A DNA stretch of 64,000 nt from an uncultured Bacteroidales bacterium (GTDB taxonomy: Bacteria; Bacteroidota; Bacteroidia; Bacteroidales; UBA7960), in assembly GCA_964624065.1 (NCBI GenBank), contig CAZUWF010000007.1, positions 14,134-78,133 of the forward strand, written 5' to 3'. The notes below the pieces were generated by a model. It was not told the origin of the DNA. It saw only the letters and a program-made list of their open reading frames with translations, and did not search any database. A program made the translations under genes and the position numbers. Below, one piece after another: positions 1 through 64,000 of the stretch. Each line of letters begins with the position of its first letter. Position 1 is the stretch's first letter.

Positions 1-2
1 AA

Positions 3-275
3 ATTAATGGCCACAACAAGTTTCTGGCATTAGTCAATATCCTTTTCTTCGCAAATATTTTTTTCGGCGGGCTGCTTCTTGGGCTTGAAGACACCCAAAC
101 CTACCTTGCCAAGCTGGTTCCGGAACACTCCTCGGGTACTTACCTTAAGTACCTTTGGCTAAACCTTGGTGTACTTTTGGTCATCCTTTTGTATATTTGG
201 CTTTCGAAAACGAGGTTGGCATCTGTTAAGCCTACAAGAAATAAGATGTCAGGCCAAACCAGCCCAGATTTGTAA
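3..275 (+). CDS. 3' end of a membrane protein gene (partial, runs off the 5' edge); identity unresolved
   Basis: Frame 3 is open from the window edge to TAA at 273-275. The translation contains two hydrophobic helices (FLALVNILFFANIFFGGLLLGL, YLWLNLGVLLVILLYIWL). It ends 3 nt before the next gene. It is absent from the ORF track because it has no start in the window. Confidence 0.35.
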   Translation: MNGHNKFLALVNILFFANIFFGGLLLGLEDTQTYLAKLVPEHSSGTYLKYLWLNLGVLLVILLYIWLSKTRLASVKPTRNKMSGQTSPDL

Positions 276-278
276 ACC

Positions 279-1949
279 ATGGCAAAATTAAAGGTTCATA
301 GCAAGTACTTAATGGTCTTGGCAATTGTGTTGTTGGCCACTGCAATATCCTGGGGCATAAACGGGCAAACCGTTATTGGCGTTGACGATGCCAACATTTA
401 CATGGTTTACATGAAAAACCTTGCCGAAGGGCACGGTTTAGTTTACAATGCGGGATGCGAAAAGGTGGAAGGATTTACTTCACTGCTTTGGACTTTGATA
501 GGCGCGGTATTCTTCTCGCTTTCCAGTTTTCCGGAGTTATGGCTGCTTGTTTTCAACATCTTGGTTGTGAGCTTTGCTCTATTCAGGGTGGTTTTGCACA
601 TTGACAACCACTGGCACCAAAGGGGTGGTTCAAGTTACTCTTTGCTATTTCTAGCGCTTTTGGTTGCTCTCCCGGGGTATTTCGATTGGTCTGTTTTCTC
701 CCTTATGGAAACCGGCCTGTGGAGCTCGTTGCTTATACTCACCTCGCTGCAAATACTTGAGCTAAAGCCAAATTATGGCAAAAGGGGGTATTTCCTGAAA
801 CTTGCCGGACTTTCATTTTTACTCCTCCTTTCCCGCCCGGAAGCAATGGTGTGGGTGCCGTTTTTTCTAGTGTTTGGCGGCATCAAATATTATTTCGTTT
901 TTGGCAAAGCCCGAAAGAGTTTACTTGCAACTTTGTTGATGGTGTCTGGATTCTTTGGGATGGTGGTCTTGGTTACTTTTTGGCGGCTCCAGTACTTCGG
1001 CTACCCGCTACCAAACACCTTCTATGCAAAGATTTCGTCGAGCCTAATTGGAAATGTTGTGGCCGGCCTGATTTACATTAAAAACTACCTGGTTCAATAC
1101 CCTCTGGTTTCATTGGGCGTTGTGGTTTGCTTCGCCTTCTTAATAAAGAAATCTGTAGAGGCAGAACTTGGGTTTCTCCAGCTTTTCAGGAGGGAGTTCG
1201 GCTCTCTATTCATATTTGCCATTTTTGATTTAACAATGTTGGTTCCTCTTGTTACCGGAGGAGATCATTTTGGGTTCGCTAGGTTCATACAACCAACAGT
1301 GCCGCTGTTGCTACTATTACCGCTTTTCGTAAGAGTTTTCGAAAAAATAATGCTGACCAAGGCCTTGATTATTGGATTGGCATTTTTTGCGTTTTTCTCT
1401 TCAACCTTCAACCTGCGCGACATCTACGTTTTTCGGAGATCGCCGGTTAGGCACGAGTGGATTATTTCGGCAGAGGGGAGGAAGCAGTCCGAGAAGCTAG
1501 AAAGGTTCTTCTCAACACTACCAAAATTGCCAAGCCAGGGAGTTTTAATTGCAGGCGGAACCGCTTTGGAATACGATGGAATAACTATTGACTTGCTGGG
1601 CTTGAACAACACGCAAATGGCTCACTCCAAAAGACTCTCTGATGATAGGAATTTGAAAAATCACGCTGCCTTCAACAAAGATGTTTTCTTCAACCAGAAG
1701 CCCGATATTTTTTGGCTTGGAGGTGGATTTCGTCAGGATGGCAAACTAAAAATAAGGCCAGATTTCAAAAGATTGGCGGAGGTGGCATTCAAAAACATTC
1801 ATCTCGATGGGAAGTTCAGAGAAAAGTACGGCTACTTTTTGATTGAAAAGCTCGAAACCGGTGAGTTACTAGAGGTTTTTGCCTCGAGGAGCTTTGCAGG
1901 CACCTTGCCCAATTACGTTTTTTCAGTAAAGGAGATAGACTATGAGTAG
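279..1949 (+). CDS. GT-C fold integral-membrane glycosyltransferase (putative lipid-linked-sugar dependent, arabinosyl/mannosyl-transferase-like)
   Basis: 556 aa with more than 10 predicted TM helices. An acidic GVDDANIY motif follows TM1, as in the GT-C first-loop DD motif. A soluble C-terminal domain of about 170 aa follows. The gene overlaps the downstream DprE2-like gene by 8 nt. Confidence 0.6.
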   Translation: MAKLKVHSKYLMVLAIVLLATAISWGINGQTVIGVDDANIYMVYMKNLAEGHGLVYNAGCEKVEGFTSLLWTLIGAVFFSLSSFPELWLLVFNILVVSFALFRVVLHIDNHWHQRGGSSYSLLFLALLVALPGYFDWSVFSLMETGLWSSLLILTSLQILELKPNYGKRGYFLKLAGLSFLLLLSRPEAMVWVPFFLVFGGIKYYFVFGKARKSLLATLLMVSGFFGMVVLVTFWRLQYFGYPLPNTFYAKISSSLIGNVVAGLIYIKNYLVQYPLVSLGVVVCFAFLIKKSVEAELGFLQLFRREFGSLFIFAIFDLTMLVPLVTGGDHFGFARFIQPTVPLLLLLPLFVRVFEKIMLTKALIIGLAFFAFFSSTFNLRDIYVFRRSPVRHEWIISAEGRKQSEKLERFFSTLPKLPSQGVLIAGGTALEYDGITIDLLGLNNTQMAHSKRLSDDRNLKNHAAFNKDVFFNQKPDIFWLGGGFRQDGKLKIRPDFKRLAEVAFKNIHLDGKFREKYGYFLIEKLETGELLEVFASRSFAGTLPNYVFSVKEIDYE

Positions 1950-2682
1950 GAAAATTTGCTTGATTCTTGGCTCTAATTCCGACATTGGGCAGGCGATAGC
2001 CTACCGGTTTGCAGTAGAGGGCTTCGACCTTTTGCTTGCCAGTCGAAACCCGAAAGGGTACCAAGAAAGGTTGGCCGCCGACCTAGAAACTCGCCACGGA
2101 ATAAAAGCCGTGCCCTTGAAGTTTGACGGCTCGGAATACGACACGCACAAAGGCTTTTGCGATGAATTGCAACCTTTTCCCGATGTGGTGATTAGCGCTT
2201 TCGGGTACCTTGGCGACAATAAAAAATCAATTTGTGACTTTGCAGAGTGCCGCAGAATAATTGACAGCAATTTAACGGGTCACGTTTCGATACTTAACAA
2301 TGTGGCACAAAAGATGAAGGCGCTAAAAAATGGCAGCATCATGGGAATTTCTTCGGTGGCGGGTGAGCGCGGACGTGCCGGCAATCTAATCTACGGCTCG
2401 GCAAAGGCAGCCTTTTCGACATATATTGATGGGCTAAGGAACTACCTGTTTAGTTCGGGAGTTCATGTTGGCACCATTAAACCGGGTTATGTTAGAACAA
2501 AAATGATCGAAGGGCAGAATACACCAAGGTTTCTTACGGCCACACCTGATCAGGCTGCCAAGGCCGTGTGGAAAGCATACAAAGGTAAGAGGAGCACAGT
2601 TTACATTCTTGCACGATGGAGGCTCATAATGTTCATTTTAAAATTAATTCCGGAGTTCATCTTCAAAAGGTTGAGTATATGA
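1942..2682 (+). CDS. Short-chain dehydrogenase/reductase, DprE2-like (decaprenylphospho-erythro-pentofuranosid-2-ulose 2-reductase family)
   Basis: Contains a Rossmann LILGSNSDIGQAI motif and the catalytic YGSAKAA (YxxxK). ISSVAGERGRAGNLIYGSAKAA and the C-terminal tail LIPEFIFKRLSI closely resemble M. tuberculosis DprE2 as I recall it (MSSAAGER..FVYGSTKAG, ..HIPRSIFRKLPI). Confidence 0.8.
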   Translation: MSRKICLILGSNSDIGQAIAYRFAVEGFDLLLASRNPKGYQERLAADLETRHGIKAVPLKFDGSEYDTHKGFCDELQPFPDVVISAFGYLGDNKKSICDFAECRRIIDSNLTGHVSILNNVAQKMKALKNGSIMGISSVAGERGRAGNLIYGSAKAAFSTYIDGLRNYLFSSGVHVGTIKPGYVRTKMIEGQNTPRFLTATPDQAAKAVWKAYKGKRSTVYILARWRLIMFILKLIPEFIFKRLSI

Positions 2683-3281
2683 CTCAAAGGGCGATTGCAG
2701 TTTTTGATATGGACGGCACCATAACTAGTCGCGACACTTTTTTGGAGTTCATTGAATTCGCAAAGGGAAAGTGGAGGTACAGGTTTGGATTTTTGCTTGT
2801 AATGCCAATTATAATCCTATACCAACTAAAAATCTATCCCAACCACAAACTTAAAGAATTGGTTTTCGGATTGTTTTTTGGAGGAATGGATAGCGTTGAA
2901 CTATCCGAAATTGGTGGTAAATTTTCCACGGAAGTGATACCAAGGATTTGCCACACAGCCGTTCTGAAAAAAATTGAATGGCACAAGCAAATGGGGCACA
3001 GGGTGTTAATTCTTACAGCATCGTCAGGAATTTGGCTCGACAAATGGTGCAAATATATGGGTGTGGACCTCATCGGCACCAACTTCGAAGAAAAAAATGG
3101 CAAAATGACCGGCAAGATTGACGGAAAAAACATTTACGGAAAGAAAAAACGGGAAATACTGCAAATGATACTTTCCGAAAACAATTACGAAGATTCATAT
3201 GGCTACGGAAACAGCCCCTCTGACGAGTACTTCTTGGAGTTGGTCAACCATAGGTATATGAGGGAGGTTGATTTGAAATAA
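2679..3281 (+). CDS. HAD-IB family phosphatase/hydrolase
   Basis: Has HAD motif I, AVFDMDGTITSRDT. I prefer the ATG at 2679, which forms an ATGA overlap with the SDR stop (2680-2682), over the track start at 2616. Confidence 0.75.
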   Translation: MTQRAIAVFDMDGTITSRDTFLEFIEFAKGKWRYRFGFLLVMPIIILYQLKIYPNHKLKELVFGLFFGGMDSVELSEIGGKFSTEVIPRICHTAVLKKIEWHKQMGHRVLILTASSGIWLDKWCKYMGVDLIGTNFEEKNGKMTGKIDGKNIYGKKKREILQMILSENNYEDSYGYGNSPSDEYFLELVNHRYMREVDLK

Positions 3282-3296
3282 GAAAATCTGAAACCA

Positions 3297-4637
3297 ATGT
3301 ATTTGACCACAGTCAAAAATCTATTCAAAGACCGAACCACCAAGTTTTTGATGGTCTTGATAGTTGTGTTTCACCTTGCAGGCTTTTTTTTCAAGGCAAA
3401 GGAGGGAAATTTTTATTTGGACGACTCCATTGAGTACCTTTATATGGCCGGGAACATTGCCAATGAGGGGGTTTTTTACTGCGGCGACCTTTCGAAGCCC
3501 ATCAACCCTGACTTTTACACCAAACGCCCACCACTGTATCCATTATATGTAACTGCCGTACACCTAATTTTTAAAAGCGATTTGGCAGTAATTTTCCTGC
3601 AAAACCTCATATCGCTTTTCAATATTCTGTTGATGATCATACTGGCAGAAAAACTCCGGCAAACCTCTGTAAGGATTGCATTGATTTTTTTGCTAATTAG
3701 CCCCGTGCAAGTTTTTTATGCCAATATGATCATGAGCGAAATCATTTTGCAAACGTGGATTTTGCTTATGGTTAACTCATACTTGAGATTTTTTAAGGCC
3801 AAGAACCCCATAAACCTTTTTTGGGGTTCCTTATTCCTTATTTTGGCAATGCTAACCAAGCCTGTCATGTATCCGTTTGCAGCAATTTTATTGGTTGGGG
3901 GGTTATATTTTTTATTGAAAGATAGGATTAAACTTGCCATGGTTTATGGTTTGCTGCCAATTACTTTCCTATTGGGATACAATCTTTGGAACCAAAATCG
4001 CACAGGTGTGTTTCATTTTTCGAGCATCCAAACCATCAATCTTGTACAATACAACATTTATTACTTTTTAATAAACCAATTTGGCGACAAAGACGCAGAT
4101 GAATTTTTGAAATCGACCTACCATAAAGCTGATCAAATAGAAAATTACACCCAACGGCAGTCATTTCTGAAAAAGGCTGCTTTGGAAAAAATTAAAGTAA
4201 ACCTACCGGCATACTTTTGGTTTCACGCCAAAGGGGTTGTCAGGTGGTTTGTTGATCCCGGGCGGTTTGATTATTACAACTTTTTTGGTGTGGAGGCCCA
4301 GAAATCCAGTGGTTTTCTAAAGCAACTTAGCAGGGAGGGAACAGAGAAAACTTTTAGAAACTTCCTTTCACAACCGTTTTATATGGTAGTTTTGCTTGTT
4401 TCAACATTTGCGGTAAGGGTTTTGCTCTTGAGTTTTATGGTTCTTTGGTTACTTTTGAGTCAGAATAGTTTATTGGAAAAAATTTCGGTGGCCCTACCCA
4501 TTCTATTCGTTGCAGCTGCAACAGGGCCTCTTGGGGCATCAAGGTTCATGCTTCCACTACTACCTTTAATAATATTGGCTGCTTCAAGTTCACTCAATTA
4601 TATGTTTGCCTCAAAAGCCAAAATCAATTATTGTTGA
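3297..4637 (+). CDS. GT-C fold membrane glycosyltransferase (ArnT/PMT-like, GT39/GT83-type)
   Basis: 446 aa and polytopic. The first loop carries YLDDSIEY and the YTKRPPLYPL motif typical of ArnT/PMT_2-type glycosyltransferases. Confidence 0.7.
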   Translation: MYLTTVKNLFKDRTTKFLMVLIVVFHLAGFFFKAKEGNFYLDDSIEYLYMAGNIANEGVFYCGDLSKPINPDFYTKRPPLYPLYVTAVHLIFKSDLAVIFLQNLISLFNILLMIILAEKLRQTSVRIALIFLLISPVQVFYANMIMSEIILQTWILLMVNSYLRFFKAKNPINLFWGSLFLILAMLTKPVMYPFAAILLVGGLYFLLKDRIKLAMVYGLLPITFLLGYNLWNQNRTGVFHFSSIQTINLVQYNIYYFLINQFGDKDADEFLKSTYHKADQIENYTQRQSFLKKAALEKIKVNLPAYFWFHAKGVVRWFVDPGRFDYYNFFGVEAQKSSGFLKQLSREGTEKTFRNFLSQPFYMVVLLVSTFAVRVLLLSFMVLWLLLSQNSLLEKISVALPILFVAAATGPLGASRFMLPLLPLIILAASSSLNYMFASKAKINYC

Positions 4638-4734
4638 ATTATTTTTTTAAAATTCTGTACAAAAAATTGGTTGAAGTAATGATTTTTAATTATTTTTGCG
4701 GAAAATTGTTGCATTTACATAATTATTTGACAAA

Positions 4735-5229
4735 ATGGCAGCAAAAAGCTTTAGGTTGCAGGTAGGTTGTAATGCCGACCAAATGCACAAGCTGGAGGCC
4801 TTCATTGAGGATGTTTGTAACTATTTCAACGTTTTCAATGCCTATTTTGGTAATATATTAGTGGCCACTACCGAGTTTTGTTCTTTTGTAGGGTTTTTGG
4901 TTCCGGGCAAGTTAATCGAAGTTAATTCATTTGTCAAAAAAGGGGCATTGGTTGTTGGCTTCAACCTCCATGACGAGTTTAATGTGGTTTCCCCTTATCT
5001 TCAACAGAATGTTTCTCAGTACCTCGAATCCGAAACTATTTTGGAGCAAGAAAGGAGCTTGTTGTCAACTATCCTTTTATCAGATGACATTTCTCTGGAT
5101 TTTGCCCAACAGAAAGTTGAAATACTATTCAACATTAAGACTGATGTCAAGGATAGGGAGGATATAATTTCCAATTACCTTGAGAGGGTTGTTGGTACCG
5201 CAGCCCTAAAGACCAAAAAACAGGTTTAA
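4735..5229 (+). CDS. Hypothetical protein (possibly a degenerate HATPase/anti-sigma-factor-like fold)
   Basis: A 164-aa ORF with clean boundaries in an otherwise empty interval. I recognise no catalytic motif. It is convergent with lon. Confidence 0.4.
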   Translation: MAAKSFRLQVGCNADQMHKLEAFIEDVCNYFNVFNAYFGNILVATTEFCSFVGFLVPGKLIEVNSFVKKGALVVGFNLHDEFNVVSPYLQQNVSQYLESETILEQERSLLSTILLSDDISLDFAQQKVEILFNIKTDVKDREDIISNYLERVVGTAALKTKKQV

Positions 5230-5266
5230 ATTCCTTGTCTTTCTACCTAAGTCATTTTTTATTTGG

Positions 5267-7720
5267 TTAATCAAACCTGATAGGTTTTTTGATTAACTGT
5301 TTTTCAATCGACAGGTCCACTACCTCTATCATTTCTCTGATATAAGCAAATTCCAATCCTTTGAGGTATATTTCGTTGATCTCGGTTACATCCTTGCGAT
5401 TGTCCTCCGAAAGGACAATTGTTTTTATACCATTTCGCTTTGCTGCAAGGATTTTTTCTTTTATGCCACCCACGGGCAAAACTTTTCCACGCAAGGTAAT
5501 TTCGCCTGTCATTGCCACTCCGGGCTTAACCTTTCTTTGAGTAAATGCCGACGCCAGAGCTGAAAACATGGTAATACCTGCCGAAGGGCCGTCCTTGGGT
5601 GTGGCACCTTCGGGCACGTGAATGTGTACATTGTACTTTTCAAAAATGGAAGGATCAATATCAAGGTCTAAGGCGTGAGATTTGAGGTATTCGTAGGCAA
5701 TGGTTGCTGACTCTTTCATTACCTCGCCAAGGTTGCCGGTCATGGTTAGTTGCCCCTTGCCCCTACTAATGCTTACTTCAATGAACAAGACCTCCCCTCC
5801 AGCCCAGGTCCAAGCAAGCCCGGTCATTACTCCTGCCATATCCTTGACCTGACTGTTGTCTTTTGAATATGTTGGTGCTCCAAGGATGGTTTCTATGTCC
5901 TTGGAGGTCAACTCTGGGTAGAAGTCGTTGTTTGATACAATATCACGAGCTCGTGATCTGATTACCTTGGCTATGGTTTTTTCGAGGGTTCGCACCCCTG
6001 ATTCTCGAGTATAGTCATCAATGATTTTTTCTAACACTTGGGCCGAAAACTTAACTTGTCCCTTTTCTATCCCATGCTCTGAGAGCTGCTTTGGGACCAA
6101 GTGTTTCCTGGCAATTTGTATTTTTTCTTCAACTATGTAGCCTCCCAGTTGTATTATTTCCATACGATCGCGCAGGGCAGGTTGGACAGAAGCAAGGCTA
6201 TTGGCAGTGGCAATGAACATAATTTTGGATAAATCGTACTCCACCTCGAGGTAATTATCTTGGAATGTGCCATTTTGCTCAGGGTCAAGCACCTCAAGCA
6301 TTGCCGACGAAGGGTCGCCTGAGAATGTTTGGAAACCAATCTTGTCAATCTCGTCAAGCACGAAGACCGGATTGCTTGTCTTGGCCTTTTTCAAATTTTG
6401 GATTATCCTTCCGGGCATTGCACCCACGTAGGTTTTTCGATGGCCGCGGATTTCGGCTTCATCGCGGAGGCCTCCCAGCGACATTCGCACATATTGCCTA
6501 CCAACAGCCTCGGCAATTGACTTGCCAAGTGATGTTTTGCCAACTCCTGGCGGGCCTACAAAGCACAAAATGGGCGACTTCATATTGCCCTTTAGCTTCA
6601 AAACAGCCAAGTATTCCATTATGCGATCCTTAATTTTTTCGAGCCCGTAATGGTCGCGATCGAGAATTTTTTTGGCACGCTTGAGGTCAAAATTATCTTT
6701 CGAAAAATCGTTCCAGGGGAGATCCACCAGGGTCTCAAGGTAGTTGAGATGTACCGAAAAATCCATAGCCGCCGGGTTAATCCTTTGCAGTTTAAGAATT
6801 TCCTTATCGAAGACCTCTTGGATGTGCTTTCCCCACTTCTTGGACTTAGCACGGTCCTTCAATGCCACAATTTGCTGATCGTAGGGGTTGCCGCCCAGTT
6901 CTTCCTGAATGGTTTTGAGCTGCTGGTTCAAGAAGTAGTCTCGCTGTTGCTTGTCAATGTCAACCTTTACCTTGGATTGTATCTGGTTTTTCAGCTCCAC
7001 CATCTGCAATTCGCGGGTTAGGTGTTCGAGAACCATATTTGCCCGAATATTTAAGTCGAGGGTTTCTAGGAGCCTTTGCTTTTGTTCGTTGTCAATGTTA
7101 AGGTTAGATGAAATGAAATTGACCAAAAAAGCAGGACCCTCGATGTTGTTTATTGCAAATGCCGCCTCGCTGGGTACGTTGGGCGAAAGCTTAACAATTT
7201 GAATTGCAAGGTCCTTTATGGTAGCAATCAGGGCATTGAACTGCTTGTTTGCCTTTATCTTGCTTGGTGAATCAAAAGATGCCACCCTTGCCATAAAATA
7301 GGGCTCATCGGTAACAAGTTCTTTGATTTCCAAGCGCTTCTTACCCTGTATAATCACCGTGGTGCTACCGTCGGGCATTTGAAGAATCTTGATAATTGTT
7401 GCAAAGGTTCCTATGCGGTTCAAATCCTCAAAGGAAGGATCCTCAATCTCGGCGTTTCGTTGCGAAACAACTCCCACAAACCTGCTTTTCTTGTAAACAT
7501 CCCGAACAAGGTGTATTGACTTGTCGCGACTAACCGTGATCGGAATTACCACTCCGGGGAAAAGAACGGTGTTCTTTAATGGAAGAATAGGTAAAACATC
7601 GGGGATTTTTTCTGCTGCAATCAACTCCTCCTCCTCGGCACTCAACAAGGGAATGAACTCGCTGTCGGCATCAATTATCTCAGAAAATTGAAAATTCTTT
7701 TTCGTTAAAAAACCATCCAT
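5267..7720 (-). CDS. lon: ATP-dependent Lon protease (endopeptidase La)
   Basis: 817 aa. Has Walker A GPPGVGKTSLGKSIA, the proteolytic Ser motif PKDGPSAG and a downstream catalytic Lys region KEKILAAKRNGI. Confidence 0.97.
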   Translation of the reverse strand: MDGFLTKKNFQFSEIIDADSEFIPLLSAEEEELIAAEKIPDVLPILPLKNTVLFPGVVIPITVSRDKSIHLVRDVYKKSRFVGVVSQRNAEIEDPSFEDLNRIGTFATIIKILQMPDGSTTVIIQGKKRLEIKELVTDEPYFMARVASFDSPSKIKANKQFNALIATIKDLAIQIVKLSPNVPSEAAFAINNIEGPAFLVNFISSNLNIDNEQKQRLLETLDLNIRANMVLEHLTRELQMVELKNQIQSKVKVDIDKQQRDYFLNQQLKTIQEELGGNPYDQQIVALKDRAKSKKWGKHIQEVFDKEILKLQRINPAAMDFSVHLNYLETLVDLPWNDFSKDNFDLKRAKKILDRDHYGLEKIKDRIMEYLAVLKLKGNMKSPILCFVGPPGVGKTSLGKSIAEAVGRQYVRMSLGGLRDEAEIRGHRKTYVGAMPGRIIQNLKKAKTSNPVFVLDEIDKIGFQTFSGDPSSAMLEVLDPEQNGTFQDNYLEVEYDLSKIMFIATANSLASVQPALRDRMEIIQLGGYIVEEKIQIARKHLVPKQLSEHGIEKGQVKFSAQVLEKIIDDYTRESGVRTLEKTIAKVIRSRARDIVSNNDFYPELTSKDIETILGAPTYSKDNSQVKDMAGVMTGLAWTWAGGEVLFIEVSISRGKGQLTMTGNLGEVMKESATIAYEYLKSHALDLDIDPSIFEKYNVHIHVPEGATPKDGPSAGITMFSALASAFTQRKVKPGVAMTGEITLRGKVLPVGGIKEKILAAKRNGIKTIVLSEDNRKDVTEINEIYLKGLEFAYIREMIEVVDLSIEKQLIKKPIRFD

Positions 7721-7980
7721 AATAATTCAGGACAAATTGTCGTATTTTATGCAAATTAGTCTCATCTCAATTTAATGGGAAAATGCCGTCTTATCGTAAA
7801 ACACTGATCGTAAATTGTTTGCTAAGGCCAACAAAAATTTACCACTTTTGTTAATTTGAAATCTCCCCTGTTAGCAATGGCCGTGCCAATAGTTGCAATA
7901 CGAAGGCAGGTATAAGTTGAGGGGAAGCTTTTTTTGTTGGAATGGCACCTTCCTGACAACGTTGCCGTTCGAGGGCTTTG

Positions 7981-9165
7981 CTACCTCTTATGCCTCAAAG
8001 ATTGATTGTAAACGAAGCGCATGATTGATTCGTCTTCTTTAGAAAGCTCTTTACCACGACGCGACATTACAATCCGGGCGGTTTCCAGGGCAGTTTCGAA
8101 TTTGTAAATGGTTATGCCTGCGGCGCTTCCCCATGAAAACGATGGTATGAAATTACGGAGGAAACCTGAACCGTAAAGCATTGAATTAACGCCAATTACA
8201 GAACCGGTATTAAGCATAGTACTTATGCCTAGCTTGGTATGGTCGCCCACGAAGGAACCACAAAACCTCAATTCGGTTGGCACGAAAGTCTCCTCGGCGT
8301 AATCCCATACCCTCACTTGAGAGTAATTGTTTTTGAGGTTGGAAAAGTTGGTACCTGCACCTATGTTGCACCATTCACCAATAACGCTATCGCCAATGTA
8401 ACCATCGTGGGCCTTGTTAGAATATCCAAACATAATGGTATTAGAAACTTCGCCGCCTACCTTGCAAAATGGCCCAATTGCAGATCCCTGGTAAAGCAAC
8501 GCACCCATCCTTACCTTGGTGCCCTCACCTATGGAAACAGGTCCTCGCAAAATGGCACCATCCATTATGTGGGCATCCTTGCCAATGTAAACAGGCCCTT
8601 CCGAGGCATTAATCATTGCCATTTCAATCCTCGCACCCTCTTCAACAAAAACATTTTCCGGGCTTACAACCCTGGCCATTGCACCCACCGAACCGCTTAC
8701 CCTATTTGATGTAATCAACTTGAAATCGCTTACTATGGCATCCTTGTTAAGGAGCAGAAAATCATGAAGGTGTGAAAGTTTCTGTAACGTACCACTAAAT
8801 TCATTATTTGCCTTTGCTTCGAAGTGGTCATCATCAATTTTATCCAACTCCTTATCGCTCAGCCTATAGGCAATTAAGACATCACCCTGCGACAAGGTTT
8901 CGTTGTTGTCAAGCCTACCGATTGCCTCAACTATTTCCTTGGTGGGAAGAACCGCCGCATTAATCAAAACGTTGTCGGCTTGCTTCACCAAAGGGTACTT
9001 TTGAGAAAGGTATTCTTCGGTGAGGCTCGAAGTTTTCTTTCCAAGATATTTCTCCCACTTTTCCCTTATGGTCAAGATTCCTACCCTCACATCCCCCACG
9101 GGCCTAATGAAACAGAATGGAAGCAAGTGATTGCGAGTTTGATCGCCAAAAAGTATGTAATTCAT
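7981..9165 (-). CDS. GlmU-family sugar-phosphate nucleotidyl/acetyl-transferase (alternative bacterial GlmU type)
   Basis: The N-terminus MNYILFGDQTRNHLLPF..RPVGDVRVGILTIREKWE is followed by a long left-handed beta-helix hexapeptide region (IGKDAHIMDGAILRGPVSIGEGTKV...). I prefer ATG 9165 over the 42-codon hydrophobic extension to 9291. Confidence 0.75.
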   Translation of the reverse strand: MNYILFGDQTRNHLLPFCFIRPVGDVRVGILTIREKWEKYLGKKTSSLTEEYLSQKYPLVKQADNVLINAAVLPTKEIVEAIGRLDNNETLSQGDVLIAYRLSDKELDKIDDDHFEAKANNEFSGTLQKLSHLHDFLLLNKDAIVSDFKLITSNRVSGSVGAMARVVSPENVFVEEGARIEMAMINASEGPVYIGKDAHIMDGAILRGPVSIGEGTKVRMGALLYQGSAIGPFCKVGGEVSNTIMFGYSNKAHDGYIGDSVIGEWCNIGAGTNFSNLKNNYSQVRVWDYAEETFVPTELRFCGSFVGDHTKLGISTMLNTGSVIGVNSMLYGSGFLRNFIPSFSWGSAAGITIYKFETALETARIVMSRRGKELSKEDESIMRFVYNQSLRHKR

Positions 9166-9289
9166 AAATTTGGGGCGTATAAGTAATTTAGCCACGAAGG
9201 TAAGAAAAACATATAAAACAACAATGCAGGGAAATTCTTCGGGAAGAAAAATGGAACAAAAAAATCTACCGGGAGTTTTTATCAAAAAC

Positions 9290-9329
9290 AAAACTACGAG
9301 GGATTCAAAACAGACTCCCTCGTAGTTTT
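9290..9329 (-). terminator. Rho-independent terminator downstream of rpmE
   Basis: Perfect inverted repeat ACTACGAGGGA / TCCCTCGTAGT with a 12-nt loop, flanked by A/T runs on both sides. On the minus strand the hairpin is followed by TTTTGTTTTTG. Confidence 0.6.
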
Positions 9330-9352
9330 TTTACCTCAAAAACCTCGCTTTG

Positions 9353-9610
9353 CTACCTCTTGAGATGCTTTTGATACTTTGTGCGGAACTTATCAACACG
9401 CCCGGCAGTGTCAACAAGTTGTTGTTTGCCAGTATAAAATGGATGTGATGTGTGTGAAATATCCAGCTTGATGAGCGGGTATTCCTTTCCATCTTCCCAA
9501 ACAATTGTTTCTTTTGAATTTGCAGTGGAGCGGCTCAAAAAGCTGTACTCGTTTGACATATCCTTGAAAACTACTAAACGATAATTTTTGGGGTGGATAT
9601 CTTTCTTCAT
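9353..9610 (-). CDS. rpmE: 50S ribosomal protein L31, type B
   Basis: Canonical N-terminus [10 protein letters not shown] with no CxxC zinc motif, hence type B. The ATG at 9610 lies 34 nt downstream of a TACCTTTG -7 box. Confidence 0.9.
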
Positions 9611-9643
9611 GATAAAAAATATTTTCCTGATTTTTTCGGACTG

Positions 9644-9651
9644 CAAAGGTA
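9644..9651 (-). promoter_or_regulatory. Bacteroidota-type -7 promoter box (TACCTTTG) for rpmE
   Basis: Matches TAnnTTTG on the minus strand, 34 nt upstream of the rpmE ATG. Confidence 0.45.
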
Positions 9652-9725
9652 GTAAAAATTTCTTTCACAATACCTATCAACTGCAAAAGAATTTTTGAGG
9701 CGAAATTGACACAAATAAAGTATTC

Positions 9726-10976
9726 TTATTCCAACGTGTGAATCACCAGGCCACTCCTTAATTTCGGTTCGAACCAAGTGGTTTTTGGGGGCATTATATT
9801 TCCGGTATCGGCTATGTCGAGCAGTTGCTCCATACTAACGGGATATAGAGCAAAAGCAACCCGCATCTCGCCACTGTCAACCCTCTTCTTAAGTTCGCCA
9901 AGACCCCTTATACCACCAACAAAGTCAATACGCTTGCTGGTACGAAGGTTTTCAATTCCTAGAATTTGGTCAAGCACGTATTTTGAAAGCACGTTAACGT
10001 CAAGCACTTCCAGTGGGTCATTATCGTTGTAGGTACCCTGGCGGGCAATTAGTTGATACCACCTTCCGTCGAGGTACATGCTAAACTCGTGCAGCTTGGA
10101 AGGCTTGAATTCCCGGAGGCCAATCTCGTTTACAACCATGTATTTGCCCAGGCTGGCAAGAAACTCTTCTTTGGTGAGTCCGTTGAGATCTTTTACCACC
10201 CTGTTATAATCCATAATTTTCAACTGGTCGTCGGGGAAGTTTACAGCCATGAAAAAGTTGTATTCCTCGTTACCTGTGTGATTTGGGTTTTTCGCTGCCA
10301 TTTCACGGCCAATACGGCTTGCAGCAGCGGTTCGATGGTGGCCATCGGCCACGTACAGGTACTTTACTTGGGTTGAAAAAATCTCTTCGATCCTCTTGTT
10401 GGTACCTGCATCGTCAATGGTCCAGAAATGGTGTCCGAAGCCATCGTCGGCCACGAAATCGTAAATGGCGGCTTGGTTTTTCACAATTCCATCTACAATC
10501 AGATCTATTTCTGGTACCGCCCTGTAGGAAAAGAATACGGGTTCAATGTTGGCATTGGTGTAACGCGTAAGAATCATCCGATCTTCTTCCTTGTCGGGAC
10601 GAGTAAGTTCGTGTTTTTTAATAATTTCATTGAAATAATCCTCGCTGCAAGCGCACCCAACTATACCGTACTGGGTAGTTCCATTCATTGTTTGAGCGTA
10701 TATGTAAAACTTACATTCCGTATCGGGCACCAACCAACCATTTCCTTGCATTTTCTTGAAGTTTTCCATCGCTTTGAGATAAACCGCTTCGCTATGAATG
10801 TCAGTAGCGGGCGGGCAATCTATTTCGGCACGTGTAACATAAAGCAAGGATTCAGGCTTGCCTGCTGCCATTTGGGCCGCTTCGGCACTGTTCATAACAT
10901 CGTAAGGAAGGCACGAAACATTTTCGACGATATCTTTGGGGGGCCTTAACCCCTTGAAAGGTTTGAAAATTGCCAT
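9726..10976 (-). CDS. DUF1015 domain-containing protein
   Basis: 416 aa. The N-terminus MAIFKPFKGLRPP and the internal ADGHHR motif are typical of DUF1015. It lies downstream of serC-serA, as is common in Bacteroidota. Confidence 0.85.
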   Translation of the reverse strand: MAIFKPFKGLRPPKDIVENVSCLPYDVMNSAEAAQMAAGKPESLLYVTRAEIDCPPATDIHSEAVYLKAMENFKKMQGNGWLVPDTECKFYIYAQTMNGTTQYGIVGCACSEDYFNEIIKKHELTRPDKEEDRMILTRYTNANIEPVFFSYRAVPEIDLIVDGIVKNQAAIYDFVADDGFGHHFWTIDDAGTNKRIEEIFSTQVKYLYVADGHHRTAAASRIGREMAAKNPNHTGNEEYNFFMAVNFPDDQLKIMDYNRVVKDLNGLTKEEFLASLGKYMVVNEIGLREFKPSKLHEFSMYLDGRWYQLIARQGTYNDNDPLEVLDVNVLSKYVLDQILGIENLRTSKRIDFVGGIRGLGELKKRVDSGEMRVAFALYPVSMEQLLDIADTGNIMPPKTTWFEPKLRSGLVIHTLE

Positions 10977-11186
10977 TTTTTGAAATTAGAAGTTAAATAT
11001 GGAAATTTGCTTGTGGGTTTGAGTGTTTCAGGAGAATTGGTAAAAGGTTGGATGCTTGGAGGTTTACTTTAGGGAGGTTATCCATTTATGGGGTACAAAA
11101 TAACTACGGGGTTTAACTAATCCCAAAGCTCCGAAAGCCTGTCAGCACATACTCTCATCATCAAATCATCAATTCTCCTTTCATAC

Positions 11187-12107
11187 CTAGTTAACTTGAA
11201 AAGTATTGTCGCCATTTTCGAAGAAAGCAACGATTTGGTTGGCGGCCGCAATACCGGCGTTTATGTTTGCCTCTGCTGTTTGAGCACCCATTTTCTTTGC
11301 GGTAAACACTATCCTTCCGGGAAATTTTTCTTCGAAGGCAGCCCTGTTATCGGGTGCAACATCTGAAACGTATTTCAAGTCCGGTCGTTCTTCCATTAGC
11401 TTCATAAGTCCGTCCTCGTCAATTACCTCCTTGCGCGCGGTATTTACCAACATTCCGTTTTTGGGAAGCAGTTTTGCCAAATCATAATTAATCGATTTCT
11501 TGGTTTTGTCGTTTGCTGGTATGTTCAACGAAATGTACTGGCACCTGGTGTATAGTTCTTCCACTGTTTCGATTGCCCCCACCCCATCTTTTTCAATGTC
11601 TTCCTTTTTTACAAAGGGGTCATAGGCATAAACCTCCATACCGAACCCTTTGGCTACCAATGCAACGTAACGACCTACATTCCCGTAGGCGTGAATTCCT
11701 ATTTTCTTGCCGCGAAGTTCGGTGCCTGATGCTCCAGAAAAAGCTCCACGAATACAATATAGCATAAGGCCAAAAGCCAATTCTGCAACGGCATTGGAGT
11801 TTTGCCCGGGTGTGTTCATTGCCACCACTCCCTTTTCGGTGCAAGCAGGAAGGTCAATATTATCGTAACCAGCTCCTGCCCTAACAATTATTTTTAGATT
11901 TGAAGCGGCTCCAATAATTTCGCGAGAAGCAATATCACTTCTGATAATCATTGCGTCAACATTTGCAACTGCTTCTTTAAGTTGGCTAACTTCGGTGTAC
12001 TTTTCAAGGAGGACAAGTTCATACCCTGCCCTTTCAACCACTTTGCGGATGCCCTCAACGGCAACTGCTGCAAAGGGTTTATCGGTTGCAACTAAAACTT
12101 TTTTCAT
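11187..12107 (-). CDS. serA: D-3-phosphoglycerate dehydrogenase / D-isomer 2-hydroxyacid dehydrogenase (short form)
   Basis: Has the NAD-binding motif IGIHAYGNVGRYVA and the D-2-hydroxyacid dehydrogenase layout. It is immediately downstream of serC. Confidence 0.85.
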   Translation of the reverse strand: MKKVLVATDKPFAAVAVEGIRKVVERAGYELVLLEKYTEVSQLKEAVANVDAMIIRSDIASREIIGAASNLKIIVRAGAGYDNIDLPACTEKGVVAMNTPGQNSNAVAELAFGLMLYCIRGAFSGASGTELRGKKIGIHAYGNVGRYVALVAKGFGMEVYAYDPFVKKEDIEKDGVGAIETVEELYTRCQYISLNIPANDKTKKSINYDLAKLLPKNGMLVNTARKEVIDEDGLMKLMEERPDLKYVSDVAPDNRAAFEEKFPGRIVFTAKKMGAQTAEANINAGIAAANQIVAFFENGDNTFQVN

Positions 12108-12198
12108 TGCTCTATATTTTTTTAATTTACAGGGTAACCCAAGACCTTAGCCTGCAAGTTACCCTGCCCTGTTATGAGGGAAAAAGTTTATTAAAAAT

Positions 12199-13275
12199 TT
12201 ATTTCTTATAATGAATTCTTTCGAACTCTTGCATTGCTTCCACTAGTGCAACCACGCTTTCGCGTTCTAGCGCGTTGTAGGTTGAGGCCCTGAAACCACC
12301 CACAGACCTGTGACCCTTAAGCCCGCTCATACCCAGCTTGCCTGTGAATGAAAGGAACTCGGCAGTAAGTTCTTCGTATTCTGGTTTTAAAACGAAGCAG
12401 ATGTTCATTAAAGACCTGCTTTCCTTTTCGGCGGTACCAACAAACATAGGGTTGCGGTCAATCTCGTCGTAAAGCAACTTAGCCTTGTCTTGATTCATTT
12501 TTTGCATCACCTCCACACCACCCAGTTTTTTTAGCCAGCGCAAGGTTTCCATACAGGTGTATATTGGCAAGCACGGTGGAGTGTTGAACATCGAACCTTC
12601 ATTGATATGGGTGCGATAATCCAGCATGGTAGGAATATGCCTTTCCACCTTCCCTAAAATATCCTCGCGGATTATTACAAAAGTAACCCCGGCCGGCCCA
12701 AGGTTCTTTTGGGCACCACCATAAATCATTGCATACTTTGACACATCCATCGGGCGGCTGAAAATATCAGAAGATGCGTCGGCGATTAACGGCACGGGAC
12801 TGTCGAAATCTTCGAAAATTTCGGTTCCGTATATGGTGTTGTTTGTTGTAACGTGGAAGTAGTCGGCATCGGCAGGAATTGTCCAACCTTTTGGTATGTA
12901 AGAGAAGTTCTTGTCGGAGGAAGAAGCCACCACTTGAACCTCACCAAAACCCTTTGCTTCCTTGATTGCCTTTTTGGCCCAGACGCCAGTTTCGAGATAG
13001 GCGGCCTTTTTTCCCAAGAGGTTGAAAGGAATCATACAAAACTGCAGGCTAGCGCCGCCTCCCAAAAACAAAACGTGATAATTTTCGGGAATATTCAATA
13101 CCTCCTTGAACAAAGCCACGGCTTCGTCTATAACTGCCTGAAAATCCTTACCCCTATGAGAAATTTCGAGGATTGACAGGCCAATGCCATTTAAGTCTAA
13201 AACCGCCTTAGCAGTATTTTCGATTACCTCGCGGGCCAGCACCGAAGGCCCAGCGCTAAAATTGTGTTTTTTCAT
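12199..13275 (-). CDS. serC: Phosphoserine aminotransferase
   Basis: 358 aa with the N-terminus [13 protein letters not shown] and class-V aminotransferase features. Confidence 0.93.
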
Positions 13276-13400
13276 TTTATGGTGATTTTTGGGAAACTGA
13301 AATTTGCAACAAAATTCCTAAATATAAACCATATAGCCAAACAAAAGGCAAAATTATTTTGGTTCTAAATAAGGTTTGCAATATGGTACATTATGTCAAA

Positions 13401-14357
13401 TTATTGGCGTCTTAATGGTCTTAATGATGGGTCAAGATTTACTCTTACATCAATATCCGGAACGTATCGCCAAAAACCTTGGTGAAATTCCATCCCATCA
13501 AAAACATTCACCTCTGGCACATAGTGTTCGTACCTTCCGGCCATACTCTTGTGGGTAGGCACAAGCCTATCAAAAACAATCGCCGGCACCACCTCATTTC
13601 TTGATTTTGAATAACTTGGTTCAAAATCCAAACTCATGCTCACCTGCCTTGAGTACTCAAAAACCACTCGAAAAGGCCTGTGTTCCCCAATTTCAAAAAC
13701 CCGGTCGCCAAATGCTGGGCCGTCTTGGGTAATAATTAGCGGTTCAATTATCCTTTTGCGAGTTAGGGGATTGTCAGCCTTCCAACCCAAAAGTACATAA
13801 TTATCAAGATTAAGGTGTTGGACCCTAATTAGCTTGTAATAGTATGCCCCATACCAATCCTGTGGGTCAAGGCGACGCTGCAAACGAGCATCAACCTGTT
13901 GAGACCTGTCGTTGAGCCCAACTAGCTTGGACCTTCGCCCAGCAGTTGAAGGGGTTTGAAAGAAGCCGTGAAATACAGCGGTGCCGTCAAAAAGTGGAAC
14001 GTACCAAGTGACAATTCTGAACCTGCGAGAATCATCGTAAAGAACCGAAATATTAATTACCGAGTTTAGGTCATTGGCAAACATTGAATCACCTAGTAAG
14101 GTATTCTCCAATAGTTCGGAAAAAATGGCATTGCGCAAAATTCTCTCCTGATTGGTGGTTGCTCCGATTGTTTCCTTGGCAAGGTTGAGTAGAAAAGTAT
14201 TAACCGAATCTATTTCAGACTTGAAATTGGGATTCTGGGCTCCTGGGGCAACTGTGTTTTGATATTCAGCACCACCTTGTGCAGGTAATTTTTTAGGCGA
14301 TGAAGCTACCATCAAAAAACCAACAATGGATAGTAAAACTATGAAACTATTTTTCAT
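13401..14357 (-). CDS. Hypothetical secreted protein
   Basis: The ATG at 14357 gives a signal-peptide-like N-terminus, MKNSFIVLLSIVGFLMVASS. I recognise no family. The track start at 14495 would overlap the divergent gene. Confidence 0.55.
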   Translation of the reverse strand: MKNSFIVLLSIVGFLMVASSPKKLPAQGGAEYQNTVAPGAQNPNFKSEIDSVNTFLLNLAKETIGATTNQERILRNAIFSELLENTLLGDSMFANDLNSVINISVLYDDSRRFRIVTWYVPLFDGTAVFHGFFQTPSTAGRRSKLVGLNDRSQQVDARLQRRLDPQDWYGAYYYKLIRVQHLNLDNYVLLGWKADNPLTRKRIIEPLIITQDGPAFGDRVFEIGEHRPFRVVFEYSRQVSMSLDFEPSYSKSRNEVVPAIVFDRLVPTHKSMAGRYEHYVPEVNVFDGMEFHQGFWRYVPDIDVRVNLDPSLRPLRRQ

Positions 14358-14428
14358 ACAATTCCCGAATCTATACTTGCTTGAGTTGCAACAGTGAAAA
14401 AGCTTTAATTTCGCATTATAATTGCAAA

Positions 14429-15538
14429 ATGTTTTCCCTGCCAAAACTACAAAAAATGTGCCTAACGATAAAACAGCGCAATGATGCCTTTGCAAAACTT
14501 GGGAGGGAGCTAAGCCGGGTTGCCTTGGAATTGGGTTCTAGCGGCCCAAAGGGTAATATTGAACCTGGCGCCACAAAAGGGTTGCTTGAAAAAGCCAGGG
14601 TGGCATATACAGAAAACCAGTGGTTTACGCCAGAAAACGTGGGTTTTTCATTGTGTTCGATTTCGCATATGCTCGATCAAAGCAACTTGGAGAAGTGGCT
14701 GTCAGGGTATGCTCAAATACCAAACAAAACAAGCGAGGAGCGGCACGTAATTGGGGTTGTTATGGCCGGAAACCTACCACTGGTAGGGTTTCACGATTTT
14801 TTGTGCGTGCTAGTGGCAGGTTACTGTTTTGTTGGAAAGCTTTCGAGCAAAGACGCGGGCCTAACTAAGGCCATTGCATCAATCCTTATTGAAATAGAGC
14901 CAAATTTTAAAGACAAGATTAGTTTTGTACCCGAGCTCCCGCCACATTGCTATGCCGTAATTGCAACCGGAAGCGACAATTCGGCAAGGTACTTCGAGCA
15001 CGCTTTTGGCAGCAAACCACACCTGTTTCGCAAGAATCGAAACTCCGTGGCAATACTTTCTGGCCGAGAAACCTGCCAAGATTTGGAACTCTTGGGAAAC
15101 GACGTTTTCAGTTACTTCGGGCTGGGATGCCGGAGCGTTTCAAAACTATACGTGCCAAATGGCTACAATCTGAATTCTTTGAAGAAGAATTGGAAAAATT
15201 ACTCTTTCCTTGCCAGCCACAATGGTTACTCCAACAATTTGATCTACAACAAAGCCTTGTTGAAAGTGGCTGAAATTCCACACGTCGATTTCGGCTTCTG
15301 CACCCTCAAATATGATTTTGATCTAGCGTCACCCATCTCCGTCATTAACATCGAAGAATACGAAACCATTGACCTTTGCCAAAAAGGACTGAAAGCTCAA
15401 GAAGAAAAACTACAATGCATTGTAGGGAACTTCCAATCTGATTATTTTCAAGTTGTTCCATTCGGCCAAAGCCAATCGCCTAATCTTTGGGATTATGCCG
15501 ATGGGGTTGACACCATGGAGTTTTTGATAAACGTGTGA
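14429..15538 (+). CDS. LuxC-like acyl-CoA reductase family protein
   Basis: About 370 aa. The VMAGNLPLVGFHDFLCVLVAG region is typical of acyl-CoA reductase (LuxC) family proteins. The start is uncertain (14429 or 14456). Confidence 0.6.
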   Translation: MFSLPKLQKMCLTIKQRNDAFAKLGRELSRVALELGSSGPKGNIEPGATKGLLEKARVAYTENQWFTPENVGFSLCSISHMLDQSNLEKWLSGYAQIPNKTSEERHVIGVVMAGNLPLVGFHDFLCVLVAGYCFVGKLSSKDAGLTKAIASILIEIEPNFKDKISFVPELPPHCYAVIATGSDNSARYFEHAFGSKPHLFRKNRNSVAILSGRETCQDLELLGNDVFSYFGLGCRSVSKLYVPNGYNLNSLKKNWKNYSFLASHNGYSNNLIYNKALLKVAEIPHVDFGFCTLKYDFDLASPISVINIEEYETIDLCQKGLKAQEEKLQCIVGNFQSDYFQVVPFGQSQSPNLWDYADGVDTMEFLINV

Positions 15539-15678
15539 AAAATAAACTGCGAAAAATGGGTGTGCCTCACGAGTAACGCTTTCCGACATTCTCATTGCAA
15601 TGAAAACGTCCTACTAGAGCCTCCAAATTGTAAAAATCAACAATAATACCCCAACGGTAAACCATTTACCTTCAAAAA

Positions 15679-17334
15679 TCAATCCTTAATCCTTGGCCCT
15701 CGCATTTTAGCATCAAAAAAACCAGGCCTTTCCTTAATGATTCGCCTTTTGAAATCTTCGGGGTAATCTAAACCCTTGGGCCATTCTTTTATGGAATTGG
15801 TGCCACGGGTATAACCATCGTTGAACTTTACGAAGAGCTTGAATCCCAACTGTCGCCATCTTTCCACGATGGTTTCAGCCATCGAAACACTGAAGTCGGT
15901 GATATACTCTTGCATAAATTCTGGATTATCCTTTCCAAGTTGAGCCGCAGCCTTATCAACTACCGTGGTCATTGCAATGGCGCGATTTTCCAGTTCTTTC
16001 TGAGCTTCCTGAATATCGGAAATTACATGTTTGAAAATGGGATAGGCGTGGTTTGACACCTTGTTAAAAACCCAATAGGCAGAATTCCAATCGAATTCAA
16101 TTGACGAAGCAATTGACAATGAAACGGGTGATCGGGTTACTCCCATATACAATGGTATGAATACGTTTGTGTAGTTATCGTCAAGCGAATACCAGCAAAT
16201 GCCTCCTATGGAGTTTGGAAGCCAGCTTCGTGCCTGGGTAACAAAAGAGAAGGCCGTTTGTGGTTGCGATATTGGTCTATTCCATGAATACTGGACCGAT
16301 TCACCATTCTCATCAAGTTTAAAAGTCATTGGCCTGTTCATGTATGGAGTTTGGTAAGGGCCGGCTTCTATACCGCTACGAGTGTAGTAAGGTGTTTGGT
16401 CAAAATGGTCGCGAAGCAGGCCTATCATTTTATCCAATGATACTTTTTGATCGGGTTTTATGAAAAGCGGATAGGCTTCTGCCCCTTCGTGGCAGCGCCA
16501 GTAATCGGAAGAAAAGTTTTGCGAGGGAGCTATCCTCCGGTAAAAGCTCCAAACCCGACTCTCGCACAATAGCAATGACCTGCAATCAGGGGGGTTGTAT
16601 GCCTCTCTAAAGCTAAAATCTTCCTTACTACCTTGGAACCAGCCCATTTGACGGGCAAAGTCAACCACATCGTCAGCCCACAGCCAGTTTTGGCTATCGC
16701 CCCAGTTTACCTTCCTAATCCTCGATTGGTTGGCGTGGGCGGCAACGTAGCCATCTGGCACACGTGCCGCAACCCAAACTGCTCCCTTTCCATGCTTTCC
16801 CTTTCCGATGAAATCCATAATCCAGACCTCGTTTTTGTCGGCAAAGAAAAGTGTTTCGCCAGAATCGGAGTAGCCATAAGTATTGGCCAAACCCGTAAGT
16901 ATTTTTATGGCTTCGATGGCTGATGTGGCCCTTTGTAATGTGATCCAAATCAAGTTCCCGTAGTCCAAAAAACCATTTCCGCCACCAAGTTCGCTGCGGC
17001 CACCAAATGTGGTTTCGCCAATTGACACTTGATGTTCGTTCATATTTCCTACCACCTTGTAGGTGCGGGGTGCCTGGGCTATGCGGCCGAGGAACACGCC
17101 TTCGCGGAAGCTGAAAACTTCTAGCGAGTCACCTTGCTGATGCACTCCACCCTTGTAATAAGGGAGAGGAAGGGCAAACCCGGCAACGTCGTAAGTCCAG
17201 CTTGTCATTACGCTGCCATCGGTACTGGCACCTCGCGAAACCAGGAGGCTGGAACAAGCAGACACTGGACTTGGCATTAATCCCAAATTGACAAGGAGGG
17301 CAAATAGGGTGACAGTTAATTTGTGATTTCTCAT
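15679..17334 (-). CDS. C69-family dipeptidase, secreted
   Basis: A signal peptide is followed by the nucleophile Cys in SACSSLLVSRGASTDGS, the hallmark of peptidase C69. Confidence 0.85.
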   Translation of the reverse strand: MRNHKLTVTLFALLVNLGLMPSPVSACSSLLVSRGASTDGSVMTSWTYDVAGFALPLPYYKGGVHQQGDSLEVFSFREGVFLGRIAQAPRTYKVVGNMNEHQVSIGETTFGGRSELGGGNGFLDYGNLIWITLQRATSAIEAIKILTGLANTYGYSDSGETLFFADKNEVWIMDFIGKGKHGKGAVWVAARVPDGYVAAHANQSRIRKVNWGDSQNWLWADDVVDFARQMGWFQGSKEDFSFREAYNPPDCRSLLLCESRVWSFYRRIAPSQNFSSDYWRCHEGAEAYPLFIKPDQKVSLDKMIGLLRDHFDQTPYYTRSGIEAGPYQTPYMNRPMTFKLDENGESVQYSWNRPISQPQTAFSFVTQARSWLPNSIGGICWYSLDDNYTNVFIPLYMGVTRSPVSLSIASSIEFDWNSAYWVFNKVSNHAYPIFKHVISDIQEAQKELENRAIAMTTVVDKAAAQLGKDNPEFMQEYITDFSVSMAETIVERWRQLGFKLFVKFNDGYTRGTNSIKEWPKGLDYPEDFKRRIIKERPGFFDAKMRGPRIKD

Positions 17335-17614
17335 TTTTTCTTTTTTTTCGCCTTCTGGGGCTTAATTTGTGTTGTAAAACATATTATTAGCAGCCTTTGC
17401 GTTTGTTATCCAAACTACCAAAACTTAACCCCTGCCGGGCAATTTTTAATAACGTTCTGGCTTAAGGTTCTGATTTTCGGTTACTATCTTTTTCGATCCT
17501 AATATTTTAGCAGTAATTTTTTAAATGGGCGAAAATCAATTTTCAATCATCACATTTGATTTCTCATTTGAATTGATTTTCTTTCCTAAGAACCCAACGC
17601 TCATTCAAAAAGCC

Positions 17615-19249
17615 TTACAGCCCAAGAACATCACGTCCTTGCTTGAATGCAATATCAAGTGGAATTCCGCTTTGGTTTACCTTGTCAAGTGCATTTTTGA
17701 GATTTTCGCTCATCACGCCATCTTGTTCAACCCACCTTTTGGCATCTTCGTAGTTGCCATCGCCCTGAACAATCAATATTTTTTCCACCAGCGATTCAAC
17801 CGCACCGCGCATATTATCGAAATTAACAAGGTAGGTTCCGTTTTCTTGAAAAACGAACGCACCCTTATCGGCAAAGTACCTCATGGCCATCATATTGGCC
17901 TTGCCGTGAGCACTGGCTGCACCAAACCTGCAAGATCGGAAAATTCCGGCAAAAAATGTAACGTAGTTATCCATTACCTCTCCACTTGTAATTTTGCCCA
18001 TTTCGTATAGTTTGGTAACAAGGTACAAGCCCATTATGTCGGCCTTGGCCTCTTCGATGGAGCTGTAGTAATCTCGCAAAGCTTCGCGTACTGTTTGTTT
18101 GCCACCAACAACATTCTTTATTCCCATGCCGTGCGCAACTTCGTGGAACGTAACGTTTTCGAAAAACGCATCGAACTTTATGTGTTGCCTTTGGCTTTTG
18201 CAAATAAGCATATTTGAAATAGGTACCAAAATGTGGTCGAACTTTGCCTTCATTGAGTTTTTCAATTGAAGCTTGCGGCTTCCAACGCTTTTGTGGATTT
18301 CTTCGGCATTTGGAAGGTTTATTGCAATGGTCTTGGAGCCTGCGTTACAGTCGCCAGCGTAGTACAAAGCGTAGTAAACGTTAATGTCGGCATCGGTGCC
18401 GGGTTTCTCTTTCTTGTATTTTGGTGATACCGGAAGCATTTGTTGTAGATCGGGCAGCAGGGCATTGAACTTTTCAAGTTGCGCACTCCACTCCAAGTCC
18501 TTAACCAGAACGAATGCCTCGTGTGCAGCCTTAAACCCAAACAAACGGTCCTCATAGTTTTCAATTGGTCCAACAATGAAGTCAACGTTGTTGTCTTTCA
18601 TAGCTACCCATGCGTAGTCGCTGGCCATGTATTGGTCTGTTAGCAATGCCTCGGCCCGCATTTGCAGGTAGGTTTTAAGCCCTGGGTCATCGGCCAGTTG
18701 GGCAGCCTGGTTGAGTAGTCGTGCAGCCTTTTGATGTTGCTCCCTGTATGCCTTGCTGTACGGAACAGCAACCAGTTTGCCTTCATTGTTACGCCTCACG
18801 AGCGTGTACTGGTTGTTTTTTAGGGGCTCGTCCCAAGCTTCAAACTCCTCAACGGACATATCGGCAGGATAAAAGTTTGCCCCCGCAAACCTGGTACCAT
18901 ATCCTTCCACAAACGGATTAAGGCCATCTACCCTATCCCACGGACCGTAATGGATAAGGGCATACTTGCTGATGTACTTGTCGGATATTTTATCCATAAG
19001 TTGCGACTTGTTTCCGTATGACTGCATCCAGAAGATTTCGTCCATAATGTCGGCCACGTCAATAAAAATTGAAATCATTTGGCGCTCCTTGTCGCTCAGC
19101 CAGGACAAATCTGTGTTAAGTTCTACCTCGTAGAAATTCTCGACCCTTGCTTTCATATTCTCGTCGTATTTTTCTTTTTTGCTTTGGCATCCTATCATAA
19201 TATTCAAAGCAAGGCATGCTATCAAAAATTTGTTAAAAAAGCCTTTCAT
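17615..19249 (-). CDS. Zn-dependent peptidase, M49 (DPP III)-like family lipoprotein
   Basis: Has FHEVAHGMG (HExxH-type) plus a downstream IEEAKADIMG (EExxAE-like second Zn motif). The ATG at 19249 gives a lipoprotein-like signal, MKGFFNKFLIACLALNIMIGC. Confidence 0.7.
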   Translation of the reverse strand: MKGFFNKFLIACLALNIMIGCQSKKEKYDENMKARVENFYEVELNTDLSWLSDKERQMISIFIDVADIMDEIFWMQSYGNKSQLMDKISDKYISKYALIHYGPWDRVDGLNPFVEGYGTRFAGANFYPADMSVEEFEAWDEPLKNNQYTLVRRNNEGKLVAVPYSKAYREQHQKAARLLNQAAQLADDPGLKTYLQMRAEALLTDQYMASDYAWVAMKDNNVDFIVGPIENYEDRLFGFKAAHEAFVLVKDLEWSAQLEKFNALLPDLQQMLPVSPKYKKEKPGTDADINVYYALYYAGDCNAGSKTIAINLPNAEEIHKSVGSRKLQLKNSMKAKFDHILVPISNMLICKSQRQHIKFDAFFENVTFHEVAHGMGIKNVVGGKQTVREALRDYYSSIEEAKADIMGLYLVTKLYEMGKITSGEVMDNYVTFFAGIFRSCRFGAASAHGKANMMAMRYFADKGAFVFQENGTYLVNFDNMRGAVESLVEKILIVQGDGNYEDAKRWVEQDGVMSENLKNALDKVNQSGIPLDIAFKQGRDVLGL

Positions 19250-19288
19250 TTCATTTGCGTTGTTAGGTTCGAAAAATGAATTTGGTTG

Positions 19289-19296
19289 CAAAAATA
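19289..19296 (-). promoter_or_regulatory. -7 promoter box (TATTTTTG) for the M49-like peptidase gene
   Basis: A TAnnTTTG match on the minus strand, 40 nt upstream of ATG 19249. Confidence 0.4.
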
Positions 19297-19331
19297 GGAA
19301 ATAAAGAGCCAACCAAGCACAAAAAAACCAT

Positions 19332-19339
19332 TAACTTTG
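19332..19339 (+). promoter_or_regulatory. -7 promoter box (TAACTTTG) for the small membrane protein gene
   Basis: A TAnnTTTG match 23 nt upstream of ATG 19362. This argues against the GTG start at 19344. Confidence 0.4.
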
Positions 19340-19361
19340 CGGGGTGTTAAATTTCAACCAT

Positions 19362-19592
19362 ATGGAAAACCCAATCAAAAAACACAGCGTTGCCATAATT
19401 ACTTGTGGGGTGATAGCCTTAATTTTAGTGGTGCTCATTTTTCTTAACAACCAACCACTTGAGCTAAACTTGATATTTTTCAAGCTTAAAGGAAATACAT
19501 TTTTGCTGGGTTTGGTGGTTTTTATATTGGGCTTCCTTTCTGGGTGGCTGTGGAATCACATCCGAAACCTTTCGAATCAGAAAAAGGAATAG
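19362..19592 (+). CDS. Small two-TM membrane protein (LapA/DUF1049-like)
   Basis: 76 aa with two hydrophobic helices and a basic C-terminal tail. The layout resembles LapA-domain proteins. Confidence 0.45.
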   Translation: MENPIKKHSVAIITCGVIALILVVLIFLNNQPLELNLIFFKLKGNTFLLGLVVFILGFLSGWLWNHIRNLSNQKKE

Positions 19593-19644
19593 ATGGCCGG
19601 CCACAGTACGGTAAAATATTTCGAAAAATGAATATTGGCTGAAT

Positions 19645-20544
19645 ATGGTCACCTTAATACCTGCCGAGCTCGACCCTCGGCAAAGACACCAACTGCTAAT
19701 AAGTACTGTGTGCCCAAGACCAATAGCCCTTGCCAGCACCATTGACAAGGATGGGAATCCAAATCTGGCTCCTTTCAGTTTTTTCAACGCCTTTAGCAGT
19801 TCGCCGCCAATATTGGTATTTTCGCCCAATACCAAAGGGAGGGGCGGTAAGAAAAAGGATACCCTACTTAATATTGAGGAAACCGGCGAGGTGGTTATTA
19901 ACATTGTTGATCACTCAATTGCCAGGCAAATGGTAATTGCAGGTTATGATTTCGAAAAGGGTGTAAGCGAATTCCAAAAATCGGGTTTGACACCTTTGAA
20001 ATCGCAATTTATTAAACCTTTCCGGGTGATGGAAAGTCCTGTTCATTTCGAGTGCAAGGTCACAGAGGTAAAATCGTTGGGATTGGAGCCAGGTGCGGCA
20101 AACCTTGTAATATCAGAAATTCTTGCAGTGCACCTTCATCCCTCTATTCTTGACGAGAATAACCGGGTCGATCCAAACAAGCTTGACGTGGTGGGCAGGT
20201 TGGGAGGCTTTGGTTATGCCCGCATCACTCCTGAAGTGATTTTCGATATTCCGCAAGGCAAGAACCTGCCGGTTGGATTTGGCGCAATACCTGATTGCTT
20301 AGAAAAAAGCGAGCATTTCGAATTGTCGGAATTAAGTATGTTAGCCGAAGTTCCGAACCTTCCAAGTGCTAAAGAGATAGGGGCATTTACCAAGTCACCA
20401 GAATTCTTCAGAACCCTAAAAACCAAACCCACAAAACCTGACGAAATCAAGGCTTGGACTGCTGGAATAATAAAAAAATTAATCAATCAAGGGAAGGTGA
20501 AGAAGGCTTGGTTGTTCATAAAGGCATTTGAGCTACCCTTGTAA
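19645..20544 (+). CDS. Flavin reductase-like (FMN-binding split-barrel) protein with a C-terminal extension
   Basis: RPIALASTIDKDGNPNLAPFSFFNAFSSSPPILVFS is typical of the flavin reductase-like domain. About 90 extra C-terminal residues are unassigned. Confidence 0.75.
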   Translation: MVTLIPAELDPRQRHQLLISTVCPRPIALASTIDKDGNPNLAPFSFFNAFSSSPPILVFSPNTKGRGGKKKDTLLNIEETGEVVINIVDHSIARQMVIAGYDFEKGVSEFQKSGLTPLKSQFIKPFRVMESPVHFECKVTEVKSLGLEPGAANLVISEILAVHLHPSILDENNRVDPNKLDVVGRLGGFGYARITPEVIFDIPQGKNLPVGFGAIPDCLEKSEHFELSELSMLAEVPNLPSAKEIGAFTKSPEFFRTLKTKPTKPDEIKAWTAGIIKKLINQGKVKKAWLFIKAFELPL

Positions 20545-20557
20545 GCCCAAAATTAAT

Positions 20558-21331
20558 TTACCTTTTCCTTTTGAAAGCCATTGTGGCACAGGTTACCTTG
20601 TTGATGTTTACATCAGTTTCTTCCCTTTGCCTCGCCATGTAGTTTTCAAATAGGTAGGCCTTGTCAGGATGTAGTTCAATGAGTTCTCGGCACCTGATTT
20701 CCAGTGAATTGAGAATGGCATTTTCCGATTCGAAAACAGCTTCAGCACTGCAAGGTAAAATCTCCAAAAGTTCGAAACCTGCACTGCTTGTCTGCTCCAT
20801 TAGTTGGTCCTTCGTCAAAACCAATGGATGTGAAAAATCGCAATTGCGCTCAATAAATGAATCATCAATCAGGACAATCCCGTCGGCTTTCAAAGCTTTT
20901 TCTATGACAAAAAAAGTTTCTTTATAATTGCCCAACACAGGTCCTATGGCTCCAAGTATTACTAGGTCAAATCCTTTAAGTCTATGTACCTCTGTTCGAA
21001 TGTCGCCAACCCAAAAGTTGCACAAACCATCAACACCGTATTCTTTGGCCTTAACCTTGGCAAATTCGATAAACTCAGGAATGGCATCGATCCCTAACAC
21101 CTGGCAGCCAAAATGCCTGGACAAAATAACCGAAACGGCTCCCTTGCCGCAGCCTAGGTCAAGAACTTTCATTCTTTGCTTATTGGCAGCATAGCTATCG
21201 GCCAATTTTATCATAGCCTGAGGATCGGAACCAATTTCCCAAATATCCTGAAGAATGTATGGCAGGAATTCGAAAAGGTCAGGATCGGTGCCGTCCATAG
21301 CTGACACTACGGTTTCTTGGAGTGTTTTCAT
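20558..21331 (-). CDS. Class I SAM-dependent methyltransferase
   Basis: Has SAM motif I, VLDLGCGKGAVS. Its start overlaps the stop of the asnB remnant by 4 nt. Confidence 0.8.
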   Translation of the reverse strand: MKTLQETVVSAMDGTDPDLFEFLPYILQDIWEIGSDPQAMIKLADSYAANKQRMKVLDLGCGKGAVSVILSRHFGCQVLGIDAIPEFIEFAKVKAKEYGVDGLCNFWVGDIRTEVHRLKGFDLVILGAIGPVLGNYKETFFVIEKALKADGIVLIDDSFIERNCDFSHPLVLTKDQLMEQTSSAGFELLEILPCSAEAVFESENAILNSLEIRCRELIELHPDKAYLFENYMARQREETDVNINKVTCATMAFKRKR

Positions 21332-21756
21332 TTTGGGTTTAGGTTAAGAAGATTGGCTGGAAAGTGATACTCGAAAATGCTACGGTAATAGTGCTTTTGC
21401 TTGGTCATTGGAGAATTTACAGGAAACCTGTCTTTGGTTTGTGCCATTTGTTTGCCAGAAGCCTTATCTGAATTAATCTGGCGCAAGGTGTCAGTGCAGT
21501 TGTGGCCAACTCCATCAGAGAATTGTTCCAATTGTCGCCAAGCAACATTGTGTGATAATAGGTCTTCAAAGGTTTTTCGCAAAACCCATTTTTCAATCTT
21601 CCCATACCCCCGCATCTTGTCCTTTGGGTTATGGCGCGTAGCTATTTCCATAAATTCATTATCCAGGAGACTTACCTTCTTGGATTCGTGCAAAATTTGA
21701 GGGTGCAGGTCGGTTGCCGAAAGCTCTTTGTCCAATGCGCCAACAATACCACACAT
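21328..21756 (-). pseudogene. asnB: Internally deleted asparagine synthase B remnant (open 142-codon frame)
   Basis: It starts with the class-II amidotransferase N-terminus MCGIVG. It then jumps directly into the AsnB C-terminal region (RHNPKDKMRGYGKIEKWVLRKTF..VAWRQLEQFSDGVG..FPVNSPMTKQKHYYRSIFEYHFP), which aligns with E. coli AsnB residues from about 420 onward. About 400 internal residues are missing. Confidence 0.65.
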
Positions 21757-22060
21757 AATTCCTTGTAAGGTTTGAAACTATTGGAAATCTCTCCGCAAAA
21801 GTAATAACGAAAAGGAAGAAACCAATGGGTATATGGAATCGGGAGTTTGGAATTGGTTGAACGGGCGAATGAATAATTGAGATTTGAAAAAATTTAGGTT
21901 AAAGAATTGGTGCCAATAAAAGGGATTATCACATATTTAACTAATCACCAACGACTTTTCACTGCTTATTCGGTAATTGAATAACCCACTTAACATTACA
22001 GGCAATAACGTATTTGTTAATTCAACCCACAAACCTATTATCAAAAAACCCATCCTCCCG

Positions 22061-22843
22061 TCAACACTTCTCCGCTACCACGAGCATTTCAAAGTCCTTG
22101 ATGGTAAGTTTGTCTTGCCTAGAAAAGGCTCCCAACTTGCAGCCAAATATCTCAATCTTACTAAAATCAAGGGTTTTGAGAAGCCAGGTTATTTCGCAAG
22201 GCAGGTAGTACCTTTCGTTGCATTCAAGCTTGTGCTCAACCCCACCATCGTCGGTAAAAGTGGTAAGGTTGTGGTCTCTGAATGTCATAATATCGAAATT
22301 GGTACTTTTGTAGGTGGCGTTGCCTTCGGATGAAGGTCCCTCCTGGTGAAATTGGTCAATTGAATTAAACACCGGAAAAAGCCCGTTGAGGGTTGTAAAG
22401 ATGAACTTGCCATTTGGTTTTAGCGCTCGTGCCACATTTTTCAGGATCTCGAAATTCATCTCGTCGGTTTCCATCAGCGGGAATGCCCCCTCGCAAATCA
22501 TAATTGCTGCGCCAAACTGGTTATCGAAGGGCAAATTTCGAGCATCGTGCATCTCAAAATCAACTTTAACCCCAGTTGCCTTTGCCTTTTCGGCTGCTTT
22601 TAGCAAAAGGTTTTCCGAAAGGTCAATTCCTGTGGTGCGATATCCCCTTTTTGCCAGCTCGATGACGTTTCGGCCGGTTCCGCAACCCACATCCAAAATA
22701 TCAACCGATTTATCATACCCGAGTTCACTTTCGATAAAGTCGCACTCACCAATGGTGCCTTGTGCAAAACATTCGCGATCGTAGCTTTGGGCATAATTTT
22801 CGAAAAGGGTTTGGTACCATTGTTTTGCCTTGGCAGGTTCCAT
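22061..22843 (-). CDS. Class I SAM-dependent methyltransferase, last gene of the xdhCAB operon
   Basis: Has SAM motif I, ILDVGCGTGRNV. It starts 10 nt after the xdhB stop on the same strand. Confidence 0.8.
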   Translation of the reverse strand: MEPAKAKQWYQTLFENYAQSYDRECFAQGTIGECDFIESELGYDKSVDILDVGCGTGRNVIELAKRGYRTTGIDLSENLLLKAAEKAKATGVKVDFEMHDARNLPFDNQFGAAIMICEGAFPLMETDEMNFEILKNVARALKPNGKFIFTTLNGLFPVFNSIDQFHQEGPSSEGNATYKSTNFDIMTFRDHNLTTFTDDGGVEHKLECNERYYLPCEITWLLKTLDFSKIEIFGCKLGAFSRQDKLTIKDFEMLVVAEKC

Positions 22844-22853
22844 TTTTTTCAGG

Positions 22854-25163
22854 TTATGTAGATTTGAGTCCCTTCACCGACCTTACCACCAACTCGTTGC
22901 TTGCAGGTAGCTCGAAATAAGGTTCCACTTCGTGGTTTGCCACTGCAGAAATGGCATCCTTGATAGCCAGCCATGCCGAAAAAGCCAACATAAATGGTGG
23001 TTCGCCCACGGCCTTGCTACGCCTAATGGTATTAACCATATTAGGAGCATCCTGAAGCATTTCCAAGTTAAACTCTAAGGGAATGTCGTCAATTGTAGGA
23101 ATCTTGTATGTGTCGGGCGAATGGTTCAGCAGGTTGCCCTTTGTATCCCATTTCACAATTTCGGTGATGCACCATCCCAGTCCCTGAACGTAAGCACCGT
23201 AAACCTGCCCCATATCAATTGCCGGGTTAATGCTTTGGCCAACATCGTGAACAATATCGGTGCGCAATACGCGGGTATTACCGGTGTCAAGATTCACCTC
23301 TACTTCGGTTGCAGCCATACCGTACGAAAAATAGTAAAAAGGAGTCCCCTTACGTGTGGTTTTGTCAAAGAAAATATCTGGAGTGCGATAAAAGCCGGTA
23401 GCGCTCAAACTTACTTGTTGCAAGTAGGCCTCGCCAACCAAAGTTGCAAAGTCAATTGATTTTTCTTCTTCCCCTTTCGGAAAAACTTTTCCGTTTTCGA
23501 ATACCACATCTTGCCCTCCCAAGCTACCATATTTACTCAAAATCATTTTACATGCCAAAGGAAGCAACCTATTCTTAATCTTTTCAATTGCATTTTTTAC
23601 TGCCATCCCGTTAAGGTCGCTGCCTGACGAGGCCGCAGTGGGCGAGGTGTTTGGAACCCTCGAGGTGTTCGTGGCGTTGACCTTTACCTTTTCGACCGGA
23701 ATTCCCATTTCAAGGGCCGACACCTGCCTTATCTTGGTGTGAAGCCCTTGTCCCATCTCCGTGCCACCGTGATTTACCAACATTGTGCCATCCTTGTAAA
23801 CCAGCACCAAGGCCCCGGCTTGATTCATAAAAGTTGCCGTGAAAGAAATGCCAAATTTTATTGGAGTCAGTGCCAAGCCTCGCTTTTGCCTTTGGTTTGA
23901 CATATTGAATTCTGCAACTTCATTGCGCCTTTGGTGGTAATTGCTTTTTTCGAGCACCCTTTCTAGGATGGCTGGAAGCCGTATGTGTTGAACCTTTTGT
24001 CCGTAAGGAGTTATGTTTCGAGTGTTTTCCTGGTAAAAATTAAGCACCCTGACTTCCAGCGGATCCTTTTTCAAAAAACGTGCTATCCTATCTATCGCAT
24101 TTTCGATAACTGCCATACCTTGCGGTCCGCCAAACCCCCTGAAAGCAGTATTTGAGGGCAGGTTTGTTTTCCAAGTGTTACCCGTAATTTTTAAGTTAGG
24201 TATGAAATATGCATTTGTGGCGTGGTACATTGCCCTTTCTATGATCGGAATGCTCAAATCGGTGGCACACCCAACGTCGGTATTCAAATCAACCTCGTAT
24301 GCCAAAATACGGCCATCGTCGTCAAAGGCAATGGTGTAATCCGACTCGAACCTGTGTCTTTTTCCTGTCATTTTCTGGTCGTCGTCGCGAAACAAGACTA
24401 TTTTTACGGGTTTTCGGGTGTGATCGGCCAATAACGCCGCCCAAGCTGCCACGTGGTTTCCTTGCGTTTCCTTGCCGCCAAACCCGCCGCCCATTCTTTT
24501 TACCTCGCAAACCACCTCTTTTGCATCGAGTCCCAAAACATCGGCCACAACGAATTGAGTCTCGGTAGGATTCTGCGAGGAAGCATAAACCACCATTTCG
24601 CGATTTTCGCCCGGAACGCAAAGGGCCGCTTGTGTTTCGAGGTACCAGTGCTCCTGGGCTCCAGTTTTCAGGCTGCCGTTCAAAATATGCCGGGCGGCCT
24701 TCATACCCTCCTGCAAGTCGCCCATTTCAAAGACAATGGGTTGGACTAGCCTGCTGTTTTTCTCCTTGGCAGCGGCAATTGAAAGTATTGGCTCCAAAGG
24801 CTCGTAATTTATCTTGATCTTTTTCTCGGCTTCTCGTGCGGCTTCCTCGGTTTCGGCTGCTATCAAAAAAACTGCCTGTCCCACGCAAATGACCTGACCG
24901 GCTGCCAAGCACGGTTCGTCGTCCTTGTGGGGGTTAAGTTGGTTTTTTCCCGGAATATCTTGGTGGCTCAAAACTGCCACTACCCCCTTTGTTTTAAGAG
25001 CATCCGAAAGGTCAAAGTCAACAATACGACCACTTGCATGAGGGCTGTAGACCACTCGCCCCAACAGCATATCATTTCCAGCCTCCATATCGCATATGTA
25101 AACGGCCTCGCCGGTTACGTGTTGAACTGCACTATCGTGGCTCAAACTGTTTTCTTTTTTCAT
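22854..25163 (-). CDS. xdhB: Xanthine dehydrogenase, molybdopterin-binding subunit
   Basis: 769 aa. Has an aldehyde oxidase/XDH a/b hammerhead N-terminus and the RMGGGFGGKETQ motif. It overlaps xdhA by 4 nt. Confidence 0.9.
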   Translation of the reverse strand: MKKENSLSHDSAVQHVTGEAVYICDMEAGNDMLLGRVVYSPHASGRIVDFDLSDALKTKGVVAVLSHQDIPGKNQLNPHKDDEPCLAAGQVICVGQAVFLIAAETEEAAREAEKKIKINYEPLEPILSIAAAKEKNSRLVQPIVFEMGDLQEGMKAARHILNGSLKTGAQEHWYLETQAALCVPGENREMVVYASSQNPTETQFVVADVLGLDAKEVVCEVKRMGGGFGGKETQGNHVAAWAALLADHTRKPVKIVLFRDDDQKMTGKRHRFESDYTIAFDDDGRILAYEVDLNTDVGCATDLSIPIIERAMYHATNAYFIPNLKITGNTWKTNLPSNTAFRGFGGPQGMAVIENAIDRIARFLKKDPLEVRVLNFYQENTRNITPYGQKVQHIRLPAILERVLEKSNYHQRRNEVAEFNMSNQRQKRGLALTPIKFGISFTATFMNQAGALVLVYKDGTMLVNHGGTEMGQGLHTKIRQVSALEMGIPVEKVKVNATNTSRVPNTSPTAASSGSDLNGMAVKNAIEKIKNRLLPLACKMILSKYGSLGGQDVVFENGKVFPKGEEEKSIDFATLVGEAYLQQVSLSATGFYRTPDIFFDKTTRKGTPFYYFSYGMAATEVEVNLDTGNTRVLRTDIVHDVGQSINPAIDMGQVYGAYVQGLGWCITEIVKWDTKGNLLNHSPDTYKIPTIDDIPLEFNLEMLQDAPNMVNTIRRSKAVGEPPFMLAFSAWLAIKDAISAVANHEVEPYFELPASNELVVRSVKGLKST

Positions 25164-26620
25164 AGCTGATGGATTTTGGAATTTTGCAACATCTTGGCCA
25201 AAAGATTCTTTGCAACATCCATCCTGAACTCCTTGCCAGCTCGTGCGTCGGTAAGGGGCGAAAAGTCGGTATCTAGAAATTCAATGGCCTCCATAATGAT
25301 AGCATCCGAAATTTCCTTGCCTAATAAGAACTTTTCGGTGTTGAAGGCTCGCCTTGGGGTTGCGGCCATTCCACCATAGGCAATAATAATTCCCTGGATC
25401 AATCCATCCTTGCCCAATTCGAACCGCGTGGCAATACTCAGTGTTGAAATGTCGAGTTCGCGACGGGTAGAGACTTTCTCTGTTTGGACCACCACCCCAT
25501 CAGGTACCAAGGGTATAAGAATCCGAATCAGTATTTCATCGGGATTGAGACAGTTTTGGCGGTAACCGGTTATGAACTCTTCTAAAGGAATTACTTGTTT
25601 TTTGTTAGAATTTCCGATTTCAACCTCTGCATTGTAGGCAAAAAGAATTGGCAGCAAATCGCCTATTGGCGAGGAGGTGGCAAGGTTTCCGCCAATTGTG
25701 GCCACGTTGCGAATTTGTTTGGAAGCGAAAACTTCAATTACCGGACGCATTCCTCGAAAATGGCGCTGTGCAAGTACCTTCACTTGCTCAATGGAGGCTC
25801 CGGCACCTATGGCGGCCTTCTCTCCATCAACAGATATTTCATCAAAACCCTTAACCTGCGAAAGGTCAATGATTTGAGGCGGGTACAGGTGGGTCTTGTT
25901 CTGGTAAATGGCCGTATCGGTTGCACCGTTAACCAACTTCGCATCAGGTTTTTCTTTTTTCCAAACTAATGCTTGGTCAAGGGTGGCAGGTATGAGGTAT
26001 TGCTGCCTTTTGTGCTTGATATCGAGTCCTTTATGACCGCTTTGAATCTCGGAAAGCATTTCGGAAACCATTTGGCTGTGGTGATCGAAGTGGTCGGGTC
26101 GTCTGTTGCTGCAGCAGTCAACTGCAGCATCAATGATCGGCTGGTAACCCGTGCAGCGGCAAAGGTTTCCGGAAAGGGCCTCCACGAGGTTTTGGCGCGT
26201 GGGGGCCATTTGGCTTTTGTAAAAGGCAAATAATGCCATTACGAAGCCGGGTGTGCAGAAGCCACACTGGCTTCCGTGGTGGTTTACGAAAGCCTCCTGC
26301 ACGTGGTGCAATACCAGTTCGGTGTTGTGGCGCCGGGCTAAGTTTTCGACCGAAATAAGCTGCTTTCCGTGCAAGTAAGGCAGGAATAGCAGGCAAGAGT
26401 CAACTGCACGGTATTTGATCTTTCCATCGGGAGCAAGTTCGCCCAAAACTACTGTGCAAGCGCCACAGTCACCCTCGGCACAGCCCTCCTTAGTGCCTCG
26501 ACGGCCCGGTATGGACCTAAGGTAATTCAACACGGTGGTCGAAGGTACGAAAGGCTGCCGCGAAAGGTCAATCTCCACCAATTGGTTGTCCAAGACGAAT
26601 TTTAATGTACTTCCTGTCAT
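25160..26620 (-). CDS. xdhA: Xanthine dehydrogenase small subunit ([2Fe-2S] + FAD-binding)
   Basis: Has the plant-type cluster GCAEGDCGACTV, a second cluster CRCTGYQPI and the FAD-binding region ATIGGNLATSSPIGD. 486 aa, like Rhodobacter-type XdhA. Confidence 0.9.
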   Translation of the reverse strand: MTGSTLKFVLDNQLVEIDLSRQPFVPSTTVLNYLRSIPGRRGTKEGCAEGDCGACTVVLGELAPDGKIKYRAVDSCLLFLPYLHGKQLISVENLARRHNTELVLHHVQEAFVNHHGSQCGFCTPGFVMALFAFYKSQMAPTRQNLVEALSGNLCRCTGYQPIIDAAVDCCSNRRPDHFDHHSQMVSEMLSEIQSGHKGLDIKHKRQQYLIPATLDQALVWKKEKPDAKLVNGATDTAIYQNKTHLYPPQIIDLSQVKGFDEISVDGEKAAIGAGASIEQVKVLAQRHFRGMRPVIEVFASKQIRNVATIGGNLATSSPIGDLLPILFAYNAEVEIGNSNKKQVIPLEEFITGYRQNCLNPDEILIRILIPLVPDGVVVQTEKVSTRRELDISTLSIATRFELGKDGLIQGIIIAYGGMAATPRRAFNTEKFLLGKEISDAIIMEAIEFLDTDFSPLTDARAGKEFRMDVAKNLLAKMLQNSKIHQL

Positions 26621-27384
26621 TTGTTTTTCGAGTTTTTCACGTCAATCAGCCTTGCCACAATGCTAATGGCTATTTCGCGGGGTGTCTCTGCATTGAATGG
26701 TACTCCCATTGGCATTTCCACCCTATCCAATTGCTCTTTGGTAAGCTGGCCCGAATCCAAGTAACGCTGCCTTGCCATAGCCACCTTGCGCTTACTGCCT
26801 ATCATACCGAGGTAGAGTAGGTCTCTGGTGGCCAATATTCCCAACAAATCCTCGTCGAACCCGTGACCTTGGGTAGTAATAATGGCAAGATCTATCGACT
26901 CGAATGGTATGCTCCTTGCCTTTTCGAGGTAATCGCCAACAATACATTCGGCGTGGGTCGCGTCAAACTCCCCGAAAATGTTTTCGCGATTGTCAATGTA
27001 CCTCACCTTAAATCCAAGGCTTTTGGCTAGCACCCCCACCTCGCGGCCAATATGTCCTGCCCCGAAAATGGTAAGGCGAAGTTGGGGGAGGAAGGGTTCG
27101 AAGTAAACGGTAACCTTGCCTCCGCATTGCATTCCCAAGTCGGTTTCGAGGTTGTAGGCAATAAGTTGGGGCTTGCCAGCCTGCAGGCATTTATGTGCAT
27201 CTTCAACGGTACGCATTTCGATCGACCCGCCACCAACGGTTCCAAGGGTTCGGCCATCGGCATAAACAACCATCCTGGCACCCTCCTTGCGAGGCGTGGA
27301 TCCCTGGGCACCTACAACAATGCAAAGCACGAATGACTGGCCTTCGTCTCTTATCTTATTTAATTGAAAAGCTAGGTCTGACAT
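26617..27384 (-). CDS. xdhC: XdhC/CoxI-family Moco insertion/sulfuration accessory protein
   Basis: N-terminal XdhC domain (FVLCIVVGAQGSTPRKEGARMVV) and a Rossmann-like LTIFGAGHIGREV. It overlaps xdhA by 4 nt. Confidence 0.85.
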   Translation of the reverse strand: MSDLAFQLNKIRDEGQSFVLCIVVGAQGSTPRKEGARMVVYADGRTLGTVGGGSIEMRTVEDAHKCLQAGKPQLIAYNLETDLGMQCGGKVTVYFEPFLPQLRLTIFGAGHIGREVGVLAKSLGFKVRYIDNRENIFGEFDATHAECIVGDYLEKARSIPFESIDLAIITTQGHGFDEDLLGILATRDLLYLGMIGSKRKVAMARQRYLDSGQLTKEQLDRVEMPMGVPFNAETPREIAISIVARLIDVKNSKNK

Positions 27385-27822
27385 AATCGTAGATTTTGGC
27401 CGTAAATTTAGTACTTATTCGGTAAATGACAACAAGGTTTATTGGGTTGGGAGGTTAAGTGGTTTAGAATCTGAAAAGTTTTTGGGGTTCAGAATGGCCC
27501 TATGTAAAAAATTAAAATTATAAATAGAATTCATAATGCTGAAAGCGTAAGGCTAAGATTTGCATTCAATGTCGATAAACCTTAGCTCGAAAATTGCCTT
27601 CCAAAAACCTTTTTTCATCGCAGGGGCACTGCTTTTACAAAACTTTTGTATGGCCTGCAAAAACCCCAGAAGGGTCGGGTGGTTCGTAAGCAAGCTTACC
27701 TTTGTTACCTTGGCTGGCGAAAAAAATAGATCTGGAATCCAACACTTCCATTATTTCAAAATCAAAAATCGGCAATCACTCACCTTTTGATAGTCGACCT
27801 AAACCCATACATTTACAAACCC

Positions 27823-28458
27823 CTAAACTTTCCAACCCTTTTCAACATTCTCCAAAAACTCATTGTAATCCCCACCGGTGTTAATATTAAGGTGTATTCC
27901 CGGCCAATCGGTTTCTACCATCAGTCTATTACTGTTTTTCAGGATTTGGGTTAAAGGGTAGTCTGATTCGGGTTGATTCAAGATTTTGGGGATTAAACAC
28001 GGCATTATTAAAACCGGGTGACCGCCCTTTCCCTTGTGAATCGGCACCACGCAATCGTAATCGCCTGCCCTATCTAACATTTCATTCATTAATAACTGGT
28101 TGAAACCCGGATTGTCAACGTTATGCAAAAAAACCGGACAAGAGTCGCCCGCAGCCTCAAAACCGAGCCTTATGGAAAGAAACCTGCCTTTTTTGGGTTC
28201 GGGGTTGTGCACGAATCTGAAATCGTCGAGGGTTAGCACCTCCTGCATATTATAGAATTCATCATGTGTAAAACTCCCCACTACGAAAATTTCCTTTGCC
28301 ATCAAAGATCGGTAACTCCGCACCAAGAACGAAAGGAAATTGTCTTTCTCATCGATAATGAGGCCCGCCTTTGGAAAACCCATTCGGGTGGATAGACCAC
28401 CTGCGAGGATTATTGTAGAAAATTGTGGGCTCATTGCTATCGATTTGACAGAAAACAA
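27823..28458 (-). CDS. MobA/MocA-like molybdenum cofactor nucleotidyl (cytidylyl) transferase
   Basis: Has the NTP-transferase motif IILAGGLSTRMGFPKAGL. It is positionally equivalent to E. coli ygfJ (mocA) next to ygfK. An alternative ATG lies at 28434. Confidence 0.7.
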   Translation of the reverse strand: MFSVKSIAMSPQFSTIILAGGLSTRMGFPKAGLIIDEKDNFLSFLVRSYRSLMAKEIFVVGSFTHDEFYNMQEVLTLDDFRFVHNPEPKKGRFLSIRLGFEAAGDSCPVFLHNVDNPGFNQLLMNEMLDRAGDYDCVVPIHKGKGGHPVLIMPCLIPKILNQPESDYPLTQILKNSNRLMVETDWPGIHLNINTGGDYNEFLENVEKGWKV

Positions 28459-28518
28459 TTATTTACATAACAATGTTCCATGCAAATTACGCAAAAAATC
28501 AAATCAAAGTGGACAAAA

Positions 28519-28538
28519 TTGATTTAATATTGAATCAA
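28519..28538. promoter_or_regulatory. 20-bp near-perfect palindrome in the mocA-like | ygfK divergent intergenic region (candidate operator)
   Basis: In TTGATTTAAT|ATTGAATCAA, 9 of 10 positions are self-complementary. A half-site-like AATTGATTT recurs at 28614-28622. Confidence 0.3.
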
Positions 28539-28798
28539 CAATCGGTTTTTCGCAGGTAGCCTAGTAATTTAATCCCCTGTGATGTATGCGAGGAACAATT
28601 TGATGCAGGAATAAATTGATTTGAATACCCTGGTGAAGATCAGAAATCTGCGCAATTCCTGCCTTTAAAATAAAATGAATCTTAACAGTAAAACTTTAGA
28701 TATTGACCCCATACTTATTGAGGTTTCAAAACCATAGGAAAATTATCTTCTCCAAATTCCCAATTTTTCACTACATTGCGCAAATTTTCTAATTAGTT

Positions 28799-31700
28799 AT
28801 GCATTCAGACAAGTTTTATCCGATTCCGCTTCAAATGCTGCTTAAAACTACCCTTAACCATTTAGGCCAAGGGCACTTTTGGGGCATTCCCTCGGTACTT
28901 TTTCACAAGCCAAAATCAGGTGCCCCCTACTCAACCAGTCGATATGGTAAATTTTTGGAAACCCCAATTGGGGTTGCAGCCGGGCCGCACACGCAACTGA
29001 GCCAAAACATTATTGCAGCGTGGCTAACAGGCTCACGTTTCATTGAGCTTAAAACAGTTCAAACCCTCGATGAGTTGAAAGTGCCAAAACCCTGCATTGA
29101 CATGCAAGATGAGGGCTACAACTGCGAATGGTCGCAAGAGTTGAAAATACATCAGTCATTCGACCAATACCTCGATGCTTGGATTATGCTGCACATTTTG
29201 AGGCACGAGTTGAAAATGGATGCAAGTGCTCAACCGGGGTTTATTTTCAATATGAGCGTGGGTTACAACCTTGAAGGAATAATGGAGCCCAACGTGCAGT
29301 GGTTTTTTGATAGGATGGCAGACTGCAGCCACGAACTTGCTGACAAAATAAGTGAAATCAAATCCATTTATCCAAAGGTAAAGGACATAGAAATTCCGAT
29401 TAGGATTTCTGACAATGTAACCCTTTCAACCATGCACGGCTGCCCGCCTGAAGAGATAGAAAAAATTGCCTCGTACCTTATTTCCCACAGGAAGTTACAC
29501 ACAGCCGTAAAGCTAAACCCAACCCTCCTGGGCAAAGAGAAACTGTATAGAATTATGAACCAATCTGGGTTCGACACTTTAGTGCCAAACCAAGCGTTTG
29601 AACACGACCTGAAATGGGAAGATGCCGTGCCGATGATCAAAAGGCTTGGAAAGTTGGCCGCAAAATACCAAAAACATTTTGGTCTGAAACTCACAAACAC
29701 TCTGGAGAGTGTAAACCACAAGGAAGTTTTTCCGGTAGAGGCAGAAATGATGTACAACAGCGGCAGATCGCTGCATCCCATTTCGGTAAACCTTGCACTG
29801 AAGTTGCAGCAGGAGTTCGATGGCCAGCTTGACATTTCTTTTTCGGGCGGTGCCCACGCTTTCAACATTAGTGACTTGGTCAAGTGTGGGCTTGCGCCGG
29901 TTACGGTTTGCACCGACTTCCTGAAACCAGGGGGGTATGGCCGTGCCAAGCAGTACCTCGATGAACTGGAAATAGCTTTGGACAAAAGCGACGCAAAAGG
30001 ACTTGACCAATTCATTTCTTCTGGTAATATAGGTCTTTCAAAATCGCAACATATAATTGAAAATTTGAAACAATATGCTGCCAAAACCCTTGATAGCTCC
30101 TTTTATAAAAACCAGTCCATCCACGAAACCTCAATAAAGACTACTCGGAAGCTGGACCACCTCGATTGTATTTTTGCCCCTTGCGAGGAGACTTGCCCCA
30201 CCGGTCAGGATATTCCCAATTACAACCACCACGCGGCACACGGCAACTTTGAAGAAGCTGCAAAAATTATCTTGCAAACAAACCCCTTTCCGCGAACAAC
30301 CGGTATGGTCTGCGACCACCTTTGCCAAACCAAGTGCACTCGCATAAACATCGACGAATCGGTAAAAATCAGGGAGATAAAGAGATTTGTGGCCGAAAAT
30401 AGCATTAAGAACAACCGATTTGACCGAATGGTAGAAAACGGCAAGAGGGTGGCAATTATCGGTGCTGGACCTTCGGGTTTGTCGGCAGCAAGGTTCTTGG
30501 CAACAGCAGGATTTTCGGTGGAAGTTTTTGAAGAAAAACCCGATAAGGGCGGTATGGTTAGGAGCGTGATTCCTGCATTCAGACTTACCACCCAAGCCAT
30601 TGAAACCGACATTGCCGAAATTGAAAACCTTGGCGTCAAGGTTTTTTTAAGCAAAACTGTTGACAAGTCTCTTTTGGAAAGGATGAGGCGGGATTTCGAT
30701 TACATATACATTGCAGCCGGGGCTCAAAAAACCAGCAGGCTTAACATACCAGGTATTGAATGTGACGGAGTACTCGACCCCTTGCTCGTGCTTGAAGCCG
30801 CGAAGCTGGGCAAGAGCGTTTCAATTGGGCCAAGGGTTGCAATAATTGGCGGTGGAAACACAGCAATGGACGCAGCCCGCACTGCCTACCGATTGGCAGG
30901 CAAGGAAGGAAAAGTAACCGTGGTTTACCGTCGCACCGTCAGGCAGATGCCCGCAGACCTTGGTGAAATAAAGGCAGTTATGGAGGAGGGTATAGAAATT
31001 TTAGAACTTGTTGCCCCGGTTAGCATAAAAACCAAAAACGGAAAGGTAAGCGCTTTGGTTTGCAATAAGATGGAGCTCGGCCAAAAGGACCACAGCGGCA
31101 GAGGCAAGCCTCAGGTTGTTCCTGACTCTGAGTTTGAAATTGAATTTGATACCATTATACCGGCCGTGGGGCAAGAACTGGCATTCGATTTCGGCAATGG
31201 TGAACTCCTTAAGGCAAAACCCTCAAGTTACGAAACCCAGTTGACCGGGGTTTACATTGGTGGCGACGCCCTGCGGGGTGCCTCAACGGCCATTAACGCC
31301 ATTGGCGATGGTCGCAAGGTTGCCCTAGAAATAATCAATAAGGAGAATATTAGCCTCCAAACCAAGCCTGACAACTTGCGCACTCCTGCCAGCCAAAACT
31401 GGCATCTGGAGCAAAGGGCCACGCGCATTGTAGGCACCCCTGTAAAGGAAGCACCGTTGGATCAAAGGCTTAACTTCGATTTGATTGCCACAACCCTTTC
31501 GGAAAAGGATACAATTCACGAAGCAAAGAGATGCTTGCTCTGCGACGAGTATTGCAGTATTTGCGTTGGGGTATGCCCCAACCTTGCTAACCAAACCTAC
31601 AATATTGCCACTCCGATAAGGTTTGCATTGGAAACCGCAATCCAAAACCACTTGGGCGAGGTATTTATTATAGGGGGCAACCATTTCGAAGTTTCGCAAA

Positions 31701-32095
31701 AATACCAGGTTTACAACATTGCTGATTTCTGCAACGAGTGCGGAAACTGCAACACTTTTTGCCCCTCCGCCGGAGCACCGTACAAAGACAAGCCAAAATT
31801 TCATCTAACCGATGAAAGTTGGAGTAACGCAGAGGAGGGATTCAGAATAACCCTCAATGGAGATGAATCAACAATTGAAAGCAAATCCAATGGTGGTGTT
31901 ACTCGAAAACTTTCCGGCTGCAAACAAGGAAATACCTATACATACGAAACAAATAGTGCCATCGCCACCCTCAATAAGGAGACCCTCAAGATAACCAGCG
32001 TAAACTTTAAGCAAATGGGAGAGCAAGAGGTAAGATTGGAGGATGCGGCGCTAATGCATATTTTGCTATCAAATGTTTACCTTGGGGCTTATTAA
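28799..32095 (+). CDS. ygfK: YgfK-family Fe-S flavoprotein (annotated elsewhere as 'putative selenate reductase subunit YgfK'): DHOD/DPD-like TIM barrel, GltD-like FAD/NAD(P) module and 2x[4Fe-4S] ferredoxin
   Basis: 1098 aa. Blocks shared with E. coli YgfK as I recall it: AAGPHTQLSQNI, WLTGSRFIELKTVQ, KPCIDMQDEGYNCEWSQE, FIFNMSVGYNLEGI, TLSTMHGCPPEEIE, VKLNPTLLG. Also has dinucleotide folds VAIIGAGPSGLSAA and VAIIGGGNTAMDAA and Cys clusters CLLCDEYCSICVGVCPN and FCNECGNCNTFCPS. Confidence 0.9.
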   Translation: MHSDKFYPIPLQMLLKTTLNHLGQGHFWGIPSVLFHKPKSGAPYSTSRYGKFLETPIGVAAGPHTQLSQNIIAAWLTGSRFIELKTVQTLDELKVPKPCIDMQDEGYNCEWSQELKIHQSFDQYLDAWIMLHILRHELKMDASAQPGFIFNMSVGYNLEGIMEPNVQWFFDRMADCSHELADKISEIKSIYPKVKDIEIPIRISDNVTLSTMHGCPPEEIEKIASYLISHRKLHTAVKLNPTLLGKEKLYRIMNQSGFDTLVPNQAFEHDLKWEDAVPMIKRLGKLAAKYQKHFGLKLTNTLESVNHKEVFPVEAEMMYNSGRSLHPISVNLALKLQQEFDGQLDISFSGGAHAFNISDLVKCGLAPVTVCTDFLKPGGYGRAKQYLDELEIALDKSDAKGLDQFISSGNIGLSKSQHIIENLKQYAAKTLDSSFYKNQSIHETSIKTTRKLDHLDCIFAPCEETCPTGQDIPNYNHHAAHGNFEEAAKIILQTNPFPRTTGMVCDHLCQTKCTRINIDESVKIREIKRFVAENSIKNNRFDRMVENGKRVAIIGAGPSGLSAARFLATAGFSVEVFEEKPDKGGMVRSVIPAFRLTTQAIETDIAEIENLGVKVFLSKTVDKSLLERMRRDFDYIYIAAGAQKTSRLNIPGIECDGVLDPLLVLEAAKLGKSVSIGPRVAIIGGGNTAMDAARTAYRLAGKEGKVTVVYRRTVRQMPADLGEIKAVMEEGIEILELVAPVSIKTKNGKVSALVCNKMELGQKDHSGRGKPQVVPDSEFEIEFDTIIPAVGQELAFDFGNGELLKAKPSSYETQLTGVYIGGDALRGASTAINAIGDGRKVALEIINKENISLQTKPDNLRTPASQNWHLEQRATRIVGTPVKEAPLDQRLNFDLIATTLSEKDTIHEAKRCLLCDEYCSICVGVCPNLANQTYNIATPIRFALETAIQNHLGEVFIIGGNHFEVSQKYQVYNIADFCNECGNCNTFCPSAGAPYKDKPKFHLTDESWSNAEEGFRITLNGDESTIESKSNGGVTRKLSGCKQGNTYTYETNSAIATLNKETLKITSVNFKQMGEQEVRLEDAALMHILLSNVYLGAY

Positions 32096-32138
32096 ACTCT
32101 ACAAAGACACACAATTACATAAATAATAATCAAGTTTT

Positions 32139-33617
32139 ATGATTGACCTAATCACAAAAGTACACGACTCTGATGTTCGCTCCAAGGCCATAAAGCGGTT
32201 CCGCGAAAAGGGTATCTTGCTTCCTACTTTTGGTCAGATGCGAAACCCTGACCTTATTCCTGAGGAAATCAAGGACAAACTCAAAGGTGTTGGCCTTTGG
32301 GAATTAAACCCGTTAAACCTGTTCCGCATTACCTGGAAGAACGAGCCTGTGGCAAAGGGGGGTGGTTTCGCAAAGGTGAACCACCTTGAGCTACCTTCGT
32401 CGCTAACCGGTGTAAAGGCCCGCATTGTAGTAATAATTGGCAAGTGGTTTCCAACAGGAGCCCACAAGGTTGGTGCCGCTTACGGTTGTCTGGCCCCCCG
32501 ATTGATATCAGGGCAGTTCGACCCCACAAGGCACAAGGCGGTTTGGCCCTCAACGGGCAATTACTGCCGCGGGGGTGCCTTTGACTCGTACCTGATGGGC
32601 TGCGAATCGGTTGCAATCTTGCCCGAAGAAATGAGCCGCGAGCGTTTCGAATGGCTTCGCGAAATAGGTGCTGAAATTTTTGCCACCCCAGGATGTGAAT
32701 CGAACGTCAAGGAAATATACGACAAGTGCTGGGAGTTGAGGCGCACCCAACCCGACTACGTAATCCTAAACCAATTCGATGAGTTCGGAAATCCTGTCTG
32801 GCATTACAACGTTACGGGTCCGGCCCTCGAAGAAACTTATGGGTATATTAAAAACGGAAAGTCAAACCTTGCTGCCTACGTCTCCAATACCGGCTCGGCT
32901 GGCACTATTGCAGCCGGCGACTATCTTAAAACAAAGTTTCCAAACTTGAAGGTTGTTGCTTCGGAAGCACTTCAATGCCCTACTTTGCTCAACAACGGCT
33001 TTGGCGGGCACAGGATTGAAGGTATTGGCGACAAGCACATTCCTTGGGTTCACAACGTTAGGGAAACTGATTTGGTAACAGCCATCGATGACGAGGATTG
33101 CATTCGAATAATGAGGCTTTTCAACCACCAGCAGGGGAAAGACCTATTGGTTGAAGCGGGCGTGGAACCACAAGTAGTGGATAGCTTGAATTTGCTCGGA
33201 ATTTCTGGCATTGCAAATTTGCTTTCGGCCATTAAAACCGCGAAGTACTTTGAATACACCCAGGATGACGTAATAGTTTCCATTGCAACCGACAGTATGG
33301 AAATGTACGGGTCAAGGATTGAAGAGGAAGACCACGCCAAAGGGGCTTATTCGACAATTCAGGCAGCCCGAGACTTCGATAGGTGCTTGCTTGGCCAGGG
33401 TGCGGAATACCTAAAAGAGTTGACATACCCCGAAAGGAAGGCCATTCACAACCTGAAGTATTTCACCTGGGTTGAACAGCAAGAAAAGGATGTAAAAGAC
33501 CTTAACCGCCTTTGGTACGATCGTGAACTATGGCCTCAACTATTCTCACAAGCCAATGTTTGGGACAAAATGATTGAGGAGTTTAATGGTGAGGTTAGGG
33601 CAGGAAAAAGAGATTGA
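32139..33617 (+). CDS. Fold-type II (TrpB/CysK-like) PLP-dependent enzyme, unassigned subfamily
   Basis: 492 aa. The candidate PLP-lysine motif FPTGAHKVGAAYG compares with TrpB HTGAHKIN. There is a Gly-rich phosphate loop, NTGSAGTIAAG. N-terminal (about 90 aa) and C-terminal (about 130 aa) extensions go beyond a CysK-sized core. Confidence 0.75.
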   Translation: MIDLITKVHDSDVRSKAIKRFREKGILLPTFGQMRNPDLIPEEIKDKLKGVGLWELNPLNLFRITWKNEPVAKGGGFAKVNHLELPSSLTGVKARIVVIIGKWFPTGAHKVGAAYGCLAPRLISGQFDPTRHKAVWPSTGNYCRGGAFDSYLMGCESVAILPEEMSRERFEWLREIGAEIFATPGCESNVKEIYDKCWELRRTQPDYVILNQFDEFGNPVWHYNVTGPALEETYGYIKNGKSNLAAYVSNTGSAGTIAAGDYLKTKFPNLKVVASEALQCPTLLNNGFGGHRIEGIGDKHIPWVHNVRETDLVTAIDDEDCIRIMRLFNHQQGKDLLVEAGVEPQVVDSLNLLGISGIANLLSAIKTAKYFEYTQDDVIVSIATDSMEMYGSRIEEEDHAKGAYSTIQAARDFDRCLLGQGAEYLKELTYPERKAIHNLKYFTWVEQQEKDVKDLNRLWYDRELWPQLFSQANVWDKMIEEFNGEVRAGKRD

Positions 33618-33888
33618 TGGATTAAGGTTGAGGAAATAGAATTTGCCAGTTTGAATTTTTGGAACTCGGATCGGCCGGTAGGCTGACCCTTTGCGCGAAT
33701 TGATAAGATAGCCAAAGATTATTTGGGCAACCTTTAAGCTCGTTAAGGTAAAATAGGTAACCATCAAGCATAGGCAGTTAGTAGGCGGCGGTTAGCGGCA
33801 ACAATAATCTTACTATAGCAAACTTGCAACCTTAATGTTCCGTACCATAACGGTTTTTTGCCTTAGAAATAAACTACAACCTAACAAT

Positions 33889-35133
33889 ATGTCGAAAAAA
33901 TTCATTTTACAATGCGTGAATTGCGGGAACCAATTGCCCGCAGGGGCTTTTGCTTACCTATGTCCTCCTTGCTCCGAAAAGCAAACCTCCCAAATACCAC
34001 CCCTGGGAGTACTCAAAACCCTCTACGATTACGAGGGAATTAAAAAAAAATACTCAACTGTCAACCTGTTCGAGGCATTAAAAGCAAACCATTTCATTGA
34101 CATTTTGCCTATTGAAAACAACGCCAGTCGAGGTACCTTACGTGTGGGTAACACACCTTTGTACGAGTTTGAGCTTGGAAGCAAGGATGGCGGCAAACTT
34201 AAATTCCTTTTGAAAGACGATTCGCAAAACCCCACGTTTTCTCTAAAGGATAGAGCCTCGCAGGTAGTATCGGCATACGCCAGGGAAAACGGATTTGACA
34301 CCATGGTTGCTGCCTCCACGGGAAACGCCGGGTCTTCATTGGCAGGAATTTGTGCTTCGCAGGGTCAAAGGGCAATCATTATGGTTCCTAAAACCGTTCC
34401 GCAGGCAAAACTGACTCAAATAATAATGTATGGCGCAACTCCTGTACTGGTTGATGGCAACTATGATGCCGCTTTCGATCTAAGCGTGGAGGCATCCAAG
34501 CATTTCGGGTGGTTTAATCGTAACACAGGGTTCAACCCACTCACCATTGAAGGCAAAAAGACAGTTTCTCTCGAAATTTACGACCAGTTAAACGGGAAAC
34601 TTCCTTCAGTGATGTTTGTATCGGCTGGTGATGGGGTTATTATCTCCGGGGTTTACAAGGGCTTTGAGGATTTGCTCAAACTCGGAATAATATCAAACAT
34701 ACCAACAATAGTTGCAGTTCAGTCAGAGAGGAGCGACAACCTTGTTAGGAATATGAATACCGAGGATTTTGTGATGACCCCATCAACAACAATGGCTGAT
34801 AGCATTTCGGTTGACTATCCGCGAAATTTTTATATGGCAAAATCATTCTTGAAAAAATACCAAGGGAAATGGTTAACCGTTTCGGATGAGGAGATAATGA
34901 AGGCAGCCTCGAATTTGGCCAAAAATACCGGAATTTTTGCTGAACCTGCCGCAGCAGCAGCAATGGCCGGAATGATCAAGTACAGCAATTACCACAATGA
35001 CCACAGACTCAGCTCAATGCTCGTTCTTTCAACCGGTAGCGGCCTGAAAGATTTGAACGCGTGCCGCGATGCCGTGAAAATCCCAAAACCTATTTCACCA
35101 AAAGTGGAGGAGCTGGAGAAGTTGTTAAGTTGA
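33889..35133 (+). CDS. Threonine synthase-like fold-type II PLP enzyme with an N-terminal CxxC..CxxC zinc ribbon
   Basis: Has the Zn ribbon CVNCGN-x14-CPPCSE, the PLP lysine motif FSLKDRAS and ASTGNAGSSLA. I prefer ATG 33889 over the track start at 33835. Confidence 0.75.
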   Translation: MSKKFILQCVNCGNQLPAGAFAYLCPPCSEKQTSQIPPLGVLKTLYDYEGIKKKYSTVNLFEALKANHFIDILPIENNASRGTLRVGNTPLYEFELGSKDGGKLKFLLKDDSQNPTFSLKDRASQVVSAYARENGFDTMVAASTGNAGSSLAGICASQGQRAIIMVPKTVPQAKLTQIIMYGATPVLVDGNYDAAFDLSVEASKHFGWFNRNTGFNPLTIEGKKTVSLEIYDQLNGKLPSVMFVSAGDGVIISGVYKGFEDLLKLGIISNIPTIVAVQSERSDNLVRNMNTEDFVMTPSTTMADSISVDYPRNFYMAKSFLKKYQGKWLTVSDEEIMKAASNLAKNTGIFAEPAAAAAMAGMIKYSNYHNDHRLSSMLVLSTGSGLKDLNACRDAVKIPKPISPKVEELEKLLS

Positions 35134-35325
35134 TGGGTTAATTTGTCGAGGAGGTGACGGATTAACAATTTTGTGTTTCTCATTTCAAATTCTGCTTTGT
35201 GAACCATAGGGCTCTTTGTAACTTTGTAGTAAATATGTTTTTAATTTGTAACTTGCTTTATTCTATATTTCTTTCTTGCCTTTAGACAAAAAACACCAAC
35301 AGTGCATTTGAATTGCTTTAAAAAA

Positions 35326-37893
35326 ATGATAAAATTAACATTAAACGGTCAGGAAGTAACCTACGAGGGCGATCCCGAAAAAAAGCTTTTGGAGTTTTTG
35401 CGCATTGATAACCACCTGACCTCAGCCAAGGATGGTTGTTCGGGAGAAGGCTTCTGCGGTGCCTGCACGGTTGAAATAAATGGAATGGCCCGCCTTGCAT
35501 GCACCACCACGATGAAAAACCTGCAGGGAGCCACAGTGCTAACTTTGGAAGGTTTCCCGGAAAAGGTAAAAAAGGTTATAGTAAATTCCTTTGTCAACAA
35601 GGGTGCGGTTCAGTGCGGGTATTGCATACCCGGGTTCGTCTCGCGCACCAAGGTGCTGCTCGAGAAAAACCCCAGCCCAACCATCTTGGACATAAGGCAA
35701 GCCATAAAACCACATATTTGTCGCTGCACGGGTTACAAGAAAATAGAGGAAGGGATTGCGGAGGCCGCAAGGGCAATTAACCAAAATATTGAACTTGAGC
35801 TCAACCAAACCTCCGGATGCATAGGCGAATCACAGCCCAAGTACCAGGCTGCCGAAACCGCCTGTGGACAGAGGAAATTTGTCAACGATATGTTTTTCGA
35901 GGGGATGCATTTTGGCGCCCTAAGGTTTAGCGACCATCCAAGGGCATTAGTAAAGAGAATCAATGTTGATGCAGCACAAATGCTTGAAGGAGTGGTTGAG
36001 ATTTTTACGGCTGCCAACATTCCCGGCACACAAAAAGTTGGATTGATCAACAACGATTGGCCGGTAATGATTGCCGAGGGCCAAATTACCAATTTTATTG
36101 GCGATGTATTGGCCGGAGTTGTAGCAACAACCGAAGAGGTTGCGCGTCAAGCGGTTGCCCTAATTAGTGTTGACTATGAAGTTCTCAAGCCCATAACCGA
36201 TCCCTTCGAGGCGGTTCACGGAGAAAGGGTTCACTCGGATCGCCCCAACGTTTACGATACCACACGATTTACCGTAGGCGACATAGAAAGTGCTTTTGCC
36301 CAGGCGAAGTACATAACCAAAGACCGGTTCGAGACCCAAAGGGTAGAACATGCATATCTGGAAACCGAATCGGCCGTGGCCATTCCTGATGATGACGACG
36401 GAATTATTGTTTACACCCAAAGCCAGGGTATATATGTTGACCGCAAGCAACTATCAACCGTTTTGGCCATTCCCGAATGGAAAATCAGGGTGGTGCAAGT
36501 ACCCAACGGCGGTGCCTTTGGTGGTAAGGAGGATTTGAGCGTTCAGGCACATACAGCATTATTTGCGTTCCTGCTAAAAAAGCCGGTTAAAATTACCCTT
36601 TCGCGAAGCGAGTCCATTAGGTTGCACCCCAAGAGGCACCCGGTGTTCATGGATATGGAGCTGGCAGCCGACGAGGATGGCAAGCTAATTGGCCTTAAAC
36701 TTTTTGCAACTGGCGATTCGGGTGCTTATGCCTCTGTGGGCGCAAAAGTGATGGAAAGGGTGGCGGGCCACGCCTCGGCTGGATACTACATTCCAAACGT
36801 ATCCATTGAGTCACGGGCTGTGTACACCAACAACGTACCGTGCGGAGCAATGCGAGGGTTCGGGGCCAACCAGGTTTGCTTTGCAATTGAAGCCAGCATT
36901 GACCATATTTGTTATCAGGCAGGTTTCGATAGGTGGAAAATCAGGTACGATAATGCCCTAGCCGACGGCTTGGCAACCTCAACCGGACACAAAGTTACCG
37001 GAGTTGGAATTAAAGCTTGCCTCGAGGCCATTAAGGATGACTTCTACTCTGCAAAACACGCAGGATTGGCAGTGGCCATCAAGAATTCGGGCGTTGGCAA
37101 TGGTATGGTAGACGAATCAAAGGTAATTATTGAAATATTCGACGGCGGAAGGGTTAAGATAAGCCATGGCTGGACCGAAATGGGTCAGGGAGTTCACAGT
37201 ATGGCCATTCAGACCCTATGCCAAGAAATTGGAATTGACCCCTTCAAAGTTGATGTAGAAACCGATACTAACGCTGACATACCTACAGGTATGACAACCT
37301 CCTCACGCGGAACGGCTTTGTTAGGACTTGCAGTTATAAATGCCTGCCAATCATTAAAGGAAGACTTAAAAACCAGCACCTTGGAACAGCTTGCCGGTAA
37401 GACCTACCGGGGGCAATTCGTGTGCGATTGGACCACCAAGCCTGGCACGCCAGGTGTGGAGCAGGTTACGCACTACTCTTATGGCTACGCAGCACAGGTG
37501 TGCATTTTGGACCACAACGGAAAAATTGACAAGATTGTAGCAGCACACGATGCCGGAAAAATAATGAACCAGATGCTTTTCGAAGGACAGATTGAAGGCG
37601 GCGTGGCTATGGGGGTTGGCTATGCCTTAACTGAAAACCTGCCAATGAAAGATGGATTTTTGGTCAGCGACAAAATGAAAGACCTCGGCCTGTTGCGAGC
37701 CCACCAAACTCCAACCATCGTGGTAAAAGGTGTTGAAGTTAACGACCCAGTAGGACCATACGGAGCCAAGGGAATAGGCGAAATTGGCATGGTACCAACC
37801 GCCGCTGCAATAGCCAACGCCTATTATGCATTTGGGGGTATAAAGCCAACAAAACTTCCTTTGGGCTATAAACTAGAGGCAGCTAAAAATTAA
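35326..37893 (+). CDS. Molybdopterin-dependent hydroxylase with fused N-terminal 2x[2Fe-2S] domains (XdhD / 'selenium-dependent xanthine dehydrogenase'-type architecture)
   Basis: Has CSGEGFCGACTV and CRCTGYKKI clusters, then an a/b-hammerhead and Moco domains with the GGAFGGKED motif. There is no FAD domain. The ATG at 35326 (MIKLTLNGQEV) is preferred over the GTG at 35302. Confidence 0.88.
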   Translation: MIKLTLNGQEVTYEGDPEKKLLEFLRIDNHLTSAKDGCSGEGFCGACTVEINGMARLACTTTMKNLQGATVLTLEGFPEKVKKVIVNSFVNKGAVQCGYCIPGFVSRTKVLLEKNPSPTILDIRQAIKPHICRCTGYKKIEEGIAEAARAINQNIELELNQTSGCIGESQPKYQAAETACGQRKFVNDMFFEGMHFGALRFSDHPRALVKRINVDAAQMLEGVVEIFTAANIPGTQKVGLINNDWPVMIAEGQITNFIGDVLAGVVATTEEVARQAVALISVDYEVLKPITDPFEAVHGERVHSDRPNVYDTTRFTVGDIESAFAQAKYITKDRFETQRVEHAYLETESAVAIPDDDDGIIVYTQSQGIYVDRKQLSTVLAIPEWKIRVVQVPNGGAFGGKEDLSVQAHTALFAFLLKKPVKITLSRSESIRLHPKRHPVFMDMELAADEDGKLIGLKLFATGDSGAYASVGAKVMERVAGHASAGYYIPNVSIESRAVYTNNVPCGAMRGFGANQVCFAIEASIDHICYQAGFDRWKIRYDNALADGLATSTGHKVTGVGIKACLEAIKDDFYSAKHAGLAVAIKNSGVGNGMVDESKVIIEIFDGGRVKISHGWTEMGQGVHSMAIQTLCQEIGIDPFKVDVETDTNADIPTGMTTSSRGTALLGLAVINACQSLKEDLKTSTLEQLAGKTYRGQFVCDWTTKPGTPGVEQVTHYSYGYAAQVCILDHNGKIDKIVAAHDAGKIMNQMLFEGQIEGGVAMGVGYALTENLPMKDGFLVSDKMKDLGLLRAHQTPTIVVKGVEVNDPVGPYGAKGIGEIGMVPTAAAIANAYYAFGGIKPTKLPLGYKLEAAKN

Positions 37894-38065
37894 AAATTAG
37901 GAAATAAGAGAAGAACCTTATGAGTTCTATTGAAATAAATATAAGTTGAAATATTGCCAATTGCATACCTGCCTGCGGCCTTCCACACGCACTTTGCCGC
38001 CAGCATATTTGTATTTTACAAATTTTCTAAACCAATAACCACTTGCAAATTACTAATTACTAAAA

Positions 38066-39340
38066 ATGTCAATAATACTTAAAAACGGAACTTTCATTAA
38101 CTGGGAAACCCTTGAATTTGTAGAGGCACACGTTGTGGCTTCCGAAAATAATCACGAGTCCCTCAAGTTGGTGAAAAAAGGAGAAGAATTGGAGATTGAA
38201 CCCTCCGACAAGGTGATAGATTGCACCGGACAATACATTACCAAGTCTTTTGGAGTAGGTCACCACCACGTTTATTCTGCATTGGCACGAGGAATGCCGG
38301 CACCAGCGGCAACACCCAACAACTTCAGGGAAATACTACAGTACATTTGGTGGAACTTGGACAAGGCTCTCGATGCCGAAACTATAGAAGCCAGTGCCCT
38401 TGCCACTGCCATGGCTTGTGCAAAATCGGGCGCAACATTTGCAATTGACCACCACGCCTCGCCAAACCACATTAAGGGTTCTCTCCAAATTATTGCGAGG
38501 GCATTTGACACCGTGGGCGTTTCGCACCTTCTGTGCTACGAGGTAACAGACCGCGACGGCCACAGGCAAACCCTTGAAGGCCTTGAGGAAAATTACCGAC
38601 ACATCGCCCTAAATCAAGGTTTGGTTGGATTGCACGCTTCATTTACCATTAGCAGCGACACTTTGAAAATGGCGGCAGAATTGATGGAAAAAACAGGGGC
38701 TGGAATACACATGCACCTTGCAGAAGACATTTACGATCAAGAGCAATGCCTAAACAATTACCGTAAAAGGGTGGCATTCAGGCTCAAGGATTATGGTTTC
38801 ATTGACAACCCAAAAAGTATCCTTGTCCACTGCCTCCACCTTGACGATGCCGAACGCGTACTCCTCAGTAACAGCCCGGCTTGGATTGCCCAAAATATGG
38901 AAAGCAACCTCAAGAACAAGGTTGGCCATTTCAATGGCTCGGGGCTTGCCAACAAGAGGATCATACTCGGCACCGATGGTATGCACAGCGATATGCTGCA
39001 AAGTGCAAAGGCTGCATTCTTTGCCGGTCAAAAAACCGATAAAGTAACCCCGGCAATTATCTATGAGCGTTTCAGAAACGTGCACCGCTATCTGGCTGAG
39101 AATAATTTTACTGGAGATGGTGCTAACAACCTGGTGGTACTCGATTACGACACCCCTACCCCGCTCGAACCCCAAAACTTTTTGGGACATTTCATTTTCG
39201 GTATGCGTTCCAACCATATAAGGCACGTTATTTCAAATGGCAAGCTAATAGTTAGGGACTGGGTTTTGAGAACAATAGACGAGGCCAGCACCTTGGAGTT
39301 TACAAAGGCTCAAGCTTTAAGATTGTGGCGAAAACTGTGA
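38066..39340 (+). CDS. ssnA: SsnA-family amidohydrolase (putative aminohydrolase SsnA)
   Basis: GVGHHHVYSALARGM, IWWNLDKALD and AIDHHASPNHIKGSL parallel E. coli SsnA (CSHNHFYSGLSRG, LWWRLDRALD, VIDHHASPAYIGGSL, from memory). Confidence 0.88.
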   Translation: MSIILKNGTFINWETLEFVEAHVVASENNHESLKLVKKGEELEIEPSDKVIDCTGQYITKSFGVGHHHVYSALARGMPAPAATPNNFREILQYIWWNLDKALDAETIEASALATAMACAKSGATFAIDHHASPNHIKGSLQIIARAFDTVGVSHLLCYEVTDRDGHRQTLEGLEENYRHIALNQGLVGLHASFTISSDTLKMAAELMEKTGAGIHMHLAEDIYDQEQCLNNYRKRVAFRLKDYGFIDNPKSILVHCLHLDDAERVLLSNSPAWIAQNMESNLKNKVGHFNGSGLANKRIILGTDGMHSDMLQSAKAAFFAGQKTDKVTPAIIYERFRNVHRYLAENNFTGDGANNLVVLDYDTPTPLEPQNFLGHFIFGMRSNHIRHVISNGKLIVRDWVLRTIDEASTLEFTKAQALRLWRKL

Positions 39341-39588
39341 TGATCTAAAACAATAATTAAATTAAAATTAGAATTGCGATCAATGGTTTTTTACCTCGAA
39401 AAATATGTGCTACTTGAGCCGATCTGATTATTTTCTTTGTTTTAGAATAATGATATAAAAGGTTTGAATATTTGGGGATTAATTGTAAATTATTAATATC
39501 TAAATCAATTCTTTTTGAGCCCTGTGAAAAACTTCTTGTACCTCGTGTTAAACCGTTAGGCCATTGGACCAACAAATACTTTAAACAA

Positions 39589-40959
39589 ATGCAAATCTTG
39601 ATTAAAAACGGCATGATTGTCAGCCATGAGGCTTCAATTAAAGAGGACCTCTTGATTGAGGACGGCAAAATTTTACAACGGGGACTTATTGATCTTAAGC
39701 CAGGGCCCCACCTAACCGAAATTGATGCCAGTGGTATGCTTGTGATTCCGGGAGCATTTGACCCGCACGTGCACATGTACCTGTCAACTGCGGCAGGCTT
39801 TTCGGCCGATGATTTTCAAACTGGAAGCTTGGCAGCCCTGGCCGGGGGAACCACTTTTTTCATTGATTTCGTAATTCCTAAAAAAGGTCAATCATTGCCA
39901 GATGCATTTCGCCAAAGGTTGAAGGAAGCGGAAAACTCGGTGATTGATTTTTCTTTTCACGTAAGCCCCATAACTTGGCACGAGAATTTGGAAAACGAGA
40001 TTAAAGAGTGCCTGGCGATGGGTGCAAAATCTTATAAGGTCTTTACTGCATATCTCGAATCAATTGGCATAGAAGGGGAGGTTTTGCAAAAAGTTGTGAG
40101 GCTCCTGGCCAAAAACGGAGCAATGCTGACGGTGCATGCCGAAACCGGAAGGGAAATTGAAAGGTTGCGAAACGATTACTTTGAGCAAGGGAAAACCTCG
40201 CCAATTTACCACGCTTTGAGCAGGCCAGCCAAAACCGAATCGGAAGCAGTAAAAATGCTTGTGGAACTGACCGCAGGAGAGGGTTGCCCCATGTACGTGG
40301 TCCACGTTTCGGCTGCCGAATCGTTAAAGCACATTAAGGGAGCAAAAAAATCAAACTTGAAGGTTTTCGCCGAAACTTGCCCGCAGTACCTGCTGCTTGA
40401 CCAAGAAAGTTATAACCAACCCTTCGACAAGGCAGCCAAATATGTATTGAGCCCACCATTACGAACAAAAAATGACATTGATTCATTGTGGGAATCATTG
40501 GCAAACAATACTTTAGACACGGTGGGAACGGATCACTGCCCTTTTACCTTGGAGCAAAAAAAGATGGGTTTGAACGATTTCAGAAAAATTCCAAACGGTG
40601 CCGGAGGGGTTGAGCATCGCCCAGCACTTTTGTTTTCAAAGGGCGTGCTCGAAAATCGAATTTCTTTGAACCGTTGGGTGGAACTAATATCAACGAATCC
40701 TGCAAAGATTTTCGGGCTTTATCCTCGCAAGGGAAGCATTGAGGTAGGTGCCGATGCCGACGTGGTGGTTTGGAACCCTAACACTAAAAGAACAATCTCG
40801 GCCACAGACCACCACCAGAACACCGACCTTAACATTTTCGAAGGAATTGAAACCACCGGAACCCCCGAATATGTAATCTTGAGGGGTCAGGTAGTGGTTT
40901 CAAATGGCAGACTTCATGATACCAGCCATTTGAAGGGAAGGTTCCTGCGCCAAGATTAA
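39589..40959 (+). CDS. hyuA: Dihydropyrimidinase / D-hydantoinase (HyuA-like cyclic amidohydrolase)
   Basis: Has the metal motif FDPHVHMY, the carbamylated-Lys context AKSYKVFTAY, and VHAE / VVHVS / TDHCPF blocks. ATG 39589 (MQILIKNGMIV) gives the canonical N-terminus. The track start at 39472 adds 39 non-homologous residues. Confidence 0.88.
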   Translation: MQILIKNGMIVSHEASIKEDLLIEDGKILQRGLIDLKPGPHLTEIDASGMLVIPGAFDPHVHMYLSTAAGFSADDFQTGSLAALAGGTTFFIDFVIPKKGQSLPDAFRQRLKEAENSVIDFSFHVSPITWHENLENEIKECLAMGAKSYKVFTAYLESIGIEGEVLQKVVRLLAKNGAMLTVHAETGREIERLRNDYFEQGKTSPIYHALSRPAKTESEAVKMLVELTAGEGCPMYVVHVSAAESLKHIKGAKKSNLKVFAETCPQYLLLDQESYNQPFDKAAKYVLSPPLRTKNDIDSLWESLANNTLDTVGTDHCPFTLEQKKMGLNDFRKIPNGAGGVEHRPALLFSKGVLENRISLNRWVELISTNPAKIFGLYPRKGSIEVGADADVVVWNPNTKRTISATDHHQNTDLNIFEGIETTGTPEYVILRGQVVVSNGRLHDTSHLKGRFLRQD

Positions 40960-40990
40960 TAGAGTGTAAAATGCGAGGATGAGAAAAGAA

Positions 40991-41016
40991 ATAAATTTGA
41001 ATTATTGCAAATTTAT
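40991..41016. terminator. AT-rich hairpin between the convergent hyuA and lpxH genes (possible bidirectional terminator)
   Basis: ATAAATTTG-aattattg-CAAATTTAT gives a 9-bp stem. The stem is weak (all A/T but one pair). Confidence 0.25.
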
Positions 41017-41093
41017 GCCTAAAACAGGTATTTGAGCAATCAATTGCAAATCGTTAATCTTGTTGTACTTTGCTTCGAGGTGCACTTGGTTGA

Positions 41094-41867
41094 TTAATGG
41101 CCACCAATCTCATTTTCGTACTTACGCAGGCTTAAGGTCTCACCGTCAAAAACGGCAAATGAAAAGTTTGTTACCCAGTCGCCAACGCTGATATATCGGG
41201 ATCCACCTTCAAGTTCTAAGTCAAGCGGTATGTGGCGATGCCCCATTACTAAAAAATCAAGGTGCTTTTCCTTGAGTTTTTTTCGGCAATACTGGTAAAG
41301 TCTTTCATTTTCCGGTCCCGAGTAGATCAAGTCTCTTGGGGCGTTTTTCTTCCTGCTTTTGTTGGAGAAAAAGCCTGCCAGCCAAGCACCAAGGCTGGGG
41401 GGTAACATGGCAAAAAGCCTTTGATTGATTTTGTTTGAGAAAATCCATTTTATGAACTTGTAACCCCTGTCACCCGGACCCAATCCATCTCCGTGAGCGA
41501 TGAAAAATGTTTTGCCGTTAATTTCTGTTTCGAGACTTGATTCAAAAACATTCATTCCAAGTTCGTTTGAAAAGAACCCAAAATCCCAAATATCATGGTT
41601 ACCCTTAAAGAAGTTCACCGGAATTCCTCTATCAGTTATTTCAGCAATTTTACCCAGCAGCCGTGAGTATCCCTTCGGAACCACCGTTGCGTATTCGAAC
41701 CAGAAATCGAATAAATCGCCCAGGATGTATATTGCGGCAGCATCGACCTTAACCTCATCGAGCCATTTTACCAAAAGCCTTTCGCGCTGCTTACTTGATT
41801 CCCTATCAGGGATACCCAAGTGTATGTCTGTCACGAAATAAACCTTTTGTCCCTTGGAAAGATGCAT
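41094..41867 (-). CDS. lpxH: UDP-2,3-diacylglucosamine diphosphatase
   Basis: Has calcineurin-like phosphoesterase motifs VTDIHLG, GDLFDFWFEY and GNHDIW and the LpxH-type layout. ATG 41867 is preferred over the TTG at 41891. Confidence 0.85.
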   Translation of the reverse strand: MHLSKGQKVYFVTDIHLGIPDRESSKQRERLLVKWLDEVKVDAAAIYILGDLFDFWFEYATVVPKGYSRLLGKIAEITDRGIPVNFFKGNHDIWDFGFFSNELGMNVFESSLETEINGKTFFIAHGDGLGPGDRGYKFIKWIFSNKINQRLFAMLPPSLGAWLAGFFSNKSRKKNAPRDLIYSGPENERLYQYCRKKLKEKHLDFLVMGHRHIPLDLELEGGSRYISVGDWVTNFSFAVFDGETLSLRKYENEIGGH

Positions 41868-41900
41868 TGATGTGGATTTTGAAAGCAACAAAACTCGATA

Positions 41901-42446
41901 CTACCTTCTATTGGAATTATCAAAAACGAAAAACAGGAACAAAATAAAGGTGGATGACACCAGGGTATTTACCACCGAAACACCCACCGTTGTATGCAGC
42001 CTACTCAAATTAAAGACCTCGAGTGAAAATAGACAAAAATGATGTAATCCAACCAGAATGATTGTGTACAGAAAAATCCACTGGACCCCCATATTTGAGA
42101 ATCTGGGTACCGTTCCTTCGTCATACCTCTCGCGCGTGGAGATTAACCTTATTATTGCCGGCCTGAAGAAGGCCATAAGGACAGTAGCAGCAGCATGCAT
42201 TCCCAATGTGTCCAAAAATGCATCAACCAACAGTCCAAGAAAGAAAGATATTATAAGCATTAGCCATCCTGGAAAAGAAACCGGAAGCAATAGGATTGGA
42301 AAGATATACACGTAAGGATTAATATAACCCCCAAGGTTAACATAGTTCAAGACAAGAACTTGCAAAGCAACTACCGATAAGGCAAAAACAAATATTTTGA
42401 ACGTAGAGGTCAATTTAATAAAAAAGTTACTTAATGAAAATATCAA
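41901..42446 (-). CDS. mreD: Rod shape-determining protein MreD
   Basis: A polytopic protein of about 180 aa directly after mreC. The apparent TTG start overlaps the mreC TGA stop. Confidence 0.8.
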   Translation of the reverse strand: MIFSLSNFFIKLTSTFKIFVFALSVVALQVLVLNYVNLGGYINPYVYIFPILLLPVSFPGWLMLIISFFLGLLVDAFLDTLGMHAAATVLMAFFRPAIIRLISTRERYDEGTVPRFSNMGVQWIFLYTIILVGLHHFCLFSLEVFNLSRLHTTVGVSVVNTLVSSTFILFLFFVFDNSNRR

Positions 42447-43264
42447 TTCACACCCTCGAGTTTTAACTGCTCTTCCAAAAACAGGTTTTTAACAACCTGA
42501 ACATATCTTAATTTGTTAAAATCCTGCGTTAGTTCAATTTTTGCAACAGAATAATTGCCTCCTCTTTGAAGGGTAAAATCCTTTATTATTCCAACTAAAA
42601 TGTTTTGAGGAAATATTGTTGAGAGGCCGCTGGTAATTACTGTATCACCAACCATCAGCTCCAGATGGCCCGGGATGTAGGCAACGTCGGCAAACCTGTA
42701 GTTATTTCCATCCCAAGTTAATGACCCTACGTAATCGTTTCTCTTGATCCTTACCGAGGCCTGAAAATCAGTGTTCAGAACCGAAATGACCGTGCTAAAA
42801 TTTCTGGAAACGTTTACCACAATTCCCACTGGGCCCCTGAAAGTAATCACTCCCATATTTGGTTCTATTCCATGATCGCTTCCCTTGTCCAAGGTAAGGA
42901 AATTGTTACGGCGATTTATTGTATTGTTAATAACACCCGCATTGATGTATTCAAATTTTCTGTGGTTAAGTGTGTCCACAAAAAAATGTACGCTATCATC
43001 CCTTAATAAAAACGATATTTCATTTTGCTCGAGCAGCTTGGTGTTTTCTAGTGCCAGTTGCTGGTTAACCCGCTTTAGGCTAAAGTATTCAAAAATCCCT
43101 GTCTTTATTTGGTAGATGTTTCCAACGATAAAGTTTGAAGAGCCTGAAAAAATAGCCCTTTGAAAACTGTGCTGCCCGAAGACAATAAACAAGGCAACAG
43201 TTTCCAAGAATAGGAAAAGTAAAAAGAAATTATACTTAATTATGAACCTAAAAAGGTTTTTCAT
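42443..43264 (-). CDS. mreC: Rod shape-determining protein MreC
   Basis: Has an N-terminal TM helix, a coiled-coil segment and beta-barrel domains. It sits between mreB and mreD. Confidence 0.88.
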   Translation of the reverse strand: MKNLFRFIIKYNFFLLFLFLETVALFIVFGQHSFQRAIFSGSSNFIVGNIYQIKTGIFEYFSLKRVNQQLALENTKLLEQNEISFLLRDDSVHFFVDTLNHRKFEYINAGVINNTINRRNNFLTLDKGSDHGIEPNMGVITFRGPVGIVVNVSRNFSTVISVLNTDFQASVRIKRNDYVGSLTWDGNNYRFADVAYIPGHLELMVGDTVITSGLSTIFPQNILVGIIKDFTLQRGGNYSVAKIELTQDFNKLRYVQVVKNLFLEEQLKLEGVN

Positions 43265-43322
43265 TGCGAATAATTAACACACCCCTTGAACAAGGAGGTC
43301 AATTCAATTGAAACCAAAGTTA

Positions 43323-44345
43323 CTATTTGATTAAAAAGGGGAAACTATAGAAGTTCTTCAATGCTATTCCGGTTCCCCTGGCAACGGCTTTCAACGGGTC
43401 CTCGGCTACATGAACCGGCAATTTTGTTTTCAAAGAAATTCGTTTGTCAAGTCCTCTCAACAATGCCCCGCCCCCTGCCAGGTATATGCCTGTGCGGTAA
43501 ATATCTGCAGCCAGCTCCGGAGGTGTTATTTCAAGGGTGTTTAGAACTGCGGTTTCTATTTTTGAAATGGACTTGTCAAGGGCATTTACAATATCGATAT
43601 GCGAAATATGTATTTCTTTTGGAATGCCAGTCATAAGATCCCTGCCGTGAACCGCAAATTCCTGTGGCGGGTTGTCAAGGTCATTAATGGCGGCGCCCAC
43701 CTCAATTTTGATCCTTTCGGCGGTGCGCTCACCAACCAAGAGGTTATATTCCTTGCGAAGGTATTCCATTATGTCGGTGTTAAGGTCGTCGCCGGCAATT
43801 CTGATGGAAACCTTGCAAACTATACCACCCATAGCAATGACGGCAATTTCTGTGGTACCTCCACCAATGTCGATTACGATGTTTCCTGATGGCTCCAAAA
43901 CATCGAGGCCAATTCCAATTGCGGCTGCCATTGGCTCGTGAATAAGCCTAACTTCCTTGGCACCGGCCTGCTCGCACGAATCACGAACGGCCCGCTCTTC
44001 AACCTCGGTAATTCCTGAAGGTATGCAAACTACCATCTTCAATGATGGTGAGAAAAGGCTTTTCTTGGATTCGGTCATTTTAATCATTTCGCGAATCATT
44101 GCCTCAGCAGCGTGAAAGTCGGCTATTACCCCATCGCGTAGCGGACGCAGGGTTTTAACCTTCTCGTGAGTTTTGCCGTGCATCATCATGGCCTTTTTGC
44201 CCACGGCAATGACCTTGTTGGTTTGCCTGTCAATGGCCACAATCGAAGGCTCGTCAACCACAACCCTATCGTTGTGAATTATGACCGTGTTTGCCGTTCC
44301 GAGGTCAATGGCAATTTCTTTTGTAAGGAAAGAGAATAATCCCAT
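43323..44345 (-). CDS. mreB: Rod shape-determining actin-like protein MreB
   Basis: 340 aa with IDLGTANTVI, the VIDIGGGTTEIAV phosphate-binding motif and IYLAGGGALLRGL. Confidence 0.97.
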   Translation of the reverse strand: MGLFSFLTKEIAIDLGTANTVIIHNDRVVVDEPSIVAIDRQTNKVIAVGKKAMMMHGKTHEKVKTLRPLRDGVIADFHAAEAMIREMIKMTESKKSLFSPSLKMVVCIPSGITEVEERAVRDSCEQAGAKEVRLIHEPMAAAIGIGLDVLEPSGNIVIDIGGGTTEIAVIAMGGIVCKVSIRIAGDDLNTDIMEYLRKEYNLLVGERTAERIKIEVGAAINDLDNPPQEFAVHGRDLMTGIPKEIHISHIDIVNALDKSISKIETAVLNTLEITPPELAADIYRTGIYLAGGGALLRGLDKRISLKTKLPVHVAEDPLKAVARGTGIALKNFYSFPFLIK

Positions 44346-44367
44346 TTATATCAATATGTTAGGTTAA

Positions 44368-45891
44368 TCAATGTCTAAAATGCCTTGTTCCGGTGAAAAC
44401 CATCTTCATCCCCACTTGGTTACAATAGTCTATTGAATCCTGGTCGCGGATTGACCCGCCTGGCTGAACAACTGCAGAAATACCCGCTTCAGATGCCATC
44501 TTCACCCCATCGGAAAAAGGGAAAAAGGCATCTGATGCAACCACAGCCCCATTTAAGGAGTTACCAAACTCTTTGGCCTTGCCGATTGCCTGCTTCAAGG
44601 CATCAATCCTTGATGTTTGCCCGGCACCCATACCCAAAAGCTTCTTTCCCTTTACCAATGCTATGGCATTGGATTTGAGATGCCTTGCAACAATGTTGGC
44701 AAACCTTAGGTCAGACTGCTCGGCTTCATTGGGTTTTTCTATGGTAACGTTTTGCCACTTTTCTTGTGAAAAAACCGAATAATCAGTCGATTGCCAAAGA
44801 ACCCCTCCAAGAATAGACCTGAATTGCTCGGGTGCAAAGGTAACCACTTTCTGCAACAAAATGATTCGATTTTTTTTGCATCCCAAAATCTCAAGGCCTT
44901 CGTGGTCAAATCCAGGAGCAATCAACACCTCAAAAAATATCTTGTCCATGGCAATTGCAACATCGCGGGTAATGGGCCTGTTGGCTGCAATAATACCCCC
45001 GAATGCCGAGATCGGATCACCTGCCAAGGCTTGCTCCCAAGCATCGAGAAGGCATTGGCGGCTTGCTATGCCACAGGCATTGGTATGCTTGATTATTGCC
45101 ACCGTGGGTTCATCAAATTCGCCAATTATCGATACTGCTGCATCAATATCGAGCAAATTGTTGAATGATAGTGGCTTGCCCTGAAGCTGCCTGAATACCT
45201 CATCTAGGTTTCCGAAAAACAACCCTTTTTGGTGGGGGTTTTCTCCATAACGCAATTCAAAAGCAGAATCAATGTTCTTGAAAAATACTGGGGCAAAATC
45301 GCGTCCAAGGTATCCAGAAATGACTGCATCGTAAGTGGTCGAAACCCTGAATGCCGCCGCCGCGTACCTTCTACGCTCCTCCAAATTTGAACTACCGTGG
45401 CTTACTTCGAGCAGGTCAACAGCTTCATCGAAATAGGCACGGGAAGGAATGACCAAAACATTGTGGTAGTTCTTTGCCGCAGCCCTTAGTAGCGAAATGC
45501 CTCCAATGTCAATTTTTTCAAGAATCTCAGAGTGATTGGCACCACTGGCAAGAGTTTCGCCAAAAGGGTAAAGATCAACAACAACCATATCGAATGGAAG
45601 AATATTGTAATCTATTAATTGTTGATTATCCAAATCAACATCAGCCCTAAACAGAATGCCACCGAAAATTGCAGGATGGAGGGTTTTGATCCGCCCCCCA
45701 AATATTGAGGGATAGCCTGTAAGGCTCTCAACAGATACTGCAGGGATGCCAAGTGAATTAATGAATTGGAGCGTGCCACCCGTGCTAACCAACTCAACAC
45801 CAAGATTGTGTAGGGCTTCAATCAACCCCAATGCAGGCTCCTTTTCATAGACAGAAATCAGAGCCCTGGCTACACGCTTTTGTCCTTCCAT
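44368..45891 (-). CDS. purH: Bifunctional AICAR formyltransferase / IMP cyclohydrolase
   Basis: Has an MGS-like N-terminus (RALISVYEK) and an AICARFT domain, and ends in FTGTRHFRH. The ATG at 45891 lies 34 nt downstream of a -7 box. Confidence 0.96.
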   Translation of the reverse strand: MEGQKRVARALISVYEKEPALGLIEALHNLGVELVSTGGTLQFINSLGIPAVSVESLTGYPSIFGGRIKTLHPAIFGGILFRADVDLDNQQLIDYNILPFDMVVVDLYPFGETLASGANHSEILEKIDIGGISLLRAAAKNYHNVLVIPSRAYFDEAVDLLEVSHGSSNLEERRRYAAAAFRVSTTYDAVISGYLGRDFAPVFFKNIDSAFELRYGENPHQKGLFFGNLDEVFRQLQGKPLSFNNLLDIDAAVSIIGEFDEPTVAIIKHTNACGIASRQCLLDAWEQALAGDPISAFGGIIAANRPITRDVAIAMDKIFFEVLIAPGFDHEGLEILGCKKNRIILLQKVVTFAPEQFRSILGGVLWQSTDYSVFSQEKWQNVTIEKPNEAEQSDLRFANIVARHLKSNAIALVKGKKLLGMGAGQTSRIDALKQAIGKAKEFGNSLNGAVVASDAFFPFSDGVKMASEAGISAVVQPGGSIRDQDSIDYCNQVGMKMVFTGTRHFRH

Positions 45892-45924
45892 TTTTGGTGA
45901 TGGTTTTCCTTTGAATTTGGCTGC

Positions 45925-45932
45925 CAAAATTA
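45925..45932 (-). promoter_or_regulatory. -7 promoter box (TAATTTTG) for purH-mreBCD
   Basis: A TAnnTTTG match on the minus strand, 34 nt upstream of purH ATG 45891. Confidence 0.45.
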
Positions 45933-45953
45933 ATAATTTTGAACAAAAAGCGG

Positions 45954-45961
45954 TACCTTTG
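45954..45961 (+). promoter_or_regulatory. -7 promoter box (TACCTTTG) for the YitT-family gene
   Basis: A TAnnTTTG match 34 nt upstream of ATG 45995. It is divergent from the purH box 22 nt away. Confidence 0.45.
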
Positions 45962-45994
45962 CGACCAGAAAAATGAAATTAAAAATCAAGGAAA

Positions 45995-46909
45995 ATGTCA
46001 TACGTAACCAAAGAAAAATTGTTTTCGAAAGAATGGTTCAAGGCTTACTCGCTAATAACCATCGGTGCCTTTATAATGGCTTTGGGATACGTGTTTTTCA
46101 TTGCGCCCAACAAAATAGTTCCAGGTGGGGTTTACGGCATAGGCATTGTACTCAATTACCTGGTTGGTATTCCGATCGGATTAACGGGTTTGGTCTTCAA
46201 CATTCCGCTTGCCATAATTGGGGTTAAATTGCTTGGACCAAGGTTTGGGGTAAAGACTGTGGTTGGATTTTTCCTGGCCTCTGGTTTCATTGATGGGTTA
46301 ACACTGCTATGGGGTAGCAAGCCACTGGTGGAAAATGATTTGTTGCTTTCGAGCATTTTTGGAGGAATTTTGATAGGTTTCGGTCTTGCACTGATTTTTA
46401 AGGCCAAGGCAACATCTGGCGGGTCAACAATCATAGCGATGATTATGACAAAGACAACGCGAATTCCCATAGGGCAAACCCTTATTATTGTTGATTCGGT
46501 TATCGTTATCTTTGGTTTGTTAGGTTTTGCCGACTGGCAAAATATGAAACTCAACTGGGAAATACCACTTTACTCACTAATTGTTATCTACATTACAGGA
46601 AAAGTAATTGACTTGGTACTCGAGGGAGTTTCCTATCAAAAAACCCTTTTCATAATCAGTGAAAAGCACGAAGATATTGCCAAAAAAATACTTTTTGACC
46701 TAAACCGAGGTGGAACCTACCTTTCGGGCAAGGGAATGTACAACAATTCAGACAAGAACGTGATATTCGTGAATGTAAGCCGCCGCGAGCTCGCAATATT
46801 GCAGGATTACATTCACCAAATTGACCCCCAGGCTTTCATTACAGTGATCAATGCATCTGAAATCCTTGGGTTAGGATTCAAATCCCTGCACGAGAAAGTT
46901 TCGGATTAG
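45995..46909 (+). CDS. YitT-family membrane protein (DUF2179 C-terminal domain)
   Basis: The N-terminal region YSLITIGAFIMALGYVFFIAPNKIVPGGVYGIG is characteristic of YitT. There are five or more TM helices and a soluble C-terminal domain. Confidence 0.85.
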   Translation: MSYVTKEKLFSKEWFKAYSLITIGAFIMALGYVFFIAPNKIVPGGVYGIGIVLNYLVGIPIGLTGLVFNIPLAIIGVKLLGPRFGVKTVVGFFLASGFIDGLTLLWGSKPLVENDLLLSSIFGGILIGFGLALIFKAKATSGGSTIIAMIMTKTTRIPIGQTLIIVDSVIVIFGLLGFADWQNMKLNWEIPLYSLIVIYITGKVIDLVLEGVSYQKTLFIISEKHEDIAKKILFDLNRGGTYLSGKGMYNNSDKNVIFVNVSRRELAILQDYIHQIDPQAFITVINASEILGLGFKSLHEKVSD

Positions 46910-46921
46910 CCTACACCAATT

Positions 46922-46950
46922 GGGCAAAAGACGATACGTAGTTTTTGCCC
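46922..46950 (+). terminator. Hairpin 12 nt downstream of the YitT-family gene stop (possible terminator, no U-tract)
   Basis: GGGCAAAA-13 nt-TTTTGCCC gives an 8-bp stem. Confidence 0.3.
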
Positions 46951-47410
46951 TAAACATTGTAACAATTGGGGCTGGCGATGTGCCACGTAGTTGTTGGTAA
47001 TGGTAAAAGGCCTTTAGCCTCAAGACATTTCTTGAAGTCCTCCCTTCATTTGCCAGTGTTTTTGAATGCTCCTTCATAAACCTTTTAATATAATTTGCCT
47101 GACAAAGTAACGTATTCTAATCCATACTCTTCCTTGTTAAAGGCAAGGTGCAAATTCATTTTTAACGGTGAAACATGGTCTGACCGGAAAAGCCATTAAG
47201 GAACTTGTGCAGCGGAATATCTTAGTTTCTCGTCGAGACACCTCATTGCAGAGCCGTAATACAACTGAAGGTTGAAAAAACACCCTACTCCTTTCACTTC
47301 GAACTTCCTTCTATCCTAATGGTGCATTTTATTGTAACACTTTTCTGGCCGCAATGGAGCGCAGCAGTAAGTGCCTGCTGGTTTTGTTTCTATGGATCTG
47401 CATTTGGTTT

Positions 47411-47422
47411 AAAAAAAAAAAA
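47411..47422 (+). repeat. A12 homopolymer tract upstream of the sigma-factor promoter
   Basis: Counted directly: 12 consecutive A, ending 40 nt upstream of the TACTTTTG box. Confidence 0.95.
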
Positions 47423-47461
47423 TTATTTAGAACAAAAACTTTTGGCCTTACAAATTGTTGG

Positions 47462-47469
47462 TACTTTTG
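47462..47469 (+). promoter_or_regulatory. -7 promoter box (TACTTTTG) for the sigma-factor gene
   Basis: A TAnnTTTG match 59 nt upstream of ATG 47528. Confidence 0.35.
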
Positions 47470-47527
47470 TAGCACAAAACAGCTCGGTTTCGCGAGTTGA
47501 AAATTGATTTTCAATATATTAAAATTG

Positions 47528-48133
47528 ATGGAAGTCTTTGACCACCTAACTCCAAAGGCCCAAAGAGATTACAAGTTGATCGTAGAAGTTGCCGAAACTG
47601 GTAACCAGCGATTGTTTTCTCAACTTTTGGGGCAGTACAAGGACTCCATTTTCTTTATGCTCTTGAAATTTACCAACAACTACGAAGATGCCGAAGATCT
47701 CACCTTAGATACTTTCGGTAAGGCATTTAAAAACCTTCACCAATATACCCCAGAATACGCCTTTAGCACGTGGCTGTTTCGTATTGCCTCAAACAATGGT
47801 ATCGATTTTCTTAGAAAAAAGAAAAAGGATGCCCTATCAACACTAAACTCCAACCATATTGAAGAAGCCCTTGCAGCAAATGACGTGCCCTGCAAGTCAA
47901 GAAATCCAGAAGAAAAATTGCTTGACAACCAGCAACGGAAATTATTAAGAGAAGTAGTTACTACACTGCCCGACAGGTACCGAAAACTAGTGGAAATGCA
48001 TTACTTCGAAGGATTATCTTACGAAGAAATATGCCTTAAACTTGACCTTCCACTTGGTACTGTTAAAGGACAACTCTTCAGGGCAAGAGAGTTCCTTTGC
48101 GAGTTCATGTCCAAGACCAAAGATTTTTTGTAA
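47528..48133 (+). CDS. RNA polymerase sigma-70 family factor (ECF-type)
   Basis: Region 2 (..YEDAEDLTLDTFGKAF..) and region 4 HTH (LPDRYRKLVEMHYFEGLSYEEICLKLDLPLGTVKGQLFRAREFL). ATG 47528 is preferred over the TTG at 47504. Confidence 0.85.
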   Translation: MEVFDHLTPKAQRDYKLIVEVAETGNQRLFSQLLGQYKDSIFFMLLKFTNNYEDAEDLTLDTFGKAFKNLHQYTPEYAFSTWLFRIASNNGIDFLRKKKKDALSTLNSNHIEEALAANDVPCKSRNPEEKLLDNQQRKLLREVVTTLPDRYRKLVEMHYFEGLSYEEICLKLDLPLGTVKGQLFRAREFLCEFMSKTKDFL

Positions 48134-48449
48134 CCTATTCGAAAATCAGAACTTTAAGGTCATGGGATAAAAGTAAAAAGTGGAAATTCTCAAACCTTCA
48201 TTCCTCAAAGAAGGGTTAGTTTGCAACCTGATACTTCGTGGAGATTGATTTTTTATAGATCGAAAATCGGCGTACGAGCGGCGATTCGTGCCTACACCTA
48301 TGTCCATTTTCCAGGTAGGCTTTTACCCTTTAAAATCTCTAATCGAATAGCTTGGAGATCGTATTTCCTTTACCATTTTATTGCCCAGCACCTATCAATC
48401 CATAGATCCGTAAACCCAATAACCTTCCACTTTTTCCCAAAAAAAAATG

Positions 48450-48457
48450 TAAATTTG
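48450..48457 (+). promoter_or_regulatory. -7 promoter box (TAAATTTG) for hutU
   Basis: A TAnnTTTG match 33 nt upstream of ATG 48490. Confidence 0.5.
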
Positions 48458-48489
48458 CATGAATTTTGCAAAAAAAACTTTCGATAAAA

Positions 48490-50496
48490 ATGGAAGGAAA
48501 AGCTTTTATTGATGCCATTCTTAAGGGAATTCCCGATGAATTGCCACCCCGAAAAACCTACGATGGTAATGTAAACCACGCACCAAGGCGCAAAGACATC
48601 TTAACTCTTGAAGAAAAGAGGCTCGCAGTTAAGAACGCATTGAGGTACTTTCCACAGAAACATCACGCAGAATTGGCTATGGAGTTTGCACAAGAACTCA
48701 AAGATTACGGACGTATCTACATGTACCGTTTCAGGCCCGACTACAAAATTACCGCGCGAAGCATTGATGAGTTCCCGCACAAGAACAAGCAAGCTGCTGC
48801 CATTATGCTTATGGTTAGCAACAACCTCGATTATGTGGTTGCACAGCACCCGCACGAACTGATAACCTACGGTGGCAATGGCGCGGTTTTTCAAAACTGG
48901 GCCCAATACCTCCTTTGTATGAAGTATTTGGCCGAAATGACCGACGAGCAAACCTTGGTTATTTATAGCGGCCATCCCATGGGATTGTTCCCATCGCACC
49001 CCGATGCACCGCGGGTGGTGGTTTCAAACGGAATGATGATTCCAAACTACTCGAAACCCGATGATTGGGAGCGCTACAATGCCTTGGGAGTAACCCAGTA
49101 CGGCCAGATGACTGCCGGCTCTTTCATGTACATTGGCCCGCAAGGAATTGTTCACGGAACCACCATCACCGTGCTCAACGCTGGCCGCCGATTGCCTGGC
49201 AGCGACGGCTCATTAGCTGGCAAAGTATTCGTTACGAGTGGGCTAGGTGGAATGTCGGGAGCCCAAGCCAAGGCAGCTGTGATTGCTGGGGCTGTGGGCG
49301 TTCTGGCAGAAATCAACCCAAAGGTTACCAAGATTCGGCACGAACAAGGATGGGTTGACGAGGTTTACACCGACCTCAACACTATGGTAAACAGGATAAA
49401 ATATGCCAAGGTTCACAAGGAGGCGGTATCTATGGCCTACCAAGGAAACATCGTGGACCTGTGGGAAAAACTTGTGGCAGAAAATATTGATGTAGAACTC
49501 GGTTCAGACCAAACATCATTGCACAACCCCTGGGCAGGGGGCTATTATCCGGCAGGTTTATCATTCGAGGAGTCCAATAAAATGATGTTCGAAAACCCCG
49601 AAGGTTTCAGGGGGCATGTAAAGGAATCTCTGGTAAGGCAAGTTAATGCCATAAAGAAAATGACCCAACGTGGAATGTATTTCTGGGATTATGGCAATGC
49701 CTTCTTGCTGGAAGCGGGACGTGCCGGTGCCGATGTTTTTAAACTAGATGGTACTTTCATTTACCCCAGTTACGTGCAGGACATTATGGGCCCGATGTGC
49801 TTCGATTACGGATTTGGCCCTTTTAGATGGGTATGTGCCTCGTCGCTACCCGAAGACCTTCGCACTACCGACCGCCTTGCCCTGGAAGTTATGGAAAATC
49901 TGGCTTTAAAAGCCCCACCAGAAATTAAGCAGCAACTTGCGGACAACATTTTGTGGATTAGGCAGGCCGAAGAAAACAAGCTAGTGGTTGGCTCTCAGGC
50001 CCGAATACTTTATGCCGACAGTGATGGCCGGATCGAGATAGCACGGGCTTTCAACAATGCCATTAAGGAAGGTCTTATTAAGGGACCTGTTATTCTGGGG
50101 CGCGATCATCACGACGTGAGCGGTACCGACAGCCCCTTTAGGGAAACCTCAAATATATACGATGGATCGCAGTTTACGGCCGATATGGCAATACACAACG
50201 TGATAGGCGATAGCTTCAGGGGTGCAACCTGGGTTAGCATTCACAATGGAGGCGGCGTGGGCTGGGGCGAAGTGATAAACGGTGGTTTCGGAATGGTGCT
50301 CGATGGCACTCCCGAAGCCGAACGTCGCTTGGAATCTATGCTGTTTTGGGACGTGAACAACGGTATTGCCCGCCGCAGCTGGGCCAGAAATCCAGAAGCC
50401 ATCTTCGCCATAAAAAGGGCGATGGAGGCACAACCTAAACTAAAAGTTACCCTGCCCAATATTGCCGATGACAGAGTGCTGGTGGGGCTGTTTTAG
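48490..50496 (+). CDS. hutU: Urocanate hydratase
   Basis: About 668 aa with urocanase blocks YGGNGAVFQNW, TSGLGGMSGAQ and GRDHHDVSGTDSPFRETSN. ATG 48490 is preferred over the TTG at 48466. Confidence 0.96.
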   Translation: MEGKAFIDAILKGIPDELPPRKTYDGNVNHAPRRKDILTLEEKRLAVKNALRYFPQKHHAELAMEFAQELKDYGRIYMYRFRPDYKITARSIDEFPHKNKQAAAIMLMVSNNLDYVVAQHPHELITYGGNGAVFQNWAQYLLCMKYLAEMTDEQTLVIYSGHPMGLFPSHPDAPRVVVSNGMMIPNYSKPDDWERYNALGVTQYGQMTAGSFMYIGPQGIVHGTTITVLNAGRRLPGSDGSLAGKVFVTSGLGGMSGAQAKAAVIAGAVGVLAEINPKVTKIRHEQGWVDEVYTDLNTMVNRIKYAKVHKEAVSMAYQGNIVDLWEKLVAENIDVELGSDQTSLHNPWAGGYYPAGLSFEESNKMMFENPEGFRGHVKESLVRQVNAIKKMTQRGMYFWDYGNAFLLEAGRAGADVFKLDGTFIYPSYVQDIMGPMCFDYGFGPFRWVCASSLPEDLRTTDRLALEVMENLALKAPPEIKQQLADNILWIRQAEENKLVVGSQARILYADSDGRIEIARAFNNAIKEGLIKGPVILGRDHHDVSGTDSPFRETSNIYDGSQFTADMAIHNVIGDSFRGATWVSIHNGGGVGWGEVINGGFGMVLDGTPEAERRLESMLFWDVNNGIARRSWARNPEAIFAIKRAMEAQPKLKVTLPNIADDRVLVGLF

Positions 50497-50626
50497 AAAC
50501 AAGAAAATCCCCGTTAAAGAGATTCTTTTACTGATATCTGAAGCATATACCTGATCATTAACTTTTTGCGAATATTCGGAAAATTACGCGATTGGACAAA
50601 AATTGGCGGTTACTTGTAACCAAGAG

Positions 50627-50986
50627 CTACCGCAAAATCCTCTCCATCTTTTTGCCCTTAGCCAGTTCGTCAACCAGTTTGTCGAGGTAGCGAACTTGTT
50701 TGGTTAAGGGTGTTTCTATTTCTTCAATCCTGTACCCGCAAATAACCCCGGTTATCTTTTTGGCGTTGGGGTGCAGTTTTGCCATTTGGAAAAATGTTTC
50801 GAATGTCACTTTGTCGGCAATGAGTTCTTTCAGTTTGGTCACATCAAAGCCGGTAAGCCACTCGATTACCTGATTCAGCTCTTCCCTTGACCTTCCCTTA
50901 CCTTCAACTTTTGCCACGTAGTGAGGATAAACTGATCCAAAGGTCATTTTTGCAATTCGTTGGTCGTGTTCCGGGGTGGTTTTCAT
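50627..50986 (-). CDS. DUF2200 domain-containing protein
   Basis: MKTTPEHDQRIAKMTFGSVYPHYVAKVEGKGRSREELNQVIEWLTGF is typical of DUF2200. I prefer ATG 50986. Confidence 0.8.
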   Translation of the reverse strand: MKTTPEHDQRIAKMTFGSVYPHYVAKVEGKGRSREELNQVIEWLTGFDVTKLKELIADKVTFETFFQMAKLHPNAKKITGVICGYRIEEIETPLTKQVRYLDKLVDELAKGKKMERILR

Positions 50987-51054
50987 ATAAGTTATGTTCT
51001 TTATGGTGGGTTGAACTAATGAGATGTTTTTTAGAAATTTCAACCGTGGGTTGT

Positions 51055-51067
51055 AAAAAAAAAAAAA
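51055..51067 (+). repeat. A13 homopolymer tract in the DUF2200 | esterase divergent intergenic region
   Basis: Counted directly: 13 consecutive A (T13 on the minus strand), about 70 nt upstream of the DUF2200 ATG. Confidence 0.95.
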
Positions 51068-51377
51068 CTTTACCTAATGATCTCAACCCTTGTTTTTTGT
51101 CCTGTTTGTCATTCTAAATTGTATTGACAAATGTAATAAGAAATCCGAGAAGCAACAGTAGGCAGAATAAATCATAAACAAACACCTGAACGGGTAAATG
51201 AAAGGTGGTGGTACGCACCAACAATAGTATCTCCACTCAAAAAACTAACCGCTCGATAATCATAAAATAGTAACTTTGCCTACTAAAAACAAGAAGAAAG
51301 TAATAGTAGCGGGGTTTTCGGGGAGGATAGGCTTTTCTGGCATTAGTTTAATATAATAGACTAAAAAATAAACCGAT

Positions 51378-52262
51378 ATGACCAAGCATTCATCAGCAAT
51401 ATGGATATTAATTGCAATGGCAGCATTTAGTTTTTCGCATACTTTAAGTTTTGGAAAAAAGAAGGAGAAAAAAGGCAACATCATAATTCATCACAAATTT
51501 CAATCGGAGTATGTTGACCCTCGCAACGTGGAGGTTTGGTTGCCACCTGGCTACAATCCTGATATGAAGTACGACGTTGTCTACATGCATGACGGTCAAA
51601 ACGTTTTCAATCCCAAAACATCCTACACCGGGATAGCTTGGGAAATGGACTCAACAATGATTAGGCTTTTGGAAGAGAACAAAGTACGCCCTGCAATTGT
51701 GGTTGGCATTTGGAATACCCCAATGAGGTTTCAGGAGTATATGCCCAACGAGCCCAACGAAGAAATCTTCAGGCGCACCAAAAACCAGGATGGCATGGCA
51801 CAGATCCAATCTGACAATTATCTTTCGTTCATCGTAAAAGAACTAAAGCCATTCATTGACCAAGCATACAGCACCAATAGTGGCCCAAGATCAACCTTTA
51901 TTATGGGCTCAAGTATGGGTGGGCTTATTTCCCTTTATGCCATAATCAAGTACCCCGATGTGTTTGGAGGTGCCGGTTGCGTGTCAACCCACTGGCCAGC
52001 ATTGGATGGGGTCTTCATTGATTTCCTTGAGGGGAATCTACCAAATCCCTCCACGCATAAAATTTATTTCGATTACGGCACGGTGAACCTCGATTCGCTT
52101 TACAAACCATACCAGGATAGGGTAAATTTAATTATGGAAGCCTCTGGCTACGAAAGTGGAAAAAACTGGATTACCATAGGCTTTGAAGGCCACGACCATA
52201 ATGAGGCGCACTGGCGCGACAGGCTCCACCATCCCACAAGGTTCTTGCTTGGAATTGAGTAA
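51378..52262 (+). CDS. Secreted alpha/beta-hydrolase, 'putative esterase' family
   Basis: Has a signal peptide, the nucleophile elbow GSSMGGLISL and a C-terminal HDHNEAHW. Confidence 0.75.
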   Translation: MTKHSSAIWILIAMAAFSFSHTLSFGKKKEKKGNIIIHHKFQSEYVDPRNVEVWLPPGYNPDMKYDVVYMHDGQNVFNPKTSYTGIAWEMDSTMIRLLEENKVRPAIVVGIWNTPMRFQEYMPNEPNEEIFRRTKNQDGMAQIQSDNYLSFIVKELKPFIDQAYSTNSGPRSTFIMGSSMGGLISLYAIIKYPDVFGGAGCVSTHWPALDGVFIDFLEGNLPNPSTHKIYFDYGTVNLDSLYKPYQDRVNLIMEASGYESGKNWITIGFEGHDHNEAHWRDRLHHPTRFLLGIE

Positions 52263-52412
52263 CCCAAAGTGGCTGGAAAACATTCAATGTAAATTTGGTT
52301 GAAGGTAAACCTTGGTCTAAGATCCGAGGCAAGGCTATAAAAAATTCATGATTTGACTTTGCAGCCCGCTGAATAATGCCGCCTGCTAATTGTTGGTAAT
52401 ATTGACAAGTAT

Positions 52413-53654
52413 TTGAAAAAAATCGCTTTCCATACACTTGGTTGCAAGTTGAATTTCTCGGAAACCTCTTCCATCAAGAGGGACTTTTTGCCGAGGGAGT
52501 TCGAAAACGTGGAGTTTTCGGAGGTTGCTGATTATTACGTCATCAATTCTTGTTCGGTCACGGGCAAGGCGGAGAAAACTTGTAGGGCGTTGGTTCGCAA
52601 GGCCTTGAAAACCAATCCAGAGGCTAAGGTTGCCATAATCGGATGCTTTTCCCAACTTAAACCCGCCGAGCTGGCTGCCATGCCCGGTGTTTCGTTGGTT
52701 TTGGGCAACGATGAAAAGTTCGACCTAATTAACCACCTAAAAAACCTATCAGCACCAACCACACCAAAAATAGACCCCAAAGACCCCGAAAGGTTCGTGC
52801 CAACATTTTCGTCCGACGACCGCACTCGCTCGTTTCTCAAAATTCAAGACGGTTGCGATTATTTCTGCACCTATTGCACCATTCCACTTGCCCGCGGCCA
52901 CAGCCGGAGCAATACGATAGCCCAAACCATTGAAACGGCAATACAATTGGCTGCTACAGGCATAAAAGAAGTTGTACTTTCGGGGGTGAATATTGGTGAT
53001 TTCGGAAAAAACAACGGGGAAACGTTTTTTGAGTTCCTTAAAGAATTGGTGAGGGTTGATGGTTTCGAGCGTATAAGGATTTCGTCGGTTGAGCCCGACT
53101 TGCTGCACGATGAAATTATCGAACTGGTGGCACGCCAGTCAAAACTTATGCCGCACTTTCACATACCGCTTCAATCGGGCAGCAACAAAGTGTTGAAAGA
53201 TATGGGAAGACACTACTCTCGAGAGGTATTCGAATCCAGGGTGCGCAGCATCAAGCAGCTGATGCCTCACGCTTGCATTGCAGCCGATGTCATTGTTGGG
53301 TTCCCAACAGAAACTGAAGAACTATTTTCAGAAACCCATAAGTTCATCGAGAGCCTTCCGATTTCATACCTTCATGTTTTCTCATACAGCCAAAGGGAAA
53401 ACACCAAGGCGTTGAAATTGACCCTAATGAACAACCCCCCGGAGGTTGCCCGGCGCTCCAGAGCATTGCACGACCTTTCCGATAAGAAAAAAGAGCAATT
53501 CTACAGAGAAAACAAAGGCTACAAGGCTCTGGTTTTGTGGGAAAACGACAAATCAGGAGGTTACATGCATGGGTTTACCGATAACTACATCCGGCTCCAG
53601 ACCAAGTACGACGAAAACCTGGTGAACACTATTCAGGAGGTTATTGTTCGGTGA
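52413..53654 (+). CDS. mtaB: tRNA (t6A37) methylthiotransferase MtaB (radical SAM)
   Basis: Has the MTTase N-terminus KKIAFHTLGCKLNFSE, the radical SAM motif CDYFCTYCTIP and a TRAM-like C-terminus. The start codon is apparently TTG, because there is no in-frame ATG upstream after the stop at 52374. Confidence 0.88.
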   Translation: MKKIAFHTLGCKLNFSETSSIKRDFLPREFENVEFSEVADYYVINSCSVTGKAEKTCRALVRKALKTNPEAKVAIIGCFSQLKPAELAAMPGVSLVLGNDEKFDLINHLKNLSAPTTPKIDPKDPERFVPTFSSDDRTRSFLKIQDGCDYFCTYCTIPLARGHSRSNTIAQTIETAIQLAATGIKEVVLSGVNIGDFGKNNGETFFEFLKELVRVDGFERIRISSVEPDLLHDEIIELVARQSKLMPHFHIPLQSGSNKVLKDMGRHYSREVFESRVRSIKQLMPHACIAADVIVGFPTETEELFSETHKFIESLPISYLHVFSYSQRENTKALKLTLMNNPPEVARRSRALHDLSDKKKEQFYRENKGYKALVLWENDKSGGYMHGFTDNYIRLQTKYDENLVNTIQEVIVR

Positions 53655-53895
53655 ACCACCATTAGTCCGGAGGTAAGGTAGAATAACCACGAGAGAAGAA
53701 TATTGGACGATGGGAATTGGTACTTAAAACTTTGAAACCATTAAAAATTTAAACCTTACCTCTGTTTTTTCACTTCTTGCTTTTTCCAGATTTTCTTAAG
53801 GTGTTCTGAGTGTTTCTAAAGCGAAAAAAATTCTTAAAAATTTGATTTAATCAGGGTTTGAAAAGCAATCGGTTTTACAAGGATTCAAATTAAAA

Positions 53896-54699
53896 ATGAA
53901 TACTTACCCACAATTAAACCTCCTGAGGGAGCTTGTTTGCGAGCTTGCCCTTCGGGTCGGACTTTTTCTCAAGGAGGAAAACAGCAAGCTGGACCATAGC
54001 CAAGTAGAGACCAAAAGCCTCAATAGCCTGGTATCGTATGTTGACAAAGAAGCAGAGCGAATTTTGGTGGCAGGCCTAAAGGAGCTTTTACCCGAGTCGG
54101 GTTTCTTGGCCGAGGAGGAAACCGCAACAAGCCAAGGTGAAGATTTTGTTTGGATCATTGACCCATTAGATGGAACTACCAACTACATACACAGACTCCC
54201 CATTTACAGCATTTCATTTGCCTTGCAGCATCACAACCAAATAATTATCGGCGTGGTTTACGAGGTAAACAACAACGAATTGTTTTGGGCAGTGAAGGAC
54301 AAGGGAGCCTTTCTAAACGGACAAAGAATTTTTGCATCCAACAGGCAAAAAATGGACGACTGCCTCGTTGCCACTGGTTTCCCTTATTTCGACTACACTA
54401 TATTGGACAATTACATTCCATACCTTATTTGGTGCATGCAAACAACCAGGGGTGTTCGCCGCCTGGGTAGTGCTGCCGTTGACCTTGCATACGTTGCCTG
54501 CGGGCGATTTGACGGTTTTTTCGAATACAGCCTAAACGCTTGGGACGTGGCTGCCGGGAGCCTTATCGTAAAAGAAGCAGGCGGCAAGGTAACCGATTTT
54601 TCGGGCACCGACCATTACTTGCATGACAAACAAATACTTGCAGCCGGCAGGGAAATACACAAACTTATGCTCGAAAAGGCAATGGAACTGCTATTGTAG
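53896..54699 (+). CDS. Inositol monophosphatase family protein (SuhB-like)
   Basis: Has IMPase motifs WIIDPLDGTTNY and AWDVAAGSLIVKEAGG. Confidence 0.88.
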   Translation: MNTYPQLNLLRELVCELALRVGLFLKEENSKLDHSQVETKSLNSLVSYVDKEAERILVAGLKELLPESGFLAEEETATSQGEDFVWIIDPLDGTTNYIHRLPIYSISFALQHHNQIIIGVVYEVNNNELFWAVKDKGAFLNGQRIFASNRQKMDDCLVATGFPYFDYTILDNYIPYLIWCMQTTRGVRRLGSAAVDLAYVACGRFDGFFEYSLNAWDVAAGSLIVKEAGGKVTDFSGTDHYLHDKQILAAGREIHKLMLEKAMELLL

Positions 54700-54751
54700 C
54701 AAAAATTATTTAAGACCCCTGTTCCAAAAATAAGTAGTTGAAAGAAATTGT

Positions 54752-54759
54752 TAAATTTG
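54752..54759 (+). promoter_or_regulatory. -7 promoter box (TAAATTTG) for the metallopeptidase gene
   Basis: A TAnnTTTG match 45 nt upstream of ATG 54804. Confidence 0.4.
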
Positions 54760-54803
54760 TGGCAGTTAATCCCTAGGTTAATTTTTAAACATATTTTTAA
54801 AAA

Positions 54804-56846
54804 ATGAAAAAAATCATCTCATTCCTATCATTAATTATCTTTTTAATAGGTAACGGAAATAACCTTTCAAGTCAGATTAAAGAAGAATCGCCGGTAGGCC
54901 AGGCCGTTGTGACTGGCCTTATTGAAAGGCTCGTGGAAAATCACGGTCGAGAAACAAAATTCCGCATTGAGAGAGGGGTTAAACAAGCTGCAACACTTTG
55001 GCGACTTAGCGATGGGACTGTTGAGGATTTCAAGAACTTCATTATGAAAAACTTTATCTCCAACGAAGTGGAGCTTAACCTTATTTTCGACCGACTTGCC
55101 AACAACTTCGAGTACCTTTTCGGGTATATGGGTCGTATCGGAATGGAGCTAAGAAGGCAAGTTGACGAAGACCGAGGATCACTACACCAAATAGACCAAA
55201 TATTCGGGGCTTACAGTCCGTCGGCGCACATTCAAGACGACTTGTTCAAGAATAAGATAGCTTTTATCGTTGCGCTCAATTTTCCTAAATATTCATTGGA
55301 GGAGAAAAACCAATTGGGAGCTGATTGGGATGGCCGTCAATGGGGTATGGCGAGGCTTGGAGAAGTTTTCACGGCTCGGGTTCCTCCCAGCATTATTCAA
55401 GAAAACAACCAAGTTTACAGCAAGGGGCGGCTTTACATTTCGGAGTACAACATTTTCGCCGGAAGGCTTTTGAACCAAGCTGGCCAAACACGTTTCCCAC
55501 AGGCCATGAAGCTCTTGGCACACTGGAACGTTCGTGACGAGATAAAGTCGAACTACACCCAGGCAAACGGGCTCGAAAAACAAGAAATGCTCTACCATGT
55601 GATGCTGCGCATTATCAATCAGGACATTCCCAAGCAGGTTATTAACAACGAAGCGTACAACTGGAATCCCTTTACCAACGAGCTTTTCAGGGATGGAAAG
55701 CCAGAAAAGGTAATACCCGAAGGAACCGTCAGGTACGAGCATCTACTCGAAAACTTCAGGGCAATCAAAAGGGTTGACCCATATTATCCGTGTGCCGACA
55801 CTTACATCAAAAGGCGTTTCGACGACAGTATGGAAATTCCGTTCGAAGAGGTTGATAACCTTTTCAAGGAATATGCAGCATCTCCCCTGTTGCGCGAGGT
55901 GGCAAAAATTATTAGCGGTAGGCTCGGCAGGCCTCTTCGCCCATTTGACCTCTGGTACGATGGATTCAAGTCGCGCGGGGCAATTGGCGAGGAAGCCCTT
56001 GATAAGATTACTAAGGGGCGCTATCCGAGTGCCCAAGCAATGAAGCAGGACCTGCCACGTATGCTCAGGCATCTGCAATTCAACCCTAAAATGGCAGAAT
56101 TCATCGCCTCAAAAATTGAGGTTGACGCCGCTCGTGGTTCAGGGCATGCCTTAAGGGCATCCATGCGCGAAACTACTTCGCACCTCCGCACCCGGGTTGC
56201 CAAAGAAGGGATGAACTACAAGGGTTACAACATTGCTATTCACGAGCTTGGACACAACGTGGAGCAAACCATAAGCGTGCAAAGGGTTAACAATTACTTT
56301 GTCAACGGAATCCCAAACACTGCATTTACCGAAGCATTGGCCTTCATGTTTCAGGCTCGCGATCTCGAGCTGCTGGGTATGAAACAAAATGACCCGCTTA
56401 AGGATCATCTTGATGTGTTGGATGTATTCTGGAACAACTACGAAATGATGGGTGTATCGCTCGTGGATATGAACGTTTGGAAATGGATGTATGAAAACCC
56501 CGAAGCCAACCCCGAACAGCTCAAAGAGGCTGTTATTAAAATAGCGAAAGGAATTTGGAACGAATATTATGCCGACGTTTTTGGCCAACGAGATATTCCC
56601 CTGCTTGCCATTTACTCTCATATGATTCAGTCGCCGTTATATCTTATGAACTACCCCTATGGCCGATTGATAATGTTTCAGCTCGAAGATTACTACAAAG
56701 GCAAGAATTTTGCCGATGAAACACTCAGGATTTTCAGCCTGGGAAGACTTACTCCACGCATTTGGATGCAAAGGGCTGTTGGAACTCAAATTAGAAACCA
56801 ACCAATATTCAATGCCGTAATTGAGGCCCTGGCAAAGATTCAGTAA
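54804..56846 (+). CDS. Secreted zinc metallopeptidase (HEXXH; M3/oligoendopeptidase-like)
   Basis: Has a signal peptide, IAIHELGHNVEQ and a downstream FTEALAF (third-ligand Glu candidate). Confidence 0.65.
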   Translation: MKKIISFLSLIIFLIGNGNNLSSQIKEESPVGQAVVTGLIERLVENHGRETKFRIERGVKQAATLWRLSDGTVEDFKNFIMKNFISNEVELNLIFDRLANNFEYLFGYMGRIGMELRRQVDEDRGSLHQIDQIFGAYSPSAHIQDDLFKNKIAFIVALNFPKYSLEEKNQLGADWDGRQWGMARLGEVFTARVPPSIIQENNQVYSKGRLYISEYNIFAGRLLNQAGQTRFPQAMKLLAHWNVRDEIKSNYTQANGLEKQEMLYHVMLRIINQDIPKQVINNEAYNWNPFTNELFRDGKPEKVIPEGTVRYEHLLENFRAIKRVDPYYPCADTYIKRRFDDSMEIPFEEVDNLFKEYAASPLLREVAKIISGRLGRPLRPFDLWYDGFKSRGAIGEEALDKITKGRYPSAQAMKQDLPRMLRHLQFNPKMAEFIASKIEVDAARGSGHALRASMRETTSHLRTRVAKEGMNYKGYNIAIHELGHNVEQTISVQRVNNYFVNGIPNTAFTEALAFMFQARDLELLGMKQNDPLKDHLDVLDVFWNNYEMMGVSLVDMNVWKWMYENPEANPEQLKEAVIKIAKGIWNEYYADVFGQRDIPLLAIYSHMIQSPLYLMNYPYGRLIMFQLEDYYKGKNFADETLRIFSLGRLTPRIWMQRAVGTQIRNQPIFNAVIEALAKIQ

Positions 56847-56926
56847 GTTTGCCTGTTGGTGGGAGGTGAAGTTTTGATTATCAATTGTTACCTTTTCCGA
56901 TGTTTAATTAATAAATTCTTACCCTT

Positions 56927-57241
56927 ATGATTATCACAACCACTGAAACCATTCCCGGAAGGGAAATTGATCAAATCTTGGGAATTGCCCGCGGGAGCAC
57001 AGTACGCGCAAGGGCAATTGGCCGCGACATCACGGCTATGTTCAAAAACATAGTCGGAGGCGAAATTGAAGAATACACGAAACTTCAAGCAGATTCGCGC
57101 GAACAATCAATAGAGCGTATGGTTAATGATGCCAAGAATCTTGGTGCCCATGCCATTGTAAACGTAAGACTTGCCACCTCCATGGTAATGCAGGGAGCGG
57201 CCGAGATACTTGCATACGGAACAGCAGTAACACTCAAGTAA
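56927..57241 (+). CDS. ybjQ: YbjQ-family (UPF0145) protein
   Basis: 104 aa. MIITTTETIPGREIDQILGIARGSTVRARAIGRDI is typical of the YbjQ family. Confidence 0.85.
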   Translation: MIITTTETIPGREIDQILGIARGSTVRARAIGRDITAMFKNIVGGEIEEYTKLQADSREQSIERMVNDAKNLGAHAIVNVRLATSMVMQGAAEILAYGTAVTLK

Positions 57242-57242
57242 T

Positions 57243-57377
57243 ATGGAAACGCTGCCAACAATAATCCTAGGCTTTTACGGTCTGGTATTTTTTGTGTTCA
57301 TCGTACTCCTTGTTTATTTCATAGTACGCAGGGTTAAGAAAAAAAAGCTTGAAAAGTTTGAAAACAGGGAGAACTAA
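57243..57377 (+). CDS. Unlisted 44-aa single-pass membrane protein ORF coupled to ybjQ
   Basis: The ATG at 57243 begins 2 nt after the ybjQ TAA. The product is METLPTIILGFYGLVFFVFIVLLVYFIVRRVKKKKLEKFENREN, one TM helix plus a basic tail. A weak hairpin with a T-run follows. It is below the ORF-track length cutoff. Confidence 0.4.
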   Translation: METLPTIILGFYGLVFFVFIVLLVYFIVRRVKKKKLEKFENREN

Positions 57378-57404
57378 GGTTCAATTTTATGATACAACTA
57401 ATGC

Positions 57405-57432
57405 ACCAGTTTTATACACGCACTGGTTTTTT
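57405..57432 (+). terminator. Weak rho-independent terminator after the ybjQ / small-ORF pair
   Basis: ACCAGT-11 nt-ACTGGT followed by TTTTT. Confidence 0.35.
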
Positions 57433-57495
57433 GCCACAATTAATAGGGCATCCTTGAATTTAAAAACCTTGCTTTTAAAATATTTTCGAAAATAA

Positions 57496-59931
57496 ATGAG
57501 AAAACTACCCCTAATATTAGCCTTAGGCTTACTGATTTTTAGGAGTGCGTTCATTTCGATGGCACAAATTAATTACCAGCAACCACCTCAGGAAATAATT
57601 GATTTAGTGGATGCCCCCTCAACACCTGGGGTTTCAATTAGTCCAGACCAAAATACCCTCTTGCTTTCGCACCGGCCCGATAGGCCAACCATAGACCAGT
57701 TAGATGCTCCGGAGCTCAGGCTTGCAGGTATACGGTTCAACCCGGTAACGCTCGGAAGCACCAACCCTAGCTTCACCACAGGACTAACCTTTGCCAACCT
57801 TGATGGGACCAACATCCGCGATGTTAAGGGTTTACCATCCAAGCCAAGAATTAGCAACGTATCTTGGTCGATGGATTCCAAAATTGTCGCGTTTACCCAC
57901 ACCGCCGAGGATGGCATAGAGTTGTGGGTTACCGATGTGGCATCAGCCACCGCAAGACCATTAACCGGCCGAATTGTTAATGATGTATTGGGTCAAACCT
58001 TTGCTTGGCTTCCCGACAACAGGAATATAGTCTTTTCGGCAGTGGTCGATGGTCGTGGGCAGGCACCCCAGCGCCCTTTGGTGGCCAAAGGTCCAATGGT
58101 GCAAGAAAGCGGAGGTCGCAGGGCGGCTGTAAGAACATTCCAAGATTTGCTGCGCGATGTGCACGACGAAGAGATTTTTGAGTATTACGCCACCTCGCAA
58201 CTTGATGTTGTTGACATTGAGGGCAATAAAAGAACCTTGGGCAGGCCGGGAATTTACAACCGGTTCAGCCCATCGCCCGATGGTAGGTACCTCTTGACAA
58301 CCCAAACTGTCAGGCCTTTCTCATACATAGTTCCTTTAAACCGCTTTCCCCAATTAATTGAGGTAATAGACCTTGAGGGTAATCTTGTAAAAACCCTTGC
58401 CGAAGTACCCCTTACCGATAACTTACCCCAAGGGTTTGATGCAACCCAAACCGGTCCACGGTCTCCTGCTTGGCGAGCTGATGCTCCCGCAACACTGGTT
58501 TGGGCCGAAGCCCTTGACGGGGGCGATCCGGCAAAAGAGGTGGAGTTTCGCGATAGGGTATTCGTCCTCGAAGCTCCTTTCACGGCCGCGCCAACCCCTT
58601 GGTTTGACCTAGAGTTAAGATTTATGGGGATTACTTGGGGCAACGAAAATTACGCCCTAATTGGTCAAACCTGGCGCAGAAACCGCAGGGCAATTCAAAG
58701 CTCTTTCAATCCCTCAGAAAAAAACCCGAAGCTAACCATAATTTTTGACCGCTCCACTGAAGACAGTTACAGCGACCCGGGAAGGTTTCAAACAACTCAA
58801 AATCAATTTGGACGACAGGTTTTGATGTTTGGAAACCGAAACCGTTCCCTATACTTGTTTGGGATGGGGGCTTCGCCAGAGGGCAACAAACCCTTCGTTG
58901 ACGAGTTTGAAATACGAACCGGGAAAACAAGAAGGTTGTGGCAAAGCCAACCTCCCTACTTGGAAAACCCACTATTGTTGATCGATCCAGCTAAGGGCCA
59001 TTTAATCACGATCAGGCAATCCGTTGAAGAGCAGCCCAATTATTTCTTTCGCAACTTGAAAAGAAACAGCCAAACCCAAATAACCAAATTTCCAGATCCC
59101 ACCCCTGCCCTGCGAGAACTCCACAAAGAAGTTATACATTACAAACGTGCAGACGGAATACCTCTAAACGGAACCCTTTATTTGCCGGCAGGTTACAAAA
59201 TAGGTGTTGATTCTCCCCTAGCCACATTGCTTTGGGCTTACCCGCAAGAGTTCAAAAGTGCCGATGCAGCGGGGCAGGTGTCGGGTTCGCCGCATTCCTT
59301 CACCCGAATTGGGCCTTCATCACCTGTAATGCTTGCCACCCAAGGTTATGCAGTTTTGGACAATGCCAGTTTTCCTATTGTGGGCGAGGGCGAAAATGAA
59401 CCCAACGACACTTTCGTAGAACAATTAATCGCAAATGCCGAGGCTGCAATAAACAAGCTGGTAGAAATGGGAGTTTCCGACCGCGAGAGGGTTGCTGTTT
59501 CGGGGCACTCTTACGGGGCATTCATGGCAGCCAACCTTCTCAGCCATAGTAACCTTTTTGCTGCCGGAGTGGCTAGAAGCGGCGCTTACAACCGTACCCT
59601 CACACCATTTGGTTTTCAAGGCGAGGAAAGAACTTTCTGGCAAGCGCCAGAAACTTACAACATTATGTCGCCATTTATGTACGCCAATAAGGTAAATGCT
59701 CCAATGCTGATTATTCACGGGGCTGACGACAACAATTCAGGTACATTCCCCATTCAAAGTGAAAGATATTACGATGCACTAAGGGGACACGGGGCAATAG
59801 CTAGGCTAGTCATGCTCCCGCACGAGGGCCATGGATATACGGCAAGAGAGTCTGTATTGCACATGCATTGGGAGTGGATTCAGTGGCTGGACAGGTACGT
59901 GAAGGGAAAACCAAAGGCGAAGGAACAATGA
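57496..59931 (+). CDS. S9-family (prolyl oligopeptidase-type) serine peptidase with an N-terminal beta-propeller, secreted
   Basis: Has a signal peptide, the nucleophile motif SGHSYGAFMA, IIHGADDNN (Asp) and LPHEGHGY (His). Confidence 0.88.
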   Translation: MRKLPLILALGLLIFRSAFISMAQINYQQPPQEIIDLVDAPSTPGVSISPDQNTLLLSHRPDRPTIDQLDAPELRLAGIRFNPVTLGSTNPSFTTGLTFANLDGTNIRDVKGLPSKPRISNVSWSMDSKIVAFTHTAEDGIELWVTDVASATARPLTGRIVNDVLGQTFAWLPDNRNIVFSAVVDGRGQAPQRPLVAKGPMVQESGGRRAAVRTFQDLLRDVHDEEIFEYYATSQLDVVDIEGNKRTLGRPGIYNRFSPSPDGRYLLTTQTVRPFSYIVPLNRFPQLIEVIDLEGNLVKTLAEVPLTDNLPQGFDATQTGPRSPAWRADAPATLVWAEALDGGDPAKEVEFRDRVFVLEAPFTAAPTPWFDLELRFMGITWGNENYALIGQTWRRNRRAIQSSFNPSEKNPKLTIIFDRSTEDSYSDPGRFQTTQNQFGRQVLMFGNRNRSLYLFGMGASPEGNKPFVDEFEIRTGKTRRLWQSQPPYLENPLLLIDPAKGHLITIRQSVEEQPNYFFRNLKRNSQTQITKFPDPTPALRELHKEVIHYKRADGIPLNGTLYLPAGYKIGVDSPLATLLWAYPQEFKSADAAGQVSGSPHSFTRIGPSSPVMLATQGYAVLDNASFPIVGEGENEPNDTFVEQLIANAEAAINKLVEMGVSDRERVAVSGHSYGAFMAANLLSHSNLFAAGVARSGAYNRTLTPFGFQGEERTFWQAPETYNIMSPFMYANKVNAPMLIIHGADDNNSGTFPIQSERYYDALRGHGAIARLVMLPHEGHGYTARESVLHMHWEWIQWLDRYVKGKPKAKEQ

Positions 59932-60638
59932 AATTTGAAGCTCCATTGGTTGGTGGAAAGCTTATACGCCGGTACAAGCGTTTCTTGGCTGATGTGGAGC
60001 TTGCAAGCGGTGATACAATAACCGCGCACTGCACCAACTCCGGAAGTATGAAATCGTGCCTCCAAATTGGTGCAGATGTTTTTTTGAGCCACAACCCCAA
60101 ACCTGGTAGAAAAACAGCCTACACGTGGGAAATGATAAAGGTAAACAATGAATGGATTGGAATAAATACTTCAATTCCAAATAAGTTTGCCCTCAATTAC
60201 ATCACCAAAGGAGCTATCCCCGGATTGCATGGTTATGATGAAGTCAAAAGGGAGGTAACCTTCGGCAATAGTCGCATTGACATCTTGGCAGCCAAAGGTG
60301 ATGAAAAATGCTTCATAGAAGTGAAAAATGTAACGCTGAACGAAGGCGGTGTTGCTATGTTTCCGGATGCTGTAACCACTAGAGGGCAAAAGCACTTGGA
60401 CACTTTGGCTGAAGTGAAAAAATCCGGAATGCGGGCGGTGATGCTTTACATTATCCAAAGGTCGGACGTTGTGGGCTTTGCACCTGCTGCCCACATTGAT
60501 CCCCATTACGCCCAAAAGCTCCAAAACGCAATGAGAAAGGGAGTGGAGGTAATACCATTGAGGGCAAGTGTTTCGCCAAAGGGAGTTTTTCCAGATAGGA
60601 TTCTGCCTTTCTACAAAAGTTGGCAAAGCTTGGTTTAA
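59928..60638 (+). CDS. sfsA: Sugar fermentation stimulation protein A (DNA/RNA nuclease SfsA)
   Basis: MKFEAPLVGGKLIRRYKRFLADVEL..AHCTNSGSM is the canonical SfsA N-terminus. The ATG at 59928 forms an ATGA overlap with the S9 peptidase stop. Confidence 0.9.
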   Translation: MKFEAPLVGGKLIRRYKRFLADVELASGDTITAHCTNSGSMKSCLQIGADVFLSHNPKPGRKTAYTWEMIKVNNEWIGINTSIPNKFALNYITKGAIPGLHGYDEVKREVTFGNSRIDILAAKGDEKCFIEVKNVTLNEGGVAMFPDAVTTRGQKHLDTLAEVKKSGMRAVMLYIIQRSDVVGFAPAAHIDPHYAQKLQNAMRKGVEVIPLRASVSPKGVFPDRILPFYKSWQSLV

Positions 60639-60915
60639 AGTTAACACACCCACCGTAACCATCTAGTAAATAAATATTTGAAGCTTCTTAAACCTTTGAT
60701 GTTATTTAATTATTCCATAGCAAACAAATTGAGGGTAATACCCCACGATGTAAATTATGATTTGCCAGGCTTTGCTGTATTTGCAAGGATTCTTATGCCC
60801 TACCATACCAATTGTAACCAAAGATGGAAAGTTCTATCACATTGTGTGCAAGAACCAACCCACCGGCATTTTTTCCAATTTTTGATTTGATAAAGGGATA
60901 GTATTGAAGGAAGCA

Positions 60916-61530
60916 ATGAAACGGGTTATGCGAAAGACAATCGTTTTGGTGGTTTTCATGATTGCATCGGGTGGTGCTGGTTCGCAACCCAATGTCACGG
61001 GTTTTTTATCAAACCATAACCGCGCAGGTTTTTTGATTGCCCACGCAACTCAGGAGCTTGGCCAGTTGGGCGTTGGCCAACAGGATCATTATCAGGCCGT
61101 TTTGCTGAAGTGGCAATATAATTGGGCCCTAACCAACTGGCAAAAGGGAGGGATCGAAATCATATTCCAGCCCCAGCTAAACTTTTCACGGGTTCAAACT
61201 AGTAATCTTGACGCTGATCTCCAAAAAGGCCTCGAGTTTGGAGTTAACATTGGAGTGCTGGCAAGGAAAAATCTTTTCCAAAACAAATCTGCCATTTATG
61301 CATTGATTTCTGCCGGACCTCACTTCATAACCAAATCAATTGAAACTCAAGCCAATGGATTCCTATTCGCCGACAACCTTGCAGCTGGTTTTTTGCAAAA
61401 CATTTCATCAAGGACCTACCTCGATTTTAGATTCGGATACCGGCATTTGAGCAATGCAGGCCTCAAACAACCAAATTGGGGGATTGATAATTGGGTAATT
61501 TCAATTGGAGTAAATCTGGAATTGAAGTAG
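60916..61530 (+). CDS. Acyloxyacyl hydrolase (PagL-like lipid A deacylase family outer-membrane protein)
   Basis: Has a signal peptide, beta-barrel-like alternating pattern and the near-C-terminal motif YRHLSNAGL (His/Ser of PagL-type enzymes). The start is uncertain (60904 TTG, 60916 ATG or 60928 ATG). Confidence 0.65.
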   Translation: MKRVMRKTIVLVVFMIASGGAGSQPNVTGFLSNHNRAGFLIAHATQELGQLGVGQQDHYQAVLLKWQYNWALTNWQKGGIEIIFQPQLNFSRVQTSNLDADLQKGLEFGVNIGVLARKNLFQNKSAIYALISAGPHFITKSIETQANGFLFADNLAAGFLQNISSRTYLDFRFGYRHLSNAGLKQPNWGIDNWVISIGVNLELK

Positions 61531-61554
61531 CCGGGCTGTCATAAAAGCTCGGCT
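61529..61554 (+). terminator. Hairpin spanning the PagL-like stop and the 3' end of the convergent AraC-family gene
   Basis: AGCCGGGCT-8 nt-AGCTCGGCT (8 of 9 bp), followed by a T-rich stretch. Confidence 0.3.
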
Positions 61555-62705
61555 TTCTCTTTGCAAGCCACAAGTTTCTCTCTAAACACGTGAAAGCTAA
61601 CACCTTTCTCTTCGGCAAAGCAGCGGTAAAGTGATGACAATGACCCAAACCCCGATTCTTCAACCAAATCTTGATTTTTAATATAGGGGTTTCTTTGTAG
61701 TATTTCTTCCACTGCCTTTACCCGAAACGAATTAATTAGGTGCCTGAAATTTTTTCCGTAATATTTATTAATGATGTGCGACGCGTACGTTCTATTTGTG
61801 CCCAACATTCCGCTAACGTCCCAAATTTTAAGGTTAGGATTTGAATATATCTTTTGTTCCTCCAGTAGGATCCAGATCTTTTGAGTCATTTTCTCATCTG
61901 TTAAATCCCTGATGCCAGGTTCTGTTTTAAACATCGCTTCCTTTTTTTCATCCATAGGTATTGCCTTGGTATTGGCCAGAAGTCCAAGCAAGCCGATGCA
62001 AAAAAGCATAATGCTAAACACAATTGAAGGAAAAGCAAGTGATATTTCATTTAGGCTGAACCTTTCTCGTCCAACGATGGCCAAAACAACACTCGCGATA
62101 GAAGTAACTGCAAGAGTTATGTTGAAATAATGTATCCAACCTAGATTATTATCCTTTGGGTTTGAGTAATAATCTTTAAGTCTTTCCTTGCTTTTTGAAA
62201 TTAACTGAAAGCTTTTTGCAAGAAAATAGACTACCTGAATGACAAACACAACCTTATAAAGGTCATAAGCCGCCGAAATGTGCCAAAATTGCCCCCCCCG
62301 CAGCGCAAATCCCTTCACGGGATTTTTCAAAAAATGCAGGTGCTCCTCGGGGGTTAAAAAAGCCACTGAAATTAAATAAAAAATAAAGACCGAAAAAGGA
62401 GCTGCAAGGTACTTCCAGTGTCTCTTTACAGAAAAAGAAAGGTCAACCGTAAGCAACCTAACATAAATGTGGTACAATGGATACACCAGCAATGAAGCCA
62501 GAATGGATATTGCGTCAATGTAAAGATATAACCAGAATTGTTGAGTAAAGTAAACTAGATGTGACAAGTAAACCACCAGAGCCACTAGCATGAATTTTCC
62601 CAAAAAACGCTTTGGGGCATTGTTACTTTTTGGCAAGAAGTTCAAGACAACAGCCCAAAAGAATGTAACATATACCGGATTCAAAAGAAAAAAAACTTTT
62701 TCCAT
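61539..62705 (-). CDS. AraC-family transcriptional regulator with an N-terminal polytopic membrane domain
   Basis: About 240 aa of TM helices, then the AraC-type HTH pair (KIWDVSGMLGTNRTYASHIINKYYGKNFRHLINSFRVKAVEEIL ... SGFGSLSSLYRCFAEEKGVS). Confidence 0.85.
   Translation of the reverse strand: MEKVFFLLNPVYVTFFWAVVLNFLPKSNNAPKRFLGKFMLVALVVYLSHLVYFTQQFWLYLYIDAISILASLLVYPLYHIYVRLLTVDLSFSVKRHWKYLAAPFSVFIFYLISVAFLTPEEHLHFLKNPVKGFALRGGQFWHISAAYDLYKVVFVIQVVYFLAKSFQLISKSKERLKDYYSNPKDNNLGWIHYFNITLAVTSIASVVLAIVGRERFSLNEISLAFPSIVFSIMLFCIGLLGLLANTKAIPMDEKKEAMFKTEPGIRDLTDEKMTQKIWILLEEQKIYSNPNLKIWDVSGMLGTNRTYASHIINKYYGKNFRHLINSFRVKAVEEILQRNPYIKNQDLVEESGFGSLSSLYRCFAEEKGVSFHVFREKLVACKEKAELL
62291..62298 (-). 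repeat. C8/G8 homopolymer tract inside the AraC-family regulator coding sequence
   Basis: Counted directly: 8 consecutive C on the plus strand, encoding ..LRGGQ.. on the minus strand. Confidence 0.95.
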
Positions 62706-62916
62706 TTAATCAAAAGCCTTTAGCTGCTCCATATAATTTTAAAACAAACACTCCTAGCGAAAAAAAAGGAAAATTACTGCCATAAGGGGTTCATAAAAAC
62801 CCTCCTCCTAGCAAAGGTATGGTCTTTTGCTGACAAATTCAAAATTTTGATTTCCAAAGAATGCTTGCAAACAAGAAAACAATTACGCTTAAGGCACTCC
62901 TGCATTCACAACAATC

Positions 62917-62957
62917 TTACGTTTTGAAGATATATTTTTACGATTTGAAGATATATT
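62917..62957 (+). promoter_or_regulatory. Tandem direct repeat, 2 x 20 bp with 21-bp period (candidate AraC-type operator)
   Basis: TTACGTTTTGAAGATATATT (62917-62936) and TTACGATTTGAAGATATATT (62938-62957) are 19/20 identical. They lie between the AraC-family gene and the beta-helix gene, 79 nt upstream of the latter's ATG. Confidence 0.5.
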
Positions 62958-63035
62958 GCTTTGGGTAGGCATTAACTTTGAACGATAAAACAGAATTGTT
63001 TAATTCTTTCCACATCACCCCCCAAAAAAACAATT

Positions 63036-64000
63036 ATGAAAGGAAAAATCTACATTATGGCTCTCTTGCCAATGATTATGGCAACATTTGCCGCCAATGC
63101 CCAAAATTTCGTGGCATTGCATTCGGCCACCGGGGTAACCCACCACGGCGGAACCCTGGGATTTAGAAACGCGTACATCGCCGCAAACTCAGGCGATACC
63201 ATTTACCTGCCGGGAGGGCAATTCATTGCCCCCGATTCCATTGCAAAAACCCTATACGTGATTGGTGTTGGCCACCACCCCGGCTTCACCCAGGCCACCA
63301 ACAAAACTTTCGTTACGGGCGATTTGAGGATTAACCCGGGTGCTACAAACTCCTACTTCGAAGGAATTCATTTTGCACACAGGGTAACTTTCAAAGAAAA
63401 CCGGCCAATCAACAACGTTATGTTCAGAAGATGCAGGATTGACGGCGAGATTGCAATTAGAGGAACCCGAACCACCCCAAGCTTGAACACCCAGTTTTTA
63501 GAGTGCGTAATTGCCACAACCAATACTTGGCTAAGAGGCCATAATGCACTAGGTATGGTTGTATCCAACTGCATAATCAGCTTTTATGGGTTTGAGCAAC
63601 TCCAATCATCATTGATAGCCAATAACGTGTTCATAAGAACAGCCGGGTGGCTTTTGGAAAACTGTTCCAACAACATTGTAAGGAACAACATTATTAGGAA
63701 CGACTTTTTTTGGGCAGGAACGGGCAATTTAATCACAAACAATGTTTTCTTCAGATCCCAGTCAGCCCCTACGGGCAACACTTTTTACGATAACTTTGTA
63801 AATGTAGCCCTGACAAATTTTTTCGAAAGTTATGACAGTAGCATTGAGTTTTCGTACGCTCATGACCTCCGCCTCAAAAATCCACAAAATTTTGTTGGCA
63901 CCGATGGCAAGCAGGTGGGTATTTTCGGAGGGTTGTACCCATTCAAGGCGGGCTCCGTGCCCTTTATACCGCGCATAATTTCCAGGTCAATATCTACCTC
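63036..64000 (+). CDS. Secreted right-handed parallel beta-helix repeat protein (5' part; runs off the 3' edge)
   Basis: I translated this by hand. ATG 63036 opens a frame that stays open to the window end (321 codons). It has a signal peptide (MKGKIYIMALLPMIMATFAANAQ) and repeated N-rich turns (NNVMFRRCRI, NCIISF, NNVFIRT, NNIVRNNIIRN, NNVFFRS) typical of pectate-lyase-fold repeats. It is missing from the ORF track because it has no stop in the window. Confidence 0.65.
   Translation, partial: MKGKIYIMALLPMIMATFAANAQNFVALHSATGVTHHGGTLGFRNAYIAANSGDTIYLPGGQFIAPDSIAKTLYVIGVGHHPGFTQATNKTFVTGDLRINPGATNSYFEGIHFAHRVTFKENRPINNVMFRRCRIDGEIAIRGTRTTPSLNTQFLECVIATTNTWLRGHNALGMVVSNCIISFYGFEQLQSSLIANNVFIRTAGWLLENCSNNIVRNNIIRNDFFWAGTGNLITNNVFFRSQSAPTGNTFYDNFVNVALTNFFESYDSSIEFSYAHDLRLKNPQNFVGTDGKQVGIFGGLYPFKAGSVPFIPRIISRSIST

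Follow-up and report, generated by a model that had tools for sequence, protein, structure and literature searches.

A probable Bacteroidales form of the reductive urate degradation locus carrying two PLP enzymes

The locus at 22,061–40,959 in DNA from an uncultured Bacteroidales bacterium probably encodes, in its Bacteroidales form, the 2,8-dioxopurine pathway, by which purines and urate are degraded reductively without oxygen (probability about 0.68). These positions refer to the window, that is, the whole 64-kb stretch of DNA analysed. The initial annotation had described six co-directional genes (YgfK, two PLP enzymes, Mo hydroxylase, SsnA and HyuA) as a version of this pathway's gene cluster. 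The six ORFs at 28,799–40,959 were found uninterrupted on the plus strand at the coordinates first assigned to them, family profiles agreed with their identification, and the link to the reductive urate pathway was supported. A profile scan of the other ORFs revealed an adjacent xdhAB/xdhC/mocA operon that the earlier gene list had missed. With this divergent mocA-xdhC-xdhA-xdhB operon, directly upstream of ygfK, the locus reaches the limits given above (Table 1). On NCBIfam/TIGRFAM profiles, YgfK, the Mo hydroxylase, HyuA, XdhA and XdhB scored above the curated cutoffs, and SsnA and both PLP enzymes below theirs.

Table 1. Genes of the locus, with positions in the window and profile scores in bits. 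Positions run from the likely true start where the ORF opens further upstream.
Product	Position	Strand	Profile evidence
SAM-dependent methyltransferase, DVU_1556-like	22061..22843	-	Methyltransf_25/11; NF045667 61, under cutoff
XdhB, molybdopterin-binding subunit of canonical xanthine dehydrogenase	22854..25163	-	TIGR02965 991.7 (cutoff 849.5)
XdhA, [2Fe-2S] and FAD subunit of xanthine dehydrogenase	25160..26620	-	TIGR02963 498.9 (cutoff 467)
XdhC-family Moco insertion/maturation chaperone	26617..27384	-	XdhC_CoxI and XdhC_C; TIGR02964 143.8 (cutoff 161.6)
MocA-like molybdenum cofactor cytidylyltransferase	27823..28458	-	NTP_transf_3; TIGR03310 75.7, under cutoff
YgfK, Fe-S flavoprotein, putative 2,8-dioxopurine reductase (dearomatising step)	28799..32095	+	TIGR03315 908 (cutoff 835)
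PLP1, 492-aa CysK-fold (fold-type II) PLP enzyme	32139..33617	+	best model cysK, 114 (cutoff 351)
PLP2, ThrC-like PLP enzyme	33889..35133 (ORF opens 33835)	+	NF006050 205 (cutoff 303); TIGR00260 152 (cutoff 167)
[2Fe-2S]-fused molybdenum hydroxylase	35326..37893 (ORF opens 35302)	+	TIGR03311 'Se_dep_XDH' 854.8 (cutoff 830.45)
SsnA-like amidohydrolase	38066..39340	+	NF005540 364 (cutoff 444)
HyuA-type D-hydantoinase/dihydropyrimidinase	39589..40959 (ORF opens 39472)	+	TIGR02033 504 (cutoff 393)

Redox and ring-opening enzymes

Biochemical work has established what the homologues in E. coli and Clostridium do, and YgfK is given here the function known from E. coli and C. sporogenes (10.1101/2025.05.19.654654; 10.1101/2025.04.24.650524). 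YgfK of the window matched its E. coli namesake over 1077 aa with 37% identity. The Mo hydroxylase, annotated as an 855-aa product with the domain order Fer2, Fer2_2, Ald_Xan_dh_C, MoCoBD_1, MoCoBD_2, was only 24–26% identical to E. coli XdhD and XdhA, and scored 855 bits on TIGR03311 against 191 on TIGR03313 (XdhD type). From this score and its architecture it is predicted to be the reductase that converts urate to 2,8-dioxopurine. The SsnA-like protein fell below both SsnA cutoffs and was 32% identical to E. coli SsnA, with which it shares HxH, IDHHASP, HxHxAE and GTDG motifs. HyuA (464 aa in a relative) was 38% identical to its E. coli counterpart and keeps the metal ligands and the carboxylated-Lys position. 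In the divergent operon, XdhA contains Fer2_2, FAD_binding_5 and CO_deh_flav_C domains, and XdhB contains Ald_Xan_dh_C, MoCoBD_1 and MoCoBD_2. Since canonical XdhA and XdhB are encoded in the operon at 22,854–28,458, a FAD-containing xanthine dehydrogenase is present next door. The XdhC-family protein aligned with part of E. coli YqeB at 32% identity. The MocA-like gene is divergent from ygfK, a placement also seen in 18 related loci, and the methyltransferase gene, the last of the operon, also adjoins xdhB in the closest relative (L005).

On the proposed route, XdhAB would convert hypoxanthine or xanthine to urate, the fused FeS–Mo hydroxylase would take the C6 oxygen off urate to give 2,8-dioxopurine, and YgfK would reduce (dearomatise) that product. 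SsnA would then open the first ring of the reduced 2,8-dioxopurine, and HyuA the second, giving 2,3-diureidopropionate.

The E. coli ygeW-xdhD uricolytic cluster (Li et al. 10.1101/2025.05.19.654654) has YgfK, SsnA, HyuA and MocA in common with the window, and both include a [2Fe-2S]-fused Mo hydroxylase with a xanthine dehydrogenase nearby. Unlike the E. coli cluster, the window has no YgeX, YqeA, YqeB, YqeC, YgfM, sigma-54 regulator or purine transporters; its Mo hydroxylase is of the TIGR03311 rather than the XdhD/TIGR03313 type, and it has two PLP enzymes, the first without a homologue in the E. coli region. The 2,8-dioxopurine pathway of Clostridium sporogenes and C. difficile (Liu et al. 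10.1101/2025.04.24.650524) follows the same logic, with YgfK in C. sporogenes. Its selenium-dependent DOPDH (XdhAC in C. sporogenes) is, like the window Mo hydroxylase, a single FeS and Mo polypeptide of ~850 aa with no FAD subunit; the DOPDH Mo domain (residues 307–839) makes the two similar in size, the likeness being one of architecture and TIGR03311 score. The clostridial clusters contain YgeX plus either UacY or YgeW and YqeA, and depend on SelD and YqeB/YqeC (10.1101/2025.04.24.650524), whereas in the window none of these is linked, PLP2 is found for YgeX, and PLP1 is extra.

An alternative is that the cluster acts on an N-heterocycle other than urate, such as a hydantoin, a derivative of pyrimidine or another oxopurine, whose amino acid the PLP enzymes would handle. 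The distant relationship of the Mo hydroxylase to XdhD and the low SsnA score fit this explanation, as do the lack of a counterpart to either PLP enzyme in the characterised pathway and a PLP1–HyuA pair (L081) adjoining nucleoside phosphorylase and phosphopentomutase-like genes. However, YgfK passes its equivalog cutoff, and 2,8-dioxopurine is the only known substrate of YgfK. The canonical xanthine dehydrogenase genes next door, the recurrence of guanine-deaminase-like genes nearby, and the high identity of YgeW and YgeY flanking the cluster in relatives to the E. coli urate-pathway enzymes also point to urate, and leave another substrate only a slight chance.

The PLP enzymes and their linkage to the cluster

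The order YgfK-PLP1-PLP2-Mo hydroxylase-SsnA-HyuA was found again in dozens of species-level genomes. Its recurrence in the majority of 80 species-representative genomes goes far past what chance would produce. Across 80 species-level loci the counts, limited by how far the contigs reach, were 57 for PLP2, 48 for the Mo hydroxylase, 47 for YgfK, 35 for SsnA and 26 for HyuA. Other recurrent neighbours were amino-acid permeases and Lrp/AsnC regulators. The PLP genes are publicly annotated as 'cysteine synthase' and 'threonine synthase', and might be ordinary housekeeping cysK and thrC genes lying in the cluster by chance. Both proteins, however, score far below the family cutoffs (Table 1), PLP1 has terminal extensions absent from CysK, and the tie to ygfK and the Mo hydroxylase gene persists across phyla. 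Because the cluster order also repeats in dozens of species-level genomes, a housekeeping origin is scarcely credible, and the earlier proposal that the two PLP genes are tied to ygfK and ssnA holds. So does the view that the arrangement had not been characterised: a literature search found no paper describing it, and the two pathway papers of 2025 are silent on Bacteroidota and on these PLP enzymes (10.1101/2025.05.19.654654; 10.1101/2025.04.24.650524).

PLP1 homologues are carried by at least 571 species genomes and are ~70% identical across phyla (68–89% in a set of 13, one of them annotated as Pyrinomonadaceae, Acidobacteriota). Foldseek matched the predicted PLP1 model to CysK, beta-cyanoalanine synthase and CBS with a probability of 1.0 and target TM-scores of 0.7–0.79. 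The elements by which CysK-type enzymes bind PLP and carboxylate are all present in PLP1, which shares with O-acetylserine sulfhydrylase, CBS and beta-cyanoalanine synthase the core fold, Schiff-base lysine, Asn loop, phosphate loop and N1 serine. Invariant in the alignment were K110 (the PLP lysine), the loops S138-T-G-N141 and T251–T256, residues Q212 and S356, and cysteines C117, C143, C197, C280 and C321. Like the CysK family, PLP1 would be expected to work via an aminoacrylate intermediate. It differs from that family in its low identity (21–29%), in profile scores far below every family cutoff, in conserved N-terminal (~85 aa) and C-terminal (~95 aa) extensions, in an invariant R144 in the Asn loop, in D298-K299-H300 after the GIG motif where CysK has hydrophobic residues, and in a context of purine catabolism, not sulfur assimilation. 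PLP1 appears to represent a family that is particular to this version of the pathway and has not been characterised before. Divergent homologues adjoin a Mo hydroxylase and a UacX-like reductase (L093) or F420/luciferase-type genes (L091).

PLP2 has an N-terminal CxxC...CxxC zinc ribbon and the Schiff-base motif SLKDR. It follows PLP1 in 50 of the 64 loci with enough downstream sequence. In two loci from Acidobacteriota and SAR324 (L002, L052), a true YgeX orthologue (39% identity, full length) adjoins PLP1 in the place held by PLP2 in Bacteroidota. PLP2 and YgeX were mutually exclusive among loci, and YgeX was present in no Bacteroidota locus among the related loci examined. Both are fold-type II PLP enzymes, whereas PLP2 is ThrC-like, with only ~26% identity to YgeX over 167 aa and 64 bits on the YgeX model (cutoff 276). 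Because YgeX lies beside PLP1 in other phyla where Bacteroidota have PLP2, PLP2 is probably a functional substitute for the diaminopropionate ammonia-lyase YgeX. PLP1, which co-occurs with a true YgeX orthologue in those phyla, is therefore an additional enzyme and no replacement for anything known.

Instead of being catabolic, PLP1 might serve in maturation of the Mo hydroxylase, as a cysteine or selenocysteine beta-lyase from which the terminal Mo=S/Se ligand would draw its sulfide or selenide. In function it would then resemble the NifS-like domain of Moco sulfurases, or take the place of SelD/YqeB/YqeC. The constant partner of PLP1 is PLP2 or YgeX, however, and not the hydroxylase: in SAR324, PLP1 ends a yqeA-ygeW-ygeY-ygeX run and the next 10 kb downstream contain no Mo hydroxylase, and the 10 kb flanking each side of lone PLP1–HyuA pairs in MAGs of Aminicenantes, Spirochaetota and Clostridia (L038, L072, L081) are free of Mo enzymes. 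We therefore consider such a role very unlikely, although PLP1 occurs with TIGR03311-type Mo hydroxylases across phyla, a 44%-identical homologue adjoins moaA (L089), the model is similar to CysK-like enzymes that produce H2S (e.g. Fn1055), and the five cysteines are invariant. The finding that selD, yqeB and yqeC were present neither in the 64-kb window nor in any related locus examined is also consistent with maturation by PLP1.

Completion of the lower pathway

Neither tblastn nor NCBIfam scans of the other ORFs detected ygeW, ygeY, yqeA, yqeC or ygeX in the 64-kb window, and tblastn confirmed the earlier report that ygfM is also missing from it. In the closest relative, no ygeW, ygeY, yqeA or other carbamoylase gene lies within 10 kb of the cluster. 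The initial annotation had concluded that the lower half of the pathway must use different chemistry. In that form the conclusion is not supported, as ygeW and ygeY adjoin the same YgfK-PLP1-PLP2-MoH-SsnA-HyuA block in at least 15 related species (L007, L008, L015, L033, L036, L053, L056, L059, L064, L068, L074, L075, L077, L083, L094), encoding proteins 65–71% (YgeW) and ~50% (YgeY) identical to those of E. coli. A Tenuifilaceae genome has the full set. Because both genes flank the same block in these relatives, they are likely to lie elsewhere in this genome, of which the window was read; the annotation had itself named such a location as contrary to its claim. Among lower-pathway genes, only ygeX is consistently absent.

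The strongest form of the earlier idea is that the PLP pair replaces YgeW, YgeY, YqeA and YgeX altogether. HyuA, acting as a dihydropyrimidinase, might release albizziin, from which PLP1 would eliminate urea to leave pyruvate and ammonia. CysK-fold enzymes form and cleave C-beta-N bonds, and the lone PLP1–HyuA pairs hint that the product of a cyclic-amide hydrolase feeds PLP1 directly. Of the long related loci, about half likewise have no ygeW, ygeY or yqeA nearby (e.g. L011, L012, L018, L019, L063, L066), as in the window and the closest relative. In contrast, ygeW and ygeY lie next to the PLP1–PLP2 block in the 15 or more species above, and SAR324 (L052) has PLP1 together with ygeW, ygeY, ygeX and yqeA; PLP1 therefore does not make ygeW and ygeY redundant. 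The alpha-ureido group would still have to be removed, and the cluster encodes no enzyme for this. Replacement of the whole lower pathway is thus unlikely.

In the Bacteroidales form of the pathway favoured here, both ureido groups would most likely be taken off by YgeW and YgeY, encoded outside the window, and PLP1 and PLP2 would convert beta-N-substituted alanines (albizziin, 2,3-diaminopropionate) to pyruvate and ammonia. PLP2 would stand in for YgeX, and PLP1 would perform an extra C-beta-N bond cleavage or exchange. PLP1 likely acts on a beta-N-substituted alanine, either albizziin or diaminopropionate; that the reaction is a beta-elimination on one of these is only a tentative suggestion. 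Several points weigh against the scheme. The SsnA score is low, and the Mo hydroxylase is distant from E. coli XdhD and XdhA. Without a carbamoylase, which the window does not encode, the alpha-amino group stays carbamoylated and the PLP enzymes cannot act, and YgeW, YgeY and a YgeX-type enzyme already complete the known pathway without PLP1. The locus would represent an uncharted Bacteroidales version of a known pathway, in which YgeX has probably been exchanged for a ThrC-like enzyme and a highly conserved CysK-like enzyme has been added.

Genes of the locus

Six uninterrupted ORFs lie head to tail on the plus strand at 28,799-40,959. All six are intact, and curated models assigned them to families as listed in the table, bearing out the cluster of ygfK, two PLP-enzyme genes, a Mo hydroxylase gene, ssnA and hyuA described in the initial annotation. 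YgfK, HyuA and the TIGR03311 hydroxylase scored above their cutoffs, in agreement with the gene identities and pathway family proposed there. The true start codons of PLP2, the Mo hydroxylase and HyuA are likely to be at 33889, 35326 and 39589 respectively.

A divergent mocA-xdhC-xdhA-xdhB operon, overlooked in the initial annotation, lies directly upstream of ygfK. It encodes a xanthine dehydrogenase of the Rhodobacter/Pseudomonas XdhAB type, both subunits of which pass equivalog cutoffs, with the XdhC gene adjacent. The functional unit therefore spans approximately 22,061-40,959, and holds an enzyme able to make urate from other purines. Housekeeping genes (lpxH-like, mreD, mreC, mreB and purH) follow on the 3′ side of HyuA.

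Features of the locus and its surroundings (scores in bits, given against the model cutoff)
Feature	Coordinates	Strand	Model score or remark
SAM-dependent methyltransferase, second	20558-21331	-	likewise downstream of xdhB
SAM methyltransferase	22061-22843	-	next after xdhB in divergent operon
XdhB, canonical two-subunit xanthine dehydrogenase		-	TIGR02965, 991.7 vs 849.5
XdhA, canonical two-subunit xanthine dehydrogenase		-	TIGR02963, 498.9 vs 467
XdhC, 255 aa	26617-27384	-	adjoins XdhA/XdhB genes
MocA-like cytidylyltransferase	27823-28458	-	divergent operon upstream of ygfK
YgfK	28799-32095	+	TIGR03315, 908 vs 835
PLP1, CysK-like PLP enzyme, 492 aa	32139-33617	+	TIGR01139 (cysK), 113.8 vs 350.95
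PLP2, ThrC-like PLP enzyme	33835-35133	+	NF006050, 205 vs 303; TIGR00260, 152.1 vs 167.1
Hairpin, 12-bp stem	35137-35166		in 169-bp spacer between PLP2 and Mo hydroxylase
Mo hydroxylase, N-terminal [2Fe-2S] domains	35302-37893	+	TIGR03311 (selenium-dependent xanthine dehydrogenase), 855 vs 830
SsnA-like amidohydrolase	38066-39340	+	NF005540, 364 vs 444; TIGR03314, 328 vs 455.5
HyuA, D-hydantoinase/dihydropyrimidinase	39472-40959	+	TIGR02033, 504 vs 393
Urocanate hydratase homologue, 676 aa	48466-50496	+	TIGR01228, 407 vs 375

Several further features were observed around these genes. The best matches of both methyltransferases, the MocA-like protein and XdhC were to the DVU_1551/DVU_1556/'XdhC_rel_AOR' set, which NCBIfam ties to aldehyde oxidoreductase maturation; all were below cutoff. 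The urocanate hydratase ORF as listed has about 100 surplus N-terminal residues, and a later start codon is possible. An Rfam scan of 20-42 kb detected no riboswitch or other RNA, and a scan for sigma-70 promoters and terminators was uninformative, its counts being indistinguishable from those of shuffled sequences. Mobile or foreign genes break into the cluster in other PLP1-bearing loci: in the closest relative a PDDEXK_3 gene sits between PLP2 and the Mo hydroxylase (L086, 9558-9935), and in another locus an IS110 transposase separates ygfK from PLP1 (L001, 8829-9833).

Comparison with characterised urate pathways

The 2,8-dioxopurine pathway was established by two 2025 studies (10.1101/2025.05.19.654654; 10.1101/2025.04.24.650524). 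In E. coli, XdhD-YgfM reduces urate to 2,8-dioxopurine; in C. sporogenes this step falls to XdhAC (DOPDH), a fused enzyme that depends on selenium. YgfK then dearomatises 2,8-dioxopurine, and SsnA and HyuA open the two rings to yield 2,3-diureidopropionate. The ureido groups are taken off by YgeW (with YqeA) or UacY, plus YgeY, and YgeX converts 2,3-diaminopropionate to pyruvate and ammonia. Both studies treat chiefly Bacillota and Pseudomonadota, and neither mentions Bacteroidota or cysteine-synthase-like or threonine-synthase-like enzymes. Literature searches likewise turned up no account of such clusters in Bacteroidota, nor of enzymes of the PLP1 or PLP2 type.

The window encodes candidates for the upper pathway enzymes. 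YgfK, above its curated cutoff, is 37% identical to E. coli K-12 YgfK over 1077 residues, the full length of the protein. HyuA, also above cutoff, shares 38% identity with E. coli HyuA, and its metal ligands are conserved. The SsnA-like protein falls below both curated SsnA cutoffs; its best characterised relative is E. coli SsnA (32% identity), and the metal-binding and family-specific motifs of both SsnA and HyuA are intact. The Mo hydroxylase, a putative urate-reducing enzyme, passes the TIGR03311 cutoff and has a fused FeS-Mo architecture like that of C. sporogenes DOPDH; its identity to E. coli XdhD and XdhA is low, at 24-26% (24% for XdhD). No PLP1 homologue is present in the E. coli urate cluster. 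As to the selenium trait, yqeC and full-length yqeB are absent from the window, where only the 255-aa XdhC was found. The locus represents a real and conserved variant of the known urate pathway that has apparently not been described before.

One of the 2025 studies surveyed SsnA and recorded six phyla, Bacteroidota not among them. Its basis was the SsnA family IPR017700, and the scores of the window SsnA, below both NCBIfam cutoffs, may explain the gap.

Conservation of the cluster

The PLP1 family is large and conserved to an unusual degree, with thousands of matching database proteins. In a scan of one genome per species PLP1 was present in at least 571 genomes, mostly of uncultured Bacteroidales but also of Aminicenantes/Acidobacteriota, Spirochaetota, Calditrichia, SAR324 and Clostridia. 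In an alignment of fourteen members, one of them an annotated protein from Pyrinomonadaceae (Acidobacteriota), identity to the window PLP1 was 68-89% along the entire sequence, with the extensions counted in.

The 80 best PLP1 loci were annotated by comparison with reference proteins from the window, from E. coli and from Pyrinomonadaceae. In Bacteroidota the gene order YgfK-PLP1-PLP2-Mo hydroxylase-SsnA-HyuA was the rule. PLP2 was found in 57 of the 80 loci, the Mo hydroxylase in 48, YgfK in 47, SsnA in 35 and HyuA in 26; these are minimum values, because many contigs are short. Among loci with enough sequence, YgfK was immediately upstream of PLP1 in 35 of 56, and PLP2 immediately downstream in 50 of 64. 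The linkage of the PLP genes to ygfK and ssnA that the initial annotation proposed to check is conserved, and the order and neighbour counts indicate that both PLP genes are integral to the cluster rather than housekeeping genes.

Public databases name the two families 'cysteine synthase' (PLP1) and 'threonine synthase' (PLP2). PLP1 scores far below the CysK cutoff, and its 492 residues include conserved extensions to a fold that occupies a single domain of approximately 300 aa in CysK/CysM. PLP2 scores below both threonine synthase cutoffs and holds a conserved place within a catabolic cluster; it has an N-terminal CxxC...CxxC zinc ribbon and, like PLP1, keeps the Schiff-base lysine. Curated cutoffs together with conserved synteny rule out that the pair represents housekeeping cysK and thrC, and with scores this low in a catabolic setting both database names are probably wrong.

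Other genes accompany PLP1 in some relatives. An Lrp/AsnC-type regulator is divergent from PLP1 and just upstream of it in at least 10 related species (L053, L054, L058, L094 and others), and amino-acid permease genes and cytidine/guanine-deaminase-fold genes are nearby in six and four loci respectively. The window contains none of these three types. Two Pyrinomonadaceae loci (L002/L003) encode a 648-aa YgfK-like protein (14245-16191) that corresponds to about the first 470 and the last 120 residues of YgfK and is without the central GltD-like FAD/NAD(P)H domain. Alongside a CN-hydrolase, their cluster encodes an M20 peptidase that is not related to YgeY; it has no HyuA within 10 kb, and looks like a further variant of the pathway with another electron donor and other carbamoylases.

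The lower pathway and the roles of PLP1 and PLP2

Searches with E. coli proteins (tblastn) and NCBIfam scans of the remaining ORFs agreed in finding no ygeW, ygeX, ygeY, yqeA, yqeC, other carbamoylase or purine transporter in the 64-kb window, as the initial annotation had stated for the first three and yqeA. Among the 80 best loci, ygeW directly adjoins the same block in 15, and ygeY accompanies it in 14. The YgeW proteins of these relatives are 64-71% identical, and the YgeY proteins about 50% identical, to their E. coli counterparts. One Tenuifilaceae genome has the full set together: XdhA, XdhB, MocA, YgfK, an AsnC-type regulator, PLP1, PLP2, Mo hydroxylase, SsnA, HyuA, YgeW, YgeY and XdhC. 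The presence of ygeW and ygeY beside the cluster in many relatives weakens the idea that the PLP pair replaces YgeW and YgeY. In the closest relative, which shares the layout and the mreBCD/purH flank of the window, ygeW and ygeY are likewise not within reach; the simplest reading is that the window organism carries both genes elsewhere in its genome.

Neither the window nor any of the Bacteroidota loci yielded a YgeX orthologue, and on the YgeX model NF006058 PLP2 reached 64 bits where the cutoff is 276. Next to PLP1, the Pyrinomonadaceae and SAR324 loci carry a true orthologue of YgeX (39% identity, full length) and lack PLP2. Since PLP2 and YgeX thus exclude each other as partners of PLP1, PLP2 is likely to be a non-orthologous substitute for YgeX. 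The same loci (L002 and L052) rule out PLP1 itself as that replacement, since the true YgeX orthologue adjoins it there. As PLP1 is found with PLP2 and with YgeX alike, it is an added component to which nothing in the characterised pathway corresponds. The chemically different lower pathway foreseen in the initial annotation finds only partial support: ygeW and ygeY lie beside the same cluster in relatives, and YgeX alone would be replaced, with PLP1 added.

PLP1 has all the PLP- and carboxylate-binding elements of CysK (K110, the S138-T-G-N141 loop, Q212, the T251-T256 loop and S356). Where CysK has small or hydrophobic residues, PLP1 carries a D298-K299-H300 triad and an R144 that is invariant. 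The matches of a moderate-quality predicted model (pLDDT 71.6, pTM 0.79) include O-acetylserine sulfhydrylases, beta-cyanoalanine synthase, cystathionine beta-synthase and a homologue that produces H2S; a structure search with the model returned only such generic CysK/CBS/beta-cyanoalanine synthase matches and gave no clue to the extensions. Several PLP1 cysteines are invariant. That PLP1 delivers sulfur or selenium to the Mo hydroxylase is a weaker alternative to a catabolic reaction of its own.

The CysK fold acts on beta-substituted alanines via an aminoacrylate intermediate. Two such compounds, albizziin (beta-ureidoalanine) and diaminopropionate (beta-aminoalanine), occur late in the pathway and fit this chemistry. 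Our best guess is that PLP1 would act as a lyase on, or carry out an exchange at, the C-beta-N bond of albizziin or diaminopropionate.

The genomic contexts of PLP1 fit the C-beta-N reading. Its neighbour is PLP2 or YgeX, apart from solitary cases and pairs with a HyuA-like dihydropyrimidinase. Such pairs, seen in some phyla, occur away from Mo hydroxylase, YgfK and SsnA in three loci (L038, L072 and L081, at about 10000-14000); after the L081 pair come genes for a phosphopentomutase-like metalloenzyme and a PNP_UDP_1 nucleoside phosphorylase. These contexts suggest that the role of PLP1 reaches beyond urate and is tied to the hydrolysis of cyclic amides in the catabolism of nucleosides. Among distant homologues (34-47% identity), one is beside a Mo hydroxylase and a UacX-like reductase (L093), one is beside F420 biosynthesis and luciferase-type genes in a context that recalls the Chloroflexota variant (L091), and one adjoins moaA (L089). 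Where PLP1 stands alone (L046 and L079) the neighbours were uninformative. A possible PLP1 fusion (P0250) was discarded as, by its looks, a frame-shifted, low-complexity translation.

The broader proposal is that PLP1 is a new PLP activity, an albizziin/diaminopropionate C-beta-N lyase/transferase, which with PLP2 would make up a different lower pathway in lineages that, like the present one, have no linked ygeW and ygeY. We regard this as tentative, with a probability of roughly 0.3. If true, PLP1 would open a branch or shortcut absent from the pathway of E. coli and Clostridium.

Knowledge of the 2,8-dioxopurine pathway dates only from 2025, and a distinct, strongly conserved version of it is widespread in Bacteroidales and other anaerobic phyla of sediments, digesters and guts. 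Because the window SsnA scores below the SsnA cutoffs and databases call the PLP genes cysteine synthase and threonine synthase, surveys that use the SsnA model, or that count YgeX as 'any PF00291', may overlook or misread this version; if SsnA relatives in Bacteroidota score likewise, family-model surveys of the urate pathway would miss the phylum. The locus indicates a clear non-orthologous replacement, with PLP2 in place of YgeX, and one very conserved extra enzyme, PLP1. The reaction of PLP1, once identified, would complete or revise the lower pathway, and would sharpen the prediction of urate-consuming bacteria in the environment and the gut.
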